From: Anaerolineae bacterium
GTDB lineage: Bacteria; Chloroflexota; Anaerolineae; Anaerolineales; E44-bin32
Length of the DNA: 64,000 bases
NCBI GenBank assembly: GCA_011174825.1
Contig: DUEZ01000064.1
Span: 17,512-81,511, forward strand
Reading direction: 5' to 3'
Shown here: piece after piece, positions 1 through 64,000 of the stretch
Layout of the letters: each line of letters opens with the position of its first letter
How positions within the stretch are numbered: position 1 is the first letter of the stretch
Made by a program: the position numbers and the translations under genes
The notes under the pieces: generated by a model
The model's input: the letters and a program-made list of their open reading frames with translations, nothing else
Databases searched by the model: none
Told to the model about the DNA's origin: nothing

Positions 1-2119
1 CATAACGATCTGACTCCCCGCGGCGACGCCGCTCGTTCGCCGCATGGACGATGGCGTGCTGGTCAGGCGGAAAGAAGTTCGTCCAGTGTTGCCCCAAGAT
101 CTCCTCGGGTTCGTATCCTAGCAATCCGGCCGCAGCTTGGTTAACGAACCTAAAATTCCCTTCTGCGTCATCAACCACAACGCCCTCAGACATGCTCTCG
201 AGGATGCTCTCGGTAAACTCCTTCAAGCGCTGGATTTCGTTCATCGTCTTCTTGCGCTCGGTGATGTCCCGAACCACACCCTGGATGACTGAAGTGTCAC
301 CGAGATCAATCAGGTTCGAAGAAACCTCTGCTTGGAAAACCTGGCCGTCCTTTTTTATAAAGTCGATCTCAAAATCGACAAAGCCATCGTGCATAATGGT
401 CTCAAACGCCCATTTGGATTTCTCACGCGCTTCTTGAGGATGAAGATCGGCGATCGTGAGGGACCTGACCTCAGATCTCGCATATCCAAGAAGGTCCAAC
501 GCCTTTTGGTTTACGTCAACGATATTGCCTTCTGGATCATGGATAAAGATCGGGTCATTTGACTGGTGGAAGAGCGTGCTGTACCTTGTCTCGCTTTCGC
601 GAAGAGCGTGTTCTGCTTGTACGCGATTTGTGATATCAATCATGGATACGAACACTTTCGCCAGAGAGTCCTCATAGCCTGGGGGTATATGAAGACGTAG
701 AAATACATTTTTCTTCTCGCCCGTCACGGTCAAGTGCACCGTCTCGCACTCAAAATCTGGTTGGCCCTCTGTGACCGCGATGAGTTCCTCGCGAAAGGCT
801 TCCAGCGCTTCCTCCGGAAGAACATGATCTAGGCCGGCAAGTAATTCCTGCTTATCCTCAGCAGCATGTAATTCCAGGGTCGCTTTGTTGATGTCCAATA
901 TCCTGATTCGACCCATGCACTCGGTGAGCGCTTCGGGGCTCCCATCGAAATGAGCACGGAAGTCGGTAACACCGGTTGCGCGTACTTCGTCGAAGTATTG
1001 CTTAACACGAGACCAATCTTCCTCCCAGAGAGAGATAGCGGAGTCTTCGAATAGACTCCGGTAGCGGCTCTCGTTTTCTCTTAGCGCCTCCTCCATCCGC
1101 TTACGTTCGGTGACGTCTCTCGTGGTAGCGATAAACGCCTTTGGTTCACCATTCCCGTCTTTAACCAGCGCGGCATTTAGCTCTCCAAAAAAGTTGCTGC
1201 CGTCACGCCTTATCAGGGTATATTCGACATGACTAACCGAACCCTCCTCCAGGGTCTTTTGCATATTAGCCATCGCTCGATCATGATCCTCTTCGGCGAT
1301 AAGCTCAACCGCGTTCAACCCAATGATTTTCTCCTCGCTTTCAAACCCATGCAGTTCGAGCGTTCGCTGGGAAACCTGCGTGATGTTCCCATATAAATCC
1401 GTCATGGTCACCGCATCGGGGGAGGTTCCCATCAGAGTCCGATACAACTCCTCCGAGGCGCTCAATTCCTCATTCATTCGCACCCGCTCGGTGACGTCTC
1501 GGATCGCGGTGACGCGCCGTTTCATTCCTTGAAAGTTAAAGTCCTTGCCACAAACTTCAACCGGGAAGGTCGAGCCATCTTTACGCATGCAGATAGTTTC
1601 ATAAGGTTGGTCATATCCTGAATCGGCCTTCTTCGTTACTTCGTCGCGCACCTCTGGGACGAGGAACTCGACCACGCTCATCCCCACGAGTTCTTTCTGT
1701 CGATATCCAAACAATTTCGCAAACTGAGGACTGACCTCAACAAAGTGGCCATTTTCGGTGACTGCAATGCCGTCGAATGCGATCTCCGATAAGCGGCGGA
1801 ATTTCTCTTCGCTCTCACGAAGGGCTTGCGTGGCAAGATCGGAGGGTTGAATATGAGGGCCGATCGAGATCAACGCCACCACCATGAGCACCGAGATGGC
1901 GAAAACTACGACCTCAACCGTCAGATCTGGCAGGGCGCCTGGCGCTTGAGAGAAGATGCGGTAGAGGATTACCAGGCGTGGAATAGCCAAGAGGACCATG
2001 GAGGCGCCGATGGCTATCAAGGCTATGCGCGCGCTTGTAAGCTTGATCAGCCTAAAGGCCGCATACGACGCAGCAAACTGAAGCACCACCGAAGAAGCTA
2101 AGATGAACAGCAGTACCAT
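1..2119 (-). CDS. Multi-PAS-domain sensor protein, N-terminal part (C-terminus and output domain lie beyond the window start)
   Basis: The minus-strand frame is open from ATG at 2119-2117 (MVLLFILASSVVLQFAASYAAFRLIK, two hydrophobic helices) down to position 1 with no stop, so it is absent from the ORF track. My translation shows repeated PAS-like modules. They are separated by the linker motif (V/I)RD(V/I)TER (TAIRDVTERVRM, TTRDVTERKRME, VVRDITERKKTM). Confidence 0.8.
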   Translation of the reverse strand, partial: MVLLFILASSVVLQFAASYAAFRLIKLTSARIALIAIGASMVLLAIPRLVILYRIFSQAPGALPDLTVEVVVFAISVLMVVALISIGPHIQPSDLATQALRESEEKFRRLSEIAFDGIAVTENGHFVEVSPQFAKLFGYRQKELVGMSVVEFLVPEVRDEVTKKADSGYDQPYETICMRKDGSTFPVEVCGKDFNFQGMKRRVTAIRDVTERVRMNEELSASEELYRTLMGTSPDAVTMTDLYGNITQVSQRTLELHGFESEEKIIGLNAVELIAEEDHDRAMANMQKTLEEGSVSHVEYTLIRRDGSNFFGELNAALVKDGNGEPKAFIATTRDVTERKRMEEALRENESRYRSLFEDSAISLWEEDWSRVKQYFDEVRATGVTDFRAHFDGSPEALTECMGRIRILDINKATLELHAAEDKQELLAGLDHVLPEEALEAFREELIAVTEGQPDFECETVHLTVTGEKKNVFLRLHIPPGYEDSLAKVFVSMIDITNRVQAEHALRESETRYSTLFHQSNDPIFIHDPEGNIVDVNQKALDLLGYARSEVRSLTIADLHPQEAREKSKWAFETIMHDGFVDFEIDFIKKDGQVFQAEVSSNLIDLGDTSVIQGVVRDITERKKTMNEIQRLKEFTESILESMSEGVVVDDAEGNFRFVNQAAAGLLGYEPEEILGQHWTNFFPPDQHAIVHAANERRRRGESDRY

Positions 2120-2659
2120 GGGTTCTCCCTCGGGACCATTAATGTGGCTTTAAGCCGCTCTCCCCGCCCGACGATGCCATGCGACATCTCAGAATAAGCC
2201 TATGCTCGTTTCCCATGTCTACATCGCTTTATCTGGATGGGGGGTGTGTTGAGTCGATGCTTGAACTCATTGAGCGTCCACAGTTCTCGACTGTTGTTTA
2301 TGAAGTTGTTTCCATAGGTCATCATAGAGCGTATTTCTAACCCACAGTAGATCGCTTAGGTCCTATTCGTTCCACGTCCCACGGTGAGCGGTGAGTTTTC
2401 ACCGACGGACCTTTTGCCCACGCCCACCATCCGATACCCCCACCCAAGCACAGATTACCCTCCTTTTTTAGACAGAATGGTCATATTTTGGGTTGCAAGG
2501 TTGAAACCATAAGGGGTCACCGAAGGTCTTTTTAGGCGATCAGATTCAAGCCAGATCCCCTCTTACAGCCGGGATGGAGGTTTCGCTGGCCTCGGTCTTG
2601 CACCCTTAGCCCGGAGAGAAGAATTCATATATGATTCTTATGTTCGCTTTCAGCCCCGC

Positions 2660-2668
2660 TGATATAAT
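2660..2668 (+). promoter_or_regulatory. Possible extended -10 promoter element (TGATATAAT) upstream of clpC
   Basis: tgatataat at 2660-2668 lies about 48 nt upstream of the clpC ATG. There is no convincing -35. A short hairpin gtacgcc-gtagtag-ggcgtac follows at about 2680-2700, before the RBS aaggaagg. Confidence 0.3.
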
Positions 2669-2715
2669 CAAATCGGAATGTACGCCGTAGTAGGCGTACG
2701 ATAAGGAAGGTTCCT

Positions 2716-5190
2716 ATGATGCGATTTGACCGTTTCACCGAGCGTGCTCAGGATGCGGCCCAACGTGCGGCTGAGATTATCCAACGCTACGGACACAATC
2801 AAATCGATACCGAGCACATCTTCCTGGCACTTATCGAGCAGCCGCAAGGTGTGATCCCACAAATCTTAGAGAGGCTGAACGTTGATATCGAGGACCTCAC
2901 CGACCGCATTGACCATCAGCTCCGGACGACCCCTAAGGCCAACATCTACGGTGGAGGCGCGGGTCAGATCTTCATCACCCCGCGAGTCAAGCGTGTGGTC
3001 GACATGGCCAATCAGGAAGCCAATCGTCTCAACGACGAATACATTTCCACCGAGCACCTCTTCCTGGCCATCCTCTCGGAGCGCAACACGGCGATCGCTC
3101 GGTTGTTGACCGAAGTAGGCATAACCAAGGATCGGGTCTATGACGCCGTGAAAGAGATCCGAGGCGGTCAGCGGGTTACGGATCGCAAGGCCGAGTCGCG
3201 CTATCGCACATTGGAGAAGTATTCGCGCGATCTTTCCCAATTAGCCAAGGAAGGCAAGCTCGATCCTGTGATCGGGCGAGATCAGGAGATCATGCGAGTG
3301 ATCCAGATCCTCTCCAGGCGTACCAAGAACAACCCAGTGCTAATCGGCGAAGCCGGCGTCGGGAAGACGGCCATCGTCGAAGGTCTTGCTCAAAAGATCG
3401 CCGATAACGACGTGCCTGAGATCCTAAGTGGTCGGAAGGTGGTCTCGCTTGATTTGGGAGCGATGATCGCTGGTTCGCGCTTCAGGGGCGAGTTCGAGGA
3501 GCGCTTGAAGGCCGCCATTGAAGAAATCCAGCGCTCGGAGGGCGATATCATCCTCATGATCGATGAGTTACACACCGTGGTCGGCGCTGGTGCCGCGCAG
3601 GGAGCGATGGACGCTTCGAATATGCTCAAGCCAGCGCTTGCGCGCGGCGAATTACAATGCATCGGCGCCACCACCCTCGACGAGTATCACAAGCACATCG
3701 AGAAAGACGCCGCCCTTGAACGGCGCTTCGCTCCTGTATACGTCGATGAACCTTCGATTGAAGAGACCATCGAAATGCTGCATGGATTGCGCGATCGGTA
3801 TGAAGCGCATCACAAGGTGAGCTTCTCGGACGAGGCTCTCGTGGCCGCAGCTCGTTTATCACAGCGTTATGTCACCGATCGTCATTTACCCGACAAGGCC
3901 ATCGATTTGATGGATGAAGCCGCTGCCAAGTTGCGCGTGGCGCTCTACTCTCTGCCTCCGGACCTCAAAGATCTGAAGGCCGAAATTGATCGTCTATTGG
4001 CGGCGGAAGAAAAAGCCGGGCTGGAGCGGGATTATGAGCGTGCTGCCGAGAAGAAATCCGAACGCTTACGTCTAGAAGGTGAGTTCCGGGAAATGCGCGA
4101 CAAATGGGAGGCCGATCACCAACTGGATGAGATCGTCGATGAAGACGACATCGCCGAAGTCGTCGCCATGTGGACCGGGATACCCGTCAGCCAAATGATG
4201 GAGACCGAAGCCGAGAAGCTGCTTAGAATGGAGGAACGGCTTCACGAACGTATCGTAGGTCAGGACGAAGCCATCCATGCCCTGGCAGATGCGATCCGTC
4301 GTGCGCGCGCGGGGCTCAAGGATCCCCGGCGCCCCATCGGATCTTTCATCTTCTTGGGTTCCTCGGGTGTCGGAAAGACGGAGATGGCCAAGGCGTTGGC
4401 GGAGTTCATGTTTGACGACGAAGACGCGCTTGTGCGCATCGATATGAGCGAGTATCGCGAACAACACACAGTGTCGCGCCTTTTCGGTGCACCGCCGGGT
4501 TATGTCGGATATGAGGAGGGCGGCCAACTGACGGAGGCGGTACGGCGCCGTCCCTACCGTGTGATCCTCTTCGATGAGATTGAGAAAGCTCATCCTGAGG
4601 TGTGGAACGCCCTGCTCCAGATCCTGGATGATGGTCGTTTGACGGACGGACAAGGTCGAGTGGTTGACTTCCGCAACACGGTGTTGATCATGACATCCAA
4701 TCTGGGGACCGAGTTCGTGACCAGAGCTGGCACACTAGGCTTCCTACGCCAAGGTGAAGAAGGCCAAGAAGGAGCAGCGGAAGAGAAGATCGAAAAGGAG
4801 CTCAAGGATACCTTCAGACCCGAGTTCCTCAACCGCATCGATGAAATCATCATCTTCTCGCCACTTTCACCTGAACAGATGGTACGTATTGTCGATTTGC
4901 AGATGCAACAGATCCGCGAGCGCTTAGCTGAACACGGCTTGACCGTTGAATTAACCGACGCAGCACGAGAATGGCTGGCGCGCGAAGGTTACGACCCAGC
5001 TTTCGGTGCTCGTCCTCTACGCCGAGCCCTGCAGAGACATGTCGAGAGCGCGCTCTCGGTGAAGATCCTTCAAGGTGAGTTCGAAGAGGGTGATACGGTG
5101 ATCGTGGACTTCGATGAGAGCGAAGGCGTGATCTTCCGTCGCCCGGATGAAGGTGCCGAGGTTCGCATCGAAGAAGAGGTCTCGGCGTAA
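2716..5190 (+). CDS. clpC: ATP-dependent Clp protease ATP-binding subunit ClpC (class I AAA+, two NBDs)
   Basis: 824 aa. It has N-terminal Clp repeat pairs and Walker [14 protein letters not shown] and [14 protein letters not shown]. The middle region is short and UVR-like ([26 protein letters not shown]), typical of ClpC rather than the longer ClpB coiled coil. Confidence 0.9.
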
Positions 5191-5254
5191 GTATACGCTT
5201 GCGAAAAATAAACCGTTACGTATCCTCCTGTGATGTCAACGCTGGGAGATTCAA

Positions 5255-5291
5255 CTCCGCCCCACCGAGAAACCGGGGCGGAGTTTTTTTT
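5255..5291 (+). terminator. Rho-independent terminator after clpC
   Basis: Stem ctccgcccc (5255-5263) pairs with ggggcggag (5275-5283), followed by an 8-nt T run (5284-5291). Confidence 0.85.
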
Positions 5292-5326
5292 GAGTATACT
5301 AAAAGATCCCGCTAGAAGCAGAGAGT

Positions 5327-5371
5327 GGTATATGTGGGGGTGTAGGCGAGCCCAGACCCCCATTTATAACC
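5327..5371. repeat. Degenerate hairpin copy of the GGTATATGTGGGGGTGT element
   Basis: ggtatatgtgggggtgtagg at 5327-5346 shares a 17-nt core with 15735-15751. The right arm cccagacccccatttataacc is an imperfect complement. Confidence 0.6.
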
Positions 5372-5494
5372 AGTCCTCCTCTCGCGGTTGACTTTTTATC
5401 AGTGGATACCTTTATGCAAAGCAGATGGGTTCTGAACCCTTGCTTGTCTTGAGCGGCTTTGCACGAAATCCTTAAGTCAAAGCCCAATAAGCTG

Positions 5495-6361
5495 TCAAGT
5501 TACGAGTGGAAGCTGCGTTAGATTTCCTGATCGCAATAAATGGCTTCCTACAATGAAAATTGCACATTGACAAAGCGCAAACCATAGCAGGATCATTTCA
5601 ACCGTGACCAACGCTCCTAATATTAGGGATGGGATTTGCGCTTCTGTTTGTGTCAATTTATCAGCGACTGCATCTAGATCATCCCCTAGACTCGTAAGCT
5701 TAACTTCCATTCCATCCAATCCATCAGCAAATATATCGAGGCTTTCAGATGCCTTCTCCAAAGCTTTTGTAGTCTCATCTAAATCACTTGTCGCAGCTGC
5801 TAAGTCCTCTCTTACAATGATGAGCTCACCAGGTAATGGTTCCAGACTGATCGCCACATCGGAGATGGCTTTATCGAGAGGTTTCTCTGGGGTATAGGTT
5901 ATGCCTGTAATGGGTCCAAGAGTGGCCAGGCTTCGGAGAACTTGATCGATCGCTCTTGCGCCCTCTTCAGCTGAGATAAGAGCTCGGTGCGTTTTAATGA
6001 TTATCCGCGGTATTCGATCTCCTAACAGTTCACCCGTAGAACGGATCAACGGCTTAGAATCTTCGATCGAGCCCGCGACACTGGTAAGCGTCACACTTGC
6101 GCTGTCCAAGACCACCACAGCATCACCCAGAGTACTATCTACCTCACGGATCGTCTCGGCAATTGACCGAACTCCCCTGGTCGTAGTCGTCAGCATACTC
6201 TTTGCAAATGTGTTTGCTCGATCGGAGATAAAAGGAACAAGGATGATCCCCAAAAGGCCAAAAATTATTCCAACCGCACCGGCCACTCGTATGGCGAAAC
6301 CCAATCTTCGTTTCCAGGGTGAGGGTAGCCATTCGCTTTCGATGGAATTTTCCCCTGCCAT
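5495..6361 (-). CDS. Hypothetical membrane protein (N- and C-terminal TM helices flanking a long helical domain)
   Basis: 288-aa ORF. Hydrophobic segments are AGAVGIIFGLLGIILVPFI near the N-terminus and LILGALVTVEMILLWFALCQCAIFIV near the C-terminus. I recognise no family. Confidence 0.6.
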   Translation of the reverse strand: MAGENSIESEWLPSPWKRRLGFAIRVAGAVGIIFGLLGIILVPFISDRANTFAKSMLTTTTRGVRSIAETIREVDSTLGDAVVVLDSASVTLTSVAGSIEDSKPLIRSTGELLGDRIPRIIIKTHRALISAEEGARAIDQVLRSLATLGPITGITYTPEKPLDKAISDVAISLEPLPGELIIVREDLAAATSDLDETTKALEKASESLDIFADGLDGMEVKLTSLGDDLDAVADKLTQTEAQIPSLILGALVTVEMILLWFALCQCAIFIVGSHLLRSGNLTQLPLVT

Positions 6362-6528
6362 GTGATCCTCCTTTGTTTACCATTGGATAACGTGCGATGT
6401 TAATATGAAGCAGAATTAGAAGACATGCGAGGAAAAAATTCGAATCCTATAAGGACAAGTGCGCTACTGAATCAACCCAATCTTGATACAAATACGCTCT
6501 CGTTTACCACAATATCTGAGAGTTGCCT

Positions 6529-7605
6529 TTAAAGCCAACGCCTCCTTCGAAAATAGATGATCATTCCGATGAAAATAAGAGCCATGATGAATAGGACAAT
6601 AAAGTATCCAAACCGCCATTGAAGTTCAGGCATGTAAGCAAAGTTCATGCCATATATGCCTGCGATGAAGGTCAGGGGGATGAACACGGTTGCGATGATG
6701 GTCAGGACTTTCATCACCTCGTTCATCCTGTTACTTATGCTTGACAGATAGATATCCAGCATTCCTGAAATCATCTCTCTGAAGGTTTCGATGGTGTCGA
6801 TTACCTGAATTGTGTGATCGTACACATCCCGGAGGTAGATACTTGTCGATTCCTCAATCAAATCTGTTTCGTCTTTTTCAAGTCTGCTGACGACCTCGCG
6901 TAGAGGCCACACATACTTCCGCAAGAAGAGCAACTCACGCTTCAGATTGTGAATGAACTGCAAGGTATCTGTTGATGGATCTGTGACAAGTTCTTCCTCC
7001 AAGTCTGCGATCTGCTCACCGAAGTGCTCCAGAATGACGAAATAGTGATCTACTATGGCATCAATGAGGGAATAGATCAGATAGTCAGTTCCTCTCTTGA
7101 CGATGCGGCTCTTCCCTCCATGGATACGCACCCTTACACTATCGAACACATCTTTCCCGGCTTCGTCCCCTTCCTGAAAGGTTATTACATACGTGTCGCC
7201 CAAGATCAGACTTACCTGTTCGGATTCGACCTCAGAGTGTTCCTCGTTCCAGTAAAGCATTTTCAGTACGATGTAGATATACTCATCGAAGTCTTCAATC
7301 TTTGGACGCTGACTCGTGTTGAGGATATCCTCCATAACTAAAGGATGAATATCTAGATTGGTTCCAATTTCCTCAATGATCTGCGCTTGATGAACACCAT
7401 CTACGTTCAACCAGGAGATCGTAGGTTGATCTTTAAACGGGAAGCATTCCCCTGGGATCGAAATTTCTCGCTCGGAAACATCAGCTTCTCCACCATACTC
7501 AAAAAGGGTTAACTTCATCCGCTCTAATTTTCGATCACCGATGTGAATTAGCGTGCCAGGGGCAAGACCGGTCTTCTCGGATCTGCGTGTAAATAGCTTA
7601 TCCAT
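6529..7605 (-). CDS. corA: Magnesium/cobalt transporter CorA
   Basis: 358 aa. The signature YGMNF (GMN motif) sits between two C-terminal TM helices, preceded by an acidic cytoplasmic domain. Confidence 0.9.
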   Translation of the reverse strand: MDKLFTRRSEKTGLAPGTLIHIGDRKLERMKLTLFEYGGEADVSEREISIPGECFPFKDQPTISWLNVDGVHQAQIIEEIGTNLDIHPLVMEDILNTSQRPKIEDFDEYIYIVLKMLYWNEEHSEVESEQVSLILGDTYVITFQEGDEAGKDVFDSVRVRIHGGKSRIVKRGTDYLIYSLIDAIVDHYFVILEHFGEQIADLEEELVTDPSTDTLQFIHNLKRELLFLRKYVWPLREVVSRLEKDETDLIEESTSIYLRDVYDHTIQVIDTIETFREMISGMLDIYLSSISNRMNEVMKVLTIIATVFIPLTFIAGIYGMNFAYMPELQWRFGYFIVLFIMALIFIGMIIYFRRRRWL

Positions 7606-7769
7606 TTTTGTGTCCTAGTTTCTTTAGTGGATGACTACTTATTTCGATCGACGAATCCTTCGGTTTCAATGGTATGAGTTCAGATTTAATAAGACAAATC
7701 CATTAATTCCACACATGATGTAATGTATTAACCTCGATCAGGCAACATATCAGTGAAGCAAATGGGAGA

Positions 7770-9512
7770 TTAAGACTGTTCAACCCTCGCCACGCTCTTG
7801 GCCTCGATCGCCTGACGAAGGAGGTCTGCTGCGCTTTCCAGGTTAGGTTCGCTAACCCCTCCTAACATCAACGCAAGCTCTGGAAGGCGTTCGCTGTCCG
7901 TCAGGCGCCGAGCTAAAGTCACCGTGCGCCCACCCTGGACCTCTTTCTCGATCTTGAAATGCTGATCACCGAAGGCACCAAGCTGGGGCAAATGGGTGAC
8001 GCACAACACCTGATGATTCTGAGCCACCCCCCACAACTTTCTGCCAACGATCGCACCCACCCTGCCGCCGATGCCTTGATCAATCTCGTCGAAGATCAAG
8101 GTGGGTGTTCGATCGGCCCGCACCAACACGCTCTTTAACCCCAACATCAACCGTGAGGTTTCGCCACCTGAGGCGATCTTCACCAAGGGCTTGAGCCCTT
8201 CGCCTGGGTTTGGTGCCACGAGGAACTCAATTTGGTCGAAGCCCAGTGGGCTAAAGGCCACCCGGCGATCCCCGGCTGGTGCACCCTGCGTATCGTCCTC
8301 CCAACTCAATTGCACACCAAAATTCGCCCCCTCCATGCGTAAGTCGGCGAGTTCCTCTTCAATCGCGTACTCCAATTGCTCACCCGCCTCGCGTCGCGCA
8401 TGGGACAATTCCCTGCCGAGCTCACCGAGATGGGAAAGTAAACTTGCCTCCTCGATTTCCAATTCTTGAAGGCGCTCTTCCGAATGGGTGATCGATTCAA
8501 GTTCTGCACGCGCGGTTTCAGCGTATCCCAGTACCTCCTCGATCCCATCTCCATACTTTCGCTGCAAGGAATGAATCAAGTTTAAACGTTCCTCAACCTG
8601 GTCTAACCTCTGAGGGTTATACTCAATTCCTTCTCGATAGATCCGTAAACGTCGAGCTAGCTCGCTAATTTGTTCGACGAGCGCTTGGGCCTCCGCTTGT
8701 GTCCCTTCCATGCTGTCGTCGACTTTCGCCAGCCCCGCTAAAGCCTGCGCTGCCTGGCCGAGCAGATCCGTGATGGCTTCGCGATCCCTAGGACCCTCAT
8801 CGAACGCCGCGATCGCTTGTTCCGCTAGGGTCGCTAACTGTTCAGCGTTGGCAAGCCGAGTGCGCTCGGCGATTAATTCAGCCTGCTCACCCGCCCGAAG
8901 AGCAGCGGTTTCAATCTCATTGATTTGATAAGTCAACAGATCCGCCCTGCTTGCGGCCTCCTGCTTCCGTTGGCGTAACCCAGATAATTCACTACGCACT
9001 CGTCCAAGTTCTTGGTAAACACTCGTGAAGGCATTGCGCAAGTCTTCGACCTGAGCGTAGCGGTCGAGCAACTGGAGATGTTCCTGAACTCGCAACAAGC
9101 TTAGATGCTCAGATTGACCATGAACATCAACCAGCCACTCGCCCAGTTCCCGAAGCAGATTGAGGTTGACTGTTCGTCCATTCACCCGGCAGATATTGCG
9201 CCCCTGGCGTCGAATCTCTCGCCCTAATGTGATGAATTCAGGATCATCCAACAGGCTTTCCCTCTCGAGGATCTGGTTAACGTCCTCCTGAATAGACGAA
9301 TCCAGCTGAAAAGTGCCTTCGAGAATGGCCGCTTCAGCGCCCGAGCGGACCATCGTGCTGTCAGCTCGACCTCCCAGCAGCATTTCCACAGCGTCAATGA
9401 TGATCGATTTTCCTGCACCTGTTTCGCCGGTAAAGACGGTAAACCCCGAATCAAGGTTCAATCGTAAATCGTCAATGATGGCGAAATCCTGGATGCGAAG
9501 TTCAATAAGCAT
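7770..9512 (-). CDS. recN: DNA repair protein RecN (SMC-like ATPase)
   Basis: 580 aa. It starts MLIELRIQDFAIID, has Walker A GETGAGKSIIIDA, a long coiled coil, and C-terminal SGGETSRLMLGLK plus LIFDEIDQGIGG. Confidence 0.92.
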   Translation of the reverse strand: MLIELRIQDFAIIDDLRLNLDSGFTVFTGETGAGKSIIIDAVEMLLGGRADSTMVRSGAEAAILEGTFQLDSSIQEDVNQILERESLLDDPEFITLGREIRRQGRNICRVNGRTVNLNLLRELGEWLVDVHGQSEHLSLLRVQEHLQLLDRYAQVEDLRNAFTSVYQELGRVRSELSGLRQRKQEAASRADLLTYQINEIETAALRAGEQAELIAERTRLANAEQLATLAEQAIAAFDEGPRDREAITDLLGQAAQALAGLAKVDDSMEGTQAEAQALVEQISELARRLRIYREGIEYNPQRLDQVEERLNLIHSLQRKYGDGIEEVLGYAETARAELESITHSEERLQELEIEEASLLSHLGELGRELSHARREAGEQLEYAIEEELADLRMEGANFGVQLSWEDDTQGAPAGDRRVAFSPLGFDQIEFLVAPNPGEGLKPLVKIASGGETSRLMLGLKSVLVRADRTPTLIFDEIDQGIGGRVGAIVGRKLWGVAQNHQVLCVTHLPQLGAFGDQHFKIEKEVQGGRTVTLARRLTDSERLPELALMLGGVSEPNLESAADLLRQAIEAKSVARVEQS

Positions 9513-9521
9513 GGAAACACT

Positions 9522-10055
9522 CTACAGGCGGATTCCTCGCAAACGGTAATAGAGGGTGCTCAGCATCAAACCCCCCATCACGATCGGCACGATAATCTGT
9601 AACAATACCGTTCCTATTGCACCTAGTTCACCCACTGCGAAGATGATGAAGAAAAGGTTAAGCGGGCCCCACAAGGAGGGCAGGATGCCCATCGTGCCCC
9701 CGATAATGGCCGCCAATGGTAGGTAACGGCTTCTGCGACGTCCCACCGCTCTGTGGACAATGTCCGCCACTCCGCCCCCCACAACAGGAGCGATAAAGAT
9801 CCCCCACCAACCGAGGAAACTAAGCAAGTACATCGCCACACCCAAAGCCACTGCTGAGATCAACCCCACGATCAGGTAGTCGATTTGACGGGCGGTTTCA
9901 AATTCTTTCTGTTGACCACGTACACATTCCTTGCAGCGATAACCTACCGGTGTATGAACAGCGCATTGGGGACAGATCGGTTTCTCGCACCGATTGCAGC
10001 GCAAGGTCGTCTCTCGATGAGGATGATTGGCACAGACCATGGCTGGATCTGTCAT
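9522..10055 (-). CDS. Zinc-ribbon (B-box-like) membrane protein, function unknown
   Basis: 177 aa. The N-terminus has CxxC pairs (CANHPHRETTLRCNRCEKPICPQCAVHTPVGYRCKEC) followed by about four hydrophobic helices. Its start overlaps the nadK stop by 4 nt. Confidence 0.65.
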   Translation of the reverse strand: MTDPAMVCANHPHRETTLRCNRCEKPICPQCAVHTPVGYRCKECVRGQQKEFETARQIDYLIVGLISAVALGVAMYLLSFLGWWGIFIAPVVGGGVADIVHRAVGRRRSRYLPLAAIIGGTMGILPSLWGPLNLFFIIFAVGELGAIGTVLLQIIVPIVMGGLMLSTLYYRLRGIRL

Positions 10056-10924
10056 CCTTCGTCTCCGACAATAGGATTCCGCTGCATGCGTGAAGTTAAA
10101 TTCCGGTAGAAGTAACCAGGTTCTTGTAACCGTACAAATTGGACGGTATGCTCGCTGGCGCGTACCTCAACATGATCTTGGTCTTGAAGCGGCTCCGGTA
10201 GTTGGCCGTCTACACACACGGTCGCCTGGTGGGTAGTACCGACGGTAACCTTCACCCATGATCCCTCGTGCAGGACGATGGCTCGATCAATCGATAAATG
10301 AGGCGCAACTGGCACAAGCAGGATGTTGCGTAGTTCAGGCGGAAGGATTGGCCCACCGGCCGCGAGGGCGTACGCAGTAGAACCCGTGGGGGTGGCCACG
10401 ATCAAGGAATCGGCGACGTAGGTGGTCAGGTAGAAGCCATCGATCTCGGTGAACAGGCGTACCGGACGCACCTGCTCCCCTCTGCCAATGGTGCACTCGT
10501 TGAGGACATCCCACGACCCAAGCATCTCTTCTCCGCGGTGGTGTTCCGCACGCAGCATCATCCTGTTTTGCAACCAGTAATCACCGTTCAATACACGCTC
10601 CACTTTTGATCGCCACTCGTCCTGACCTATCTCAATCAGGAAGCCGAGACCTCCAATGTTAATTCCCAATATTGGCACTTGGGGTGGTGCGCAGAGATGC
10701 CCGGCGCGCAACATCGTCCCGTCACCACCCAGCGCGATCAAAAGGTCGAACGCCCTCTCCATAACCTGGCGGCGTAATGTGTCATCATAGAGCGATGCAT
10801 GGTGGGCTGACAGGCCGCGCTCGACAAGAAAACCAGCGATATCCTCTGCCATTTCAATCGTTGCTTCGCGACCGGGATAGGAGGCAACAGCGATCCTGTG
10901 CGGGGGAGGTAGTTTGGTGTTCAT
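10052..10924 (-). CDS. nadK: NAD kinase
   Basis: GGDGTMLRA motif and typical NAD-kinase length. I place the start at the internal ATG 10924 (MNTKLPPPHRIAV). The longer track ORF (to 11077) would overlap the upstream gene. Confidence 0.85.
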   Translation of the reverse strand: MNTKLPPPHRIAVASYPGREATIEMAEDIAGFLVERGLSAHHASLYDDTLRRQVMERAFDLLIALGGDGTMLRAGHLCAPPQVPILGINIGGLGFLIEIGQDEWRSKVERVLNGDYWLQNRMMLRAEHHRGEEMLGSWDVLNECTIGRGEQVRPVRLFTEIDGFYLTTYVADSLIVATPTGSTAYALAAGGPILPPELRNILLVPVAPHLSIDRAIVLHEGSWVKVTVGTTHQATVCVDGQLPEPLQDQDHVEVRASEHTVQFVRLQEPGYFYRNLTSRMQRNPIVGDEG

Positions 10925-10961
10925 TATTGTAATTATAGCGGAGAGAACGAGCCGCGCACCT

Positions 10962-11471
10962 TCATTCCAGTCTCTGGTCGCAAACACGGCGAAACCCGCA
11001 AGCCCGACAACGGTTCGCTGATTCGTGAGAGCGGGCGGGCTCTTGACGCTCAGCCCGACGCATCTCTGCCAGCACATCTAAGAGCTCATTCTCAAGCGAC
11101 GTGTTGTAGTCTATTGAAAAGGCACGATCAGCGTACTTAACGATCCCATACGAGGGACGCTGCCCATAAGCAGCATGCACCAGCGTGCAATAAGCAGCCA
11201 GTTGCAGAACATGGGACGGATATGGGCCAAGTGGTGCGCGCGCTGACTTTACCTCCACTGGCACCAACTTGCCTGATCTTTTCACAAGATAGTCAGGACG
11301 ACCTGCGAGATTGAGGGTCGGATCATAGAGGGATCGCTCGAAGCGACCCAGATTCTCAGTGTCAACGGATATTACGCGACCGGGCGGTAAGCCCGTTGCT
11401 GCCTGTCGACGCCTGGCCAACCAGAGCAACCCTAATCCTATCAGAAGCAGCAGGAGAGTCAGATAAACCAC
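10962..11471 (-). CDS. Cas4/DUF83-family PD-(D/E)xK nuclease, C-terminal (catalytic) piece with N-terminal TM helix
   Basis: 169 aa. It begins with the TM helix VYLTLLLLLIGLGLLWL. It carries GRPDYLV...VPVEVKS (D...ExK core), QLAAY, and C-terminal CRACGFRRVC, which equals the C-X2-C-X5-C of the Cas4/AddB iron-sulfur cluster. The start is GTG, preceded by GAGGTG. Confidence 0.7.
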   Translation of the reverse strand: MVYLTLLLLLIGLGLLWLARRRQAATGLPPGRVISVDTENLGRFERSLYDPTLNLAGRPDYLVKRSGKLVPVEVKSARAPLGPYPSHVLQLAAYCTLVHAAYGQRPSYGIVKYADRAFSIDYNTSLENELLDVLAEMRRAERQEPARSHESANRCRACGFRRVCDQRLE

Positions 11472-11474
11472 GGC

Positions 11475-11720
11475 TCACCTCAAGGCGAGCGCAGTCAGAT
11501 GGGCTACCCCAGCCACGGCCGAAGCTAGAAGAAAAGCGTAACCCACTAGTCGGATACAACCCGCGGTTAGAACGGCGCGTCCATGTTGACGGTGCCAACG
11601 AACCCCCGCCAGTCGCTCCTCTACATCTTCGGAAGGGTGGCCTTGTCGTGCGTACCACCATGCGCGGTGGCAGAAGGTGAATTGAGGAATCTCGGAGGCG
11701 CGGAGAGTCTTCTCGGCCAC
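11475..11720 (-). CDS. Cas4/DUF83-family nuclease, N-terminal piece (first cluster cysteine plus TM helix)
   Basis: 81 aa. ASEIPQFTFCHRAWWY resembles the Cas4 N-terminal Cys motif. It is followed by hydrophobic LVGYAFLLASAVAGVAHLTALAL. It ends at TGA 11475-11477, in the same frame as the next ORF. Confidence 0.6.
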   Translation of the reverse strand: MAEKTLRASEIPQFTFCHRAWWYARQGHPSEDVEERLAGVRWHRQHGRAVLTAGCIRLVGYAFLLASAVAGVAHLTALALR

Positions 11721-11723
11721 GCC

Positions 11724-12368
11724 TTATGTGCGATCCAGCTTTTTCTCGACCGACTCGAGCGCTTCCTTCAACGCGTGTTGCTGAAGGCTTGTCGTTAAGT
11801 CACCACGTGTACGCTCGACGACACCTCGCACCATATCGGTGATCCGTCGCAAATTCCCGGTGAGGGCATCGGGGAAGTCAATCGTCACCAGCAGTCCGTA
11901 AATGTCCTCCATCGCAGAAAGCAACCTCTCCGCTTCTACGACGTCATCATGTCGCAAGATGTCCAGGACACGCCGGCGCATTTCCCCAACCGCCTCACCC
12001 AAGCCACCAAGATAGGCAGTATACTCCACGCCTAATGTGTTCGGATCGGGTAACGGTTCGCCCCCTAAGAGAGCGTAGACGATGTTCGCCTCGGCATACT
12101 CCTTAAGCGCGCTCATGGTGTACCCGGCGTGGTAGAGATCGGGATACGGAGCCAGCTCATCCCGCAGGATGATCCGCAACTCTCCGGCTTTCTTTAGATG
12201 TTCCTCAGCTAAAGGCCGTTCACCTCGATGAACAGCTCGGATGGCTACCGAGCAATGGCGGATCATGGTACGGGAGTGCTGAAGGGCTCTATCGCGCGCT
12301 GCGTTCTTCTCTTCGAGATGCAGACGGATTTGCTCGCCAATCTTGTCTAGTTTATCCATGAGTCTCAC
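11724..12368 (-). CDS. Translin-family protein (bacterial translin/TRAX-like)
   Basis: 214 aa and all-helical. YLGGLGEAVGEMRRRVLDILR and the LRRITDMVRGVVERTRGDL region match my memory of the translin family pattern (YL.GL.D..GEL.R). Confidence 0.6.
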   Translation of the reverse strand: MRLMDKLDKIGEQIRLHLEEKNAARDRALQHSRTMIRHCSVAIRAVHRGERPLAEEHLKKAGELRIILRDELAPYPDLYHAGYTMSALKEYAEANIVYALLGGEPLPDPNTLGVEYTAYLGGLGEAVGEMRRRVLDILRHDDVVEAERLLSAMEDIYGLLVTIDFPDALTGNLRRITDMVRGVVERTRGDLTTSLQQHALKEALESVEKKLDRT

Positions 12369-12697
12369 TTGTCAGATTCTGGATCGGGAGGGGCCGGTCG
12401 GAATAGTTGGTCGGCCAACGAGGTCCCCTCCGGGAGATGGATCTCACCATGTTGAGCCTCAAAACGAGTCATGTGCTCACTCAGCGCTCGCAACAACAAT
12501 TTGGCGTTATATGCCGTCATGATGACCCGGTTTCTCACATGCGCTTTTGGCACCTGAGGCAACACCTGAGCGAAATCGATCACGATTTCAGAGCGTGAGT
12601 GAGTGATCATGGCGAAATTGGCGTACGTAGGCTCAAGGTCGGCAGGTATGTGTACGCTCATACGACCTGCCGCTGGCTGCTCAGGTTTAGAAGACAT
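12365..12697 (-). CDS. DUF3467-like small protein
   Basis: 110 aa. YANFAMITHSRSEIVIDFAQVLP...NRVIMTAYNAKLLLRALSEHMTRFEAQHGEI matches the DUF3467 pattern as I recall it. Its stop overlaps the translin-like start by 4 nt. Confidence 0.55.
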   Translation of the reverse strand: MSSKPEQPAAGRMSVHIPADLEPTYANFAMITHSRSEIVIDFAQVLPQVPKAHVRNRVIMTAYNAKLLLRALSEHMTRFEAQHGEIHLPEGTSLADQLFRPAPPDPESDK

Positions 12698-12768
12698 GGA
12701 CCTGCTCCACTGGATTGAAAAGGAGGCCTCAACCGTACAAATACCGGTTGAGGCCTATCAAAGGCGAC

Positions 12769-13188
12769 CTAGAAGGGAATCTCGTCCTCAGACTGGGGCC
12801 CTGGTGTCATAACAGCGTCCTCGCTGTCAACGCCAAAGGCTTCCCCGCGACCGCCGAGGAAGCGGACCGTCTGGGCGTTAACTTCGAAGGAAGCCGCCGC
12901 GCTGCCATCCTGCCGCGTCCAGATGCGTGGATTGCCGTTCTCGTCCGCCACCATCCGACCCTCCACCAACACCTGGCGACCTTTGCTCAGGTATTGGTGA
13001 CAAGCTTCGGCCTGCCTGCCCCAAACCGATACACGAAACCAAACTGTTTCGTCTCTTTGTTCACCAGAGCTATCGGTGTACCGCCGGTTGGTCGCGACCG
13101 ATAGATTGGTGACCGCTTGCCCGCTGGGTGTGTAACGCATCTCGGGATCGCGGCCAAGGTTGCCAACAAGAATAACTTTGTGAAACAT
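12769..13188 (-). CDS. ssb: Single-stranded DNA-binding protein
   Basis: MFHKVILVGNLGRDPEMRYTPSGQAVTNLSVATN is an OB fold, and the acidic tail ends DEIPF. I use the internal ATG 13188, preceded by aaggagcacccc, rather than the track start 13248. Confidence 0.9.
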   Translation of the reverse strand: MFHKVILVGNLGRDPEMRYTPSGQAVTNLSVATNRRYTDSSGEQRDETVWFRVSVWGRQAEACHQYLSKGRQVLVEGRMVADENGNPRIWTRQDGSAAASFEVNAQTVRFLGGRGEAFGVDSEDAVMTPGPQSEDEIPF

Positions 13189-13399
13189 GGGGTGCTCCTT
13201 TCCGGTGGGGGTCGATCTCCAGTTCGGCCCGGGCGGCCGTGACAGCATTTAATGCGCCCACCGTACCTAGAACAATTGTACTATAAACCGCTTTTTGGGT
13301 CAATACTTTCGGGGTTCGATTTGCTTCGACGGACAAGCGTGTTCTGACCGCCGGGAGGGCAGCTTCCCACAAGGTTTGAGCTCGGGTGAAGCTGTCCGT

Positions 13400-14206
13400 C
13401 TACCCCTTAACCTCCTCAAGGACTTGAGCGATTAATTGCTGCATGCGCTGGTAATGTGAGCCACGCCAGTAAATGCGAGCACAATCTTCACAACGACGGT
13501 ATTCATCATAGTATTGGCGCGTTTCGGGCTGGAGTTGATCGATGATCTCCTCTTTGTCCACCGGTGTTAGCATGCCATTACAACGGATGCAGCGTTGAAA
13601 CGGGATAATCAAACCAACCAAATCGAACCGCCGCAGGACCTCGGTCAATTGAGCTCGAGGGTGGATCTCGCGCACGAAGTAACCATGCGTCACCTTGCTC
13701 CGCTTGAGCAACCCGCGATCCTTGGTGAGCAAAATCCGGCTTTGATGGCTTGAGATCCGAGCCAGCTCATCATCGGCAAAATCGTTTCGATAAAGGGTGT
13801 CGAAACCCAGCATGCGCAGGTATCCTGCTAAGCGGCCTAGATGAGTATCTACCACAAAGCATACTTCCCGCAGCGGCTTCGGGCGAAGGTGTAGCAAAGG
13901 GGAGATATCCATCGACTCAAACACAGGGTACACGCTGATTTGGTCGCCATCCCGCAAACGATAACCGAAATCTACCGACACACCATTGGCGAGGATAAGA
14001 TCAACCTCGGTGTGAGGTACGCCGAGTGCCTCGATGGTATCTTTAATCGCCGGGCGACCGCTGAAGGCGTAGGTAAACAGAACCTGTCTTCGATCCAGCG
14101 GCAGGAAATCGTTCAATTCCGAGTAGAAGCGGAAGATTGCTTCCGACATAGAAGGCTCTAAAGACATACCTAGCCATAAGATAAACTGCAAATCAGTCCG
14201 GGACAA
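13400..14206 (-). CDS. Mut7-C RNase-domain protein with N-terminal ubiquitin-like domain
   Basis: A beta-grasp-like N-terminus (FRFYSELNDFL...DGDQISVYP) is followed by FVVDTHLGRLAGYLRMLGFD...LLTKDRGLLKR (PIN-like Mut7-C). The C-terminal zinc ribbon is CIRCNG...CEDCARIYWRGSHY. The true start may be an internal ATG (MSEAIF, about 14149). Confidence 0.65.
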   Translation of the reverse strand: MSRTDLQFILWLGMSLEPSMSEAIFRFYSELNDFLPLDRRQVLFTYAFSGRPAIKDTIEALGVPHTEVDLILANGVSVDFGYRLRDGDQISVYPVFESMDISPLLHLRPKPLREVCFVVDTHLGRLAGYLRMLGFDTLYRNDFADDELARISSHQSRILLTKDRGLLKRSKVTHGYFVREIHPRAQLTEVLRRFDLVGLIIPFQRCIRCNGMLTPVDKEEIIDQLQPETRQYYDEYRRCEDCARIYWRGSHYQRMQQLIAQVLEEVKG

Positions 14207-14626
14207 GCCCCCCCGAAGAAATGTGCGACCCTGGTGTCAGGCTGTGGGCTAGGCAGCCCCCCACAAGGTGCACCCAAGCAACGACAGTCCCAAAAGGGTC
14301 AGGTTGGTCTCAGGAAGAAAGGGGGCATTTAAGTCACACTAGACCATGGGTTATCGCTGCTGTGTACGTCTGTCTGGCTCACCCTAAAATCAAGGTGCCA
14401 ATATGCAGAACAACAACGCTGGAGGATCGCACACTACAGGGAGAGTTCCAGGGGTATGGGGACTACAGTCAATAAGTGTGATTTCGGTTGCTCCCAGGAA
14501 TATGGTAATTGGCTATATTTTATGCAGGGACCATGAAGGTACGACAAATGAATATTTTGAAGAATCCAACCTGGAGCACGCATGCAAAATGACCTCAAGA
14601 CAAAAGTGATCCCAAATGGAGGTATC

Positions 14627-15403
14627 ATGAAAGAAAAGAAGAATGTCTTTGATTTCGCAGCTCAAGTGGGCCTCACCAAACAGCTTGGTGGCTTAAAGAC
14701 GACGGATGAACTCATTGCGCTCTGCTACATCGACTCAAGCTGCGAAGTTCTCGATGTGGGATGCGGTGTGGGCGTGACGCCATGCTACCTGGCCAAGAAG
14801 ATCGGTTGCACCGTCGTTGGGGTGGACATCCTGGATGGGATGATCGAATGGTCCAAGAAACAAGCCGAAAGGCAAGGTGTCACCAACCGCACAACCTTCA
14901 GGGTGGCCGATGCCCAGGAGCTCCCATTTGAAGATAACCGCTTCGACGCTGTGATTACCGAATCGGTCACCTCCTTGATGAAGGACCAACCGAAAGCCCT
15001 CCAAGAGTATGTGCGGGTGACCAAACCGGGGGGGCATGTGGGGATGAATGAGAGCACCTGGCTGAAATCGTCTCCACCTCCCGAAGTGGTGGCATGGTGG
15101 TCGGTTGAGTATGGCGGAACACCGCAATTTCACACCGCGGAGGATTGGGTAAGGTTAATGAAAAGTGCTGGTTTGAAACAGGTTACGGACAAAACCTACA
15201 ACATCAGCTTCAGCAGCGGTTTCACAGATCTCGTAAACCGGTACGGCTTGTGGGAAATGTTGAAGGTCTATGGGCGAATGTTTTCCTTATACCGCCGAAG
15301 TCCTGAGTACCGAGAATTTCTAGGAAACGTAAAAGAATCCGGGAGAATGCCAGAGGGGACCATGGAGTACTTCGGGTATGGCATCTACGTCGGGCAAAAG
15401 TAA
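14627..15403 (+). CDS. Class I SAM-dependent methyltransferase
   Basis: VLDVGCGVGV (motif I) and a downstream acidic loop are present. The start is ATG 14627, preceded by ggaggtatc; the track ORF begins earlier at 14582. Confidence 0.75.
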   Translation: MKEKKNVFDFAAQVGLTKQLGGLKTTDELIALCYIDSSCEVLDVGCGVGVTPCYLAKKIGCTVVGVDILDGMIEWSKKQAERQGVTNRTTFRVADAQELPFEDNRFDAVITESVTSLMKDQPKALQEYVRVTKPGGHVGMNESTWLKSSPPPEVVAWWSVEYGGTPQFHTAEDWVRLMKSAGLKQVTDKTYNISFSSGFTDLVNRYGLWEMLKVYGRMFSLYRRSPEYREFLGNVKESGRMPEGTMEYFGYGIYVGQK

Positions 15404-15520
15404 AACCCGTTGGTCCAATATCCGTGTGATCCATCAGAAGGAAGAGCATTCATGCAGCCGTGGTCTTTAGCCTGCGATTCGGGTGCCCACTAGAGGATGC
15501 AGCTATATTTCTAGAGCTTA

Positions 15521-15559
15521 AGACAAAAGGGCTGTCGATCGTTTATCCTCGGACAGCCC
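15521..15559 (-). terminator. Hairpin terminator downstream of tRNA-Arg
   Basis: On the minus strand, gggctgtc (15559-15552) pairs with gacagccc (15536-15529), followed by ttttgtct. Confidence 0.6.
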
Positions 15560-15571
15560 ATCAGATATGTA

Positions 15572-15645
15572 TGCCCCAGGCGCGATTCGAACGCACAACC
15601 TAGGCTTTAGGAGAGCCTTGCTCTGTCCTATTGAGCTACTGGGGC
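15572..15645 (-). tRNA. tRNA-Arg (anticodon CCT)
   Basis: I folded the 74-nt reverse complement GCCCCAGTAGCTCAATAGGACAGAGCAAGGCTCTCCTAAAGCCTAGGTTGTGCGTTCGAATCGCGCCTGGGGCA by hand. It has a 7-bp acceptor stem, a GCTC/GAGC D stem, an AGGCT/AGCCT anticodon stem with loop CT-CCT-AA, and a GTTCGAATC T loop. No CCA is encoded. Confidence 0.93.
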
Positions 15646-15734
15646 TCGGTGGGATTATAGCATCGATCAAACTGAGCGATCGAGATCCTAAGCGTTGACT
15701 GCACTGAAAAAAGCACAAAAACGAGAAAGAGAAC

Positions 15735-15779
15735 GGTATATGTGGGGGTGTGAGCGGCGCTCACACCCCCACATATACC
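15735..15779. repeat. Perfect 21-bp-stem hairpin (GGTATATGTGGGGGTGTGAGC element); probable terminator of the cyclase gene
   Basis: ggtatatgtgggggtgtgagc-ggc-gctcacacccccacatatacc. It lies 36 nt downstream of the stop at 15815 and is followed on the minus strand by a T-rich run. Confidence 0.75.
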
Positions 15780-15814
15780 ACATTTTCTCCTTAGGCGGGG
15801 TTTTTTCAGTGGAG

Positions 15815-16885
15815 TCAACGGTCAAACTCGACTAAATATGCGGTGATAGGCTCCTTCAGATGAAGGAGTTGAAGGTGGTCCAGTTTCTCCGCCTCTAAAT
15901 CCTCCACCTGCTTAAAGGTGTCCTCACTCATCAATATTTGACAGCCCTTGGCGATCTCCTGTAACCGCTTGGCGACGTTGACCACATAGCCCACAACCGT
16001 GTAGTCCATCACTCGCTCTGAGCCGATGTTGCCCACAACCGCCTCGCCAGTGTGCAAACCGATGCCCAGACCGAGGTCGGCTAAATCCTCGCCGGTCTGC
16101 TCACATAACTCCTGAAAACGGTGCTGCATTTCGATCGCCGAGTTAACCGCGCGTTGTGCGTCATCCTCCCCCGCCACGGGCGCGCCGTAGAAGGCCATGA
16201 AGCCGTCCCCGAGATACTTATCGAAGGTGCCTCGATGGGTGAAGACCACCTGGCTGAGGACTTCGAAGATCCGATTGAGGGTTTCGATCACCTGGGGTGC
16301 CGTGTGAACCTCAGTAAAGCGCGAGAAACCGCGAATATCGGCGAAGAGCACCGTCACTGGTCGTAACTCACCACCGAGTTGCAGATAACGCTCAGGGTCA
16401 GTCAGGATGATGTCGGTCACATCCTCGGCCACAAAACGGTCAAGGACCTGTCGTAGGAGGCGGTTGTAGGCCTCGATCTCGTCGTTCAGCCTCTTGATAC
16501 GCAACAATGAGCGCACTCGGGTGAGCAACACCAGTGAACGATAGGGCTTGATGATGAAATCGTCAGCGCCGACCTCGATCGCTTTAAGCTCCTCCTCCTC
16601 GCTGTCGAGCGCGGTGACGATCACCACCGGGACGAAGCGCGTCCCCGGCGAACTTTTCAACGCCGCACAAAGCTCTAGGCCGTTCATGCGCGGCATTTGT
16701 ACGTCAACCAAAGCCAAATCAGGCGGGGATTGGAGTGCCAGCTCAAGCGCGGTCTGCCCATCAGCAGCGGTGACCACCTCATAGCCAGCCTTGGTGAGGT
16801 AGGTCTTGAGCAAATCCCGGTTGAGCCAGTCGTCGTCTGCAACCAGGATTCTCGCCGGTCGGTCAAAGATCTCTGTCAGATCCAT
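15815..16885 (-). CDS. Response regulator receiver domain fused to class III adenylate/guanylate cyclase domain
   Basis: The receiver is ILVADDD...DLALVDVQMPRMNG...K. The cyclase is VTVLFADIRGFSRFTE...FDKYLGDGFMAFYGAP...GLHTGEAVVGNIGS. Confidence 0.88.
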   Translation of the reverse strand: MDLTEIFDRPARILVADDDWLNRDLLKTYLTKAGYEVVTAADGQTALELALQSPPDLALVDVQMPRMNGLELCAALKSSPGTRFVPVVIVTALDSEEEELKAIEVGADDFIIKPYRSLVLLTRVRSLLRIKRLNDEIEAYNRLLRQVLDRFVAEDVTDIILTDPERYLQLGGELRPVTVLFADIRGFSRFTEVHTAPQVIETLNRIFEVLSQVVFTHRGTFDKYLGDGFMAFYGAPVAGEDDAQRAVNSAIEMQHRFQELCEQTGEDLADLGLGIGLHTGEAVVGNIGSERVMDYTVVGYVVNVAKRLQEIAKGCQILMSEDTFKQVEDLEAEKLDHLQLLHLKEPITAYLVEFDR

Positions 16886-17392
16886 CTCGTGCTCAAATGA
16901 ACCATTTCTTCCAAGAGTCGACCTCAGACATCGTCATTGGTGAGGGGCTATGAAACACTGCACCCCACCCTTGAAATTATACAGGCATCAGCTACAGTAC
17001 CAAAAGGGACAGTTTGCCGTGGTTTTCAATGATCTCTCGCTATCAATCCTGCCTTCCCTATGATCATGCTCACTTTTCCGCTGGTTCTACGCTGGGGTAG
17101 AATTATGGCAACTGCTACGCGCATCAATTCAGTGGGAGAGGTATCGGTCGCCCTTGGCGTGCACTTGTCGGTGGTCGCTGTACCACATGCATGAGAGGGG
17201 CGTCTGATGACTGTTCACCCAAGGGATACTTTCTCGAGGCTTGCAGCACAAGATCATCTTCTCAGATTGTTTGCTACAATGTGACAATCCATCGCCCATG
17301 ATCATGATGGGTGAAACCAACAAATACTAGAGCGTGGCCAATCCACGTGGGGACAATTTGAACGAAACTATCAACGCAGGAGTACAGTACAG

Positions 17393-19195
17393 ATGTCGGC
17401 TTCTGAAACTATTACACACGACATCATCATCGTGGGAGCAGGTTTAGCGGGTACATGGGCAGCGATGACTGCGGGGGAAGAGAAGCTAGATATCGCAGTC
17501 CTTTCCAAGGTTCATCCCCTCCGTTCCCACAGCGGCGCGGCGCAAGGCGGAATCGCTGCCGTACTTAACAACGTTCGACCCGTGGAAGGGACCGGACCGC
17601 GCGGCCCGCTAGAACCCATTCCTCCAGGAGGTGAGGCGGTCGACAGCCTTGACCTACACATGTTCGACACGATCAAAGGCTCCGATTGGCTGGGTGATCA
17701 AGATGCCATCGAGATCTTGGTAAGGGAGGCGCCTGAGATCGTCTATGCCTATGAGCACATGGGGTGTGTGTTCAGCCGGCTGCCCGACGGCCGGATCGCC
17801 CAGCGGCGATTCGGCGGCCACAGTGTCCCGCGTGCGAACTACTCGGCTGACTATACTGGCCATGTCCTGCTTCATACGATCCACGAACAGGCACTGCGTC
17901 GTGGCGTAAAGTTTTACAGCGAGTGGTATTGCATGGATTTGATCATAGAAGAGAACGTGTGCCGCGGTATTATCGCCCTAGAAATTCTCACAGGGAGACT
18001 CTATACCATGAGAGCCAAAGCTGTGATGTTCGGTACTGGGGGGTACGGCCGAGCTTATAAGATCACCTCCAATGCCTTGGCCAACACCGGTGATGGCGTG
18101 GCGATCAGCTACAACGCCGGCGTTCCGCTCATGGATATGGAGTTTGTCCAATTCCACCCAACTGGTCTTTACCAAAAAGGAATCTTAATGACCGAGGCTT
18201 GTCGAGGCGAAGGCGGGTATTTGGTCAACAGTGAAGGTGAGCGATTCATGGAACGATACGCACCGGAAAAGATGGAGTTGGCGCCACGCGACCTGGTCAG
18301 CCGTGCCGAGCAAACAGAAATCGATAAGGGGCGAGGCATCGGCCCCGATTCCCAGGGTTTGCACTTGGACATGAGACATCTTGGGGAACAAAAAATCTGT
18401 GAACGTTTACCACAGGTTCGGGACCTGGCCATGAAGTTCGCTGGTGTGGATATGATTGACGCACCCGTACCCATTCAACCCACGGCACACTACAGCATGG
18501 GTGGCATCCCCGCCAATTCGAATGGTCAGGTCATCGCCGATACCAATGGCACACCCGTCGTCGGCTTTTACGCTGCAGGTGAGTGCGCCTGTATCAGCGT
18601 CCACGGGGCCAACCGGCTCGGCACGAATAGCCTTCTAGGGGCATCCGTCTTCGGCAGACGGGCTGGCCGCACGATGGCGGAATTTGTCAAGAACGGTGCT
18701 GAATTACCACCCCTACATGATGATCCCGCAAAGCACAATCAAGCGCGGATCAAACACCTGATGGATGGTAATCCTGGGTCTAACAACCACGAGTCCGTGA
18801 GCCAAATCGCAGAAGAACTCAAAGCTACGATGACGCAAGGTTGCGGAATCTTCCGCGATGAAGAGAGACTAGCGAATGCGTTGCGCAAGGTTAAAGAGCT
18901 GCAGGAGAGGTACAAATCTGCGCGCATCATGGACAAGAGTGGACGCTTCAACACCGACCTATTAGAGGCGATCGAAACAGATCACCTGCTTACCTTCAGC
19001 GAGGTGATCGTGGCGAGCGGCATGGCTCGGACTGAAAGCCGTGGGGCTCACTACCGCACAGACTACCCTAAGCGGGACGATGAAAACTGGCTCAAGCACA
19101 CCATGGCACATAAAGAAGAAGACGAACCCAAACTCAGCTATAAATCGGTCAACATAGACTGGGAAAAGTTTCCGCCTCAAGAGCGGAAATACTAA
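17393..19195 (+). CDS. sdhA: Succinate dehydrogenase/fumarate reductase flavoprotein subunit
   Basis: 600 aa. [13 protein letters not shown] (FAD binding), [11 protein letters not shown] (covalent FAD His region), HPTG, RGEGG. Confidence 0.92.
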
Positions 19196-19223
19196 GCTCC
19201 CATCATCAAAACGAGGAAGTCAC

Positions 19224-20033
19224 ATGGCTAATCGTTCTTTCCAAGGGAATAGCGCGACAATTCGTGTCCAGCGTTTCAATCCTGACGTCGATGAAAAGGC
19301 CTATTTTGATGAATTCTCCATACATTTAGAGCCAGGTACTACCATCTTAGATGCGCTGAGAGAGATCAAGAGCGAGCAGGATGGCAGCCTTACGTATCGA
19401 CGCTCATGCCGCCACGCGATCTGCGGCAGCTGCGCCATGAACATCAACGGAAAAAATATGTTGGCTTGTAATCAGCCTCTTAAGGATCACCTCGATCGGA
19501 GGGGGAGAATAACCATCCGACCGTTGCCTTACCAGCCAATCATCAAAGATCTAGTGGTAGACCGCTCCGTTTTTTGGGAGCAATACCAGCGCGTGAAACC
19601 ATGGTTGATACCTCCGCAAGATGTCCCGGAGAAGGAATTCCGCATGAGCCCCGAGGAGGTCGAAGCGCTCAAAGACGCTGAGAAGTGCATCATGTGCGGT
19701 GCCTGTTATGCTTCCTGCCAAGTGATCGGCCTCAACAGACGCTACATAGGCCCACACGCCCTGCTCAAGGCTTTTCAAAAAATACTGGACCCCCGCGATA
19801 GCGTCCCAGGCGAGCGTTTGGCTGAAGTGGCCGGCGATGACGGGGTATTTCGTTGCCACACCATTTTCAATTGCATCGACGCTTGTCCTAAGGAACTCAA
19901 TCCAACACAAGCCATTGAGACCCTGCGTAAACTTGCACAGAAGCGTCAGGCCTTTGAAGCAATGCGCAGAGAACGACAGAAGTCGCTCATCGTATCAACC
20001 CCCACCAGAACAGCAGAGCCGTCTGGGGATTAA
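19224..20033 (+). CDS. sdhB: Succinate dehydrogenase iron-sulfur subunit
   Basis: CRHAICGSCAMNINGKNMLAC (2Fe-2S), CIMCGACYASC and CHTIFNCIDACPK cluster motifs. Confidence 0.9.
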   Translation: MANRSFQGNSATIRVQRFNPDVDEKAYFDEFSIHLEPGTTILDALREIKSEQDGSLTYRRSCRHAICGSCAMNINGKNMLACNQPLKDHLDRRGRITIRPLPYQPIIKDLVVDRSVFWEQYQRVKPWLIPPQDVPEKEFRMSPEEVEALKDAEKCIMCGACYASCQVIGLNRRYIGPHALLKAFQKILDPRDSVPGERLAEVAGDDGVFRCHTIFNCIDACPKELNPTQAIETLRKLAQKRQAFEAMRRERQKSLIVSTPTRTAEPSGD

Positions 20034-20070
20034 GACACGGAGTGAAGTCAATAAGAGAGGGAGTGTTCGT

Positions 20071-20424
20071 ATGTACAAGAGCACGGGTTTTGTCAGCTTC
20101 TTCCTTCGCCGTTTCACCGGTTTGGTGCTGGTGCTTTACTTGGGTGTGCACATGTGGGTGATCGGGGCCGCCACCAAAGGGGCGGAGACGTTTAATACAC
20201 GCCTGGAGTTGTTTGAATCGCCGGTCCTCAAAATCCTCGAAATCCTGCTCTTGGCAGCAGTGCTCTATCACGGTTTTGATGGCATCCGCTTGATCATCGT
20301 GCACTACTTCGATGTAACCGATTATCGCAAGAGCCTGTTCTATGCCGCCTTCGCCACTTCTGCACTTCTGACCATTGTCGGAGGTATACCCCTGCTTCTG
20401 TACGCATTGGGAATGTGGTCATAG
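20071..20424 (+). CDS. sdhC: Succinate dehydrogenase membrane anchor subunit (cytochrome b-like)
   Basis: About 117 aa from ATG 20071 (RBS agagagggag), with three hydrophobic helices and conserved His residues. The 5' extension in the track ORF overlaps sdhB and is discarded. Confidence 0.7.
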   Translation: MYKSTGFVSFFLRRFTGLVLVLYLGVHMWVIGAATKGAETFNTRLELFESPVLKILEILLLAAVLYHGFDGIRLIIVHYFDVTDYRKSLFYAAFATSALLTIVGGIPLLLYALGMWS

Positions 20425-20433
20425 GAGGCCCTC

Positions 20434-20778
20434 ATGCTAATTTTTATTATTCAACGTCTCAGCGCCATAGCACTCGTCGTATTCCTGTCCCTTCATATGA
20501 TTGTGGTCCACTATCCGCCTGGCCATCTAGACTTCAGTCGGGTCCTCGAACGCTTGGCTGACCCCTTATGGAAAGCCATCGACATCGCGTTTCTCTTCGC
20601 CGTTCTGTGCCATGCCCTAGCGGGGACATATGCGGTGCTGACGGATATTGAGCGGGTGACCCCTCTGAAGCGAATCCTCGCCGGGGTATTGATCGTATTA
20701 GGGATCATCGGCGTAGCCTACGGCACCTACACCGTTCTCTCGTTCCAGCCGCCAGCGAGTATGTTGGCCGTGCATTAG
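20434..20778 (+). CDS. sdhD: Succinate dehydrogenase second membrane anchor subunit
   Basis: 114 aa with three hydrophobic helices and RBS taggagg. It directly follows sdhC. Confidence 0.65.
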   Translation: MLIFIIQRLSAIALVVFLSLHMIVVHYPPGHLDFSRVLERLADPLWKAIDIAFLFAVLCHALAGTYAVLTDIERVTPLKRILAGVLIVLGIIGVAYGTYTVLSFQPPASMLAVH

Positions 20779-20843
20779 ATCATTAAGACGCCCGGTTCAA
20801 CCCTTTCGCAAAGAAAACCCGCGCAGAAAACATGAAACGATAA

Positions 20844-20879
20844 CTGTCCCGTGTCTTCAGACACGGGACAGATTTTTTT
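20844..20879 (+). terminator. Rho-independent terminator after sdhD
   Basis: ctgtcccgtgtc-ttca-gacacgggacag, followed by attttttt. Confidence 0.85.
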
Positions 20880-21021
20880 AACCTGTGGTCGAAGCACCCG
20901 GAGGTCGTCGAAGGGTGCAATTTGAGGTGGTTATTATTCTTCAACCGATCTTTTCATGAATCATAAGCTAGCCAAAGGGTTGTCGAATGAGCGCTCATAA
21001 TTGCAACTATTCTAGAAGGTT

Positions 21022-21076
21022 GTAGGGGCGCAAGGGCAGGGAAGATCACCCTGCATCTTCGACCTTGCGCCCCTAC
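21022..21076. repeat. Nested palindromic module GTAGGGGCGCAAGG...CCTTGCGCCCCTAC
   Basis: 14-nt arms at 21022-21035 and 21063-21076 enclose a second hairpin, gcaggg-aagatca-ccctgc. Confidence 0.7.
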
Positions 21077-21147
21077 ATCTCATGACACTCATGGGACGCT
21101 GTGTTTATATGTGTCATTCCTCGCGCTTGTCCTGAGTCAAAGCGTAA

Positions 21148-21167
21148 GGGCAATTCGCGAATTGCCC
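21148..21167. repeat. Palindrome GGGCAATTCGCGAATTGCCC (family member of 26689-26714)
   Basis: A perfect 20-nt palindrome. The same GGGGCAATTC..GAATTGCCCC core recurs at 26691-26712. Confidence 0.7.
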
Positions 21168-21253
21168 CAACGGCTTTAGCAAGGGCGCTTGTCTAATCCT
21201 GACCCCATCAACCATTTTCATCATTCCAACTGAAAATCAAATGCCGAATGCGA

Positions 21254-23182
21254 TCACTCACTTAGCCGCTCGGCGATGTAATCATCCACCACCCGCTCGA
21301 GGATCCCCAACGGCATAGCGCCGTTCCCTAAAATCAGATTGTGGAACTCCTTGATATCAAAGTCATCGCCCAGCGCTTGCGCCGCTCGCTCTCGCAACGC
21401 CAAGATCTTGATCATGCCGATCTTATACGCAGTGGCCTGACCGGGCCAGACGATGTAACGCTCGACCTCACTTGTCATGTTGGACCGTGAGTAGCCTACA
21501 GTTTCTACCATGTAATCGATCGCTTGTTCACGAGACCAACCTTTGGCATGGATGCCGGTGTCCACAACCAAGCGAGCTGCACGGAACAGTTCACTTTGCA
21601 AACGACCCAGATTCCCGTAGGGATCATTTTCATAAAAGCCCGCTTCCCAGGTTAGGTGTTCAGCGTAGAGCGCCCAACCCTCGGCATATGATGTGTAATT
21701 GACCCCCGTCCTGAATGAGGGGATCCCCGTCAGCTCCTGTTGGATGGCGATCTGGAAGTGATGGCCTGGGATGGCTTCATGGTAGGCCAGGGTAGGCATA
21801 CCGTAACGGGCAACATTGACACCGGTCATATTTACGTAAAACATGCCCGGTCGAGACCCATCCAATGAAGGGGAGACGTAATACGCTCCCGGAGCGTTGG
21901 GGGCGTAGACAGGCTCAACTACGACATCCGCCTTGGGACGAAGATCGAACAAATCGGAGAGGTTTTGTTCAGCATGATCGATCAGGGCTTGGTATTCGTC
22001 AAGGACAGCTTGACGGTCGTCATTGGTTCGTAGGGGCATCGTACCACCGTAGAAGGTCACTTGATTCATCTTCATCGTTAAATTGTCGCCGGTGATACCC
22101 AACTCAGCAAAGAGATCCTCCATCTCGCCCTGGATGCGCGCGACTTCCTGCAGTCCAAGCTCATGGATTTCATCGGCGGTCAAATCCAAGGTCGTATGGT
22201 GGCGCAGCCAGTAGGCATAGGCAGAATCCCCGTCGGGATGCTTCCAGAAACCGTCGTTGTTATCAGCGGATGCCAATAGGTTTCCGAAATAGGTATGAAG
22301 TTTATCGTAGGCTGGGAGGACGCTTCCCTCGATAGCCTGCGCAGCCTCCAGGCTTAGTTTTGAGATCTGCTCGGTGCTGATATCGCTTAGGTTAGACAGC
22401 TTGGCAACGAATTCTGTATACAGCGAGAAGTCTTCCGCATCTTGTGAACGATACCAATCCAATTGCGAAAGCACGCGCTCGATCACGAACATGGGCGGCG
22501 TTATGCCCTGGGCTTCCTGGATTTGCAGCCATTCAATTAGTTGATCGAATTTCTCGGTGAAGCCGTCGAGGCGGGAGATGTAATCCTGAGCATCCTCGAG
22601 ATTATGAAGAGGGTGTCGATCTACCATAAATTCGATCAGAATATTCTGCTCCCCCAATGCTTGATTAACCGGGTAATCATGAAACCTGAAAGCTTTCCCG
22701 CGAAGCCAATCGTCCAGGTACCATTCAAACAGATCGTAAGAAAGTTGTTGATCCGAAGTAAGTTCATCGCGGTCGTAGGTGTGCAAGGTGTCCAGCTGGT
22801 CTTGGAGCAACTGGTAGGTCTCAAGTTGATATGCATCAGAGACATTTGTGAGTTGACTATTATCCATGCCGAAGACACGAGCCAATCCCAGTTCGCTGAT
22901 CAACTCAGGGTCTCGCGTGATCTGTGCGAAGAAGGCCTCTTCAAGGAAGTCGTCAAAGGTGCTCGGATCTGCGTCAGGCTGCGCCGTGGGAGAGTAAATG
23001 GGGGACGCCTGAACTTCCTCGGTCAGTTTTGTGCTTACCTGTGGCGCCATGGTAGTTTGAGCGGGCCCACACCCTCCCACAATAAAGGCAATGAGCACAC
23101 CCAGAAGCACCACCCATCTCACCCCCAAAAACCAATCGGGCGCATGATCTTTCATGAAGCGAGACAAGAACATCTTCGACAT
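21254..23182 (-). CDS. DUF885-family lipoprotein (metallopeptidase-like HExxPGHH motif)
   Basis: 642 aa. It has a signal/lipobox-like LIAFIVGGCG and HEAIPGHHFQ, which I associate with DUF885. Confidence 0.7.
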   Translation of the reverse strand: MSKMFLSRFMKDHAPDWFLGVRWVVLLGVLIAFIVGGCGPAQTTMAPQVSTKLTEEVQASPIYSPTAQPDADPSTFDDFLEEAFFAQITRDPELISELGLARVFGMDNSQLTNVSDAYQLETYQLLQDQLDTLHTYDRDELTSDQQLSYDLFEWYLDDWLRGKAFRFHDYPVNQALGEQNILIEFMVDRHPLHNLEDAQDYISRLDGFTEKFDQLIEWLQIQEAQGITPPMFVIERVLSQLDWYRSQDAEDFSLYTEFVAKLSNLSDISTEQISKLSLEAAQAIEGSVLPAYDKLHTYFGNLLASADNNDGFWKHPDGDSAYAYWLRHHTTLDLTADEIHELGLQEVARIQGEMEDLFAELGITGDNLTMKMNQVTFYGGTMPLRTNDDRQAVLDEYQALIDHAEQNLSDLFDLRPKADVVVEPVYAPNAPGAYYVSPSLDGSRPGMFYVNMTGVNVARYGMPTLAYHEAIPGHHFQIAIQQELTGIPSFRTGVNYTSYAEGWALYAEHLTWEAGFYENDPYGNLGRLQSELFRAARLVVDTGIHAKGWSREQAIDYMVETVGYSRSNMTSEVERYIVWPGQATAYKIGMIKILALRERAAQALGDDFDIKEFHNLILGNGAMPLGILERVVDDYIAERLSE

Positions 23183-23842
23183 CTAGGTCTCCTTTCCCGA
23201 AATCTCTGCAGTGGTTTTGCGATCTTCTCGCCATATGCGTGGAAACCATGCCGGCACTTGTTGGCAGTATGTTTCCCACTGTTCGCCGAATTCAGCAGCC
23301 AACACCTGCTCCTCGCGTTTTGCGCGCAATATCAGGCCTAAAAAAACAATGGATAGAAATAATAGCGTCCACATGCGATAGAGTAATAGGCCTCCGAAGG
23401 AGGCCATCATTATGCCCAGGTACATTGGATGACGCACAAAGGCAAATGGACCATGTTTGATCAATTGATGATCAACATACAAATGCGCACCCAAACTGCT
23501 AGACACGTCGTACATCTTACCCAAAGTGAGCCGTCCCCATAGAACCAATGCCAATCCGGGGAAGTAGAGCAGTGCCCCTAATACCAGCATCAGGAGGTCG
23601 ACCAACGGAGTTACGGAAAGGGGAATCGGTCGCCATAGAAGAAAACACGTTCCAAAGAAGAGCAGACCGATGATGAGATAGAACGGCCATCTCAACATCC
23701 ACTGCGCCATGCCCGTCGATCTGCCTTTGGGTCTCCTCGCCCCCCGCCACAGCCCGAAGAGAATGATGGCCAAGCTCCCGATCGCCGCTGACGCTCCCAC
23801 CAAACCCACCCATCTTGAAAGGTTGTTCACAACTCCCCACAC
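23183..23842 (-). CDS. Isoprenylcysteine carboxyl methyltransferase (ICMT)-family membrane methyltransferase
   Basis: Polytopic membrane protein with HQLIKHGPFAFVRHPMYLG...REEQVLAAEFGEQWETY. Its stop abuts the DUF885 start. Confidence 0.7.
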   Translation of the reverse strand: MWGVVNNLSRWVGLVGASAAIGSLAIILFGLWRGARRPKGRSTGMAQWMLRWPFYLIIGLLFFGTCFLLWRPIPLSVTPLVDLLMLVLGALLYFPGLALVLWGRLTLGKMYDVSSSLGAHLYVDHQLIKHGPFAFVRHPMYLGIMMASFGGLLLYRMWTLLFLSIVFLGLILRAKREEQVLAAEFGEQWETYCQQVPAWFPRIWREDRKTTAEISGKET

Positions 23843-23919
23843 CTCAGAATCCCGTCTTTCGAGATGCTACTTATCACTTTCTTCCTTACGTCATTTACGA
23901 CTGGAGCTTCAGTATCGGG

Positions 23920-24738
23920 TCATAGCACGAGCAAGTTCTTGATCTCTGCAACCTCGCCAGGAAAGTTCATTTCCAACCGCTTTTTTTTCAGATTCTCCCT
24001 CAAGATCCACTTGACATCTTTGTCCTGAGGCTCAATGAGTTGAGTCATGAACTCAAAACCCTCTCGTGGGAGCGCACTGACGACCACACTCAAGGTATAC
24101 CCCAGCGCCTTTCTCATCACTCTAAACTGCTCTGATTTTCGGTCCTGCGTTTCAAGCACACGGTCAAAGATCTTTCGATGAAGGCTCAAAGCCCAAGCAG
24201 CCTGCTCCTCGTTCTCCAACAAAGATGGCATGGCCACCGTCGCAGCAATCGCCCTCATTTCAAGCCAATCCCCTTCATCAATCCAACTTTCCAGCGCCAT
24301 CAAGGTATCACGCGCGCGTGCCTCGGCCAACCTCTGAAGACCCATCCGAACCGCTTCCCTCATCCTCCAGCGGGAATCCTTCGCAAGCCTTCTCAGCGTC
24401 ACGATCGCTTGATCAAAAAAGGAAGGCTGAACCGAACCCATCGAACCGATCCCAACCGCTCCACAGAAGGGGACGAACTCCTCCGGAGTGTTCACAGGAG
24501 CCTCTTCTACAGTCAGCTCCAGCATCTTCATACAAAGAGCCCAGCACTTATGACTTTCCTTTTGAGCAATTTTCCCCAACGCGTCTGGAAAGGCATCCGC
24601 TAACTCCAAATTCGCTCTGGGACCAGGTAGGTTGCTGTTCGAAAGTAAGTAATCTACCAACTCCTGTTCCGAACCTGTTTTGACAAACTGATCGAGCAGG
24701 CTCTCTAAGGCCTGCAAGTGAGCGTCCCTTTTACCCAT
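23920..24738 (-). CDS. Hypothetical all-alpha (HEAT-like repeat) protein
   Basis: About 272 aa from ATG 24738 (RBS ggagagg). It has helical-repeat character (LPGPRANLELADAF...). Family is not securely recognised. Confidence 0.5.
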   Translation of the reverse strand: MGKRDAHLQALESLLDQFVKTGSEQELVDYLLSNSNLPGPRANLELADAFPDALGKIAQKESHKCWALCMKMLELTVEEAPVNTPEEFVPFCGAVGIGSMGSVQPSFFDQAIVTLRRLAKDSRWRMREAVRMGLQRLAEARARDTLMALESWIDEGDWLEMRAIAATVAMPSLLENEEQAAWALSLHRKIFDRVLETQDRKSEQFRVMRKALGYTLSVVVSALPREGFEFMTQLIEPQDKDVKWILRENLKKKRLEMNFPGEVAEIKNLLVL

Positions 24739-25025
24739 GATGTCCTCTCCGTTCCTGTGAATGTTGTGGGAACGGATCACGGTTGGTCACATGTTCCAGA
24801 GGTGAAAGGTTGCATCCTGAGCTCTTCCCAGGATGTCCAAAGCCAATGAGGTTTTATCAGCTTTGTCTTCATGATTAATACAAATACAGGATACGCTTCG
24901 GTTCAAGGGCAAAATCAGATAGATCGTATGTCATCCCTCCGTATCCCTGCACATCAATCTGCTCGCGTCACGAAATATTTTATAAACACCCCTATGACAT
25001 TCAATAAGGTACGGAGGAGAAGGGC

Positions 25026-25799
25026 CTAGGTTTCGAGGGCAGCTTGGATTGCACGCAAGCGCGGTACAGGCAGATCAGCTTGATCGGCTATTCTGATAAC
25101 GCGATCCAAGCGCGCTGGGGCACTGCGTCCCACGCAAGGTTGATCGGGGAAGGACGCAAAGCCTTTTAGGGTCCTTCCAACCAACTCGCCCTTAGGAAGT
25201 TGAACCTCGGTCAACCAGTCTTGGACTTCGACCAATTCACCCGCCACCTCCCTGGTTAGCTCCTGGTGCTCCTCTAGCAAATCACCCAGGGTGCCACCTG
25301 TCACCAATCCTGTGATGTTCATCGTTAGGATGTGAAGGTTTTTGTGTATTAACTCATTGAGGAGTTCTTCAGGGGTGTTAACCCTTCGAGTCTGGATATC
25401 GAGAGCACCCAACGCCGACTCGATCAACGCTGCCTTCGGACCATAGACAGGCGAGTGAACGCTCGGCTTCACATCCATCCCCTTCTTCTTTTCAAACCAG
25501 ACAACGATGATGGTTGGATTCGAGAGATCGTGAACCTCCCAGTCCCTAGGAAGCAACTCATTCTGTAGCAACACCACTCGGTCTTTCCAATGAACCGGTA
25601 TTGCCTTGAGCACAGGGTGAAGGTCGGGCTCCCCAACCGCGATCAGGATCAGGGTTGGCTCAGGGACCAACCGTGCCTCTTCAGCCAGATCCATCCCACG
25701 GGTGATGGGGTATACAGGATGGCCAATACGTAAGAAGCCGCGGGCGAAAACTCCCCCCAACTCCCCTACACCGATGATGATCACGGGTTCCTTCATCAT
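25026..25799 (-). CDS. Putative NAD(P)-binding oxidoreductase (Rossmann N-terminus, ketopantoate-reductase-like)
   Basis: The N-terminus VIIIGVGELGGVFARGF is a GxGxxG-type dinucleotide fold. The rest is unassigned. Confidence 0.45.
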   Translation of the reverse strand: MMKEPVIIIGVGELGGVFARGFLRIGHPVYPITRGMDLAEEARLVPEPTLILIAVGEPDLHPVLKAIPVHWKDRVVLLQNELLPRDWEVHDLSNPTIIVVWFEKKKGMDVKPSVHSPVYGPKAALIESALGALDIQTRRVNTPEELLNELIHKNLHILTMNITGLVTGGTLGDLLEEHQELTREVAGELVEVQDWLTEVQLPKGELVGRTLKGFASFPDQPCVGRSAPARLDRVIRIADQADLPVPRLRAIQAALET

Positions 25800-26152
25800 G
25801 GGGCTCCTCTCACAAAGAATGGCTTCGATCTCGATTATACCCAGTAGTCTGTCGTGATGAAGAAGATGGATCCCATCGAAAAGTCATCTTGAGCACCAGA
25901 ACTTTAGGACAACTTCATTGGTTGAGTATGTGGACACAGTGCAAACATGGGTTGCCTACAAATCACAGACACAAACCGCTGCAACTGCGACCACGGGAGT
26001 TATTCTAGTAGAAGTACTTTAATGGAATAAACGGAACGATAGGGAGAAGTAATCTAAGCGGAGGTCAGTATCTGTTGCTTTTCGCTTCAACACATTTACT
26101 TGCATCGATCAACAAGCATTACTGACTGGGGAAGAATCCTGATGGCCGTGAA

Positions 26153-26323
26153 TCAGACCCTCTCGAGGGAGTTATTCACTGCATCAAAGGCGCGTTCAAT
26201 CGCTTCGTCGATCCAAGCCTCGTCTGTTTTCGCGATCTCTCTCTCATTCAACGCTAGGTATAGTGCTGTAAGACCAACACCAAGGAACATACCAAGTATC
26301 ACTCCCACATAAAGGAATTTCAT
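26153..26323 (-). CDS. Possible small membrane protein (56 aa)
   Basis: Hand-translated as MKFLYVGVILGMFLGVGLTALYLALNEREIAKTDEAWIDEAIERAFDAVNNSLERV, with SD-like aaagggg upstream. It is below the track length cut-off. Confidence 0.3.
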   Translation of the reverse strand: MKFLYVGVILGMFLGVGLTALYLALNEREIAKTDEAWIDEAIERAFDAVNNSLERV

Positions 26324-26470
26324 TAGGCACCCCTTTCTTCGGCACGGGCACCGACCACAAGATGCGCTTCCATGGTACGGTGATTGGCTCGCGTTTCACT
26401 TTTCAATCACCTTACAAAACAGGGATGCCCTGGGTCCGCCGCTGACGAAAGGAGGTAAATAGGCAGCAGG

Positions 26471-26526
26471 CTACAAGCTACAGACTGCAAGCCGCAAGCC
26501 ACAAGTCACAAGCTGCAAGCTGTAGG
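26471..26526. repeat. Eight tandem heptamers (consensus CYRCAAG)
   Basis: ctacaag ctacaga ctgcaag ccgcaag ccacaag tcacaag ctgcaag ctgtagg, read directly from the sequence. Confidence 0.85.
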
Positions 26527-26688
26527 CGCTCCTCGGTGACCCTTCGGTAGGCTCCCTGCGGCAAACTCGGTACAGGCAGGACAATGCTGGCTCAGATTGT
26601 CTTCTTATAGCTGCACAAGCCAGTCATCCATCGACAGGCTCAGGATGACATCGGGAGGTTGTCATTCTGAGCGCCCTTATAAAAGAGG

Positions 26689-26714
26689 TAGGGGCAATTC
26701 ATGAATTGCCCCTA
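26689..26714. repeat. Palindrome TAGGGGCAATTCATGAATTGCCCCTA
   Basis: A near-perfect 26-nt palindrome. The module gtcattctgagcgcc lies just upstream (26661-26675), and its reverse complement recurs at about 62973-62990. Confidence 0.75.
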
Positions 26715-27523
26715 AGGCTAGACCCCCTCGGCGGACCTTGTGCTGAGTTCGTCGAACCATCAGGACAATCGCGACAGGGCTCGGGACAAACGCTGTGATT
26801 CCGAGGAGCCCTTGTCCACCTGACCAGGGCAAAGACCCACCCCTGAATGTACTCTAATCCCCCCATCTAGCGGATGATTTCCGATACCGCCCCAGCCATT
26901 CTATACATCTGGAAGCGGTGTGGATTGTAAGGTATTTGCAAACCTCAATCCGCCTCTTCCTACCATACAATGGGATCGAAGAACAGACTGGTAGGAGCAG
27001 GTCAAAATATAGGCGGGAGCACCGGGAGGACCAATGACTGTCGGCGCAGATTGGTCCCCAGGACCGCCCAGGAGCTCATCACAATGAACGTCTACTTACT
27101 AACACTATCCTCGATCTTCCTCGCCGTCGGCGTCCTAACCGCAATCGATGGCATCGTCTTGGTATCGGGCATGTCTGGGATCATGTTCTGCCTGTCGATC
27201 ATCGGCGAGAGTATTCGAAATCCTGATCCCCACCGGTAGTCACTCGCCACCTCTACAATTACGAAACTACCCCTTGTCGTACTGTTAACTCTCCTGTTCA
27301 AAGATTTATAAGGTCAGAACGCCAAGCTTATCCCCTGTGGCGTAGTCAGCCATGGCGTATGTCCATGGAGGGATGGGGTAAGTTGAACGCTATCGTTCGG
27401 GCGTTCGTCGAAGGATGACGGTCTTCGATAAACTTAGGACGACGCAGGCTCTGGGGTTTACTGGTTCTCTCGGCAGTTCGTCCTGCCCACAAACACGACA
27501 CACACTTGTCAACAATATCTGAT

Positions 27524-27551
27524 TTGACAAGTTAAATTTATTCGCTATAGT
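27524..27551 (+). promoter_or_regulatory. Sigma-70-like promoter TTGACA-N16-TATAGT upstream of the LTD protein gene
   Basis: ttgaca is at 27524-27529 and tatagt at 27546-27551, 33 nt before ATG 27584. The inverted repeat acttgtca (27505-27512) / tgacaagt (27525-27532) overlaps the -35. Confidence 0.5.
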
Positions 27552-27583
27552 ACTGAAAATTCTGCGGGTCACAGGGGGCAATC

Positions 27584-29722
27584 ATGACCCGAAGGACGCT
27601 GGTTCGCCACCCGACCCGACTCTTGCTATTGGTCGGGTTCACTCTATCTGGGGGCGTCATTTGGCACCCCAAGTCTGCTGCCGATCCACCAGCCGCGGGT
27701 CCTCCCCAAATCCAACCGAGCGCTACCATCGTCTCTCCAACATCAACCCTCTCACCATCGCCCTCATGGACCTCCACGCTCTCGTCCACACCGACGAGCA
27801 CAGCAACACCTAACCCCGAATCGACATCCACGTCAACACCCACGCCGATCACAACGCTCAGAAGCCCGACATCCACACAAACCTCCAGCCCGTCACCTAC
27901 GGATACATCCACTGCTCTCTCTTCGTCTACGCCTACCGCATCCCCTTCACCAACATCGACTGAGATCGGAACGACCACCGTGATTCCCGGCGCGAGTACA
28001 ACTCCCTCCGCTACACCGAGCGTAACGACGACGCCTTCCGAGACCGCTACCCAAGAACCCGGGGGCACACCTTACCCTCCTCAGTCTGTGATGATCAACG
28101 AGGTTGCATGGGCCGGCACCATGGCCAGCGCTCATGATGAATGGATTGAACTCCACAACCCCGGGTTACAGTCGATCGATCTTAATCAATGGGTCCTCAC
28201 GGATGGCGGGGACATCAACGTCTCATTGAGCGGGACGATTCGCTCCCGCAGCTTCTACTTGCTTGAACGCACCGATGACACAACCATCTCCGACATCGGT
28301 GCCGATCGGATCTACACCGGAGCATTGAGAAATGGCGGAGAGGTCTTGTGGTTAAAAGATCCAACGGGTGCGGTCGTGGATAGCGCCAATAAATCTGGTG
28401 GCGGCTGGCCGGCGGGTGATACCGCCTCACATGCCAGTATGGAGCGTATTGGCCGAGGTGACACCCCGGGCAACTGGAGAACTTTCACTGGTTATGGTGG
28501 GGTGGGGCATGATGCAGGAGGCAATCCCATCGCCGGCACTCCACGGCACCCAAATTCTAGTTTCGGTCCGACGCCAACCTCCACCAGCTTCACGCCAACC
28601 CCGGAGAGCACACCCTTCCCTCCTTTGTCGATGCTCATCAACGAGGTCGCATGGGCCGGCACCCACGCTTCATCCAACGACGAATGGATCGAACTCCATA
28701 ACCCCGGAGCCGAGGAGGTCGACCTCACTGGTTGGGCACTAACCGATGGAGGGGATATCGACATTACACTGGCGGGCACGATCACGGGTCACGGCTTCTT
28801 CCTTCTCGAACGGTCTGTTGACAGCGTTGTGTCTGATATCGCTGCGGATCAACTTTACAACGGTGTACTGAAGAACAGCGGAGAGACCTTGTGGTTGAAG
28901 GATCCATCCGAGAATTTGGTCGACAGTGCGAACAGCGACGGCGGCGGTTGGCCCGCGGGCCGTTCTTCGCCATGCGCCAGCATGGAACGTCGCAGAGGGG
29001 TGGACCTCCCTGGCAATTGGGCGTCCTTTAACGGTTACCACGGTCGCGGGCATGACTCCGACGGCAGCCCCATCCCAGGCACACCACGAGATGTCAACTC
29101 CGTTCATTTCCCCACTCCGGTCCCTACTCGAGCCCCCGGCAAGGTACGGATCAACGAGGTGCTCATCCGTCCGCATTATGACTGGGAAGGTGAGGGGGAG
29201 GCCGATACGGGAGACGAATTTATCGAACTCTACAACGATGGTGGGGAACCTATCTTCTTGGGGGGCTGGAGGCTCGACGATATCCTCGACGGAGGCTCTC
29301 GACCATACATCCTCCCGGGCGTGACCCTCGCACCAGGAGATTACGTCGCCTTCTTCCGCTCACGAACGCGCATCTCGCTCAATGATCACGGCGACAGCGT
29401 TCATCTGCTTGCACCCAACGGACGGATCATCGATCAGATCCGCTACCTGAGGGTGCGTGCTTACAATTTGTCCTATGGAAGACTGCCGGACGGGTCGGAT
29501 GAGCTTTCTTACGGATTGTGGCCGACACCCGGTGGTCCCAATGTGCTCTTCGTCGAGCCTGGATCGGAGCCCTTGGGGCTTCCGCGTGAGTTAACCTATC
29601 CGTTCCTGTGCCCCAGCGGTGGTCGACCGCTGCCGCGCTTCCCGCGCGCCGCTCGTCATCCATCTCAGGTGGGTTGGTGGATCGAGACCGGATTTTTCAT
29701 ATGTGACGAGATCGACAATTGA
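27584..29722 (+). CDS. Secreted protein with Pro/Thr/Ser-rich linker and three lamin-tail (LTD) domains
   Basis: 712 aa. It has a signal-like N-terminus and a low-complexity STPTSTxTP region. Three repeats match INEVAWAGT...DEWIELHNPG...W.LTDGGDI...LLER...LWLKDP...GGGWPAG...SMER. Confidence 0.8.
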   Translation: MTRRTLVRHPTRLLLLVGFTLSGGVIWHPKSAADPPAAGPPQIQPSATIVSPTSTLSPSPSWTSTLSSTPTSTATPNPESTSTSTPTPITTLRSPTSTQTSSPSPTDTSTALSSSTPTASPSPTSTEIGTTTVIPGASTTPSATPSVTTTPSETATQEPGGTPYPPQSVMINEVAWAGTMASAHDEWIELHNPGLQSIDLNQWVLTDGGDINVSLSGTIRSRSFYLLERTDDTTISDIGADRIYTGALRNGGEVLWLKDPTGAVVDSANKSGGGWPAGDTASHASMERIGRGDTPGNWRTFTGYGGVGHDAGGNPIAGTPRHPNSSFGPTPTSTSFTPTPESTPFPPLSMLINEVAWAGTHASSNDEWIELHNPGAEEVDLTGWALTDGGDIDITLAGTITGHGFFLLERSVDSVVSDIAADQLYNGVLKNSGETLWLKDPSENLVDSANSDGGGWPAGRSSPCASMERRRGVDLPGNWASFNGYHGRGHDSDGSPIPGTPRDVNSVHFPTPVPTRAPGKVRINEVLIRPHYDWEGEGEADTGDEFIELYNDGGEPIFLGGWRLDDILDGGSRPYILPGVTLAPGDYVAFFRSRTRISLNDHGDSVHLLAPNGRIIDQIRYLRVRAYNLSYGRLPDGSDELSYGLWPTPGGPNVLFVEPGSEPLGLPRELTYPFLCPSGGRPLPRFPRAARHPSQVGWWIETGFFICDEIDN

Positions 29723-29757
29723 ATGCTTTACCCCTCTTCGTAATCCACCCAAAATGG

Positions 29758-29785
29758 ACCAGGCCCCGTGGAGGGGCCTGGTTTC
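29758..29785. terminator. Hairpin between convergent genes (bidirectional terminator candidate)
   Basis: accaggcccc-gtgga-ggggcctggt, followed by ttcc. It lies between the stops at 29722 (+) and 29817 (-). Confidence 0.6.
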
Positions 29786-29816
29786 CTAACGTCTCGCAAG
29801 CCTTCTTCTCGATAAG

Positions 29817-31031
29817 TCATCCCTTACGTGCGGCCTCGATCGCGGTTCGAATTTGGTCCATATGTACACGGTCATGAAAGCCGGGATACTGGAATGCTTC
29901 AAAGCCCATTCGCCAAAGAACGCCCTTACGCGACTTAAGTTCTTTAGCATGCTCGACAAGTATGTTTGCTTCCTCCTTATTTCTTTCAAGCCGATCAAGG
30001 AGCTCAGGGATGGTAGGGGTTGTGCTCAGTATGGCCCTAAGCTGTGACCGGACGTTGCCGAACTCGTCGGTGAACTCTCTTTGAGCGTCGCAGATGAACT
30101 CGGCAACCCCATGTAGTCCGTACTGCTCAGATGCGATCAAATGGGCCAGGACTTCCTTGGCCGACCACTCCTCCGGACTGGGATTGAACTCCGCCTCGTT
30201 TTCACTAACCCCTTCGAATAAAGTGCGTAGTTCCCCCATAACTTCGGCATCGATCTCGCGGAACCTCTGTGCCATGTAATTCAGATCAAGTGGAAATTCC
30301 GCATAAGGTCGACTTGAAAGCTCCATTTCGACCGTGATCTTCTCCGATCCGCGATAAACCGATACCTGGACCACATCACCCGCTTTTTTCCCTTGGAACG
30401 CGGTATTCATATCTGCGAACCCTCGAATGGTTTTGCCATCAAACTCCACAATCACATCGCTTGGTTGCAGACCCGCACGTTCAGCGCCCATGCCCTCAAC
30501 AGGTCTGTCAATACGTACACCCTTCTCCACCGGTACACCGAGTTCTTTGGCAATCTTTTCGTCGAAGTCATTGAGAAAAATACCCAACATGGGACGACGA
30601 ACGATGCGCAGATCCTTGCCGGTGCTAAAGATGGACTCTAAGTTCTCCATCCCCTCCTGCCATCCCTTGCGCGCCTCCTCCAGGCATTTTTCCCATTCCT
30701 CCCCCTGACCAAAGCCAGAATGACGCAGCTCAACTTGGGTGCCATCACCCTTCGACTTCAAATTAACCGTCACCGCAGTTGGCCCAGGGTCATCCTTTCC
30801 AAACCACGCCAAGGCGACCTTTTCCGGCTTTACCAGCTCACGAACGGTACCTGCCGTATACCAACCGCTGGTCCATGACAATTGGTAGCAGCCTCCCTCT
30901 CGAGCCTCAAATCGAGCCGAATCGCACAGCCAATCTCGCCAGCCCTGGGATGTGGCGAAGGCATAGAAAACATCCTCCGGGATCGCTTCGACCGCTTGGC
31001 TAATAGATAGTTCTTCAGTTGTGGACGTCAT
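29817..31031 (-). CDS. SRPBCC(AHSA1-like)-PDZ-DinB-like three-domain protein, paralogue 1
   Basis: 404 aa. The N-terminus is VFYAFATSQGWRDWLCDSARFEAREGGCYQLSW (SRPBCC/AHSA1-like). The middle is GMGAERAGLQPSDVIVEFDGKTI (PDZ). The C-terminus is EWSAKEVLAHLI...HMDQI (DinB-like four-helix). Confidence 0.65.
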   Translation of the reverse strand: MTSTTEELSISQAVEAIPEDVFYAFATSQGWRDWLCDSARFEAREGGCYQLSWTSGWYTAGTVRELVKPEKVALAWFGKDDPGPTAVTVNLKSKGDGTQVELRHSGFGQGEEWEKCLEEARKGWQEGMENLESIFSTGKDLRIVRRPMLGIFLNDFDEKIAKELGVPVEKGVRIDRPVEGMGAERAGLQPSDVIVEFDGKTIRGFADMNTAFQGKKAGDVVQVSVYRGSEKITVEMELSSRPYAEFPLDLNYMAQRFREIDAEVMGELRTLFEGVSENEAEFNPSPEEWSAKEVLAHLIASEQYGLHGVAEFICDAQREFTDEFGNVRSQLRAILSTTPTIPELLDRLERNKEEANILVEHAKELKSRKGVLWRMGFEAFQYPGFHDRVHMDQIRTAIEAARKG

Positions 31032-31154
31032 CTCTCTCCTCCGATAAAAAAGTTCTCATTAGTACTACTCCCAAAGTAGCCTATGAGGTTCAGAAAGTTA
31101 CTTGCCTGTAATCGGCATTCATTTGTAAGAGAAATGTGTGGGATAGCCTGTTGC

Positions 31155-32369
31155 TTATCCTTCCCGCGCAGCTTCAATCGCAGCCCGTATCTGGTCCATG
31201 TGTGTGCGCTCGTGAACGCCCGGAAGCTGCAGGTAACCCTGCCCAAGCCCCCACAGGACCCCCTTGCGTGCACGCAAGGCGCTGGCACGTTCGATAAGGG
31301 AAGCCGTCTCCTCTTTTCCCTTCTCAAGGCGATCGAGCAACTCGGGGATGGTTGGTGTGACCGCTACCAGCGCCTGAAGCCGAGCTCGAACATTGGCGAA
31401 GTTCTCTCCATACTCAGGTTCGTTGTCATTGATCAGGCTTGTGATGCCAACCTGCCCCCCCATCTCACCGACGATCAAGTGCGCTAGGGTCTCCTTCGCC
31501 GACCATGCTTCTGGGGCAGGGTTATAATCGGCTTCAGCTTCACTGACACCATCAAACAACGCGCGAAGCTCGGCCATGACCTCAGCATCGATGGCCCGGA
31601 TCCTCTCCGCCAATGCGACGGGATCAAGCGGAACCTCTGCGAACGGCTGAGAGGAAAGCGCCATTTCCACCTCATGTTTTTCTGGTCCCCGGTAGAAAAC
31701 GACGTTAACCACATCACCCGCATGCTTCCCGAGGCGCGCTTCGCTAATCGAAGCAAAGCCTGTTATCGGCACGCCTGCCATCTCGACGACCACGTCGTTC
31801 GATTGCATACCCGCTGCATCGGCTCCCATGCCTTCGATAGGCTGGTCGACACGGACACCCTTCGTCACCGGGACATTCAACTCCTTGGCTATCTGCGCAT
31901 TGAAATCGCTGACAGTGATTCCCAGTAATGGTCTGCGGATCTCTCGCAGATCCTCGCCTGTGCTGAAGATCGACTTCAGATTCTCCAACCCAAGTTTCCA
32001 GCCTTTGATCGCCTCCTCACGGGTTTCTACCCAATCACCCTTTTGACCGAACCCTGAGTGGCTCAGTTCCACCAGCGTCTTGCCGCCCTTCGCCTTCAAC
32101 TTAATCGTGACATCGGTCGGGCCCGGATCACCCATACCGAACCAGGTCAGCGCGACCTTTTCAGGTCGTGCGACCTCACGCACCGTGCCAGAAGCGTACC
32201 ATCCGTTGTTCCATGCCAGTTGGTAGCTACCTCCCGGGCGCGCCTCGAAGCGAGCAGAATCACACATCCAGTTCCGCCATCCTTGGGCCGTTGTGAAAGC
32301 ATAAAAGACATCGTCAGGGGACGCATCGACCTCCTGGGTAAAAGACAACTCATCATATGTTTCTGACAT
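31155..32369 (-). CDS. SRPBCC(AHSA1-like)-PDZ-DinB-like three-domain protein, paralogue 2
   Basis: Collinear with paralogue 1 over its full length (roughly 60 percent identical by eye). The start is ATG 32369, preceded by ggaggaggagag; the track start 32468 is discarded. Confidence 0.65.
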   Translation of the reverse strand: MSETYDELSFTQEVDASPDDVFYAFTTAQGWRNWMCDSARFEARPGGSYQLAWNNGWYASGTVREVARPEKVALTWFGMGDPGPTDVTIKLKAKGGKTLVELSHSGFGQKGDWVETREEAIKGWKLGLENLKSIFSTGEDLREIRRPLLGITVSDFNAQIAKELNVPVTKGVRVDQPIEGMGADAAGMQSNDVVVEMAGVPITGFASISEARLGKHAGDVVNVVFYRGPEKHEVEMALSSQPFAEVPLDPVALAERIRAIDAEVMAELRALFDGVSEAEADYNPAPEAWSAKETLAHLIVGEMGGQVGITSLINDNEPEYGENFANVRARLQALVAVTPTIPELLDRLEKGKEETASLIERASALRARKGVLWGLGQGYLQLPGVHERTHMDQIRAAIEAAREG

Positions 32370-32628
32370 CTCTCCTCCTCCATATTGAATATGGATACCC
32401 TCACCTCTACTACTACCAAGGTATCCCATGGGGTTCAGTGAGTCAATCACCTGCACAAGTGATTCCACACTCGCATCGCACTTTACAGACTTTCAGGCTC
32501 GAGTGCGGATATTCCGGTTTATGGGCTCCCACGCCTGCCCTGAGCCTGCATTGTCCTGCCTGTCCTGAGCTTGTCGAAGGATCGAAGGGTCGCCATTTGG
32601 CCGGGCATGAGAGCCCGGCCTCCTCCCA

Positions 32629-32759
32629 TAATGTCATTGCGAGCCCTGAAAGGGCGAAACAAACTCCTCTCTTGCATATCTCGTGTGTTTTGAAATAGCG
32701 AAGCTCACCTCTCAATCAAAAATTTGCTCCGTCGCCTACGGCTCCTCGCAATGACATTA
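32629..32759. repeat. 131-bp MITE-like element with perfect 15-bp terminal inverted repeats
   Basis: taatgtcattgcgag at 32629-32643 and its exact reverse complement ctcgcaatgacatta at 32745-32759. There is no coding capacity. Confidence 0.6.
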
Positions 32760-32942
32760 AAGAGCCGAAAAACCGAGCGTGAGGTCCCGGCTCACATAAA
32801 TGGGTGGAATTGCTGTGGGCCCCCCATTGTCAGGTAAATGTACGATTAATGACATTCAAGCGTGATAATTTGCCGGTAGAATTTGTATGGAGAACGTAAG
32901 GGGAAGTTCCCATCCCCATGTTTTAAAATGAAAGAGGTAGAG

Positions 32943-33173
32943 ATGGGGTTCACTGATATGGTTAGAAAAGTCTCGTTCCTCCATGAAGAGGAAACGCAAG
33001 ATACCAGGGATGATCTTCCACTCGCGCCTTTGGTCATCAAAGTGCGACACCTCGAGGAAGAGTGCTACGTCACGATCAAGCCCGGTGGGATGGTCGATGT
33101 CGCCGTCCGTGAATTGGGCGCCAAAATCGTAAAAGTCGAGGTGATCGAGCCGGAGGAGGTATCCGAAGAATAA
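32943..33173 (+). CDS. Hypothetical small acidic protein (76 aa)
   Basis: ATG 32943 follows agaggtagag, and a terminator hairpin follows the stop. No family recognised. Confidence 0.4.
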   Translation: MGFTDMVRKVSFLHEEETQDTRDDLPLAPLVIKVRHLEEECYVTIKPGGMVDVAVRELGAKIVKVEVIEPEEVSEE

Positions 33174-33202
33174 CGGATCCTGCGAGGTTGTGAACTATTC
33201 GT

Positions 33203-33229
33203 AAGGGCGCATCAGCGCCCTTTTATGTT
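33203..33229 (+). terminator. Rho-independent terminator
   Basis: aagggcgc-atca-gcgccctt, followed by ttatgtt. Confidence 0.6.
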
Positions 33230-33282
33230 GTATCGCCCCTCGCTCAATACAATAAATACCCCTCTGCTATAATTCCCCTACC

Positions 33283-33573
33283 ATGGCCTTGACAATCGAA
33301 GAGGTTCGTCATATCGCTCAATTGGCTCGTTTGACGCTGACGTCAGAAGAGGAACATCGTTACACCGAACAACTCTCGGATATCCTCGACTACGCAGGTC
33401 GATTGAGTAAGGTCGATACTTCTGCCATCCCCCCAACTGCAAGTGTGCTTCCCTTGCACGCACCACTCCGCCCAGATGTGATCCGCCCATGCCCACCGCA
33501 GAAACTTATCCTGCGTAACGCTCCATCCGACCAAGATGGTATGTTCCGCGTTCCGCCCGTCCTCGATACATGA
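33283..33573 (+). CDS. gatC: Asp/Glu-tRNA amidotransferase subunit C
   Basis: 96 aa. IEEVRHIAQLARLTLTSEEE is typical of GatC, and gatA follows directly. Confidence 0.88.
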   Translation: MALTIEEVRHIAQLARLTLTSEEEHRYTEQLSDILDYAGRLSKVDTSAIPPTASVLPLHAPLRPDVIRPCPPQKLILRNAPSDQDGMFRVPPVLDT

Positions 33574-33574
33574 C

Positions 33575-35047
33575 ATGACTGATCTTACTGATCTCACCCT
33601 TCTCGAGGCCGCTGCCGCACTCCGGTCTGGCGATGTCTCCTCTCGCGAATTAACACAAGCCTGTCTTGATCGCATTGAGGACCTCGAACCCAAAATCCAC
33701 GCCTTCCTCTCCCTCACACCCGACCTCGCGCTGAAACAGGCTGAAGATGCCGATCGGCAGTTGTCAGAGTGGCGAAGGGAGGGAGTTGACCCGCCTTCGC
33801 CCACATGGGGAATACCCATGGGTATCAAGGATGTGCTGTGTCTCGAGGGCGTACCGACCACCTGTGGTTCAAAGATCTTGGAGGGCTTCCGACCTCCCTA
33901 CACTGCCACGAGTGTGGAGAGATTGATCGACGCGGGTGTGGTGGTGTTAGGAAAAACCAATACCGACGAATTTGCCATGGGATCCTCCACTGAGAATTCG
34001 GCCTACGGTTCGACCTTCAATCCATGGGACCTTACACGTGTACCAGGAGGATCCTCGGGAGGATCAGCGGCCTCCGTGGCCGCCAACATGTGTTATGCCG
34101 CCTTGGGCACCGACACCGGAGGATCCGTGCGTCAACCGGCTTCTTTCTGCGGCGTCACAGGGATAAAGACCTCGTACGGTCGCGTTTCCCGTTACGGGCT
34201 TATCGCCTATGGCTCATCGTTGGACACCGTCGGCGCACTGGCCCACTCAGCGGCGGACTTGCTCCCGATATTTCATACCATCTCAGGTCATGACCCACTT
34301 GACTCGACCTCCATGCCCGAGCCCGTACCCCATGTCGCGCTCGACGGCACAGACCTCACTGGTCTCCGAATCGGTGTCCCAAAGGAATACTTCATCGAGG
34401 GGATGCAAGGGGAGGTCGAAACCGCGGTCCATGATGCGGTGCGCATTTTCGAAGCCTTGGGGGCTGTCGCCTGTGAGATCAGTCTTCCACATACCGACCT
34501 AGCCCTGCCGGTGTACTACATCATCGCTCCGGCTGAGGCCTCCGCCAACCTGGCGCGTTACGACGCCGTTCGTTATGGACCCCGCATCGAGGCCGAAGAC
34601 CTGCGTGGGCAGTACTTCGCCACGCGAGGTGCCCTCTTCGGTCAGGAGGTCAAACGCCGAATCATGCTCGGAACATACGCCCTCTCCGCCGGCTATTATG
34701 ATGCTTATTACGGACAGGCGCAGAAGGTTCGCACCTTGATCAAAGGTGACTTCGAATCCGCCTTTAAGGAGGTGGATCTCATCGCCTGCCCTGTGGCCCC
34801 AACAACTGCTTTCCGCATGGGGGAGCACAGCGAAGATCCACTATCGATGTACTTGGAGGACGTGTTCACACTACCGGCCAACCTGGCCGGAGTACCTGGC
34901 ATCGCCTTCCCGGTCGGCTTCGATTCAGATCGCCTGCCGATCGGGATGCAACTCAACGCTCCTCATTTAGGGGAAGCGATACTCTTCCGAGCAACATATG
35001 CCTACCAGGAAGTCACATCCTGGCATAAGGAGCGTCCATCGCTATGA
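33575..35047 (+). CDS. gatA: Asp/Glu-tRNA amidotransferase subunit A (amidase signature)
   Basis: GGSSGGSAA and GTDTGGSVRQPA amidase-signature motifs. The start is ATG 33575, one nt after the gatC stop. Confidence 0.92.
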   Translation: MTDLTDLTLLEAAAALRSGDVSSRELTQACLDRIEDLEPKIHAFLSLTPDLALKQAEDADRQLSEWRREGVDPPSPTWGIPMGIKDVLCLEGVPTTCGSKILEGFRPPYTATSVERLIDAGVVVLGKTNTDEFAMGSSTENSAYGSTFNPWDLTRVPGGSSGGSAASVAANMCYAALGTDTGGSVRQPASFCGVTGIKTSYGRVSRYGLIAYGSSLDTVGALAHSAADLLPIFHTISGHDPLDSTSMPEPVPHVALDGTDLTGLRIGVPKEYFIEGMQGEVETAVHDAVRIFEALGAVACEISLPHTDLALPVYYIIAPAEASANLARYDAVRYGPRIEAEDLRGQYFATRGALFGQEVKRRIMLGTYALSAGYYDAYYGQAQKVRTLIKGDFESAFKEVDLIACPVAPTTAFRMGEHSEDPLSMYLEDVFTLPANLAGVPGIAFPVGFDSDRLPIGMQLNAPHLGEAILFRATYAYQEVTSWHKERPSL

Positions 35048-36048
35048 AGATCGTACTACCAATGGCAGGTTTCGGCACTCGCCTGCGACCCCTCACATGG
35101 TCGAGGCCCAAGCCCCTGATTCCCTTGGCGGGAAGACCGATGATTGATTACGTGTTGGACATGTTCGTTGACATTCCCAGCGTAGAAGAGGTGATTTTCA
35201 TCATCGGTTATCTTGGTGAGCAGATCGAGGCCTACATCGATCAGTCCTACCCAAAGATGAAAGCCCGCTATGTGGTCCAAGAGGAGATGCTCGGTCAATC
35301 CCACGCTATTTGGTTGGCCCGTGAAGGACTTCAGGGGCCGATGATTATGGCCTTTGTCGACACACTCATCGAGAGCGATTTCTCGGGCTTACCGTCCGAG
35401 CAAGCCGAGGCGGTAGCTTGGGTCAGGAGGGTGCCTGACCCGCGGCGTTTCGGCGTGGCGGAGGTTGGCTCAGATGGCTGGGTGAGGCAGCTGATTGAGA
35501 AGCCCAAGGATACAAGCAATGACCTAGCCGTGATCGGCTTTTACTACTTTCAGAGTTCCGAGGCGTTGCTCGATGCGATCGAGGAGCAGATGACGCGCGA
35601 CATCCAATTGAAGGGTGAGTATTTTCTTGTCGACGCAATCAATATCATGCTTGAACGCGGTTTGAAGATGCGGGTCGAGCCAGTCAAGGTCTGGCATGAT
35701 AGCGGCACACCCGAGGCCGTCCTGGAAGCCAACCGTTACGTTCTTGAAACTATACGCTCAAACTCAGAGGAGGCCGCCGCGCGCGAGGGGGTAGAAATCC
35801 ATCCCCCGGTGTACATCGACCCCTCCGCAGAGGTCCGTCAGTCCGTCATCGGACCACATGCTTCGATCGGCGCGAATTGCGTTATCGAAGGATCGATGGT
35901 TACAGACTCGATCATCGATGTGGGCTCACAGATCATTGACAGTGACCTTTCTGCGTCGCTGATCGGCCGCCACGTTCGGGTTCTTGGTTGTGATTTCTCG
36001 CTCAACCTCGGTGATCATTCGGTCGTAGGGATCCCACCAACGTCATGA
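35044..36048 (+). CDS. Sugar-phosphate nucleotidyltransferase with C-terminal left-handed beta-helix
   Basis: MKIVLPMAGFGTRLRPLTWSRPKPL (GxGTRxxP motif), with C-terminal hexapeptide-like repeats. It overlaps the gatA stop by 4 nt. Confidence 0.75.
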   Translation: MKIVLPMAGFGTRLRPLTWSRPKPLIPLAGRPMIDYVLDMFVDIPSVEEVIFIIGYLGEQIEAYIDQSYPKMKARYVVQEEMLGQSHAIWLAREGLQGPMIMAFVDTLIESDFSGLPSEQAEAVAWVRRVPDPRRFGVAEVGSDGWVRQLIEKPKDTSNDLAVIGFYYFQSSEALLDAIEEQMTRDIQLKGEYFLVDAINIMLERGLKMRVEPVKVWHDSGTPEAVLEANRYVLETIRSNSEEAAAREGVEIHPPVYIDPSAEVRQSVIGPHASIGANCVIEGSMVTDSIIDVGSQIIDSDLSASLIGRHVRVLGCDFSLNLGDHSVVGIPPTS

Positions 36049-36108
36049 TTTGATACCTACCGGTAAAGGTGGATCCGTGAAAGGCACATCGTTGCTCCCG
36101 TACACGCA

Positions 36109-36137
36109 CCTAATCCCTACTCCCCGATCCCTGATCC
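36109..36137. repeat. Single arm of the CCCTRAT heptamer repeat family
   Basis: cctaatccctactccccgatccctgatcc; same units as at 37708-37737, 53534-53556 and 54700-54723. Confidence 0.6.
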
Positions 36138-36155
36138 ACGTTCCCTTGAGATCCC

Positions 36156-36371
36156 ATGTCACCTGAACAGGTTGAATGTCATTCCGGCACGACCTACGGC
36201 GAGCGACCCATCGCCCTCTACTGGGAGGGTGAAAGGCTGCTCATCGTAGATATTGAAGCGCGTTGGCGACTTCCCGATGGGCGGAAATTTCGCGTGCGCG
36301 TCGAGGATGATCGTACCTTCGAGTTGTACTACGTTGAGCAGGTTGATGAATGGCGGATCAGCGCAGCCTGA
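36156..36371 (+). CDS. Hypothetical small protein (71 aa)
   Basis: A complete ORF in an otherwise empty spacer, on the same strand as its neighbours. No family recognised. Confidence 0.4.
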   Translation: MSPEQVECHSGTTYGERPIALYWEGERLLIVDIEARWRLPDGRKFRVRVEDDRTFELYYVEQVDEWRISAA

Positions 36372-36499
36372 GATATGCTATTCGCGATCTGTGATGAGCG
36401 GTCGACATTGGCCCTCGCATTGGCATCTCGTCAAACTCATCTTAACCGTCTGGATTTCCACATTAATAAATGGGAACACTGATAAAGGAGCGAGATTGT

Positions 36500-37660
36500 A
36501 TGCGTGACTTCATCGCCCGTCGTGTCGCTAGCGTTCCACCCTCGGGTATTCGGCGCTTCTTTGACATCGCAGCCACCATGGATGATGTCATCTCTCTAGG
36601 GATTGGGGAGCCGGATTTCATCACACCACTACCGATCCTCGAAGCAGGCATCAGATCCCTTCAGCATGGGGAGACACACTACACCTCCAACTCCGGCATC
36701 CTAGAACTCCGCCAATCGCTTTCCTCTCATCTGAATCGCCTCTACAACGTCCATTACGATCCTAAAAATGAGCTCCTGATCACCGTTGGCGTCTCGGAAG
36801 CGCTCTACTTAGCCCTCACCGCCGTCGTTGATCCCGGCGATGAGGTCATCATACCCACGCCGTGCTTCGTGTCTTATCAGCCAGAGGTGATCTTCGCCGG
36901 TGGTACACCCGTATCGCTTAAGACCCGCGTCGAGGACGACTTCCGGATAGATGCCGATCGATTGGAGTCCTTGATCACCCCAAAGACCAAGGTCCTGATG
37001 ATCGCCTACCCCAATAACCCAACTGGCGCCGTCATGTCCCGCGATCGTCTGAAAGCCGTGGCCGACATCGCCGAGAAGTACGACCTTTTGGTCCTGTCCG
37101 ACGAGATCTACGACCGGTTGGTCTATGGTGACCATAAGCACGTGTGCTTTGCCTCCCTGCCCAGAATGAGGGAACGCACCATCACACTGGGAGGGTTTTC
37201 TAAGGACTACGCCATGACGGGTTGGCGTGTTGGATACGCCGCAGCTCCAGCTTCCATTCTGGATGCGATGCGTAAAGTGCATCAGTACACCATCATGTCC
37301 GCACCAACGATGTCCCAGATCGCCGCGCTGGAGGCTTTGACCAACGGCGAGGAGCATGTACAGGAGATGGTCGGGGAGTACGATCGTCGTCGTCGCCTGA
37401 TCGTGTCCGGCTTGAACGAGCTAGGACTGCCCACCTTCGAACCCCACGGTGCTTTTTATGCCTTCCCCAACATCGAAGCCAGTGGGATGGACGACGAGAC
37501 TTTCGCTGAGAAGCTACTTCACGAAGAGCGTGTGGCGGTGGTGCCAGGTAACGCTTTCAACGCCGAGGGGAATTTTGTCCGCTGCTCCTATGCCACCTCC
37601 TACGAGCAGATCGAGGAGGCGCTCGAGCGCATGCGACGCTTTATGAAGCGCTATGGTTAA
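36500..37660 (+). CDS. Class I/II pyridoxal-phosphate aminotransferase (aspartate aminotransferase-like)
   Basis: GGFSKDYAMTGWRVGY (PLP-lysine region), plus GEPDF and NPTG motifs. The start is ATG 36500, after aaaggag. Confidence 0.85.
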   Translation: MRDFIARRVASVPPSGIRRFFDIAATMDDVISLGIGEPDFITPLPILEAGIRSLQHGETHYTSNSGILELRQSLSSHLNRLYNVHYDPKNELLITVGVSEALYLALTAVVDPGDEVIIPTPCFVSYQPEVIFAGGTPVSLKTRVEDDFRIDADRLESLITPKTKVLMIAYPNNPTGAVMSRDRLKAVADIAEKYDLLVLSDEIYDRLVYGDHKHVCFASLPRMRERTITLGGFSKDYAMTGWRVGYAAAPASILDAMRKVHQYTIMSAPTMSQIAALEALTNGEEHVQEMVGEYDRRRRLIVSGLNELGLPTFEPHGAFYAFPNIEASGMDDETFAEKLLHEERVAVVPGNAFNAEGNFVRCSYATSYEQIEEALERMRRFMKRYG

Positions 37661-37665
37661 ACACA

Positions 37666-37737
37666 GGGGTCAGGGATTAGGGATCAGGTGAAAGGTCAAG
37701 GTAAATACTGATCCCAGATCCCCAATCCCTAATCCCT
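37666..37737. repeat. Hairpin built from GGGATYA / TRATCCC heptamers
   Basis: The left arm is ggggtcagggattagggatcagg (37666-37688). The right arm is ctgatcccagatccccaatccctaatccct (37708-37737). It lies between the aminotransferase and gatB. Confidence 0.8.
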
Positions 37738-37776
37738 ATGGTTTAATTAAACCAAGCGAGTTATCCAAGGCATTCC

Positions 37777-39243
37777 ATGCCCAAATTTGAACCCGTCATC
37801 GGCCTAGAAGTACACGCCGAACTAGCGACCTTGTCGAAGATGTTCTGCGGGTGCCCGGTCGTGGATTCCACCAGCGCCGAACCCAACAGTTCGGTATGTG
37901 AGATCTGCACCGGCATGCCCGGAACTTTACCCGTAATCAACCAGCGGGCAATTGAGTACGCGCTGCGCGTGGCACTGGCCTTGAATTGCAATATCGCTGA
38001 AACCAGCGTTTTCGCCCGCAAGAACTACTTCTACCCCGACCTCCCCAAAGGATTTCAAATCTCACAGTATGAATTGCCGCTGGCACAAAACGGTTGGCTG
38101 GATTTTGAAACCGAAAATGGGGAGCGGAGAATTCGGATACGACGCGTCCACCTTGAGGAAGACACCGGAAAGCTGCTGCATCGCGAAGGGTATTCACTCG
38201 TGGATTTCAACCGCTCCGGTGTTCCTTTGCTCGAGATCGTCAGCGAGCCCGATATGCGGTCGACCGAAGACGTCAAGGTCTTCGCCACTTCTTTGCGTTC
38301 GATACTCCGTTATCTCGAGGCCAGCAGCGGAGATATGGAGAAGGGAGCGGTTCGCTTCGAGGCGAACATCTCCCTCCGTCCATTGGGAACGGAGGGCTTA
38401 GGCACCCGCACCGAGGTCAAGAATCTCAATTCATTCAGGGCCATGGTTAAGGCCCTCGATTACGAGATCGAGCGTCAGGATCAGATCCTTGCAGGGGGCG
38501 GGGAGGTGAAGCAGGAAACCGTCGGTTGGGATGAAGTTCGCGGTGTCACTGTATCCCAACGAGGCAAGGAGGAAGCTCACGACTATCGCTACTTTCCCGA
38601 GCCCGACCTACCGCCGTTGCATATCGACCCTGCGTGGATTGACCGGATACGGATTGAGCTTCCGGAGCTACCAAGCGAGAAAAAAGCACGCTTTGTGAGC
38701 GAATACCATCTGACCCCCTATACTGCGGACCTCCTAGTTGAAGAGCGAGCGGTCGCCGATTATTTCGAGGTCGCAGTCGCTCATGACCCTGACACTTCAC
38801 CGACCAAGATCGCCAACTGGCTTACCGGAGAGTACTTCAGCCTGCTCAACCTGGCTGGGGTCGAGATTGATCAGTCTAAAGTGTCCCCCCAATCCTTCGC
38901 GGAACTGGTGGCGATGGTCGAGCGAGAGGACATCAACGCCACCAGCGGAAAAGAGGTGCTGGAAGTGATCTTCGAAACCGGCGACTCACCGATTGAGATC
39001 GTCGAGTCGAGGGGGTTGGCGCAACTTAACGATCCACAAGCGATCATGGATCTTGTGAACCAAGTGTTAGCAGAGAACCCGAAGCAGGTTGAGCAATACC
39101 TTGCAGGCAAGACCACCATCTCTCAATGGCTGTTCGGTCAGGTGATGCGTGCTGCTGGTGGTAGAGCCAACCCTGCGCTGTTACGCACCAATCTCGAGCA
39201 GGCCCTGAAAATTCTGGAGGAGAGTTGCAGGTCTGGAGGGTGA
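37777..39243 (+). CDS. gatB: Asp/Glu-tRNA amidotransferase subunit B
   Basis: 488 aa. IGLEVHAEL, KMFCGC, RKNYFYPDLPKGFQISQ and the C-terminal YqeY-like tail are present. Confidence 0.92.
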   Translation: MPKFEPVIGLEVHAELATLSKMFCGCPVVDSTSAEPNSSVCEICTGMPGTLPVINQRAIEYALRVALALNCNIAETSVFARKNYFYPDLPKGFQISQYELPLAQNGWLDFETENGERRIRIRRVHLEEDTGKLLHREGYSLVDFNRSGVPLLEIVSEPDMRSTEDVKVFATSLRSILRYLEASSGDMEKGAVRFEANISLRPLGTEGLGTRTEVKNLNSFRAMVKALDYEIERQDQILAGGGEVKQETVGWDEVRGVTVSQRGKEEAHDYRYFPEPDLPPLHIDPAWIDRIRIELPELPSEKKARFVSEYHLTPYTADLLVEERAVADYFEVAVAHDPDTSPTKIANWLTGEYFSLLNLAGVEIDQSKVSPQSFAELVAMVEREDINATSGKEVLEVIFETGDSPIEIVESRGLAQLNDPQAIMDLVNQVLAENPKQVEQYLAGKTTISQWLFGQVMRAAGGRANPALLRTNLEQALKILEESCRSGG

Positions 39244-39676
39244 GACTCGTCACTTGACGCTCCATGATTACGGAAGTATGGTGCATTTGAAAAGACGGGT
39301 ATTATGCTGCCGCTTACCTGCACTGATCAACCTAGATTGCTTGATGGCTTCACGAATGCAGACGCCTACAAGAACTTCACTCAGGACTCTCTTTCCTGCT
39401 TGCAATCTTTGAATCATTTAGGACGGCTACGAGGTACTTCGGTAGCCTTGTAAGGAGGCAGTAAGATCTTCTTTGGGTTTAACACGCCCCCAATGGTCTG
39501 ATGATCTAAGGGGTCTACTTTTGAGGCCCATCTATGTCTTGGTTAGGTTTGAGATTGAGCGGTACTCAGGTTGGATGTATAAAATGTATTTTCTCTGTTA
39601 TGTTGCTGGTGTTCTCCTTTAGATCTGGCATACCCCCTGTCAGCGCCCAGATAACCCCACACCAAGGATCTCACCC

Positions 39677-40162
39677 ATGCGGATATCGATAAGTGAAATT
39701 AACCAACTGATTTCCCAGGAAATGGCCGGAGATGGCTCATTGATTGCTGTGCTGGAGGAAATTCAACAGCGCTACCGCTACCTACCGCGTGAGGCGCTGA
39801 TCCTGGCAAGTGAACGGTTGGATGTACCACTATCACAAGCTTACGCCGTCGCCACCTTCTACAACGCTTTCAGTTTGAAACCGAAAGGAAAGCACTGTTT
39901 GCAAGTGTGCATGGGGACAGCCTGTCACGTGCGCGGTAGTCCGCAAGTTCTGAACCGAATTGAAACCACACTCGGGATTGCGGCAGGCGAAACGACTCCT
40001 AATATGTTGTTCACTTTGGAGACAGTCAATTGCTTGGGAGCATGTGCACTGGGACCCATCGTCGTGACGGATAGTGAATATTCTGGACAGATGACCGTGC
40101 AAAAGTCAGACATGCTCTTGAAGCGAATTATGAGGGCAGAGGAAGTTAAAAAGGATGGATAG
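39677..40162 (+). CDS. NuoE/HydC-like thioredoxin-fold [2Fe-2S] protein
   Basis: 161 aa. CLQVCMGTACHVRG...CLGACALGP gives four Cys in the NuoE/24-kDa pattern. Confidence 0.8.
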   Translation: MRISISEINQLISQEMAGDGSLIAVLEEIQQRYRYLPREALILASERLDVPLSQAYAVATFYNAFSLKPKGKHCLQVCMGTACHVRGSPQVLNRIETTLGIAAGETTPNMLFTLETVNCLGACALGPIVVTDSEYSGQMTVQKSDMLLKRIMRAEEVKKDG

Positions 40163-42011
40163 GATCAACTCGGCTGCCGACTTTGACAAGTTACGCACAA
40201 GGTTGAAAAGTGATTACGCCCCTGATCATCCTTGGATCACCGTGTGTGGTGGCACGGGTTGTCGTGTATATGGGAGCGAAAAAGTATGGAACGCGTTTCA
40301 AGACGAGATCGCAAACAAGAACTTGAAAGCCACGCTCACGTACGATCTGAAGATGACCGGCTGTCATGGCTTTTGTGAAAAAGGACCCTTGGTTGTCATC
40401 CGCCCCATGGGGATTATGTATACCCATGTACAAGTTGGAGATGTGCCCGAGATCGTTGCTGAGCTGGCGAATGGCAGAACCGTTGAGCGTCTACTGTATA
40501 GCGACCCCAACACCGATGAAATGATCGAGCATGAGCACGACGTGCCATTTTACAAACATCAGCAACGTCTGATTCTCAATCTCAATGGGATTCTCGATCC
40601 TTTTCGGATTGATGAATACATCGCTCTGGGTGGCTACACTTCGCTTGAAAACATTCTTTGCTCTATGCCACCTGAACAGGTCATCGCTGAGATCAAAGCC
40701 TCCGGTCTGCGTGGACGAGGTGGTGCTGGCTACCCCACCGGCTTAAAGTGGGAAATGTGTCGTAAACAGCCGGGTGAGATCAAGTATGTGATCTGCAATG
40801 CGGACGAGGGTGACCCCGGCGCCTACATGGATCGTTCGATTATGGAAGGTAACCCCCACCGCGTCCTGGAAGGCATGACCATCGGGGCGTATGCCATCGG
40901 CGCATCTCAGGGCTACGTCTACATACGCAACGAGTATCCCCTTGCGGTTAAACACCTGCGTCAGGCGATCATGCAAGCGCAGGAGTATGGCTTCCTTGGA
41001 ACGGACATCCTCGGATCTGGGTTTGACTTCAACGTGAACATAAAGCTCGGCAGTGGCGCGTTCGTTTGCGGTGAAGAGACCGCACTGATGGCCTCCATCG
41101 AAGGGCGCGTTGGCGAACCGCGCCCTCGTCCCCCTTACCCAACTACGGCGGGTTTATGGGGACAACCAACCAATATCAACAATGTCAAGAGTTGGGCTTC
41201 GGTACCCATCATCATCGAGAGAGGGGCGGATTGGTACGCCAATGTTGGAACTGAAACCAGCAAGGGCACAATGATCTTTTCGGTCGTTGGCAACATCAAC
41301 AACACCGGGCTGGTTGAAGTACCGATGGGTATCTCTCTGCGCGAATTGATATTTGAAATTGGCGGCGGTATTCCGAACGGCAACACGTTCAAAGCAGCTC
41401 AGATCGGTGGACCATCTGGTGGGTGCATCCCTGCCCAACATTTAGATACACCCATTGACTATGAGTCTCTTACCGCCCTGGGAGCCATCATGGGCTCCGG
41501 TGGGTTGGTCATTGCCGATGAGGACACCTGTATGGTGGACTTTGCCCGCTATTTCATGAAATTCACCCAGGATGAATCCTGCGGAAAGTGCGTACCGTGC
41601 CGTATCGGCACAAAGGCCATGCTCGAAACATTGGAAAGGATCTGCGCTGGCGAAGGTCAACTGAGCGATATCGATTATCTCTTAGAGTTGGGTGAAGAGG
41701 TAAAACGCTCCTCTTTATGCGGTCTGGGACAGACCGCTCCTAATCCGGTGCTTTCGACCATCCAGTATTTCCGCGATGAATATGAAGCCCACATCGTCGA
41801 TATGACCTGCCCGGCTAAGGTTTGCAAGGCGCTGATCACCTACTCGGTCATCGAAGAGAACTGCACGGGCTGCATGGTTTGCCTGCGTAATTGCCCGAGC
41901 GACGCCATTACCGGTGCCAAGCAGGAAGTGCATGTAATCGACGCCGGGTTGTGTACACGCTGTGGGATGTGTATAAGCGTATGTAAATTCGATGCGATTC
42001 TCGTTACCTAG
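40155..42011 (+). CDS. NuoF/HydB-like NADH-binding FMN/FeS subunit with N-terminal 2Fe-2S domain and C-terminal 2x[4Fe-4S] ferredoxin domain
   Basis: 618 aa. GLRGRGGAGYPTGLKW, NADEGDPGAYMDR, ESCGKCVPCR and C-terminal CTGCMVCLRNCP...CTRCGMCISVC are present. Confidence 0.85.
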   Translation: MDRINSAADFDKLRTRLKSDYAPDHPWITVCGGTGCRVYGSEKVWNAFQDEIANKNLKATLTYDLKMTGCHGFCEKGPLVVIRPMGIMYTHVQVGDVPEIVAELANGRTVERLLYSDPNTDEMIEHEHDVPFYKHQQRLILNLNGILDPFRIDEYIALGGYTSLENILCSMPPEQVIAEIKASGLRGRGGAGYPTGLKWEMCRKQPGEIKYVICNADEGDPGAYMDRSIMEGNPHRVLEGMTIGAYAIGASQGYVYIRNEYPLAVKHLRQAIMQAQEYGFLGTDILGSGFDFNVNIKLGSGAFVCGEETALMASIEGRVGEPRPRPPYPTTAGLWGQPTNINNVKSWASVPIIIERGADWYANVGTETSKGTMIFSVVGNINNTGLVEVPMGISLRELIFEIGGGIPNGNTFKAAQIGGPSGGCIPAQHLDTPIDYESLTALGAIMGSGGLVIADEDTCMVDFARYFMKFTQDESCGKCVPCRIGTKAMLETLERICAGEGQLSDIDYLLELGEEVKRSSLCGLGQTAPNPVLSTIQYFRDEYEAHIVDMTCPAKVCKALITYSVIEENCTGCMVCLRNCPSDAITGAKQEVHVIDAGLCTRCGMCISVCKFDAILVT

Positions 42012-42045
42012 AAATAGGACACCGAACGCCGTGGGCGAGGTGGAA

Positions 42046-42735
42046 ATGATCCGATTGACAATTGATGAAAGGCCCATCGAAGTTCCTGAGGGGCGGACGA
42101 TATTAGAAGCTTGCCGTGAGCACGGCATCCACGTGCCAACCTTTTGCTACCATCCGGCTCTCGAGCCCTATGGCGCCTGCCGATTGTGCATGGTCGAATT
42201 ATCCCAACCGACGCGCCCGCCACGTCTGGTAGCGGCCTGCACCTATCCTTGCGAGCAGGGAGCTATTGTGTCAACAGACTCCGAGTCCGTACGACGCAGT
42301 CGGCGCATGTCCGTTGAACTGCTCTTGGCGGGGGCATTCAACGATCCGGAATTGCTCGCTCTGGCAGAGGAATTGGGGTTGGAAGAAGTACGCTTTAGGT
42401 TACCCGAGGAAGACGCTTGTGTGCTATGCGGCCTCTGCGTGCGCGCCTGCGACGAGATCGTCGGAGTCAGCGCGATCAGCTTGACCAATCGAGGGATCTC
42501 AAAAGAGGTCAGTCCACCTTTTCGGATCGTGTCGCCTACATGCATCGGTTGTGGTACGTGTGTTCTGATATGCCCGACCGGCGCACTTAAGCTGAACGAC
42601 GTTACAGGCTTTCGCAGTGTCCATCTTGTAGACTCTGAATACGATCGTGTGTATTGCCAAGTATGCGATGACTTGGATTTAAAACCTAGTTTGATCCAAG
42701 ATCTCGAGGTGCTGTCATCAAAACATACCGCCTAA
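42046..42735 (+). CDS. NuoG/HydA N-terminal-like FeS protein ([2Fe-2S] plus [4Fe-4S] clusters, no catalytic domain)
   Basis: About 229 aa from ATG 42046. TFCYHPALEPYGACRLCMVE (2Fe-2S ferredoxin-like) is followed by CVLCGLCVRACDE and CIGCGTCVLICP. Confidence 0.75.
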   Translation: MIRLTIDERPIEVPEGRTILEACREHGIHVPTFCYHPALEPYGACRLCMVELSQPTRPPRLVAACTYPCEQGAIVSTDSESVRRSRRMSVELLLAGAFNDPELLALAEELGLEEVRFRLPEEDACVLCGLCVRACDEIVGVSAISLTNRGISKEVSPPFRIVSPTCIGCGTCVLICPTGALKLNDVTGFRSVHLVDSEYDRVYCQVCDDLDLKPSLIQDLEVLSSKHTA

Positions 42736-42824
42736 ACTATCGATCAACAGGAAACCTGATCAAGCGTCTATTAGGAGCATTTGCAAGGGAAGCAATTTGA
42801 CCCACATGTAGACAAGGTTAATCG

Positions 42825-44945
42825 ATGGCTGAAGAATTAATTTCGCACATTGACACTCGAGAAAATAAGCCTGCGGCGCGTATTGGGATCGTTGTGTGTG
42901 AATGTGGCGACAAAATTGCCGGTGTATTAGCTACCGATCTCCTACGTGAGAGAAGCGCCTCGCTGCCCGGTGTCGTCTATACCATGAGCGAACCGTACCC
43001 ATGCAATGTCGATGGTCGATCTCGTCTCAGTCAAGCGATTATCGACCACAAACTGGAACGTGTACTGATCGCTGGATGCGCTCCACGTCTGGTGGAACAT
43101 CTATTCCAACAAATAATGGAGGAGACTGGCCTGGCAGGGTGTTACTTGAGCGTAGTTGACATCCGCGAGCAGTGCGCTTATGTCCACGCAAGCGACCCCG
43201 CTGCTGCAATGGAGAAAGCCACGAATTTGATCAAAATGGGTGTGGCGCGTTTGACGGAGATTGACCCGCCTCAAACTTTCTCCAGTGATGTTGTCAAGTC
43301 GGCCATGGTGATTGGCAGCGATTTGAGCGGTTTGACGGTGGCCCTTGCATTGGCAGATGGCGATATCGACGTATCGCTGGTCGAAAGGGACAGCCAATTG
43401 GGCGGAACGATGTACATGCTGCAAGATGGCGCCAAGGAATTGATCACCGAGAGCGTCGATGTGGTCTCGAAACACCCTCAAATCCAAACCATGTTGAACA
43501 CCCGCGTAACGGACGTGACCGGGCAGTCTGGGAACTACCAAGTACTTCTCGCACGGGATGATCAGAACTTTGAACTAAATGTTGGTGCAATCATCCTGGC
43601 TACTGGTGTGCGACCCAAAAGTCTGGATCCCAATTACTGGTATGACCGCTCGCTTGTGGTATCACAAATTCAGTTTGCACACGAGCTTGAAAAAACAACC
43701 GCTGCCAATGGCCAATTAGCATTGCACGATGTGGTGATGATCTTCCACACAGAAGATACCGAGGGTGGAGGTAGTTCTCACCTGAGTTGTGTGGCCGGGA
43801 TACGCCAAGCAATACAGGCCAAACAGCTCAACCCTGACATCAATGTCACGATACTCTTTCGCGATCTATATTTGGGTGAGGCTGGTGGGTCAGGCGAAAA
43901 TCTGCTCTTACAAGCAAAAGATTTGGGTGTTAATTTTTTCCGTTACCGAAAAAAACACCCTCCTTTCATTGGCGGTAAATACATCAAGGTGGACGATCCA
44001 CTGACCGACCAGCCTTTACAAATACCTTGTGACCGCGTGGTTCTAACCACACCATTGATACCACAGGACAATACCAGCGCGTTAGCGGCGATGCTACACC
44101 TGCCTCAGGATAAAAAGGGGTTCATCATCGATAGGCGTACACGTCTTCGACCAGGTAATTATGTCGACGATGGTATTTTTGTAGTTGGCGGAGTACATTA
44201 TCCAACCGACACAGCGGAAGCATTGCTCCAGGCCCATGTAACCGCTGCGCGCACACATCGCTTTCTAGGGAAGGACACGCTCACCACCGCAGGACTACGG
44301 GCCGAAATCGACCCCGCTTTATGCACAGGGTGTGGAAACTGTCCTCAAGTTTGTCCAACCTCCGCCATCACGCTTGAGAAGCGCGATGGTTTGTTGTCCC
44401 TGGCCACCGTGGATTTGTTGCGCTGTATTGGCTGTGGCAATTGCCTCGTGGTTTGCCCGGTCAAGGCCATTTCACTTCCAGGGTATGGCGATCCAGCAAT
44501 CCTGGCACAAATCAGCGCCGCCTTGAGTTCAACGGGAATGGAAAAAGAGGTCGAGGGAATTGACAAGCCTGTTCCAAAGATTGTGGTGTTTGCATGTGAG
44601 TGGGGCGCATATGCTGCGGCCGATATAGCCGGCGCCAGGCGAATGTCCTACCCCGCTGATGTGCGCATCATCCGCATGAATTGTTCGGCCCGATTTGACC
44701 CCAATCACGCATTATGGGCCTTCCTCAATGGGGCAGACGGTGTGCTTGTGGGTGTTTGTCAAAAGGGAGAATGTCACTACGGTAACGGGAATCTGTACGC
44801 AGAAGAGCGCGTGGCAACACTGAGAAAACAACTCGCAGAACGTGGTTTCGATCCACGTCGCCTACGTTTAGAATCCTTTGCGACCGACGATGGATTTGCG
44901 TTCGCAAATACGATGAAAACTTTCAGCAATGAGATGAGAAAGTAG
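42825..44945 (+). CDS. HdrA-like FAD/FeS oxidoreductase fused to a C-terminal MvhD/FlpD domain (QmoB-like architecture)
   Basis: 706 aa. The HdrA-type segment is VLIAGCAPRLVEH...DIREQCAYVH. The Rossmann-like segment is AMVIGSDLSGLTVALALA...LVERDSQLGG. The ferredoxin pair is CTGCGNCPQVCP / CIGCGNCLVVCP. The C-terminus VVFACEWGAYAAAD...IRMNCSARFD...GVLVGVCQKGECHY is MvhD-like. Confidence 0.75.
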   Translation: MAEELISHIDTRENKPAARIGIVVCECGDKIAGVLATDLLRERSASLPGVVYTMSEPYPCNVDGRSRLSQAIIDHKLERVLIAGCAPRLVEHLFQQIMEETGLAGCYLSVVDIREQCAYVHASDPAAAMEKATNLIKMGVARLTEIDPPQTFSSDVVKSAMVIGSDLSGLTVALALADGDIDVSLVERDSQLGGTMYMLQDGAKELITESVDVVSKHPQIQTMLNTRVTDVTGQSGNYQVLLARDDQNFELNVGAIILATGVRPKSLDPNYWYDRSLVVSQIQFAHELEKTTAANGQLALHDVVMIFHTEDTEGGGSSHLSCVAGIRQAIQAKQLNPDINVTILFRDLYLGEAGGSGENLLLQAKDLGVNFFRYRKKHPPFIGGKYIKVDDPLTDQPLQIPCDRVVLTTPLIPQDNTSALAAMLHLPQDKKGFIIDRRTRLRPGNYVDDGIFVVGGVHYPTDTAEALLQAHVTAARTHRFLGKDTLTTAGLRAEIDPALCTGCGNCPQVCPTSAITLEKRDGLLSLATVDLLRCIGCGNCLVVCPVKAISLPGYGDPAILAQISAALSSTGMEKEVEGIDKPVPKIVVFACEWGAYAAADIAGARRMSYPADVRIIRMNCSARFDPNHALWAFLNGADGVLVGVCQKGECHYGNGNLYAEERVATLRKQLAERGFDPRRLRLESFATDDGFAFANTMKTFSNEMRK

Positions 44946-45027
44946 GTGGAGAGACCATTTACCAAAACCACCTCATGTCAAGATTTTCTGGTATAACCAC
45001 GACAAAAACTGGAGGAAAGAGGTCAGG

Positions 45028-46194
45028 ATGTCGAAACGATTAGAATTGGAGGTTTGGTCGCAAGACAACTGCGCCGGATGCGGCTTATGTGTGGCGGCTT
45101 GCTCAAAGCAAGTCTTGTACTGGAATGGCGGCAATCACCCCGTCGTAGAAAAGCGCAGCAAGACCATTGGCTACACCCAAATACCCCTCGATAGCTGTAC
45201 TTTTTGCCAGGTGTTCTGTGAGGAAGTTTGCCCACGATTCGAGCATTGGGCTCCCATCGAGCCCTTAACCATTTTAGCAGCGCGAGCCCATGGTCCGGTT
45301 AAATCGGGAGCACCCAATGACGTGATCCGAAGCATCCTCGCCGCCGGGCGCAACGCAGGTTTAATAGACGGTGTGGTGATGCTTGATCTTGATCCATGGG
45401 ATCTCAAACCCGTCGCGCGCGTTGTCTCAACGGTTGAGGAGATCGTGGAAAGCGTGGGGCCTCAATACCTATGGGCGCCCATCTTCGATGTCCTCAATAC
45501 TGCAATCTACGATCGGGCCATGGAAAATATCGCCGTGGTGGGCACGCCTTGTACAGCGCAGGCCGTCCGTAGGATCAAGGCGTCTCCGAAAACCCTTTTA
45601 CGGAAATATCAAGAGGCCATCCGGTTGAGCATCGCCGTTTTCTGCACGGGTGTCTACCGACCAGAGTTGATCGATGAGATCTTGGTCAAGCGGATGGGAA
45701 TCCCGCGCGATCAAGTCAAGCGGTTGGAGGTTTCCGCTGATCACGAGCAGATGCGTGTTTTGTTATGGAACGGTGAGGAGCACACCCTTCCCCGCCAACT
45801 TGCCGAAAGCTATACCCTTACAGGATGCGGTAGTTGCGATGATTACCTGGGTGAGTCGGCGGACTTGGCCGTTGGTACCCTAGGTGCGCCGGAGGGTTCC
45901 TCCACAGTCATCATTCGCACCCATGTTGGTGAAGTTTTCGCCCGCAACGCCGTCCAGATGAATCTCTTGGCAACAAGTCTTGATGTGGATACAGCCATTC
46001 TGGAAACCGCTGCTGGCGAAAAAGATCGGCGCGAGCGAGCTCAGGCTTTCAAGGATCTACAAATCTTGATGCTTGATGCCCTGGCCGATCCCGCCCAACG
46101 CGGTGAGGCCATTCAGCAATTCGTGCGGTTGTATCGGACACCAACCAGATCTACCTCACCCGAGAGATCCCGTAATAGCTGTACGGGATGCTGA
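45028..46194 (+). CDS. FrhB/FdhB/FpoF-family flavin-FeS protein (coenzyme F420 hydrogenase beta-like)
   Basis: 388 aa. N-terminal CAGCGLCVAAC and CTFCQVFCEEVCP are followed by VVGTPCTAQAVRRIK and a C-terminal GCGSCDDY region typical of the FrhB family. Confidence 0.7.
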   Translation: MSKRLELEVWSQDNCAGCGLCVAACSKQVLYWNGGNHPVVEKRSKTIGYTQIPLDSCTFCQVFCEEVCPRFEHWAPIEPLTILAARAHGPVKSGAPNDVIRSILAAGRNAGLIDGVVMLDLDPWDLKPVARVVSTVEEIVESVGPQYLWAPIFDVLNTAIYDRAMENIAVVGTPCTAQAVRRIKASPKTLLRKYQEAIRLSIAVFCTGVYRPELIDEILVKRMGIPRDQVKRLEVSADHEQMRVLLWNGEEHTLPRQLAESYTLTGCGSCDDYLGESADLAVGTLGAPEGSSTVIIRTHVGEVFARNAVQMNLLATSLDVDTAILETAAGEKDRRERAQAFKDLQILMLDALADPAQRGEAIQQFVRLYRTPTRSTSPERSRNSCTGC

Positions 46195-46246
46195 ACACCG
46201 ACAGACGGATCAATGTTGAGAAAATGGTTCGCTGAGAGGGACAACC

Positions 46247-46897
46247 ATGACCGTGATAAATGCAAAAGCCAAGGACCTTAAAACGATAAGCCGCAAATTA
46301 AAAGAGAGCTTGAATGAAGAACCTATTGAGGTGACGAACGCAAGCCACCTCCATGGATTGGTTGCTGGGTTAAAGCACGGTGAAGTCATCATCCAGGGTA
46401 ATGCTGGGGATTACTTCGGTGTTTTGAACGCTGGCGCTACGATAAGGGTTACTGGAGACGTTGGCAACTATACAGCAGACAACATGACTTCCGGCACGAT
46501 TATCGTGGAGGGTAACGCTGGCTATGGTGCTGGTCAGTATTGTTATGATGGCGCGGTAATTATCTACGGTGATGCGGGCGATTTCACGGCGACCATGAAC
46601 AAGGGTGCCGTGATCATTGTCGTAGGCAACGTAGGAGATGAAACTGGTACCTATATGTTAGACGGTGACCTGGTTGTTGTTGGCGATGCAGGTGAGAATT
46701 TCGCAAATTTTGTAATCCGTGGCAATGTTTATATTGGGGGCAAATGGAAAAGTCTCGGTCACAACACTCGCGTTGAAGAACTGACCCAAGGCGATATCGA
46801 AAAACTCTCTGTCTATTTCCAAACTTATGACATCAAATCTGATCCTGTTGAGTTCAAAAAGATCGTGGCTGCGTCGGAAAAGCCATTCTACAAATAG
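46247..46897 (+). CDS. Glutamate synthase alpha-subunit C-terminal (GXGXG beta-helix) domain protein
   Basis: 216 aa of repeated G-x-a-G-x-x-x-G turns (IIQGNAGDYFGVLNAGATIRVTGDVGNYTADNMTSGTIIVEGNAGYGAG...). Confidence 0.8.
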   Translation: MTVINAKAKDLKTISRKLKESLNEEPIEVTNASHLHGLVAGLKHGEVIIQGNAGDYFGVLNAGATIRVTGDVGNYTADNMTSGTIIVEGNAGYGAGQYCYDGAVIIYGDAGDFTATMNKGAVIIVVGNVGDETGTYMLDGDLVVVGDAGENFANFVIRGNVYIGGKWKSLGHNTRVEELTQGDIEKLSVYFQTYDIKSDPVEFKKIVAASEKPFYK

Positions 46898-46906
46898 GAG
46901 GATAGA

Positions 46907-48478
46907 ATGACCGTTGTTGGCGCATTTTGTGTAAGTGTGAATAGAGAGGTTTGTATCAACTCACGTATGCCGGGAAAATGTGCGACGTGCGCTGAGGTCT
47001 GCCCACATGGTGTTTTTGCCCTCGATGCTTATACAGGTGAGATGAGAATCAGAAATTATAACGCCTGTGTAGGTTGCCGAATCTGCGCCGAATTTTGCCC
47101 GGAGGATGCAATTCGCATCAATCCGGCTGAGTCAGAATACATCGCACGCTTTCCATGGACATTGTCGACAGTTGAAGAGATCCACCACAAAGCTCAAACT
47201 GGTGACTACCTGTTGCGCGGGTTCGGCACCCAGCAGCCGACACCCCATTTCGACACGATCACTGTAGTTCCAAGCCAGATCGCCAGTCCTGAACCCCGGG
47301 ACAAATACCGTGAAGAGTGTGATTTGGAAGTGGTGATCGGTGAGGACACGTGTGAAAAACCCCTCCACCTCAAACTGCCGTTTGTATGGCCGGCCATGTC
47401 ATTTGGCGCGTTGAGCAAAGAAGCCAAGATGGCCTTGGCTATCGGTGCGGCTCAAACTGGTATTGCAACCAATACCGGTGAAGGTGGCCTTTTAGATGAA
47501 GAGATGTGGCTATCTCGTGGCTATGTCGATCAGAATTTCACCAAGAAAGAATGGGAGCCTGGTGGGTATTTGATCATCCAATGGTCCACTGGAAGATGGG
47601 GAGTATCTGCAGATTATGTCAACAATGGTGACGCGGTCGAAGTTAAGATCGGCCAAGGTGCAAAACCCGGCATGGGGGGACATCTGCTTGGCACAAAAGT
47701 GACAGAAGAAATAGCGCGGGTCCGTGGAATTCCAGTCGGTTCAGATGCGCTTAGCCCTTGCCGATATTACGATGTCCAAAACCTAGAAGATATGAAACAC
47801 ATGGTCGATTTCCTGCGCGATGTCACCAATTATCAATTCCCCATCCTTTTCAAGCTAGGACCTTCACGCCCCTATGATGATGTCGCTGCTTGCATCGAGC
47901 TTGGCGCCGATGCGATCAGCATCGATGGATTGGTCGGTGGCACGGGCTGCTCACCCGATATCGTTACACAAGGTGTGGGCATTCCTACCATCGCTTGTCT
48001 CCCCCCAGCTGTTCAAGCACTGAAGGATCACGGCGTCCATCGAAAAGTAAAACTGATTGCATTGGGGGGCATCCGCAACGGTCTGGATGCATTCAAGGCA
48101 ATGGCAATGGGAGCCGACGCGGTTGGTTTCGGCAGCGCAGCGGAGATTGCTATGGGCTGCCGTGTCTGCTACGCTTGCCAGAAGGGTAACTGTCCATATG
48201 GCATAACGAGTCAGAAACCCGAAATGCGCGCACGTCTTGACCCGATTGAGGTCGGGCAGCGGTTAGCAAATTTCATTCATGCCTGCGCTGAAGAGGTCAA
48301 AATTCTAACGATGCTTTCAGGCCACAATAGCATTTCCGACCTTTCGACCGAGGATCTGCGCGCGATGGACATGAACACGGCGGCTTTGACCGGACTAAAA
48401 TTAGCCGGTTATGATCGTCCATTGTCATTCTGGGAGGAGGGATACAAGCCTGTAGCCATGAAGGCCAACGGCAACTAG
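46907..48478 (+). CDS. Archaeal-type glutamate synthase FMN-binding domain protein with N-terminal 2x[4Fe-4S] ferredoxin domain
   Basis: 523 aa. CATCAEVCP / CVGCRICAEFCP is followed by EVKIGQGAKPGMGGHLLGTKV, SIDGLVGGTGCSP, LGGIRNG and the C-terminal GCRVCYACQKGNCPYG (3Fe/4Fe cluster region). Confidence 0.85.
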   Translation: MTVVGAFCVSVNREVCINSRMPGKCATCAEVCPHGVFALDAYTGEMRIRNYNACVGCRICAEFCPEDAIRINPAESEYIARFPWTLSTVEEIHHKAQTGDYLLRGFGTQQPTPHFDTITVVPSQIASPEPRDKYREECDLEVVIGEDTCEKPLHLKLPFVWPAMSFGALSKEAKMALAIGAAQTGIATNTGEGGLLDEEMWLSRGYVDQNFTKKEWEPGGYLIIQWSTGRWGVSADYVNNGDAVEVKIGQGAKPGMGGHLLGTKVTEEIARVRGIPVGSDALSPCRYYDVQNLEDMKHMVDFLRDVTNYQFPILFKLGPSRPYDDVAACIELGADAISIDGLVGGTGCSPDIVTQGVGIPTIACLPPAVQALKDHGVHRKVKLIALGGIRNGLDAFKAMAMGADAVGFGSAAEIAMGCRVCYACQKGNCPYGITSQKPEMRARLDPIEVGQRLANFIHACAEEVKILTMLSGHNSISDLSTEDLRAMDMNTAALTGLKLAGYDRPLSFWEEGYKPVAMKANGN

Positions 48479-48588
48479 TATTCCAGAGGAAAGATCATCT
48501 CGTGAATACATCCTGAAAGCTAGAATCACTCTGTTCAGTATAGCGTTTGTACTGCGCATTGTTTCTTAGACCTTGAAACGTCAAAGGT

Positions 48589-48616
48589 GGGTTGCTCGAT
48601 GCAACCCGTTGGTTTT
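48589..48616 (+). terminator. Candidate terminator after the redox/glutamate-synthase operon
   Basis: gggttgc-tcgat-gcaaccc, followed by gttggtttt. Confidence 0.5.
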
Positions 48617-48802
48617 AACTGACATACGTTTCTGCGTATTTCTCATGGCTTCTTAATACGCTCAAAGCCACGCATTTTGTTGAGTCCTTTTACTGTCGCC
48701 ATGGTAAGATTTCCCTCAAGAAACCTGCTTTATACAAACTCAATTCTCCCATCCGATTAGAGTGTCCAGCGAATGGCTATTGTTATCAAGGAGTAGATCG
48801 CT

Positions 48803-50077
48803 ATGAAACCATTATCTGATGGAACCATTCCTCCCGAAGGAAGTGTGTACTGGATTGCCCTGAAGCAATTTGATGAAGCTGCGGACATTCTTAATCTGGA
48901 TGATGGTATGCGTGATCTATTGCGCCATCCCAAGCGCGAATTAACCGTGACCTTCCCTGTATGCATGGACGATGACTCACTGCGTATGTTCACCGGGTAT
49001 CGTGTTCATCATAATACTGTCCGTGGGCCAACAAAGGGAGGTATCCGCTACCACCCAATTGTGAATTTAGACGAGATACGCGCCCTGGCGATGTGGATGA
49101 CGTGGAAGTGCGCTGTTGTCAATATCCCCTATGGTGGTGCAAAAGGAGGTGTAATTGTCGATCCCGATGAGTTAAGCATTCATGAACTTCAAAGACTCAC
49201 CCGTCGTTTTGCTACGGAAATCTCCATTCTCATGGGCCCAGAAGGCGATATCCCCGCTCCCGATGTCAACACGAATCAACAGACCATGGCTTGGATCATG
49301 GACACGTATTCGATGCACAAGGGGTACTCCGTGCCAGCGGTTGTGACTGGTAAACCGATCGAGATCGGCGGAAGCATGGGCCGTCTATCGGCTACGGGTC
49401 GAGGTGTGATGATTACAACGCGCGAAGCACTCAAGATGCGAGGCAAGACCTATTCAGATGTAACCGTTGCGGTGCAAGGCTTTGGTAATGTTGGCTCGGT
49501 GGCTGCAGAGATAATGTCCGCCGAGGGTGCTACCATTGTTGCCGTATCCGACGCGTCTTGCGGTATTGCCAACCCCAAGGGATTGGATATCAAGGCCTTA
49601 AAATCCCATGTTGCTCAGAACAAGCTCCTAAAAGGTTTCCCTGGTGGCGACGTTATCACCAATGAAGAACTGCTGACGTACAAGTGTGATGTCCTTGCAC
49701 CGTGTGCACTGGAAAATCAGATCACATCAAAAATCGCTGATCGTGTGCAAGCATCTTTTGTGGCTGAAGGAGCCAATGGCCCTACAACCCCAGAGGCAGA
49801 TATCATCCTTGAGGATAAAGGTGTTTTCATCGTCCCTGATATCTTATGCAATGCCGGGGGTGTTACATCGTCTTACTTTGAATGGGTCCAGGATTTGCAA
49901 TCATTTTTCTGGACAGAGAATGAGATTGATGAGCGTCTTGAAAGAATTCTAGTGGAGGCTTTCCGCGATGTGATGGCCGAAGCAAAGAAACGCAAAGTTG
50001 GGAGACGTATGGCAGCACAATGTTTGGGTATAAAACGCGTCGCCGATGCAACAAGGGCACGTGGTATTTACCCATAG
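48803..50077 (+). CDS. gdhA: Glutamate dehydrogenase (Glu/Leu/Phe/Val dehydrogenase family)
   Basis: 424 aa. [18 protein letters not shown] (catalytic Lys region) and the GFGNVG dinucleotide fold are present. RBS is caaggag. Confidence 0.9.
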
Positions 50078-50156
50078 AAGGTGATTGTTTTATTCCTCCA
50101 CATAATTCTTTAATGATAGATGTTTAAAATAGTCGTAGTCGTAGTGCCTGGGGATT

Positions 50157-50446
50157 TGTGGAAAGGGGTGTTAACCACGGGGTATTTGCCTAGGGCTGGG
50201 GGTGATTTAGGTTCTTAACCTATATATGGGAGTGATTATAAAGCAGGGCTTCCACAGCGACCATGTGGATGGTTGGTGGACAGGGTTGACCGTCTGTCGA
50301 TGACATGGTGGTAGGTTGAAATTATGGGGAGAGCATGTCTCTATACCCCATATATGGCGGTTTAGGTTGGGAATCAGAAACCGGAAATGGACAAGTTTTC
50401 CCCAGAAAATGCAAGTTTTCCACAGCTGTGAAGGGGGTTATCCACA
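50157..50446. promoter_or_regulatory. Cluster of DnaA-box-like 9-mers in a non-coding spacer
   Basis: TTATCCACA is perfect at 50438-50446. TTTTCCACA at 50416-50424 has 1 mismatch. Reverse-orientation TGTGGATGG (50264-50272) and TGTGGAAAG (50157-50165) have 2 mismatches each. An AT-rich stretch lies at about 50090-50135. Confidence 0.4.
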
Positions 50447-50480
50447 GGTTGAGTTGCTTGTAGTGTTATCAGTACCTCAA

Positions 50481-51140
50481 CTACTGCTGATCCATACCCA
50501 GTTCATCCATGATCCGTTCCGCCGCCAGCCGAGCGGAGACAAGCGCCGTAGGCACACCCGTGCCGGGGTGTGTGCTCGCCCCGGCGAAGTACAGGTTGCG
50601 GTAGCGCGCATGCCGGTTGTGAGGACGCATATAAGCCAGCTGGGTGAGCGTATGACTCAAGCCGTGTGTGGCTCCTTTGAAAAGGTTGTATCGCTTCCGC
50701 CAACTGCAGGGTGTATAACACACCTCGAGCTTGATATGCTCACGAACCGTGCCGATCCCGATCGAGGCCAGACGCTTGAAGATCGCCTCACGCGCCTGAT
50801 CGCGCACCGACTGCCAATCCTCGTCGGGGTAGGCATCCAGATTCCCGACCGGTACGATCCCGATCAAGTTGTCACATCCCGCAGGCGCCAGTGAGGCGTC
50901 AAGTCGCGCGGGCGCATGGACATACAGACTGGGTCGCTCAGGCAGTTCGCCGTCCTGCAAGGCTTGAAATCCGCCCCGATAATCTTCCGCAAGGAAGAGC
51001 ATATGCGGCTTCAGCCCTGAGATCTCACGGTCCAGGCCCCAGAAGAAGGAGATCGTCGAGCATGAATAGCGCTTGCGGAGGATTGGGTTGGCGTGTGCAT
51101 GGTCCTTATTGCCCTTGTACGTCTTGTTCGCATTCAGGGT
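50481..51140 (-). pseudogene. 5'-truncated phytoene desaturase (CrtI-family) gene remnant
   Basis: The open frame encodes only the C-terminal part of a CrtI-like enzyme, which I recall as roughly 500 aa (SCSTISFFWGLD...LYVHAP...FAGASTHPGTGVP). An in-frame TAG at 51141-51143 ends it upstream, with more stops beyond. There is no room for the N-terminal FAD domain before the next gene at 51442. Confidence 0.65.
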
Positions 51141-51441
51141 CTATGATCGAGGCGAAATGCCGTGCGCACCTGACACAAACCTGATATTAAGACCACGACA
51201 TGCTGCGTTGGTATTTCAGGTTGAAATATCCACTTTTGAGGGGAACCATCGAGGACCTATACGAGTCTAGGATGGCAAAAGTTACAAGGACGGGTTTCGG
51301 ATTACCTTCAATACATCCTTGGATAAGCTTCGCCCAAACTGGGCATATAAGCTACAATCCGTCTTTGATTTGATGTAGCAACAGTGTGGGTCATTGAAAA
51401 AGCCGATCACAAGTTTATAAACGCTTTGTGAGGAAATCAGC

Positions 51442-53466
51442 ATGTCGAAAAAAACAGCACTGAAGCCCTTTACACCCGAAGACATCCGCAGGATACGCTT
51501 CGTCTCCGATCCGATGGTGCACCCAGATGGAAAGCGCGTCGCCTATGTGGTGCGAACGGTCGATAAGGATCGGAGTAAAAACCGCTACCGGGCGGAAATC
51601 AGGCTTACCGATCGAACGGGTCGTCGGCAGCGTGTGCTGACAGCAGATGAGATGGACTCGGACTCACCGAGCTGGTCTCCTGATGGACGTTATTTACTTT
51701 TCCTGAGCAAGCGTACCGGGGACGAGAAGAAGCAGATCTATCTGCTGCCTGCTGACGGAGGCGAGGCGCGTCGCCTGACTAAGGTCGAAGGTGGTGTCAG
51801 ATCGGCTGAGTGGTCACCGGATTGTAGGACCATCGCTTTCCTCTCCCCCACAGACCCACGAGGTGAATATAGTGCGAAGATTGGGGATGGTAAGCCATTC
51901 ACCGATGAGATACAGGTGCTCGATCATGCCTTGTGGCAATTCAATGCCATAGGCAGTCGATTGGACAAACGCCTTCACCTCTTCGTAGTTCCCCGACGGG
52001 GAGGTCGACCGGTGCAGCTGACCGACGGTCCTTGGAGCGTCGGTGGCCCATTTTACGGTGCGGTCGCCTATAGCTTCTCCACGGATGGAAAGCATATTTA
52101 TTACCTCGCTACGCCCGAGCCGGAGGATGATTGGGCCGCAGCTAGGCGGGTGGACATCCATGTTGTGGATCTTGATGGAAGGAATCGACGACGTATTACT
52201 GACTTCCCTGGGTTATTTGTAGCGGTGAGACAAAGCCCAACCGGTGAGTTGCTGGCGATCGGCAGTGACTTGGCTCGCGGTTATGCCTCTCCAAACCGCA
52301 TATGGCGCATCGACCCGAAGAAGGGTAAATATCAAGCCCTGCTCCCCGATATGGATCTGTCGATTGGGGATGGTTTGGTCGCCGATGTGAAGTTCCCAAC
52401 CAAATACCACGATCCATGGATCTCACCGGATGGGAAGCGGGTTCGAATGCGGATCACACAGCGGGCCACGGTCCGACTGGCCGAGGTGGATCTCGAAGGA
52501 GAAAGCTTTTCCTGGCTGACACCAGACGATCTAGGCGTTATTGGGTGGCACAGCAATCCGCAAGGCGACCTGAGGGTCGAGATCCGCTCGACGATGACGG
52601 CCCTTCCCGAGCTTTGGTCTATCGATGAGCAGGGGGTGGAACGGCGCATCACCCGCCTTAATGATCGCCTCTTGGCCAGGCGCAAGGTCTTCCCCGGGCG
52701 ACCGGTCCACTTTACCGCCTCCGATGGAGAGCAGGTCGAGGCATGGATTCATCTCCCACGAGGGCGCCCTAAGGGGGGCAGTCCTCTCGTCTTAGCGATC
52801 CATGGTGGACCTAAGGCGATCTATGGACACATCTTTTTCTTGGAGTTCCAGATGTTGGCTGGGGCGGGGATGGCCGTCGCCTTCTCTAACCCACGCGGCT
52901 CGGACGGCTACGGAGAGGAATGGGCACAAGCCGTTCATGGACATTACGGCGAAAGGGATTACCAGGATCTGATGGAGTTCGTCGACCATCTCCTCTCGCT
53001 CGACTTGGGACTGAATCCAGAGCGTCTAGGTGTGTGCGGAGGTTCGTATGGTGGTTTCATGACCAACTGGATCATCGGGCACACCGATCGTTTCAAAGCC
53101 GCCGTCAGTCAGCGGGGGATAACCAATTGGGTGAGCTTCTTTGGGACGAGCGATATCGGCTACTTCTTCAACCCGGATCATGTCGGGGGTCTGCCATGGA
53201 GCGATCCCGATCTGTATGCCGAAAAGAGCCCCTTGACGTATGTTGAGAACATGCACACACCGCTCTTGCTGATTCACAGTGAAAACGACCTGCGTTGTCC
53301 CTTGGAACAGGCTGAGCAGCTCTTTATCTACTTACGGAGGCTGGGGAGGACAGTGAGATTGGCCATCTTTCCAGAAGAGACCCACGAACTATCCCGCTCT
53401 GGAAAACCCAATCGCCGCATGGAACGTCTGCGCTTGATCCTGGGATGGTTTGGGGAGCGGTTGTGA
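51442..53466 (+). CDS. S9-family serine peptidase (acylaminoacyl/prolyl oligopeptidase-like) with N-terminal beta-propeller
   Basis: 674 aa. It has TolB-like propeller repeats (SWSPDGRYLLF, EWSPDCRTIAF), the catalytic GGSYGGFM, and a C-terminal D...H region. Confidence 0.85.
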   Translation: MSKKTALKPFTPEDIRRIRFVSDPMVHPDGKRVAYVVRTVDKDRSKNRYRAEIRLTDRTGRRQRVLTADEMDSDSPSWSPDGRYLLFLSKRTGDEKKQIYLLPADGGEARRLTKVEGGVRSAEWSPDCRTIAFLSPTDPRGEYSAKIGDGKPFTDEIQVLDHALWQFNAIGSRLDKRLHLFVVPRRGGRPVQLTDGPWSVGGPFYGAVAYSFSTDGKHIYYLATPEPEDDWAAARRVDIHVVDLDGRNRRRITDFPGLFVAVRQSPTGELLAIGSDLARGYASPNRIWRIDPKKGKYQALLPDMDLSIGDGLVADVKFPTKYHDPWISPDGKRVRMRITQRATVRLAEVDLEGESFSWLTPDDLGVIGWHSNPQGDLRVEIRSTMTALPELWSIDEQGVERRITRLNDRLLARRKVFPGRPVHFTASDGEQVEAWIHLPRGRPKGGSPLVLAIHGGPKAIYGHIFFLEFQMLAGAGMAVAFSNPRGSDGYGEEWAQAVHGHYGERDYQDLMEFVDHLLSLDLGLNPERLGVCGGSYGGFMTNWIIGHTDRFKAAVSQRGITNWVSFFGTSDIGYFFNPDHVGGLPWSDPDLYAEKSPLTYVENMHTPLLLIHSENDLRCPLEQAEQLFIYLRRLGRTVRLAIFPEETHELSRSGKPNRRMERLRLILGWFGERL

Positions 53467-53508
53467 GGGGGGATTGAAGAAAATTTTCTTAGCGATGTTA
53501 ATCTGATA

Positions 53509-53556
53509 CAGGGATCAGGGATAAGGTATAAAGCCTGATCCCCAATCCCTGATCCC
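53509..53556. repeat. GGGATYA / TRATCCC heptamer hairpin
   Basis: cagggatcagggataagg - tataaag - cctgatccccaatccctgatccc, about 40 nt downstream of the peptidase stop. Confidence 0.8.
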
Positions 53557-53659
53557 TTTATTACATCCCTTATGACAGGCAAATTAGCTAGACATAAAAA
53601 AAAGAAAGGGCGCAGGTATCCCGCGCCCTGATGAATACCATTCCCTCTCTAAGTAAGGA

Positions 53660-54199
53660 TTAGTGGCTGCAGACCGGTGCCTCCCAGGCCTCTACGTGAC
53701 TGATGTCTTGGCATCCCTTCCCTCGACCGACTTTCTCCCATTCAATACGGCTGGTCTGGATGCCAACTTGGTAGCACCCATCGTTTGACCCAGGTACGTC
53801 GAAATTAAAATACCCTTGGCCGGATTTGATGACGACGGTTGCGATCGGATCTGTGGGGTACCATACGCCGTGTCTTGAACCTGGCAAGAGCGTACACCAG
53901 TTGCTTTGATCGCACTGAGATCCGCCACGACTCTCATCGAGATAGATACAGGGTTCCTCTGGCTCTTCCCCCGACGATTCATCACCTGGGTCTCCCCTGG
54001 GGGAACCCCCATCTTCACCATCTTCCACAGCGGCAACTTGACACTTTTCCGGTTCCATCGAGTTGACCATTTGGCAGAAGATGTCGCCAGCACTGTCAGA
54101 GAGCGGAACCAAAATCAAGACCGACAGCAGCAGGATCGGTGGAATGAGGGGCATGTACTCGGCGAGAGCTTGTCCTCTTTCACTCAAACGGATTTTCAT
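53660..54199 (-). CDS. TadE/Flp-pseudopilin-like N-terminus fused to a Cys-containing acidic C-terminal domain (orphan)
   Basis: 179 aa. MKIRLSERGQALAEYMPLIPPILLLSVLILV fits the G/xxxxE(Y/F) prepilin-like motif followed by a hydrophobic helix. No tad/cpa genes lie nearby. Confidence 0.55.
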   Translation of the reverse strand: MKIRLSERGQALAEYMPLIPPILLLSVLILVPLSDSAGDIFCQMVNSMEPEKCQVAAVEDGEDGGSPRGDPGDESSGEEPEEPCIYLDESRGGSQCDQSNWCTLLPGSRHGVWYPTDPIATVVIKSGQGYFNFDVPGSNDGCYQVGIQTSRIEWEKVGRGKGCQDISHVEAWEAPVCSH

Positions 54200-54583
54200 G
54201 ATTCCCTCCTTTCGTTCCCCGAGCGATGAATAATGATGTCCGCTGAGGAGCGAAGGTTTTTGTAGCTCAGTGAGCCGTATTTAGGTTGTTAATCATTGGC
54301 CCCGTGGAGGGCTTTTGCCGGAGATCCACGGGGCTTCTATGCAGATCTGTGGCAAGCGCATTTATGTTGCGCTTGCGGTACTCCGGCAGCTGGCTGTCAT
54401 GGCTTCTATCGAAACTTTAGACCCTGTAGCTTTGCGCCGTCGCCTTTCAGCGAGTTTGCCCTTTTCGGAGAAAATGTAAGTATTTTCTTACTTACATACT
54501 AACATAAGGGGTGGAAATACTGGCTAACAGCGGGCTTACGTATCACTTACAGGGAACTTGCACAACTGGATGAACTGATTTCG

Positions 54584-54668
54584 TTGCGCCTGGATGCTGG
54601 GATAGTTTGGTGAGTGGTTGTGAGGGAGGGATAGAAAGAAGATCTCTTGAGCAAAGTCATTCTGATAA
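54584..54668 (+). pseudogene. Decayed duplicate of the S9 peptidase 3' end
   Basis: ctgggatagtttggtgagtggttgtgagg matches ctgggatggtttggggagcggttgtgagg (53440-53468) at 26 of 29 positions. The similarity continues into the downstream spacer. The copy carries an in-frame TAG. Confidence 0.6.
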
Positions 54669-54723
54669 GGGGATTAGGGATCAGGGATCAGGAGTTAAAC
54701 CTAATCCCTGATCCCTAATCCCT
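54669..54723. repeat. GGGATYA / TRATCCC heptamer hairpin
   Basis: ggggattagggatcagggatcagg - agttaaa - cctaatccctgatccctaatccct. Confidence 0.85.
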
Positions 54724-54799
54724 ACTGTAAATGCCTACTATGAGGCCCGGGTGCATTGTCCCTCGAGCATAAATCCTTTGTGACCTCCCGTCCTTATGT

Positions 54800-56458
54800 G
54801 TGTTAAACTACATGCAGAAGAGCTGCGAGGAAAGGACCGTAGTGGCTCAAGATCCCCTGCTTGTGGTTGACAATGTCTCTTTCCGCTACAGAGAGCGGGA
54901 GGAGCTCGCCATTAAAGACATCTCGCTCCAGCTTGAAGCCGGTGAAGTGCTGCTCATCGCGGGATCGAGCGGTTGTGGCAAGACGACCCTCGCCCGGGTG
55001 ATCAACGGATTAATTCCGCGCTCCTACAAAGGAGAACTGACCGGTCAAGTTTTAATCCATGGTCAAGACACCACTGGCATGTCGTTAGCTAGAATCTCGC
55101 AAAACGTCGGAACGGTGCTTCAAGATCCTGAACGGCAAATCCTTGGCACGAAGGTGATCAATGAGGTCGCTTTTGGTCTGGAAAACGCAGGCTTGCCACG
55201 AAAGGAGATCATCGACCGTGCCGAGGGATCGATGGAGTATTTGAGGATCGCTGACTTGAGGGATCGAGAGACGTTTAACCTCTCGGGTGGCGAGAAACAG
55301 AAAGTCGCCTTGGCGGGGGTGCTGGCGATGGAGCCGAGCTTGCTACTGCTGGATGAGCCGCTGGCAAGCCTTGATCCCGCCAGCGCATTGGATGCCTTGG
55401 GGTTGATGCGTGAACTGGCGGATGCAGGTATCGCAGTTCTGATTGTGGAACATCGGGTGGAGGATGTCCTCAAGATCTCACCGGATCGCATGCTATTTAT
55501 GGTGGACGGCGAAGTGGTCTATGAGGGATCGGCAGCAGGTGTGGCGCAGTCTGTTGATTACCACGAGGTCAAATTACCCGCTCGAATCGTGATGGAACGA
55601 GCAGCCGAAGATCCGCCTCCCGTGAAGATCGAGTTTCTGCCAGGAAAAGCTCCTGGTGACGATCCCCTGGTGCGATTTGAAAAAGTGTCCTTTTTCTATG
55701 AGGAAGGTCATGATGTCCTACAAGACATAGATCTGACGATCAATGCTGGGGACATCATCGCCATCCTGGGGCCTAACGGGGCCGGGAAGACGACACTGGT
55801 CAAACATGCTATCGGTCTTTTAAAACCCAAGAGTGGGAATGTATTTGTGGAGGGGAAGGACACACATAATCTGAGTGTGGCCGAAATTGCCAGCACGCTG
55901 GGTTATGTCTTTCAAAGCCCAAGCCATATGCTCTTCGCTCCCAGCGTGCGAGACGAACTCACCTTTGGACCGAGCAATTTGGGTCATCCGATGGAAGAGA
56001 TAGAAAAGGAGGTGCAGACATCGATTGACATCATGAATCTCTCCGGCATGGAAGAGAATCCACCGCTAGCGCTATCTTTTGGGCAGCAGAAACGAGTGAG
56101 CATCGCCGCCATCCTGGCCATGGGATCCAAGATCCTGGTTATGGATGAGCCGACCGCTGGGCAGGATTACAAGAACTACATGGATTTCATGGATTCTATC
56201 CTGCAACTGCCGAGCTTCGAATCGATCCTTTTCATCACCCACGATGTCGACTTGGCAGTGGTCTACGCCAATCGGGTCATCCTGCTCAACGAGGGCAGGT
56301 TGGTAGGTGATGGCAAACCGCAAGAGGTGCTCAGTGATTACGGGCACCTTGAGGGGTGGCGGCTTGTCCCAACATCCCTGCTCGACGTCAATTTAGAGAT
56401 GTTCGATCGGACTCAGTGTTTCATGCGTGCTGAGGCGCTAGCGCACATCCCTTCCTAA
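54800..56458 (+). CDS. ECF transporter fused double ATPase (EcfA1-EcfA2-like)
   Basis: There are two ABC cassettes. One has GSSGCGKTT / LSGGEKQKVALA / LLLDEP. The other has GPNGAGKTT / LSFGQQKRVSIA / LVMDEPT. The true start may be GTG 54842, after gaggaaagg. Confidence 0.85.
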   Translation: MLNYMQKSCEERTVVAQDPLLVVDNVSFRYREREELAIKDISLQLEAGEVLLIAGSSGCGKTTLARVINGLIPRSYKGELTGQVLIHGQDTTGMSLARISQNVGTVLQDPERQILGTKVINEVAFGLENAGLPRKEIIDRAEGSMEYLRIADLRDRETFNLSGGEKQKVALAGVLAMEPSLLLLDEPLASLDPASALDALGLMRELADAGIAVLIVEHRVEDVLKISPDRMLFMVDGEVVYEGSAAGVAQSVDYHEVKLPARIVMERAAEDPPPVKIEFLPGKAPGDDPLVRFEKVSFFYEEGHDVLQDIDLTINAGDIIAILGPNGAGKTTLVKHAIGLLKPKSGNVFVEGKDTHNLSVAEIASTLGYVFQSPSHMLFAPSVRDELTFGPSNLGHPMEEIEKEVQTSIDIMNLSGMEENPPLALSFGQQKRVSIAAILAMGSKILVMDEPTAGQDYKNYMDFMDSILQLPSFESILFITHDVDLAVVYANRVILLNEGRLVGDGKPQEVLSDYGHLEGWRLVPTSLLDVNLEMFDRTQCFMRAEALAHIPS

Positions 56459-56521
56459 TCAACGCGGCTGCAGCCGGAAGCCTATCCGCAATAATCATAA
56501 CGTTCATAAAGGAGGAGGAAT

Positions 56522-57457
56522 ATGAACGGCACAAGACCCCTATCGGTAGTCCTTTCTCTCGCAGCGGTGCTCGTTGTTTTCTTGCTGGTTGTCTGGATTG
56601 GGCCTTCGTTCAATGAAAGCCTGCAGTTGGACGAGACCGCCCTGATACGCTTCGTGTTTGTGGGCGTAGGCTTACTCGCGGTCTTCGTTGTGTACTGGTT
56701 CACGCGCGATAACGCTGCCTGGGAAGTGGGCACACGCGAGGTGGTGTACATGGCAATCGGCGCCGCCTTGTATGCAGTGTTTTCATATCTTTTCAACGGC
56801 ACCGTCTTCGTGGTCCCCTCGGTGAGCCAGGTCGCGTTACGACCGGCGATCGCAATCCCGATGTTCTTTGGTTACGCTTTTGGACCGGTGGTTGGTTTTT
56901 TCTCCGGCGCCGTGGGCAACATGTTCGGCGACGCATTGACCGGTTTTGGCCTCTATCCTCAATGGAGCGTGGCCAACGGATTGGTCGGTATGATCTCGGG
57001 CATGATCGCACTTTACGTCGATAAGAAGAGGGCCATGGATGCGGTTCTCTACATCAGCGCGGCCTTGGCCGCTGTCACCACCTTGATCTGGATCCTAAAT
57101 CCCACCCTAGAAAATTTAATGTTCTTTGACGTGGATGCGGGGATCTTTGGCGATGCGGCCATTTCAACCTTCGCGGGATTGTCGGCCGTGGTGGGCTTCG
57201 TACTGGTGGTGCTCATCCGACTGATATTCAGAGAGAACATCGATCTTGCGGCCGCCGTGACCTGGGCGATGTTGGGTAACTTCATCGGCATCGGGTTCGC
57301 GTCCATCTCGGATATCTGGGTCAACGGATACTCGCCGTCGGTGGCCATCGTGGGTGAATTCCTACCAGCCGCTGGGCCAAACATGATCTTCGCCGCCATC
57401 CTGGTTCCGATACTCATCGGAGCCTACAATGCCCTCCAGCGACAGATAGGACGCTAA
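56522..57457 (+). CDS. ECF transporter substrate-capture (S) component-like membrane protein, unusually long
   Basis: 311 aa and polytopic. LRPAIAIPMFFGYAFGPVVGFFSGAVGNMFGD resembles the S-component core. It sits between the ATPase and T genes. Confidence 0.55.
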   Translation: MNGTRPLSVVLSLAAVLVVFLLVVWIGPSFNESLQLDETALIRFVFVGVGLLAVFVVYWFTRDNAAWEVGTREVVYMAIGAALYAVFSYLFNGTVFVVPSVSQVALRPAIAIPMFFGYAFGPVVGFFSGAVGNMFGDALTGFGLYPQWSVANGLVGMISGMIALYVDKKRAMDAVLYISAALAAVTTLIWILNPTLENLMFFDVDAGIFGDAAISTFAGLSAVVGFVLVVLIRLIFRENIDLAAAVTWAMLGNFIGIGFASISDIWVNGYSPSVAIVGEFLPAAGPNMIFAAILVPILIGAYNALQRQIGR

Positions 57458-57491
57458 ACTAGGGGATGGTGGGGGACCACCCATCGAGTGG

Positions 57492-58397
57492 GTGCCCCCA
57501 CCTCCTTCCCTTTTGTATGGGGCCATGCTGGTAACTTGGCGATACCGAGACCGCAAATCGTTGATCCAGTCGTTTGATCCCAGCGCGTGGATCATTTTCT
57601 ACACCTGTTTTATCGTCGCTACCATCTTCTTCTGGGACATCCGCTACCTGAGTTTTCTCTTGATCATCGCGTTGGTGGTTGTCTTCACCTCCAAGGTTAC
57701 ATGGGGTGAGAGCAGACGGGCCTGGTTGTTTATTGGTGGATTTGTCGTCTTCTTTGCGGTATTGACCTTCCTAACCGGTCGTGGTGGCATGGAAGTCTAT
57801 GAGGAAGAGCATGTCATCACCACATTGCGTGCACCCTTTACCCTCTTCGGCTGGAGACCTGCGCTCGATATCACCCTCGAGCGAGCGATGTTTGGGCTTA
57901 GCCAAATGGTGAGGGTGTTCAGTATGGCCAGCGTGACCATCCTCATCCCCTATACTTTAAACCCGGCTCATTATGGGATCAGCTTTCGACGCCTTGGTCT
58001 ACCGGACAAGATCGCCTATGCCATGGATCTGACGATGCGCTTCATCCCGACCTTTGGACGCGATTTCCAATTGACCATGGACGCACAACGAGCACGGGGT
58101 TATGAGATCGAGAAGCTAAGTGGGGGATTGTTCTCACAAGTGCGAAAGCTCGCGCCGCTGATCGTCCCGGTGACCATTCACGCCATCGCCGGTAGCGAAG
58201 ACATCATCGACGCCATGGATTTACGCGGTTTTGGGATCGGACCTCGGACGTGGCTGACGGAGTTGAAATTCAAGAGGCGTGATTATGCGTTGACGGTGTT
58301 CGGGGGCGTAATACTTTTTGGATCTGTCCTCGCTTCGCTCTTCGGCTACGGGAAATTCTGGGTGCCACCGGCCCTGCTGAATGCGCTTGGGGGTTAG
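57492..58397 (+). CDS. ECF transporter transmembrane (T) component, EcfT/CbiQ family
   Basis: Polytopic, with the T-component coupling region ...AMDLTMRFIPTFGRDFQLTMDAQRARG... The start is uncertain (GTG 57492 or ATG 57525). Confidence 0.75.
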   Translation: MPPPPSLLYGAMLVTWRYRDRKSLIQSFDPSAWIIFYTCFIVATIFFWDIRYLSFLLIIALVVVFTSKVTWGESRRAWLFIGGFVVFFAVLTFLTGRGGMEVYEEEHVITTLRAPFTLFGWRPALDITLERAMFGLSQMVRVFSMASVTILIPYTLNPAHYGISFRRLGLPDKIAYAMDLTMRFIPTFGRDFQLTMDAQRARGYEIEKLSGGLFSQVRKLAPLIVPVTIHAIAGSEDIIDAMDLRGFGIGPRTWLTELKFKRRDYALTVFGGVILFGSVLASLFGYGKFWVPPALLNALGG

Positions 58398-58423
58398 TTG
58401 CAAAACGTCGAGGGTAGCGATCG

Positions 58424-59527
58424 TTACGATCGATCCGATCGACGCACTTTCCATATAACGACGGCGTAAAGCAAGGCGGAAATCGCCAGTACGCTGACCA
58501 AATCCCTAAAGATCTCTGTCCAGAGAGCACTTTCCAAGAAAGAAGCGAAGATGATCTTCGCCAGTGCCACCGAGGGTACCCAGGGGATGATAGCCTGAAG
58601 GAACGATGGCACTTGGACGTTAACCATATAGACAAACATGGCGCCAACAAGGATCAGAATCAGCAACATCATCAAACCGATCACCTCTTGCTGACGCTCA
58701 AAGAAGCTCCCCAGCACCAAGCCTACTGCTACGCCAAACGCCCCACAGCCGATCATAGCGAGTAGCGCGATTTCCCAGTGGACTACCGCGCTATAGTGGA
58801 AGGCGAATACCACCCCTGCAATCACGAAGATATAAAACAACCCAGCCAAGGCTTTCCCTACCACGACTTGACGGATGCTGGCCGGAGATACCAGGAGAGC
58901 CTCCATGGTTTTGGTCTGTTTTTCCTCGAACAGTAAATTAGGAACCAACTGAATGCTGAAGACGAGAATGAGGGTCACTGAGGTGATTATTGCGATACCC
59001 AGCAGGAGCGCCGTATCACGCGAGGGGAAGGCAATGTTCCCTTCGAAGTTCAGGTGCACGGGCTGACCTAACAGATCCGTAAATTGTCGCTCAAAATCAT
59101 CTTGAAGCTCGTCGGCCTTGGCACGGTTAGCCCAGCTCACGTAACCATCGAGTACAGGCTGCACATCAGCCTTGAATAATGGGTCAAAATCATTGGGCAC
59201 GACCACACCGACCTCGACACCAAGACCGAATCCCATACCGCCTATCGTTTTCTTTAACTCCTCAATAGAACGTGTCTGACTTACCCGAAACTGAGGACTG
59301 TTCTCCAATTCGAGGACCAGACCTGAACTGCCGGGGTCGTATACCAGCACTTCGGTATACGGTGGATCTAACATCCAAGACATCACCCTCGGCATGGACA
59401 GCATAAAAGTTAAGCCGATGATCAGGGAAAGGACCAGTCTGTTCCTGATCGCATCCAAGATGTCTTTTGATGCAATGGTCCAAATGACATTCAAGTTGTC
59501 GAGGGCTTTGCTTCTTGTTGTATTCAT
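58424..59527 (-). CDS. ABC-2 type (NatB-like) permease, paralogue C
   Basis: 367 aa. An N-terminal TM is followed by a large extracytoplasmic loop and then five to six TMs. It shares the motif EEKQTKTMEALLVSPAS..QVVVGKALAG. Confidence 0.75.
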   Translation of the reverse strand: MNTTRSKALDNLNVIWTIASKDILDAIRNRLVLSLIIGLTFMLSMPRVMSWMLDPPYTEVLVYDPGSSGLVLELENSPQFRVSQTRSIEELKKTIGGMGFGLGVEVGVVVPNDFDPLFKADVQPVLDGYVSWANRAKADELQDDFERQFTDLLGQPVHLNFEGNIAFPSRDTALLLGIAIITSVTLILVFSIQLVPNLLFEEKQTKTMEALLVSPASIRQVVVGKALAGLFYIFVIAGVVFAFHYSAVVHWEIALLAMIGCGAFGVAVGLVLGSFFERQQEVIGLMMLLILILVGAMFVYMVNVQVPSFLQAIIPWVPSVALAKIIFASFLESALWTEIFRDLVSVLAISALLYAVVIWKVRRSDRS

Positions 59528-59573
59528 TGATAGTTCAACCTTTTTGTGGACTCACTCTTGAGCCAAAAAGCTG

Positions 59574-59610
59574 TCAGCCTTCAGCTGTCAGCAAGAACGC
59601 TGAAGGCTGA
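59574..59610. repeat. Intercistronic hairpin built from TCAGCNN heptamers
   Basis: tcagccttcagc (59574-59585) pairs with gctgaaggctga (59599-59610). The conserved box gctgatggctaac abuts the upstream stop codon. Confidence 0.8.
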
Positions 59611-59620
59611 TGGCTAACCA

Positions 59621-60706
59621 CTATCGATCCGAACTGCGTACCTTCCAGATAACGATCGCAAAGACCAGACCGGTGCTCCCCAACGCGATCGCTAGATCCT
59701 TCAAGAGCTGGGACAGCGGCGCGTAGCTTGAGAATGCGAATTGAAACATCTCCACCAAGGCCGTAGTTGGGAGCCAGGAAAATATGGCCTTCAGGCTCGG
59801 AGCGAGATGGGTCATTCCTGCCAAAGCTGTAGGAACGATCAGGAAGATTATCAGAGGCGCCAGCCAAAGAGCCAACTGCTGTGGGGTATGAAGAAGGCTG
59901 CTCACCGCTAATGCCAATCCGATGCCGAACAGCGCACATAGTAGGAACGCCAGGAGCGCCAGTCCCCAATTTGTGATGTAAGTCCAATTGAGAGCAAGGA
60001 ACAACCCGCCAGTCAGCACTACGTAAAACAACCCGGCAAGGGCTTTCCCCATCACCACCTGCCCGGTGGAGGCCGGAGAGACCAGCAATGCGTCCAAGGT
60101 CTTGGTCTGTTTTTCCTCCTGCATCAAGGCGGGTATTAATGTAATGGCCATAAATAAGGTTACAAAGAGAATGTGCTGGTTCACATCGGTCGTATCGATG
60201 TCGGGCGATGGGACGACGATGTTTTCCCCAATCTCGATCTGCACTGGCTGACCGAGTAATTCGCTGAACTTTGCGCTGTATAACGTTTCTAGTTCAGCCA
60301 CCTTTCCGCGCCATGCCCACAAGATGTAGCCGGTGAGGGTGATTTCACTGCCCGAAGCCAGGTTCTGCTCGAAATCAGCTGGCACGACAAGTCCCCAATG
60401 TTCATGGCGCATATTTCTTTTCATTTGTCCTAGCGAAGAGACCTCGATATGGCGGATCTCATAGCTATCCGATAATTCGATTGTTCCCTCAAATAGGCCA
60501 GAATCACCCTCGTCATATACGATCGCTTCTATACTTTTATCCCATGGACGGACTGTAGAAATCCAATAAAAGAACACTACCATACCCATCATCATGATGA
60601 TAGTGATGCAGGTGCCCTTGTTCTTCAAGGCATCCACGATGTCCTTCGAAGCGATCGACCCAACCACGTTGAGGCTGTTGATCACTTTTTCTCTCGTTGA
60701 GTTCAT
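59621..60706 (-). CDS. ABC-2 type (NatB-like) permease, paralogue B
   Basis: 361 aa, collinear with paralogue A (about 60 percent identical by eye). Confidence 0.75.
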   Translation of the reverse strand: MNSTREKVINSLNVVGSIASKDIVDALKNKGTCITIIMMMGMVVFFYWISTVRPWDKSIEAIVYDEGDSGLFEGTIELSDSYEIRHIEVSSLGQMKRNMRHEHWGLVVPADFEQNLASGSEITLTGYILWAWRGKVAELETLYSAKFSELLGQPVQIEIGENIVVPSPDIDTTDVNQHILFVTLFMAITLIPALMQEEKQTKTLDALLVSPASTGQVVMGKALAGLFYVVLTGGLFLALNWTYITNWGLALLAFLLCALFGIGLALAVSSLLHTPQQLALWLAPLIIFLIVPTALAGMTHLAPSLKAIFSWLPTTALVEMFQFAFSSYAPLSQLLKDLAIALGSTGLVFAIVIWKVRSSDR

Positions 60707-60731
60707 TGGATATATTCCCTTCTGGTGCGTA

Positions 60732-60783
60732 AGCTTTCAGCTGTCAGCTCTCAGCTATCAATTTTTGCTGACAGCTGAAAGCT
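60732..60783. repeat. Intercistronic hairpin, 17-bp perfect stem (CAGCTNT heptamers)
   Basis: agctttcagctgtcagc (60732-60748) pairs with gctgacagctgaaagct (60767-60783), followed by gatggctaac. Confidence 0.85.
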
Positions 60784-60795
60784 GATGGCTAACTG

Positions 60796-61881
60796 CTATC
60801 TATCCGCACGTTGTATCTTCCAGATAACGATCGCGAAGACCAGAGCGGTGCTCCCCAGCGCGAGCGCTAGATTCTTTAAGAGTTGGGACAGCGGTGCGTG
60901 GCTTGAAAATGAGAATTGGACCATCTCCACCATGGCCGTGGTGGGGAGCCAGGAAAATATAGCCTTCAAATTTACCGCGAGGTTTGGTTCTGAGGCAAAG
61001 AACGCCGGAACAAGCAGGACAGCAACGATGGGAAACATCCAAAGTCTTACCTGTTGTGGGGATTTGATGAAAACACCCAATGCTAATGCTACAGCGATGG
61101 AAAACAGCGCGGTGCAAAGGAAAGCCAAGAGTGCCAACCCCCAATGGGTAACATACGCCCAGTGGAGGGCGAAGAACAAGCCGCCACTCAAGAGGATGTA
61201 GAAGGCTCCTGCCAGAGCTTTGCCCATGACAACCTGACCGGCACTGGCCGGAGAGACCAGCAGCGCTTCCATGGTCCTGGTTTGTTTTTCCTCCATCATC
61301 AAGTGGGGTACGATGGAGATGGCCATCCAGAATACTGCGAAGAGAATGGTGAACTGCACGGTCGAGGTTTCGACGTCTGGTTGGGGGATGACGAAGTTCT
61401 CGCCAATTTCGACTCGCACAGGTTGTCCGAGCAACTCGCTGAACTTGTCACTGTATTTCAGCTCCAAATCAGGGACCCTTGTACGATGGACCCACAGGAT
61501 GTAGCCGGATAGTTCGGGCTCACCACCCGCTTCCAAGGTCCGATCAAAATCCGATGGGACAACAATCCCTAGTTGTTTATAGCCCATCATCCGTTCCATC
61601 TCTTGTAGCGAGGACACTTCGTAGAACCTAAAACTATAACCATCCCCTAATTGGGTTGGCAGATCTGTTAGGCTGGAATGGCCTTCATCATAGATGGCCA
61701 CATCGATCTTTTTATCAAAAGGTCTTGGGGTTGAAGACCAGTAGAAAAACACCACAATGAATACCAGCAGGGCGATGTTGGTGCGGGTGTTCTTGTTTTT
61801 CAAGGCGTCTACGATGTCTTTCGACCCGATCGCCCAGGCCATATAGATGTTATCCATGAAATTTCTTGTGATCGCGCTCAT
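60796..61881 (-). CDS. ABC-2 type (NatB-like) permease, paralogue A
   Basis: 361 aa. Its start overlaps the ATPase stop (TAATG). Confidence 0.75.
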   Translation of the reverse strand: MSAITRNFMDNIYMAWAIGSKDIVDALKNKNTRTNIALLVFIVVFFYWSSTPRPFDKKIDVAIYDEGHSSLTDLPTQLGDGYSFRFYEVSSLQEMERMMGYKQLGIVVPSDFDRTLEAGGEPELSGYILWVHRTRVPDLELKYSDKFSELLGQPVRVEIGENFVIPQPDVETSTVQFTILFAVFWMAISIVPHLMMEEKQTRTMEALLVSPASAGQVVMGKALAGAFYILLSGGLFFALHWAYVTHWGLALLAFLCTALFSIAVALALGVFIKSPQQVRLWMFPIVAVLLVPAFFASEPNLAVNLKAIFSWLPTTAMVEMVQFSFSSHAPLSQLLKNLALALGSTALVFAIVIWKIQRADR

Positions 61882-62624
61882 TATTCTAAACTCTCCCGCC
61901 CAAGATACCTTCCGGTAAGTTGGACGAATACATCTTCTAAAGTCGTACGCTCGTCTTCGCCATACTCCGCTTTCAGGTGTTCAGGTGTGTCCAGGGCGAC
62001 GATGCGGCCTTGATCAATGATCGCCACCCGATCACTGAGTTGGTCGGCTTCTTCCATGTAGTGGGTGGTCAAGAAGATCGTCATTCCCTGGTCAGCCAAT
62101 TCTGTGGCGATGGCGCGAATGTCTCTTGCCACGTTGGGATCTAGTCCTTTAGTTGGCTCATCTAAGAAAAGAACCTTGGGTTTGTGCAGAAGCGCTCGTG
62201 CAATCAGCAAGCGCTGCTTCATCCCATTGGAGTAGGTTCCCACTTTGTCACGTGCTCGTTCGGTCAGACCCACGTGCGCCAAGACTTCCTCCACGCGCGC
62301 TTTCTTCACACGGTACAACCGAGCATAGAAGCGCAAGTTGTCGCCCGCAGATAGGCGTTCGTAGAGGTTGTGATTCTCAAACACCACGCCGATCTGAGGT
62401 TTCAAAGCCTGACGCTCCTCCACCACGTCGCAGCCCATGACCTGTGCCGTTCCGGAGGTGGGACGCAACTGACCGGTGAGCATCTTGATGGTGGTTGTTT
62501 TACCGGCACCGTTTGGGCCTAAGAAGCCGAAGATCTCCCCTGGCTCGACATCAAAGCTGATCCCGTCAACGGCGCGTTGGCCATTGTAGTCGCGGGTCAG
62601 GTCCTGAACCATGATCGCTTTCAT
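61881..62624 (-). CDS. ABC transporter ATP-binding protein (ABC-2/NatA-like)
   Basis: About 247 aa from ATG 62624 (MKAIMVQDLTRDY). Motifs GPNGAGKTT, SNGMKQRLLIARAL, LFLDEPT and TTHYMEEA are all intact. The track N-terminal extension is discarded. Confidence 0.88.
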   Translation of the reverse strand: MKAIMVQDLTRDYNGQRAVDGISFDVEPGEIFGFLGPNGAGKTTTIKMLTGQLRPTSGTAQVMGCDVVEERQALKPQIGVVFENHNLYERLSAGDNLRFYARLYRVKKARVEEVLAHVGLTERARDKVGTYSNGMKQRLLIARALLHKPKVLFLDEPTKGLDPNVARDIRAIATELADQGMTIFLTTHYMEEADQLSDRVAIIDQGRIVALDTPEHLKAEYGEDERTTLEDVFVQLTGRYLGRESLE

Positions 62625-63005
62625 TGTTTTCCCTTTCCAGGGCGCAGGGATTTTCGCCTCCTGCCTCGATTTTCCGTCCGAATTTCTGGTTACAGCATAT
62701 AAAAAAGGAAAGGACCTCGCAATAAAAAGTCGGCGAACGGCCATTGGTGATGGCGAACGGCTTAAATTCGGGGGTGAAACCCCAGGATTTATAGGCATTT
62801 TGCGGGTTCAACATGGACTTAAATGACAAACGCAGGTGAAGAATGTCTGTACAACCCCAACGATATAAGGGTGCAAATCTAGGGAATTCATGGTGTTATT
62901 CTGAGGTGTCAAACCCCGATGAATCCCTATGATGAAGCTTGTGATGTCGTAACATCACAGGGATTCTTCGCGCCTTACGGCGCTCAGAATGACATTCGGA
63001 ATATA

Positions 63006-63068
63006 AAGCCATCAGCTTTCACCCACCAGCTTTCTTGCTGATAGCTGACGGCTGACAGCTGATGGCTT
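63006..63068. repeat. Hairpin of the same GCTGATGGCT family, overlapping the stop of the LytTR-fusion gene
   Basis: aagccatcagct (63006-63017) pairs with agctgatggctt (63057-63068). The internal heptamers are tagctg acggctg acagctg atggctt. Confidence 0.75.
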
Positions 63069-64000
63069 AGTAGCCCAACAGCTCCCGAAGCTCACGGGCG
63101 GCCGACTTGCTGAGCGGGATTTGTGTGCCGGCCTCGTCTTTCAGCCTCAGGGTGAAGCTGTCGCGGGTGAAGGGGATCACCTCTTTGACATGTTGTAGAT
63201 TCACCAAATAACTTCGATGGGCGCGAAAAAAACCGCTTCGAGAAAGGCGCTTTTCAAGCTCGGTCAAAGTAAATTGCGTCGGCAGAAGATCGCTGGCAGT
63301 TTGCAGGTAAGCTCGATCTTCTTGTGCAACGACATACAGGATATCGGCTGGGTCCACCAGGTCAACTTTGCCCTCCTGTTTGGCAGGTATCATAAAAGGA
63401 AGATCCGCACGCCGTTCTTCACTCGGACTGTACTCGTCGACGATCCGCCCCTTTTCAAGGCGGTAGATCATATCGCAGACGGGCTCGAGGTTCGTGGTCT
63501 CCTCCGCCAAAATGAGTATGGCGACGCCATCCGCAGCTAGCTGGCTCATTAAACCGCTCAGCAGAGAGACACTGGTGTCATCGCACTTTGCGAAAGGCTC
63601 AGCGAGCAGGAGTGCCTTTGGGTCGTGAAGAATAGCCCGGCCAAAACTCAAGCGCCTCAGCAAGCTGGAGGGGAGCTTCTCCACTTTGACATTCGCATGA
63701 TCTGCTAAACCGACCGTATTGATGATCTCCATCACACGTGCTTTAGGCAGGCGCCGCAATCGCCCATAGAATTTAAGATTTCCCTCCACTGTCATGCGAG
63801 GGTAGAGGTTTTCCTCGGCGAATAGGATACCGACCTCATGGCCGAATCGATCCCTTTCCGTGTGTGGATCAAAACCCGCCAGACGGACCTCCCCTGCTGT
63901 TGGACGAGATTGACCGGTAAGAAGCTCCAGCAGGATCTCTTTGCCACTGTCGATCGGGCCGACCAATGCAGCGATCTCTCCTGCTTTGATCGTCAGCTCC
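63067..64000 (-). CDS. Degenerate ABC nucleotide-binding domain fused to a C-terminal LytTR DNA-binding domain (N-terminus beyond the window end)
   Basis: The frame stays open to position 64000 (ELTIKAGEIAALVGPIDSGKE...). The ABC fold is recognisable, but the motifs are altered. The C-terminus ILYVVAQEDRAYLQT...FFRAHRSYLVNLQHVKEV...LSKSAARELRELL is LytTR-like. Confidence 0.7.
   Translation of the reverse strand, partial: ELTIKAGEIAALVGPIDSGKEILLELLTGQSRPTAGEVRLAGFDPHTERDRFGHEVGILFAEENLYPRMTVEGNLKFYGRLRRLPKARVMEIINTVGLADHANVKVEKLPSSLLRRLSFGRAILHDPKALLLAEPFAKCDDTSVSLLSGLMSQLAADGVAILILAEETTNLEPVCDMIYRLEKGRIVDEYSPSEERRADLPFMIPAKQEGKVDLVDPADILYVVAQEDRAYLQTASDLLPTQFTLTELEKRLSRSGFFRAHRSYLVNLQHVKEVIPFTRDSFTLRLKDEAGTQIPLSKSAARELRELLGY

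Follow-up and report, generated by a model that had tools for sequence, protein, structure and literature searches.

The characterised Bfu enzymes all handle NAD(H) and ferredoxin on one side of the reaction and a third substrate on the other, and their Type-2 members are defined by a BfuA subunit that has no catalytic domain and requires partners (PMC9304861). Bam-Bfu is a precedent for joining Bfu to HdrA and MvhD, and an F420-Bfu type has already been proposed (PMC9304861). Among glutamate synthases (GltS), an FrhB-type protein and GltS are predicted to act together as an F420-dependent enzyme, FGltS (PMC3448663, PMC3087415), while the GltS of Ignicoccus is arranged in the order GXGXG-ferredoxin-FMN (PMC2614490). 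The window considered here, the whole 64-kb stretch of DNA that was analysed, comes from an uncultured Anaerolineae bacterium and carries seven + strand genes at 39677-48478, which probably build one FeS flavoprotein complex in which a "bifurcating" NADH/ferredoxin module is wired to a pared-down glutamate synthase. The spacers between consecutive genes are -8, 34, 89, 82, 52 and 9 nt (5' to 3'). These values and the gene and domain assignments, first put forward in a sequence-only reading, are confirmed by ORF coordinates, Pfam and NCBIfam.

The first three genes resemble the core of solved bifurcating enzymes. BfuC (39677..40162, +; 161 aa) is a NuoE/HoxE-like, thioredoxin-like [2Fe-2S] subunit (PF01257, 2Fe-2S_thioredx, E 1e-44), whose top PDB matches are the C subunits of such enzymes (7t2r_C, 8a6t_C, 7p5h_C, 9mqx_C). 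The NuoF-like NADH-FMN subunit BfuB (40155..42011, +; 618 aa; Pfam Complex1_51K, NADH_4Fe-4S, 2Fe-2S_thioredx and Fer4) carries, by Pfam and cysteine pattern, a [2Fe-2S] domain at its N-terminus and a 2x[4Fe-4S] ferredoxin domain at its C-terminus. It matches HydB of NiFe-Bfu over its full length (7t2r_B, E 5e-249), and further PDB matches include HydB (7q4v/8a6t), NfnB (9n5u), 8oh5_B (deposited as HoxF) and 9mqx_B. BfuA (42046..42735, +, the longest ORF starting at 41992; 229 aa; Fer2_4 and two Fer4 domains) is a stub with [2Fe-2S] and 2x[4Fe-4S] clusters, in which neither a His-ligated cluster nor a catalytic domain is found and which therefore needs partner subunits. Its top match, again full-length, is the 247-aa BfuA of WorABCSL (9mqx_A, E 2e-41), and none of its 12 cluster cysteines varies among 33 homologues. 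Judged by their best PDB matches, all three to solved bifurcating Bfu enzymes, these genes (NuoE/NuoF/stub) are a Type-2 BfuABC module. In three relatives NuoF is fused to a module resembling GltD, the usual electron-donor subunit of GltS.

Gene 4 (42825..44945, +; 706 aa) fuses an HdrA-like protein to MvhD (Pfam Pyr_redox_2, Fer4 and FlpD; NCBIfam). PDB sequence matches are to HdrA (9sfi_A/5odc_A) and MvhD (5odc_D), and the AF2 model (pLDDT 83) retrieves HdrA structures as its top Foldseek matches (5odc_A, 8rvy_A, 7bkd_A). The N-terminal [4Fe-4S], C-terminal 2x[4Fe-4S] and MvhD [2Fe-2S] motifs are retained. The sequence-only reading had pointed to HdrA as carrier of the bifurcating FAD in Mvh-Hdr, a role whose hallmarks are missing from the protein in the window: PDB alignment and motif analysis find no inserted ferredoxin domain, the flavin-proximal cluster keeps one of four cysteines, and GSDLSG, with Asp at the second glycine, replaces GxGxxG. 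The inserted domain is likewise absent from every Chloroflexota HdrA-like protein examined (window, L030). The protein is thus more likely, on its motifs, to be an electron-transfer adaptor than a bifurcating flavoprotein, and because its flavin site and cluster are degenerate the Bfu (NuoEF) core is the likely coupling site. Most relatives keep an apparently intact flavin motif (89 of 121) and flavin-proximal cluster (87 of 121), so HdrA may be catalytically important in the family, by a mechanism that may differ between lineages.

Gene 5 (45028..46194, +; 388 aa; Fer4 and FrhB_FdhB_N/C) encodes an FrhB-family flavo-FeS protein with an N-terminal 2x[4Fe-4S] domain, an architecture shared with Fsr-N, FpoF and FGltS-alpha, and a conserved C-terminal CxxC tail. 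Its PDB matches are 8rja_E, 8riu_B, FrhB (9r51_B/3zfs_C) and Fsr (7np8_A). Across 46 homologues, archaea included, the first 12 of its 14 cysteines are invariant and the terminal pair (385, 388) is kept in all except one (45/46).

The last two genes form a glutamate-synthase-like pair, which remains the sole catalytic end module of the cluster, as originally proposed. The GXGXG beta-helix subunit (46247..46897, +; 216 aa; PF01493) matches FwdC (5t5i_C) and GltS (7mfm_G, 2vdc_A) in the PDB, and is by these matches equivalent to FwdC or the C-terminal domain of the GltS large subunit. It is followed by an archaeal-type glutamate synthase FMN (synthase) subunit (46907..48478, +; 523 aa; Fer4 and PF01645, Glu_synthase, E 6e-105) that has a 2x[4Fe-4S] domain at its N-terminus and the cluster motif CxxCxxCxxxxCP. 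This subunit aligns with residues 869-1197 of Fd-GltS (1LLW) and conserves E903, Q969, K972, R992 and E1013. Among 39 bacterial and archaeal homologues the first four and every one of the 12 cysteines are unchanged, and position 1013 is split between Glu (20) and Asp (19). Throughout the family E975 is replaced by Met and Q978 by His, so the substrate could differ. Neither the window nor any of about 46 related loci contains a glutamine-amidotransferase gene, a point the sequence-only reading had missed, and the enzyme is accordingly not a canonical GOGAT. Its chemistry is likely to be altered, being either ammonia-dependent or served by a partner encoded elsewhere. Relatives are labelled 'methylamine-glutamate N-methyltransferase subunit C' in some sources and only 'glutamate synthase-related protein' at NCBI.

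A promoter-like site (TTGACG-17-TATGGT, 39254..39282, +) lies within the 433 nt that separate gatB from the first gene and provides weak evidence, as a consensus match (9/12) of a kind no commoner than in shuffled sequence; an Rfam search of 39200-39720 finds no element. Downstream, the scan recovers a terminator-like hairpin (48586..48610, +), a ten-pair stem followed by GGTTTTAACT and likewise a consensus match. As previously noted, it is the only one in any intergenic gap of the cluster, three weaker matches (42246, 45069, 46517) lying inside coding sequence. Since such sites are rarer than in shuffled sequence (8 vs. 12.3), the scan alone carries little weight. The next gene, gdhA (48803..50077, +; 424 aa; Pfam, NCBIfam), encodes an ELFV glutamate dehydrogenase and is probably a separate transcription unit. 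Its adjacency, taken earlier as reinforcing a glutamate theme, is not conserved in most Chloroflexota loci: the downstream position is shared only with the closest relatives (L003, L004). An ELFV dehydrogenase does lie within 6 kb of the cluster in 13 of 43 loci, including four surveyed archaeal ones (L042, L044, L045, L056). A class I/II aminotransferase upstream (36470..37660, +; PF00155, E 2e-76), a thematic neighbour only, recurs in that upstream position in five related loci, and AsnC-type regulators also recur near the cluster.

The arrangement is not due to chance, as the identical seven-gene order is found in 29 complete Chloroflexota loci, including that of the cultured Longilinea arvoryzae KOME-1, while flanking genes vary from locus to locus. 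All truncated Chloroflexota loci are consistent with this order, and in one contig-truncated Zixibacteria locus genes 1-5 follow it as well. Neighbouring genes lie close together: depending on the junction, the median gap is between -4 and 41 nt, and many start and stop codons overlap. Spacing is widest at the HdrA-FrhB junction, where the median is 41 nt and the maximum 182 nt apart from one outlier of 1306 nt; start/stop overlaps occur there in 7 loci. The HdrA-MvhD/FrhB-like/GXGXG/GltS-FMN core is also conserved in archaea (Asgard, Bathyarchaeia, Geothermarchaeales), and in one archaeal locus (L070) HdrA-MvhD and FrhB are a single 1584-aa polypeptide. The proposal that the seven genes form one unit is strongly strengthened by this synteny and natural fusion.

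Gene content, cofactor motifs, family relationships, synteny and fusion are the observations from which we infer a physical complex, its substrate, nitrogen donor, direction and coupling stoichiometry. The best reading, to which we give about an even chance, still links NADH and ferredoxin to a 2-oxoglutarate/glutamate reaction: a single soluble multi-subunit complex in which both donors, via the Bfu core, drive reductive amination of 2-oxoglutarate. BfuB would bind NAD(H) at its FMN, the BfuB/BfuC core would additionally exchange electrons with ferredoxin, and the BfuA stub would serve as a wire toward the partner subunits. HdrA-MvhD would be the adaptor, most likely an FeS relay through its three retained cluster sites. 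MvhD is reportedly contacted by FdhB in the Fdh-Hdr-Fmd structure 7BKB, and the FrhB-like subunit (flavin, [4Fe-4S], 2x[4Fe-4S]) would dock on MvhD in the same manner. Electrons would pass from it through the ferredoxin domain and four-Cys cluster of gene 7 to the FMN, where 2-iminoglutarate (from 2-oxoglutarate and ammonia) would be reduced to L-glutamate, with the GXGXG subunit as structural beta-helix partner. The canonical Bfu stoichiometry would be NADH + reduced ferredoxin + 2 (2-oxoglutarate + NH4+) -> 2 L-glutamate. With an E0' near -140 mV for the 2-oxoglutarate + NH4+/glutamate couple, glutamate is not a strong enough reductant for NAD+ and ferredoxin jointly, which leaves the reductive direction as the only one compatible with that stoichiometry. 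The 29-locus synteny, short or overlapping gaps, archaeal core conservation and L070 fusion support one complex; the invariant 2-oxoglutarate-site residues, FeS cysteines and GltD-like-NuoF fusions support a glutamate-forming, Bfu-linked role. Against it, spending reduced ferredoxin seems extravagant when NADH on its own suffices to drive the reaction, and the long HdrA-FrhB spacers count against a single complex. The missing amidotransferase gene, the Met and His at positions 975 and 978, the apparently intact HdrA flavin motif of most relatives and a possible cofactor port at the FrhB-like flavin weigh in the same direction.

An energy-conserving reaction (2 NADH + oxidised ferredoxin + 2-oxoglutarate + NH4+ <-> glutamate + 2 NAD+ + reduced ferredoxin) is rather unlikely. 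Its branch point would be the FMN of Bfu, or the HdrA FAD in those relatives whose flavin site is intact, and in the opposite direction reduced ferredoxin would pull glutamate oxidation so that NADH is formed, as Ldh-Etf does for lactate. Energetically it is attractive, since the mean of the ferredoxin (about -500 mV) and glutamate potentials is about -320 mV, the potential of NADH, and the high-potential couple lies near that of the heterodisulfide, the substrate of HdrABC. It would also suit hosts that are anaerobic peptide and amino-acid fermenters, the recurrent ELFV dehydrogenases, AsnC-type regulators and aminotransferases, and the flavin motif and cluster kept by HdrA in most of the family. 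However, this stoichiometry would be new for Bfu, whose characterised members pair NAD(H) with ferredoxin (PMC9304861). In the Chloroflexota examined the low-potential exit of HdrA is missing, the window's flavin site is degenerate, and the GltS/FrhB module lies on the MvhD side, the mid-potential port of solved Hdr complexes.

The loose HdrA-FrhB junction could instead separate two enzymes, a distinctly unlikely reading in which genes 5-7 are a self-contained, FrhB-dependent glutamate synthase of FGltS type. F420 or another diffusible cofactor could deliver electrons at the FrhB-like flavin, rendering the back half self-sufficient, and genes 1-4 would encode an independent NADH/ferredoxin oxidoreductase that possibly regenerates that cofactor and is co-transcribed because of a shared pathway. 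The methanogen FrhB homologue and GltS are predicted to work with F420 alone (PMC3448663, PMC3087415), the proposed F420-Bfu type (PMC9304861) is compatible, and a second, canonical FrhB adjoins the cluster in several archaeal loci. Yet HdrA-MvhD, whose MvhD part serves as an adaptor and has no substrate itself, adjoins FrhB-like/GltS in every bacterial and archaeal locus whatever the other partner, is fused to FrhB in L070 and overlaps it in 7 loci, and the 64-kb window yields no evidence of F420 genes. Very unlikely is a pair acting on another 2-oxo acid, imine or amine, for example like N-methylglutamate-synthase-type enzymes, which are built from the same domains. The missing amidotransferase, the changes at 975 and 978 and the names given to relatives favour such a role; nevertheless, the positions that bind 2-oxoglutarate and the imine in Fd-GltS do not vary, and genes for glutamate dehydrogenase and aminotransferases turn up repeatedly in the neighbourhood. 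The FMN is reached through three FeS clusters, implying net redox chemistry, and N-methylglutamate synthase is not known to need an external reductant. The GltD-like-NuoF fusions and the layout of the Ignicoccus GltS (PMC2614490) also oppose it.

If the NADH- and ferredoxin-driven reading is true, the complex would perform a strongly driven reductive amination independent of ATP and glutamine, and with aminotransferases could let fermenters dispose of NADH as well as reduced ferredoxin. The combination is conserved in many anaerobes and, as far as could be found, the literature holds no earlier description or test of it. The sequence-only view that it matches no characterised enzyme was overstated, as the Type-2 BfuABC is recognisable and Bam-Bfu and the putative F420-dependent GltS are precedents. 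Like genes 1-4, Bam-Bfu combines Bfu with HdrA/MvhD (PMC9304861). Bifurcating HdrA has in its inserted ferredoxin domain a low-potential exit that the window protein lacks. The archaeal loci differ in carrying HdrBC in place of NuoEFG. The last three genes match the layout of FGltS, an enzyme never purified (PMC3448663, PMC3087415), and genes 6-7 follow the same GXGXG-ferredoxin-FMN order as the GltS of Ignicoccus (PMC2614490).

The seven plus-strand genes at 39677-48478 encode, in order, a NuoE/HoxE-like [2Fe-2S] protein (39677-40162), a NuoF-like FMN/NADH protein whose N-terminus carries a thioredoxin-like [2Fe-2S] domain and whose C-terminus carries a 2x[4Fe-4S] domain (40155-42011), a 229-aa NuoG/HoxU-like FeS stub (42046-42735, with 41992 as the start of the longest ORF), an HdrA-like protein that ends in a FlpD/MvhD domain (42825-44945), an FrhB-family protein carrying a ferredoxin domain at its N-terminus (45028-46194), a GXGXG protein (46247-46897) and a Glu_synthase protein with an N-terminal 2x[4Fe-4S] domain (46907-48478; PF01645, E 6e-105). 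Pfam and NCBIfam bear out the domain calls that the sequence-only reading had made for all seven genes, and the ORF coordinates reproduce its spacers of -8, 34, 89, 82, 52 and 9 nt. A promoter-like site (39254-39282) and a terminator-like hairpin (48586-48610) are consensus matches that carry no statistical weight, and the region upstream of the operon (39200-39720) shows no Rfam match to a riboswitch or leader RNA at E <= 1. The scan of the spacer between the HdrA and FrhB genes (44946-45027) found neither a terminator nor a promoter site; since these two genes also overlap in 7 relatives and are fused in one, an internal terminator or promoter at this point was rejected.

Upstream the cluster is flanked by gatA (amidase; 33536-35047) and gatB (37777-39243), between which nucleotidyl-transferase and class I/II aminotransferase genes lie on the same strand, and downstream by gdhA (48803-50077) and an S9 peptidase gene. 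As gdhA adjoins the cluster only in the closest relatives, it is not part of the conserved unit. The window also contains a succinate dehydrogenase/fumarate reductase cluster (17393-20424), made up of an SdhA/FrdA flavoprotein, an SdhB FeS protein and a small Sdh_cyt/Fumarate_red_C membrane subunit, with the anchor ORF overlapping the end of sdhB. On the minus strand, a response-regulator receiver is fused to an adenylate/guanylate cyclase domain (15815-16885), with a tRNA gene directly downstream on the same strand (15572-15645), and two tandem paralogues of 404 and 437 aa combine AHSA1, PDZ and DinB_2 domains (29817-31031 and 31155-32468). A c-di-GMP-I riboswitch (RF01051, 75 bits, E 5e-13; 54382-54470, minus strand) precedes a 179-aa ORF without a Pfam match (53660-54199, minus strand). 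Finally, an ORF at 63067-63966 (minus strand) joins an ABC_tran ATPase segment to a C-terminal LytTR DNA-binding domain upstream of an ABC-2 transporter cluster on the same strand (58424-62798), and could be either a fusion or a mis-called start.

To follow the distribution of the cluster, aligned FrhB-like homologues served as the query against a genome set in which each GTDB species is represented once. ORFs were called in the 64 loci returned and compared with the seven window proteins. The two closest relatives, L003 and L004, are Anaerolineae/Anaerolineaceae MAGs, collinear with the window at ~88-89% nucleotide identity. All seven genes occur in the same order in 29 loci, and every one of the remaining Chloroflexota loci ends at a contig edge, consistent with the seven-gene order. 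The carriers include the cultured Longilinea arvoryzae KOME-1, numerous MAGs of Anaerolineales, a deep clade of Chloroflexota at ~50% identity and one Zixibacteria MAG, whose contig stops after the fifth gene. Two independent exact-protein look-ups, with Pfam-annotated genes, agree on the gene order, and the flanks differ. The median intergenic gaps over the loci are -4, 9, 4.5, 41, 12 and 11 nt, with frequent start/stop overlaps. The seven genes are thus a conserved unit, and the outcome that the sequence-only reading had named as fatal to its proposal, namely that the two halves are never syntenic elsewhere, is clearly contradicted.

In 20 of 43 related loci the cluster is immediately preceded, on the same strand, by genes for a GAF-HisKA-HATPase sensor kinase (~433 aa) and for an OmpR-type response regulator (~249 aa). 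This pair precedes the NuoE-like gene in loci L001, L008-L023, L029, L030, L033, L035 and L046 (e.g., L001:2483-4546), and is missing from the window and its nearest relatives; its position suggests a dedicated, small-molecule-responsive control of the operon. On the other side, a conserved gene directly 3' of the GltS-FMN gene is present in 25 loci. Its long form, in the close clade, encodes 845-865 aa (L001:13552-16134; L018:13503-16094, from L. arvoryzae) and consists of a ~170-aa Cys-containing N-terminal domain without a Pfam match, followed by a PPDK_N ATP-binding domain that lacks the PEP-utiliser His domain. The short form, in the deep clade, is a ~172-226-aa homologue of the N-terminal domain only (L030:13467-13985). 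This gene may encode an eighth component; tblastn found no homologue of it in the window.

The first three genes are, on the basis of their homology, a Type-2 BfuABC module. The NuoF-like protein (BfuB) aligns over its full length with the solved NiFe-Bfu chain 7t2r_B (E 5e-249), and further with HydB of bifurcating [FeFe]-hydrogenases, NfnB, the BfuB of Wor and 8oh5_B (deposited as HoxF and presumably the StnABC entry). These matches in bifurcating enzymes score far higher than complex I NuoF, and both the N-terminal [2Fe-2S] and the C-terminal 2x[4Fe-4S] features are present in Pfam domains and cysteine pattern. The NuoE-like protein (BfuC; PF01257), whose gene overlaps the start of BfuB by 8 nt, has its best PDB matches in 7t2r_C, 8a6t_C, 7p5h_C and 9mqx_C. 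For the stub, the best PDB match, over the full length, is the 247-aa BfuA of WorABCSL (9mqx_A, E 2e-41). It carries one [2Fe-2S] and two [4Fe-4S] sites with invariant cluster cysteines; residues 69-125 contain no Cys/His cluster motif, and neither a His-ligated cluster nor a catalytic domain was found. In Type-2 systems BfuA consists of NuoG/HydA-like FeS domains only, is devoid of the His-ligated cluster and of any catalytic domain, and leaves the third substrate site to extra subunits (Schut et al., 2022; PMC9304861). BfuA is the link by which a Bfu core, with NAD(H) and ferredoxin on its one side, is coupled to this third substrate (PMC9304861), and WorABCSL is portrayed as a bifurcating "plug" that sits on a partner module (PMC12318220). 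In the survey of the family, the partners named are hydrogenase, Fdh, Nfn, F420, Wor, Bam, Por, Codh, Mbh, Nuo and Rub, and 18 of the 57 clades have no assignment; the word "glutamate" does not occur in its text (PMC9304861). In three loci of the deep clade (L029:3920-7108; L033:5558-7078; L031:3-356) the C-terminus of NuoF is a GltD/NfnB-like module (Fer4_20 + Pyr_redox_2) that takes the place of the 2x[4Fe-4S] ferredoxin domain, in a protein of ~1060 aa. This fusion may mark a variant that has an additional port for NAD(P)H, and is a further link to glutamate synthase.

The fourth protein is the least conserved of the seven (35-55% identity where the others share 60-85%). In phmmer searches it matches HdrA at residues 19-244 and 317-572 (9sfi_A/5odc_A) and MvhD at 583-704. 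An AlphaFold2 model, built with 42 homologues (pLDDT 83, pTM 0.70), has the HdrA chains 5odc_A, 8rvy_A and 7bkd_A as its top Foldseek matches (TM 0.68-0.74 to 8rvy_A and 7bkd_A; 0.68/0.74 for 8rvy_A). The protein keeps the thioredoxin-reductase-like fold, an N-terminal [4Fe-4S] site (C25/27/60/85) and a C-terminal 2x[4Fe-4S] domain (cysteines in 500-544). Its MvhD domain (PF02662, E 8e-41, residues 586-705; 5odc_D, E 1e-30) has [2Fe-2S] ligands C591, C620, C645 and C650, which are invariant in 42 sequences.

Three other parts of HdrA have not been retained. Relative to HdrA 237-398, ~90 residues are missing from the window protein, and no cysteine occurs between residues 118 and 321; the ferredoxin-domain insertion through which HdrA reaches ferredoxin is therefore missing, as it is in L030 of the deep clade. 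The flavin-proximal cluster, which in HdrABC leads to HdrC, is left with one of its four cysteines (HTEDTEGGGSSHLSC), reading H...GSSHLSC vs C...CSxVCC in HdrA; three remain in L003 and L004, and all four in 87 of 121 close homologues. The FAD motif is GSDLSG and not GxGxxG, with Asp at the second Gly, a residue that normally contacts the FAD pyrophosphate. Among the 121 close homologues this position is Gly in 89, Asp in 22 and Ser/Thr in 10. In HdrA a Lys409/Glu356 pair sits at the flavin N5 (PMC12054007). At the position of Lys409 the window protein has Arg327, and 104/121 homologues have Arg as well; the Glu356 region did not align. GGGxAG prevails in the deep Chloroflexota clade and in the archaea, most of which also keep the cluster cysteines and Lys at the Lys409 position. 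No CCG-domain HdrB/HdrC partner was found among the window ORFs scanned. On motif grounds, HdrA as a bifurcating flavoprotein is rejected for the window locus, but it may hold for the relatives. In the lineage of the window, the HdrA-like protein is most likely a decayed form that serves as FeS relay and scaffold, with intact N-terminal [4Fe-4S], C-terminal 2x[4Fe-4S] and MvhD [2Fe-2S] ligands; in the window itself the altered motifs suggest that FAD may have been lost.

In the FrhB-like protein a 2x[4Fe-4S] domain at the N-terminus leads into the FrhB flavin/[4Fe-4S] domain, the layout of Fsr-N/FpoF. The PDB chains that it matches best are 8rja_E and 8riu_B, which we take to be FrhB/FdhB-type beta subunits from archaeal Fwd and CODH complexes, and then FrhB and Fsr. 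Of its 14 cysteines, the first 12 do not vary across 46 homologues. The subfamily is compact: at E <= 1e-30 it counts 51 representatives, and the wider family 1723. Beyond the FrhB fold, a C-terminal C-T-G-C tail (46180-46194) retains its CxxC in 45/46 homologues, archaea included, and might ligate a cluster between subunits or act as a redox-active dithiol. In methanogens and ANME, an FrhB homologue adjoining archaeal-type GltS genes has been predicted to form FGltS, a glutamate synthase that depends on F420 (PMC3448663; PMC3087415; PMC9012536). The window shares this layout, an Fsr-N/FpoF-type FrhB subunit encoded beside archaeal-type GltS genes; no F420-related gene was seen among its annotated ORFs.

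In the synthase itself, the GXGXG beta-helix is a separate 216-aa subunit (PF01493). The GltS-FMN protein can be aligned to the Fd-GltS synthase domain from Synechocystis, with E903, Q969, K972, R992 and E1013 conserved and E975 and Q978 changed to Met and His. The three-Cys [3Fe-4S] motif, typical of the bacterial and plant enzymes, is replaced by CxxCxxCxxxxCP (C418, C421, C424, C429-P), from which we infer a [4Fe-4S] cluster beside the FMN. All these residues are invariant in 39 bacterial and archaeal homologues, except E1013 (Glu or Asp). The GltS of Ignicoccus has the identical GXGXG-ferredoxin-FMN order, and there an amidotransferase gene adjoins (PMC2614490). The class-II (Ntn, Cys1) glutamine amidotransferase domain (PF00310), from which GOGAT receives ammonia by way of a tunnel, has no match among the annotated window ORFs, none is present in the Pfam-annotated contexts of the related loci, and no MCG-start (Cys1-type) ORF of at least 200 aa exists in the six frames of the 64-kb window or in any related locus. 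The synthase would either take ammonia directly or recruit a subunit encoded elsewhere. GOGAT has a dedicated electron donor, the small subunit GltD or ferredoxin; GltD is not found in the window, where the donor chain consists of FrhB-like, HdrA-MvhD and Bfu proteins.

The last four genes (HdrA-MvhD, FrhB-like, GXGXG and GltS-FMN) recur in loci of Bathyarchaeia, Asgard archaea and Geothermarchaeales, with a GltS-FMN protein ~60% identical to the bacterial one. NuoEFG are missing from these loci, the HdrA is a tandem form with MvhD (~1150-1200 aa), and AsnC-type regulators or ELFV dehydrogenases occur in the flanks. HdrC and HdrB (CCG domain) adjoin the cluster in four archaeal relatives (L042, L067, L068 and L070), and L042, L056 and L070 have an additional FrhB. 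The four shared proteins are therefore the conserved core, and the second module is interchangeable, being HdrBC in archaea vs NuoE/F/stub in Chloroflexota. In L070 a single 1584-aa polypeptide (L070:3369-8123) unites tandem HdrA, MvhD and FrhB-like domains, and this natural fusion argues for physical association of HdrA-MvhD and the FrhB-like protein. The fusion gene is followed by GXGXG, a GltS-FMN without the ferredoxin domain, a second FrhB, HdrC and HdrB, and one ELFV dehydrogenase gene stands on either side of the cluster.

MvhD is the adaptor by which hydrogenase or FdhB feeds HdrA (structures 5ODC and 7BKB), and the FMN of GltS reduces 2-iminoglutarate. In the proposed mechanism, a single electron path would start at the BfuBC core, from NADH and ferredoxin, and lead to the BfuA stub. 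It would continue through the FeS clusters of the HdrA-like protein to the [2Fe-2S] of MvhD and to the FeS clusters and flavin of the FrhB-like protein. From there electrons would pass through the GltS ferredoxin domain and the 4-Cys cluster to the FMN, where 2-oxoglutarate and NH3 would yield glutamate. By the canonical Bfu stoichiometry, the reaction would be NADH + reduced ferredoxin + 2 (2-oxoglutarate + NH4+) -> 2 glutamate, a strongly driven amination without need of ATP or glutamine. The E0' of the 2-oxoglutarate + NH4+/glutamate couple is ~ -140 mV. Glutamate is too weak to reduce NAD+ and ferredoxin together, so that this stoichiometry permits the reductive direction only. With aminotransferases, the complex might, speculatively, drain both reduced carriers in a fermenter, by analogy with the GDH/alanine aminotransferase pair of Pyrococcus. 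The archaeal version would fit too, with GltS/FrhB at the MvhD (mid-potential) port of HdrABC. That the seven gene products form one complex is quite probable, and chemistry on 2-oxoglutarate/glutamate is somewhat favored; the stoichiometry is held with lower confidence. The model as a whole, Bfu-driven reductive amination of 2-oxoglutarate by one complex, we regard as an even chance.

The same parts could be arranged differently. True bifurcation around the glutamate couple would turn 2 NADH into glutamate and reduced ferredoxin, or run backwards to oxidize glutamate. Its thermodynamics are neat, and it has appeal for lineages whose HdrA flavin is intact; it would need a non-canonical Bfu stoichiometry, and the Chloroflexota HdrA proteins examined lack a low-potential exit domain, so that we consider it rather unlikely. 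The cluster might instead encode two enzymes, an FGltS-type synthase working on a diffusible cofactor and a separate Bfu/HdrA oxidoreductase alongside it. Against this stand the invariant adjacency of the genes and the HdrA-MvhD-FrhB fusion, which make the arrangement improbable.

The nature of the substrate is a further point on which readings may differ. The missing glutaminase, the two family-wide active-site substitutions and the vague or divergent source names would all suit a GXGXG/FMN pair acting on something other than glutamate. This is nevertheless a very doubtful proposition, since the 2-oxoglutarate ligands do not vary, FeS clusters form an input chain, a GltD fusion exists and neighbor genes are glutamate-related. 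A broader and more tentative proposal is that the cluster is the founding example of an undescribed, widespread family in which 2-oxoglutarate/glutamate is the third substrate of a bifurcating machine. The machine would be tied to Bfu in Anaerolineae and Zixibacteria, and to HdrABC in Asgard archaea, Bathyarchaeia and other Thermoproteota. If so, nitrogen assimilation or glutamate fermentation would be coupled directly and energetically to the ferredoxin and NADH pools. Energy would be conserved (NADH -> glutamate + reduced ferredoxin), or the ATP cost of GS-GOGAT would be replaced by low-potential electrons.

Nitrogen enters biomass by way of glutamate formation, and the characterized glutamate synthases known to us all use NADPH, NADH or ferredoxin singly; FGltS has, to our knowledge, never been purified. 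Anaerolineae are abundant in digesters and sediments, and the Hdr paralogues of Asgard archaea and Bathyarchaeia are largely without assigned function. A Bfu-fed synthase would give the Bfu family a new third substrate at the high-potential end, and a function would follow for a conserved operon of Anaerolineae and for its HdrABC-linked archaeal counterpart. The family also forms a natural series, in which the HdrA flavin site is retained, degenerate or combined with different partner modules, and which helps to ask what makes HdrA bifurcate. Because L. arvoryzae KOME-1 is in culture, the hypothesis is directly testable. In a search of the openly accessible literature, no Bfu- or Hdr-linked glutamate synthase cluster was described and no bifurcating or confurcating glutamate synthase or dehydrogenase was found, some keyword matches arising only through the GltD-like subunits of Nfn.

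Among known systems, Type-2 BfuABC (WorABCSL of Acetomicrobium mobile, 9MQX) shares with the window a NuoE-like BfuC, a NuoF-like BfuB and a short, FeS-only BfuA that passes electrons to extra subunits, and all three window proteins match best there. Known partners of Bfu include tungsten aldehyde oxidoreductase, hydrogenase, formate dehydrogenase, Nfn, pyruvate oxidoreductase and CO dehydrogenase. By contrast, the partner module here comprises HdrA-MvhD, an FrhB-like protein and glutamate-synthase domains, and its third substrate would be of high potential and not near -400 mV. The combination of a Bfu core with a GltD-like NAD(P)H module in Nfn-Bfu (NfnABC)/StnABC recurs in the relatives L029, L031 and L033, with such a module fused to NuoF; the window has no GltD-like domain, and its end reaction is not NADP+ reduction.

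The back end resembles an archaeal-type glutamate synthase with an FGltS-type donor, without the amidotransferase that defines GOGAT. As in FGltS, an Fsr-N/FpoF-type FrhB subunit is encoded beside archaeal-type GltS genes (PMC3448663; PMC3087415; PMC9012536). FGltS is, however, proposed to use F420H2 directly together with glutamine, whereas the window cluster has no accompanying amidotransferase gene, the FrhB-like gene of its family always follows HdrA-MvhD in the company of Bfu or HdrBC, and its host is a Chloroflexota bacterium. The split GltS of Ignicoccus hospitalis (Igni407/Igni408) likewise has GXGXG, ferredoxin and FMN domains in order, and both lack the central domain of bacterial GltB (PMC2614490). 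The two differ in that Ignicoccus carries a GlxB class-II amidotransferase domain in an adjacent gene, which is absent from all loci of the window family examined, and in that the electron input here is a five-subunit Bfu/HdrA/FrhB chain.

With Mvh/Fdh-HdrABC (5ODC, 7BKB, 8RVY) the cluster shares the HdrA fold and the MvhD [2Fe-2S] adaptor, and its archaeal relatives also have HdrB and HdrC; in 7BKB it is an FrhB-family protein, FdhB, that feeds MvhD. The window differs in lacking HdrBC and the inserted ferredoxin domain, in keeping one of the four cysteines, in its GSDLSG motif and in the Arg at the Lys409 position. Its HdrA-like subunit is thus a structural relative of bifurcating HdrA in which three defining features fail. 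Bam-Bfu (BamBCDEFGHI) is the sole described complex that joins homologues of BfuABC (BamGHI) to HdrA-like (BamE) and MvhD-like (BamF) subunits (PMC9304861). The absence of a tungsten oxidoreductase (BamB/BamC) and of a BamD-like gene excludes the window cluster from the class II benzoyl-CoA reductases. Compared with Bam-Bfu, the HdrA-like protein is also without the inserted ferredoxin domain and, in the window, the flavin motif, and no very low-potential substrate is involved. With its Bfu, HdrA and MvhD components, Bam-Bfu is the nearest described architecture, from which the window cluster departs in its GltS-like end module.

Follow-up and report, generated by a model that had tools for sequence, protein, structure and literature searches.

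What does a glutamate synthase do without a glutaminase? The question is raised by three adjacent genes in a 64,000-nucleotide stretch of Anaerolineae DNA (the window), which encode an FrhB-like protein, a GXGXG subunit and a subunit bearing the FMN domain of glutamate synthase (GltS). Our answer, offered with moderate confidence, is that they would belong to a seven-subunit Fe-S flavoprotein complex that interconverts 2-oxoglutarate plus NH3 and glutamate at the FMN/GXGXG pair and exchanges electrons, by way of FrhB and HdrA-MvhD, with a Bfu-type NADH/ferredoxin module. We found no paper on such a glutaminase-less, Bfu/HdrA-linked glutamate/2-oxoglutarate redox enzyme. If the complex also bifurcates or confurcates electrons, as we suggest more tentatively below, the nitrogen metabolism of amino acids would be coupled directly to the way anaerobic Chloroflexota conserve energy, and archaea would have an Hdr-linked cousin of the enzyme.

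Seven genes in one order

The trio is the distal part of a seven-gene operon (39677–48478; Table 1), with spacing that runs from overlaps of 8–20 nt to a gap of 89 nt; the first gene overlaps the second by 8 nt. Spacing and synteny suggest that all seven are co-transcribed. The hairpin behind the FMN gene comes from a scan in which the count of terminator-like sites was not above the shuffled expectation. The glutamate dehydrogenase (GDH) gene beyond it is a neighbour, probably on a separate transcript; in relatives it adjoins the operon or lies near it, in three different arrangements. The original prediction concerned the trio, and coordinates and Pfam agree with it that the FMN and GXGXG domains are on separate polypeptides with an FrhB-family gene directly before them. 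It omitted the four genes ahead of the trio, those for the Bfu-type NuoEF/HoxU proteins and for HdrA-MvhD, and with them in view a different electron donor becomes likely. It had also called the N-terminal double-ferredoxin domain of the FMN subunit an addition. The domain is there, and it is standard among the FMN subunits of split ('archaeal-type') GltS.

Table 1. Features of the operon and its 3' flank, in window coordinates
Feature	Position	Strand	Length	Evidence
NuoE/HoxE/BfuC-like thioredoxin-like [2Fe-2S] subunit	39677..40162	+	161 aa	Pfam 2Fe-2S_thioredx 1.3e-44; NCBIfam HoxE/NuoE models match, below cut-offs
NuoF/HydB/BfuB-type NADH-FMN subunit, N-terminal [2Fe-2S], C-terminal 2x[4Fe-4S]	40155..42011	+	618 aa	Pfam Complex1_51K, NADH_4Fe-4S, 2Fe-2S_thioredx, Fer4
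HoxU / NuoG-N-terminal (minimal BfuA-like) Fe-S subunit	41992..42735	+	247 aa	Pfam Fer2_4 and Fer4 dicluster; NCBIfam HoxU and FeFe_hydrog_A6 N-terminal matches
HdrA-like flavo/Fe-S protein fused to MvhD	42825..44945	+	706 aa	Pfam FlpD/MvhD 7.9e-41, Pyr_redox_2, Fer4; NCBIfam HdrA2 462 bits
FrhB-family FAD/[4Fe-4S] protein, N-terminal 2x[4Fe-4S] domain	45028..46194	+	388 aa	Pfam FrhB_FdhB_C 1.2e-30, FrhB_FdhB_N, N-terminal Fer4 pair (Fer4_7)
GXGXG beta-helix subunit (GltS C-terminal domain / FwdC type), stand-alone	46247..46897	+	216 aa	Pfam GXGXG (PF01493) 2.8e-17; NCBIfam FwdC 86 bits, GltB 33 bits
Ferredoxin domain plus GltS FMN/Fe-S domain, presumed catalytic subunit	46907..48478	+	523 aa	Pfam Fer4 dicluster, residues 24-69; Glu_synthase FMN domain, residues 141-473, 6.4e-105
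Terminator-like hairpin, probable operon end	48586..48610	+		Consensus scan only
Glutamate dehydrogenase	48803..50077	+	424 aa	Pfam ELFV_dehydrog 2.2e-81; GGAKGG catalytic-lysine motif

By its domain set and match scores, the NuoF-like subunit is a full-length BfuB. It aligns over its full length with subunit B of NiFe-Bfu (7T2R) at 831 bits, compared with about 380 bits to the NuoF of complex I; across the BfuB subunits of solved bifurcating enzymes the scores are 661–831 bits, and HydB and NfnB are matched too. By domain content the operon has both the BfuB set and a BfuC-like [2Fe-2S] subunit. For BfuA the sole candidate is the HoxU/NuoG-N-terminal-like protein, and access to the third-substrate site of a Bfu core would have to run through HdrA-MvhD, FrhB and GltS. 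The HdrA-like subunit aligns to HdrA (5ODC, 9SFI) over residues 19–244 and 317–572 only; the inserted ferredoxin domain is absent, and the stretch between is about 73 residues long against about 163 in HdrA. Its FAD motif GxGxxG reads GSDLSG here and in some relatives; most orthologs retain an intact one, GSGLSG or GGGLAG. Because the insert is lost and the motif is GSDLSG in this genome, HdrA may be a mere wire here.

The genome has a single GltS FMN domain, that of the FMN subunit, which is also the operon's most conserved protein (71–87% identity across orthologs). This subunit aligns to residues 869–1197 of the ferredoxin-dependent enzyme (Fd-GltS) 1LLW and keeps the equivalents of E903 (in TGEGG), K972 (K253) and R992 (R273), along with the cluster cysteines, spaced C-x2-C-x2-C-x4-C-P. 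In Synechocystis Fd-GltS, K972 and R992 are the residues that bind 2-oxoglutarate; their roles and that of E903 are those given in the structural literature on GltS. All these positions are invariant or nearly so in our alignment (A1), in members with and without an amidotransferase (GAT) gene.

We compared 46 Chloroflexota loci and, in addition, L013, L022, L023 and Longilinea arvoryzae (L078), about 50 Chloroflexota loci when counted together; each of them that was long enough to show it has this seven-gene order. Wherever upstream sequence existed, the trio never stood apart from the HdrA-MvhD gene. The one-contig genome G004, of the same genus, carries the operon at 95% identity. Orthologs occur in 5 of 41 close-relative genomes, and since the operon is so patchy it is not a general route to glutamate.

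The search for a glutaminase

The original prediction saw no class-II amidotransferase in the window, and we confirm this. Nor is there a match to Pfam GATase_2 (PF00310) anywhere in the assembly (G000; 91.9% complete, 6.1% contamination). A search of G000 for the split-type glutaminase, with phmmer and two subunit queries and with a 23-sequence profile (A4), returned only GlmS, a 639-aa ORF with SIS domains; the profile recovered true GltS glutaminases of Methanobacterium at full length and 352–356 bits. A GltS-type glutaminase was likewise not found genome-wide in one-contig G004, in G002, in G008, in cultured Longilinea arvoryzae or in two MAGs each reached via a single very long contig, or within ±10 kb of the operon at any of the Chloroflexota loci compared. 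Searches of the relatives gave just partial matches of GlmS, PurF and AsnB size. No gltD lies in the operon, as had been predicted; GltD-like proteins are encoded elsewhere, one of 501 aa on contig C89, one on C65 and two of about 1530 aa, of HdrA/GltD type, on C83. A glutamine-dependent GOGAT was considered and judged very unlikely: the FMN-site residues and GXGXG are present, the searches found no class-II glutaminase, and the operon has no GltD.

Could the glutaminase of an ordinary archaeal-type GltS simply be encoded at a distance, or in the unassembled 8% of the genome? The incompleteness of the assembly leaves room for it, glutamine is made (the genome has two glnA genes), and in Methanobacterium a GAT gene does lie on a different contig from a GAT-less pair. 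That gene, however, belongs to a complete GAT-GXGXG-FrhB-FMN cluster of its own, and the searches above drew a blank in every genome. Dispersal is not the habit of the family either, because 75 of 80 diverse relatives of the FMN domain have a class-II GAT gene adjacent. Those without one are the clade to which our operon belongs, a 2.3-kb contig and three loci of Methanobacterium. We therefore regard a distant glutaminase, one of the options first raised, as very unlikely.

The FMN-domain phylogeny points the same way. The glutaminase-less loci (Anaerolineae, an HdrABC-linked relative and the Methanobacterium paralog) form one clade, with SH-aLRT 98 in a quick tree and 99/96 in a careful LG+C20 tree. 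Because Methanobacterium keeps a complete GltS cluster beside its GAT-less paralog, the GAT-less form has a role of its own; together with the single clade and the 75 relatives with an adjacent GAT, this argues against the ordinary archaeal-type GltS that the original prediction had held in reserve. What that role is can be read in another way. The FMN/GXGXG pair may have left 2-oxoglutarate and glutamate behind to act on a different 2-oxo acid, an imine or an unrelated acceptor, as a terminal electron sink or source for the Bfu/HdrA module. The clade lost its glutaminase and sits on a long branch from GAT-bearing relatives (0.4–0.5 changes per column), it has its own insert of about 19 residues behind the TGEGG loop in alignment A1, its source annotations are generic or inconsistent, and the coexistence in Methanobacterium suits a change of substrate as well. 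Yet the K972, R992 and E903 equivalents are conserved on both sides of the split, and GDH recurs as a neighbour. We consider a switch of substrate quite unlikely.

Among the source labels of orthologs are 'glutamate synthase-related', 'alpha-hydroxy-acid oxidizing' and, by automatic annotation, 'methylamine-glutamate N-methyltransferase subunit C'. N-methylglutamate synthase (MgsABC), which joins a GAT-like MgsA to MgsB (GXGXG) and MgsC (FMN), was ruled out, since no GAT-like gene turned up in operon or genome.

A proposed reaction and its electron donors

In the reading we prefer, the trio would be the catalytic end of a complex specific to the glutaminase-less clade of split glutamate synthases. 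On the scaffold of the GXGXG beta-helix, the FMN subunit would interconvert 2-oxoglutarate, free NH3 and two electrons with L-glutamate via 2-iminoglutarate; glutamine would not be involved, and the chemistry would be that of the GltS FMN site. The conserved 2-oxoglutarate-site residues favour direct use of ammonia over another substrate. Electrons would pass between FMN, the four-Cys cluster, the N-terminal 2x[4Fe-4S] domain and the FrhB-like FAD/Fe-S protein, and onward through MvhD-HdrA and the HoxU-like subunit to the Bfu-type NuoF/NuoE core, which would react with NAD(H) and ferredoxin. Co-folding weakly suggests contact between the FMN subunit and the FrhB-like protein: the median ipSAE was 0.46 (runs 0.58, 0.46 and 0.45; best control 0.00), with at least 75% of contacts in agreement between runs and a partner pLDDT of at least 79. 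Of the calibration set, 58 of the 80 solved complexes attained the mark, as did 2 of the 110 mismatched pairs; scores of 0.60 or less came from just 7 of the 80 solved complexes and from both passing mismatched pairs.

From the GDH equilibrium, the standard potential of the 2-oxoglutarate + NH4+/glutamate couple works out at about –130 to –140 mV, well above that of NADH, and an energy-coupled overall reaction is therefore plausible. Run forward, NADH-dependent reductive amination would also drive the reduction of ferredoxin; run in reverse, reduced ferredoxin would pull the oxidation of glutamate. More tentatively, and with some doubt, we suggest that this may be a new bifurcating or confurcating enzyme, in which the exergonic amination of 2-oxoglutarate with ammonia lets NADH (and/or F420H2) reduce ferredoxin or, in reverse, reduced ferredoxin pulls the oxidation of glutamate to NADH. 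Some points tell against our preferred reading. With NAD(P)H as its cofactor, GDH already brings about this net reaction, which leaves the need for seven subunits unexplained. In the Bfu scheme, moreover, the potential of the third substrate should fall between those of NADH and ferredoxin, where the glutamate couple does not fit.

F420 (about –350 mV) has the middle potential that would naturally suit the third substrate of a Bfu core. It also figures in a different account of the trio. For methanogens, clusters of FrhB and GltS genes have been put forward as encoding F420-dependent glutamate synthases (PMC3448663, PMC3087415, PMC9012536), as the original prediction correctly stated, and their feature, an FrhB-family gene with the GltS genes, is present here, immediately before those for GXGXG and FMN. 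The three proteins alone might then be an F420H2-dependent, ammonia-using glutamate synthase, like the FGltS of methanogens but stripped of its glutaminase. In that case the four genes ahead of the trio would encode a separate Bfu/HdrA-type enzyme, for instance an NADH/ferredoxin:F420 oxidoreductase supplying F420H2, or would share regulation only. The FrhB-like protein is the sole full FrhB homolog of the genome, and its best solved relatives are F420-reactive: the F420-reductase modules 8RJA_E and 8RIU_B, FrhB and Fsr. Another match of that structure search was 7-hydroxymethyl chlorophyll a reductase (5DQR), and outside methanogens the FrhB family need not use F420; F420 binding by this protein is not readable from its sequence. 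The F420 genes, to which the original prediction pointed, were found in part. One cluster holds cofC, cofD, cofE, the fbiB C-terminal domain, an NADPH:F420 reductase (fno) and an LLM-class F420 oxidoreductase, and cofD is widespread (33 of 41 relatives, and Longilinea); FO synthase (cofG/cofH) was found neither in G000 nor in closed relatives. Against a free-standing trio we also weigh the unbroken, closely spaced gene order, and the 56%-identical relative L074, whose HdrABC-MvhD-FrhB-FMN version again has the FrhB-FMN pair behind Hdr genes. On balance a self-contained F420H2 enzyme seems unlikely.

Kinship with known systems

The complex we favour resembles several known enzymes, each in part. 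FGltS(I) and FGltS(II) of methanogens and ANME (PMC3448663; MTH193, PMC3087415; 'FrhB10', PMC9012536) are putative and none has been purified; their reaction is written with L-glutamine (PMC3448663). They share the FrhB-family subunit beside a split GltS of ferredoxin-FMN and GXGXG subunits, and in the FMN tree the form found in Methanobacteriales, GAT-GXGXG-FrhB-FMN, branches as one of the closest outgroups to the glutaminase-less clade. Unlike the Anaerolineae operon, every FGltS cluster examined has a class-II glutaminase gene, often beside glnA, and lacks NuoEF/HoxU and HdrA-MvhD genes; the FrhB proteins of the two systems are only distantly alike (49–55 bits). The split archaeal/Thermotoga-type GltS (GAT, Fer4-FMN and GXGXG, in some cases with an NAD(P)H oxidoreductase; for example, L021 of G023) has the FMN subunit with N-terminal 2x[4Fe-4S], the separate GXGXG and the four-Cys motif. 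Here, in contrast, the glutaminase is gone and FrhB, HdrA-MvhD and Bfu stand in place of a Pyr_redox_2/Rubredoxin_C reductase, and identity is just 37–40%.

On the electron-transfer side, the class II benzoyl-CoA reductase Bam-Bfu (BamBCDEFGHI) is the sole type in the 2022 Bfu catalogue that is described as joining BfuABC (NuoG/F/E-like) to HdrA-type modules (PMC9304861). By its description there, these modules serve a separate catalytic subunit. That subunit is the tungstopterin BamB, working at about –622 mV, whereas a GltS-type FMN enzyme would likely have a far more positive couple; the Anaerolineae operon also has an FrhB-like adaptor. HdrA and MvhD homologs recur in the FdhAB-MvhD-HdrABC and MvhAGD-HdrABC complexes of methanogens (PDB 7BKB, 5ODC), and FdhB of the former belongs to the FrhB family (PMC3448663). 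The Anaerolineae operon differs in having no HdrBC (L074 has them), an HdrA without the inserted ferredoxin domain and, in this genome, with a degenerate FAD motif, and, as donor or acceptor, a GltS module in the place taken there by a hydrogenase or a formate dehydrogenase.

The bacterial NADPH-dependent GltBD (1EA0, 6S6S) and Fd-GltS (1LLW) have a homologous FMN domain (E 4e-45), with the same substrate-site residues and cluster cysteines, three there and four here. The Anaerolineae form has separate polypeptides and lacks the amidotransferase domain, the central domain and the GltD partner. In one sub-clade of the orthologous operons, a GltD-like NAD(P)H domain is fused to the NuoF-like subunit.

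A glutamate-synthase core in a seven-gene operon

The last three open reading frames of the operon all run in the same direction, on contig C64 of an assembly (G000) of 3.85 Mb and 102 contigs with 91.9% completeness and 6.1% contamination; the names of their close homologs are those of Anaerolineales or Chloroflexota. That they encode separate FrhB-like, GXGXG and ferredoxin–FMN polypeptides, as the original prediction had it, is real: our coordinates agree with it, the Pfam domains are those expected, and the FMN domain aligns with ferredoxin-dependent glutamate synthase (1LLW, E 4e-45), retaining residues that correspond to E903, K972 and R992, as well as the cluster cysteines. Those cysteines form a four-Cys motif, C-x2-C-x2-C-x4-C-P, common to other split-type FMN subunits. 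The FMN/Fe-S site is of the glutamate-synthase (GltS) type, and its substrate-site residues are conserved. After the TGEGG loop comes an insert of about 19 residues (RGYVDQNFTKKEWEPGGY, residues ~196–214); among the FMN subunits we aligned, it is shared only with P0121, an HdrABC-linked relative, and other split GltS FMN subunits do not have it. The original observation was thus confirmed, and the interpretation attached to it found partial support.

Features of the operon and related loci
Feature	Contig or locus	Coordinates	Strand	Length	Description
HdrA-like protein	window	42825–44945			HdrA-MvhD fusion
FrhB-like protein	window	45028–46194		388 aa	N-terminal 4Fe-4S dicluster domain, then FrhB_FdhB_C/N domains
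GXGXG protein	window	46247–46897		216 aa	beta-helix
FMN subunit	window	46907–48478		523 aa	4Fe-4S dicluster, then glutamate-synthase FMN domain (Pfam E-value 6.4e-105)
Hairpin	window	48586–48610			suggested terminator
F420 cluster	C78, L011	6027–10988	−		LLM-class F420 oxidoreductase, cofC, cofD, fbiB C-terminal (nitroreductase-like) domain, cofE, fno (NADPH:F420 reductase)
HdrA/GltD-like flavoprotein	C83, L161	2466–7055	−	~1530 aa	first of two
HdrA/GltD-like flavoprotein	C83, L161	9517–14151	−	~1530 aa	second of two
Variant NuoF/BfuB-like subunit	L058	3907–7116		about 1070 aa	also at L051, L057, L063 and L065

Four genes lie upstream of this trio on the same strand, with overlaps or gaps of at most 89 nt. 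The first encodes a [2Fe-2S] protein resembling NuoE/HoxE, the second a NuoF-like protein that carries an additional [2Fe-2S] domain at its N terminus and a 2x[4Fe-4S] domain at its C terminus, the third an Fe-S protein resembling HoxU or the N-terminal part of NuoG, and the fourth the HdrA-MvhD fusion. The NuoF-like protein aligns at full length with BfuB of solved bifurcating enzymes (831 bits for NiFe-Bfu 7T2R, and also HydB and NfnB), against only about 380 bits for NuoF of complex I. The HdrA-like protein aligns with the N-terminal and FAD domains of HdrA and with its C-terminal part; the inserted ferredoxin domain of HdrA is missing throughout the orthologs. Its FAD-binding GxGxxG motif (residues 162–169) reads GSDLSG in G000 and several relatives and is intact, as GSGLSG or GGGLAG, in most orthologs. 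Because the motif is degenerate in this genome, the subunit may serve here as a mere connector. An Rfam scan of positions 38800–50600 for a glutamine or other nitrogen riboswitch returned nothing credible. Promoter and terminator scans did not exceed shuffled expectation, so the hairpin is offered only as a suggestion of a terminator. Elsewhere, G000 has further HdrA/MvhD paralogs (contigs C80, C57, C76 and C97, including an HdrA-MvhD-HdrB-HdrC set on C80), a second BfuB/HoxU-like pair (C97) and a complex-I-type NuoEFG (C69).

We gathered 46 loci through the FrhB-like protein, all from Chloroflexota metagenome-assembled genomes (MAGs) except one labelled Methanosarcinales. Wherever the contig was long enough for gene order to be judged, the same seven genes occur in identical order, as they do at L013, in genomes G024 and G008 and in Longilinea. 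The genetic linkage to FrhB-like, HdrA-MvhD and Bfu-type subunits is obligatory. A glutamate dehydrogenase (GDH) gene often lies close by, in one of three arrangements; none of these loci has a glutaminase within 10 kb of the operon. The HdrA-like protein is the least conserved subunit, mostly at 42–56% identity outside the genus and falling to 36% at the locus furthest removed; the FMN subunit stands at 71–87%. A sub-clade of Anaerolineae has a variant NuoF/BfuB-like subunit (L058 type), in which a GltD-like Fer4_20 plus Pyr_redox_2 domain takes the place of the C-terminal 2x[4Fe-4S] domain. The locus labelled Methanosarcinales archaeon (L033; JAIWHF010000020.1) carries the operon and a GDH gene, with an FrhB 74% identical to the window’s, and is probably a mis-binned Chloroflexota contig.

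Searching for a glutaminase, GltD and F420 genes

By textbook definition, a glutamate synthase has a glutaminase and an ammonia tunnel. One reading in the original prediction was that the glutaminase subunit is encoded elsewhere in the genome. Pfam GATase_2 has no match anywhere in the G000 assembly, so no stand-alone gene was found this way. Split glutaminase subunits score weakly on PF00310 (41 bits for that of L021, a split GltS locus; another matches GATase_6/7 only), so we built a 23-sequence profile of such subunits, A4, and also ran phmmer with two of them. The sole match to any of these in G000 was GlmS, a 639-aa open reading frame (ORF) with two SIS domains. The profile works, since it gave full-length matches of 352–356 bits to 313-aa glutaminases in three Methanobacterium genomes. 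Within the bacterium’s own family, GATase_2 is absent from 22 of 24 genomes sampled, among them one-contig G004, which belongs to the same genus and has the operon at 95% identity. In Longilinea arvoryzae KOME-1 and in two operon-bearing MAGs, each accessed by way of one very long contig, the matches were only partial, to PurF-, GlmS- or AsnB-sized ORFs. A GltS glutaminase is present in one of eight operon-bearing genomes tested (G024), inside a separate classical GltB of ~1500 aa. With the control passed and no GltS-type glutaminase found in G000, G004, Longilinea or the two long-contig MAGs, a glutaminase encoded elsewhere is very unlikely.

A 356-aa gene just downstream of the L013 FMN gene was considered as a hidden glutaminase and proved to be a PPDK_N-related fragment; its only own-genome match is on another contig, C47 (48% identity, partial length). 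The A4 profile matches a PurF-sized ORF in Longilinea but GlmS only in G000 and G004, and these two genomes may be without purF.

The check for gltD, too, found none adjoining the operon. GltD-like proteins are encoded elsewhere in G000: one of 501 aa on C89, one on C65 and two of HdrA/GltD type on C83. The C83 pair combine several FAD/NAD Rossmann domains with a GltD-type Fer4_20 domain and ferredoxin domains, and flank a cNMP-binding histidine kinase and response regulator. The nitrogen genes of G000 include two glnA and one GDH.

F420 biosynthesis genes were found in part: a cluster on C78 holds several of them (see the table), and FO synthase (cofG/cofH) was found neither in G000 nor in closed relatives, so the organism may scavenge FO or obtain it by an unrecognised route. 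As a correlate of the operon, cofD is uninformative, since 33 of 41 genomes of the order have it. No bound F420 is reported in the Fsr paper, which also lists no F420-binding residues.

Place in the glutamate synthase family

Among 1.8 billion cluster representatives, no relative of the FMN subunit exceeds 56% identity outside its own cluster. The 56% relative (P0121, at locus L074) lies in a GXGXG-GXGXG-HdrA/MvhD-HdrC-HdrB-FrhB-FMN arrangement without glutaminase; relatives at 45–48% are Methanobacterium-type pairs of GXGXG and polyferredoxin–FMN proteins. Across 80 diverse genome loci, a class-II glutamine amidotransferase (GAT) gene adjoins the FMN gene in 75, as GAT-FMN-(NAD(P)H oxidoreductase)-GXGXG or GAT-GXGXG-FMN, often next to glnA. 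The proposed F420-dependent glutamate synthase clusters of methanogens likewise retain the glutaminase (GAT-FMN-GXGXG-FrhB or GAT-GXGXG-FrhB-FMN).

Phylogenies of the FMN domain, rooted on classical GltB, place all the glutaminase-less loci in a single clade; its support is SH-aLRT 98 in a quick tree (94 rows) and 99/96 in a careful one (LG+C20 PMSF, 49 rows). Chloroflexota and L074 group at 100/100. Sister to this Hdr-linked clade is the glutaminase-less Methanobacterium pair. Methanobacterium genomes hold it together with a complete GAT-GXGXG-FrhB-FMN cluster, so the glutaminase-less form has a role that the complete enzyme does not fill. The pair consists of GXGXG and a 620-aa polyferredoxin–FMN protein; the loci for paralog and complete cluster are L079, L081, L082, L076, L166 and L167, the first four being Methanobacterium and an archaeal contig.

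The original prediction was right that FrhB-linked glutamate synthases have been proposed in methanogens: the proposal is published, though unproven, and also covers ANME (PMC3448663, PMC3087415, PMC9012536). The types listed in the Bfu catalogue are hydrogenase, Fdh, Nfn, Wor, Bam, Por, Mbh and Codh; Bam-Bfu is the only one described there as also occurring with an HdrA-type module, and glutamate is never mentioned (PMC9304861). A survey of HdrA mentions only GltD inserts, and our literature search for Hdr- or Bfu-linked glutamate synthases turned up no account of one, glutaminase-less or otherwise. The operon is built from known kinds of module (split GltS, Bfu and Hdr) and has no characterised member. 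A phylogenetically coherent clade that has shed the glutaminase and joined electron modules of the bifurcation type would amount to a distinct class of enzyme built around the FMN site of glutamate synthase.

A possible reaction and electron route

We infer that the FMN site would reduce 2-iminoglutarate, made from 2-oxoglutarate and free ammonia, or oxidise glutamate. Electrons could pass through an Fe-S relay from the FrhB-like FAD protein to MvhD-HdrA and on to the Bfu core, which would react with NAD(H) and ferredoxin. When the FMN and FrhB-like subunits were co-folded, a contact was weakly suggested: ipSAE was 0.46 against 0.00 for the best control, and a pass at or below 0.60 is more likely to be false than true for a pairing not already probable (contact agreement between runs at least 75%, partner pLDDT at least 79).

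The 2-oxoglutarate+NH4+/glutamate couple, calculated from the GDH equilibrium with textbook values, lies at about −130 to −140 mV under standard conditions, close to the −140 mV quoted for the heterodisulfide couple (PMC9304861). Given this similarity, it could act as high-potential partner when electrons of NADH or F420H2 are bifurcated to ferredoxin, or in the opposite direction. A futile cycle of the complex with GDH to make reduced ferredoxin was rejected, its net reaction, NADH to ferredoxin, being endergonic. If the reaction is energy-coupled, the 2-oxoglutarate+NH3/glutamate couple, one from central metabolism, would join a short list of high-potential bifurcation partners and would help explain redox balancing in the Anaerolineae, a group that abounds in sediments and anaerobic digesters. 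Since the operon occurs in cultured Longilinea arvoryzae KOME-1, the question is testable at the bench.
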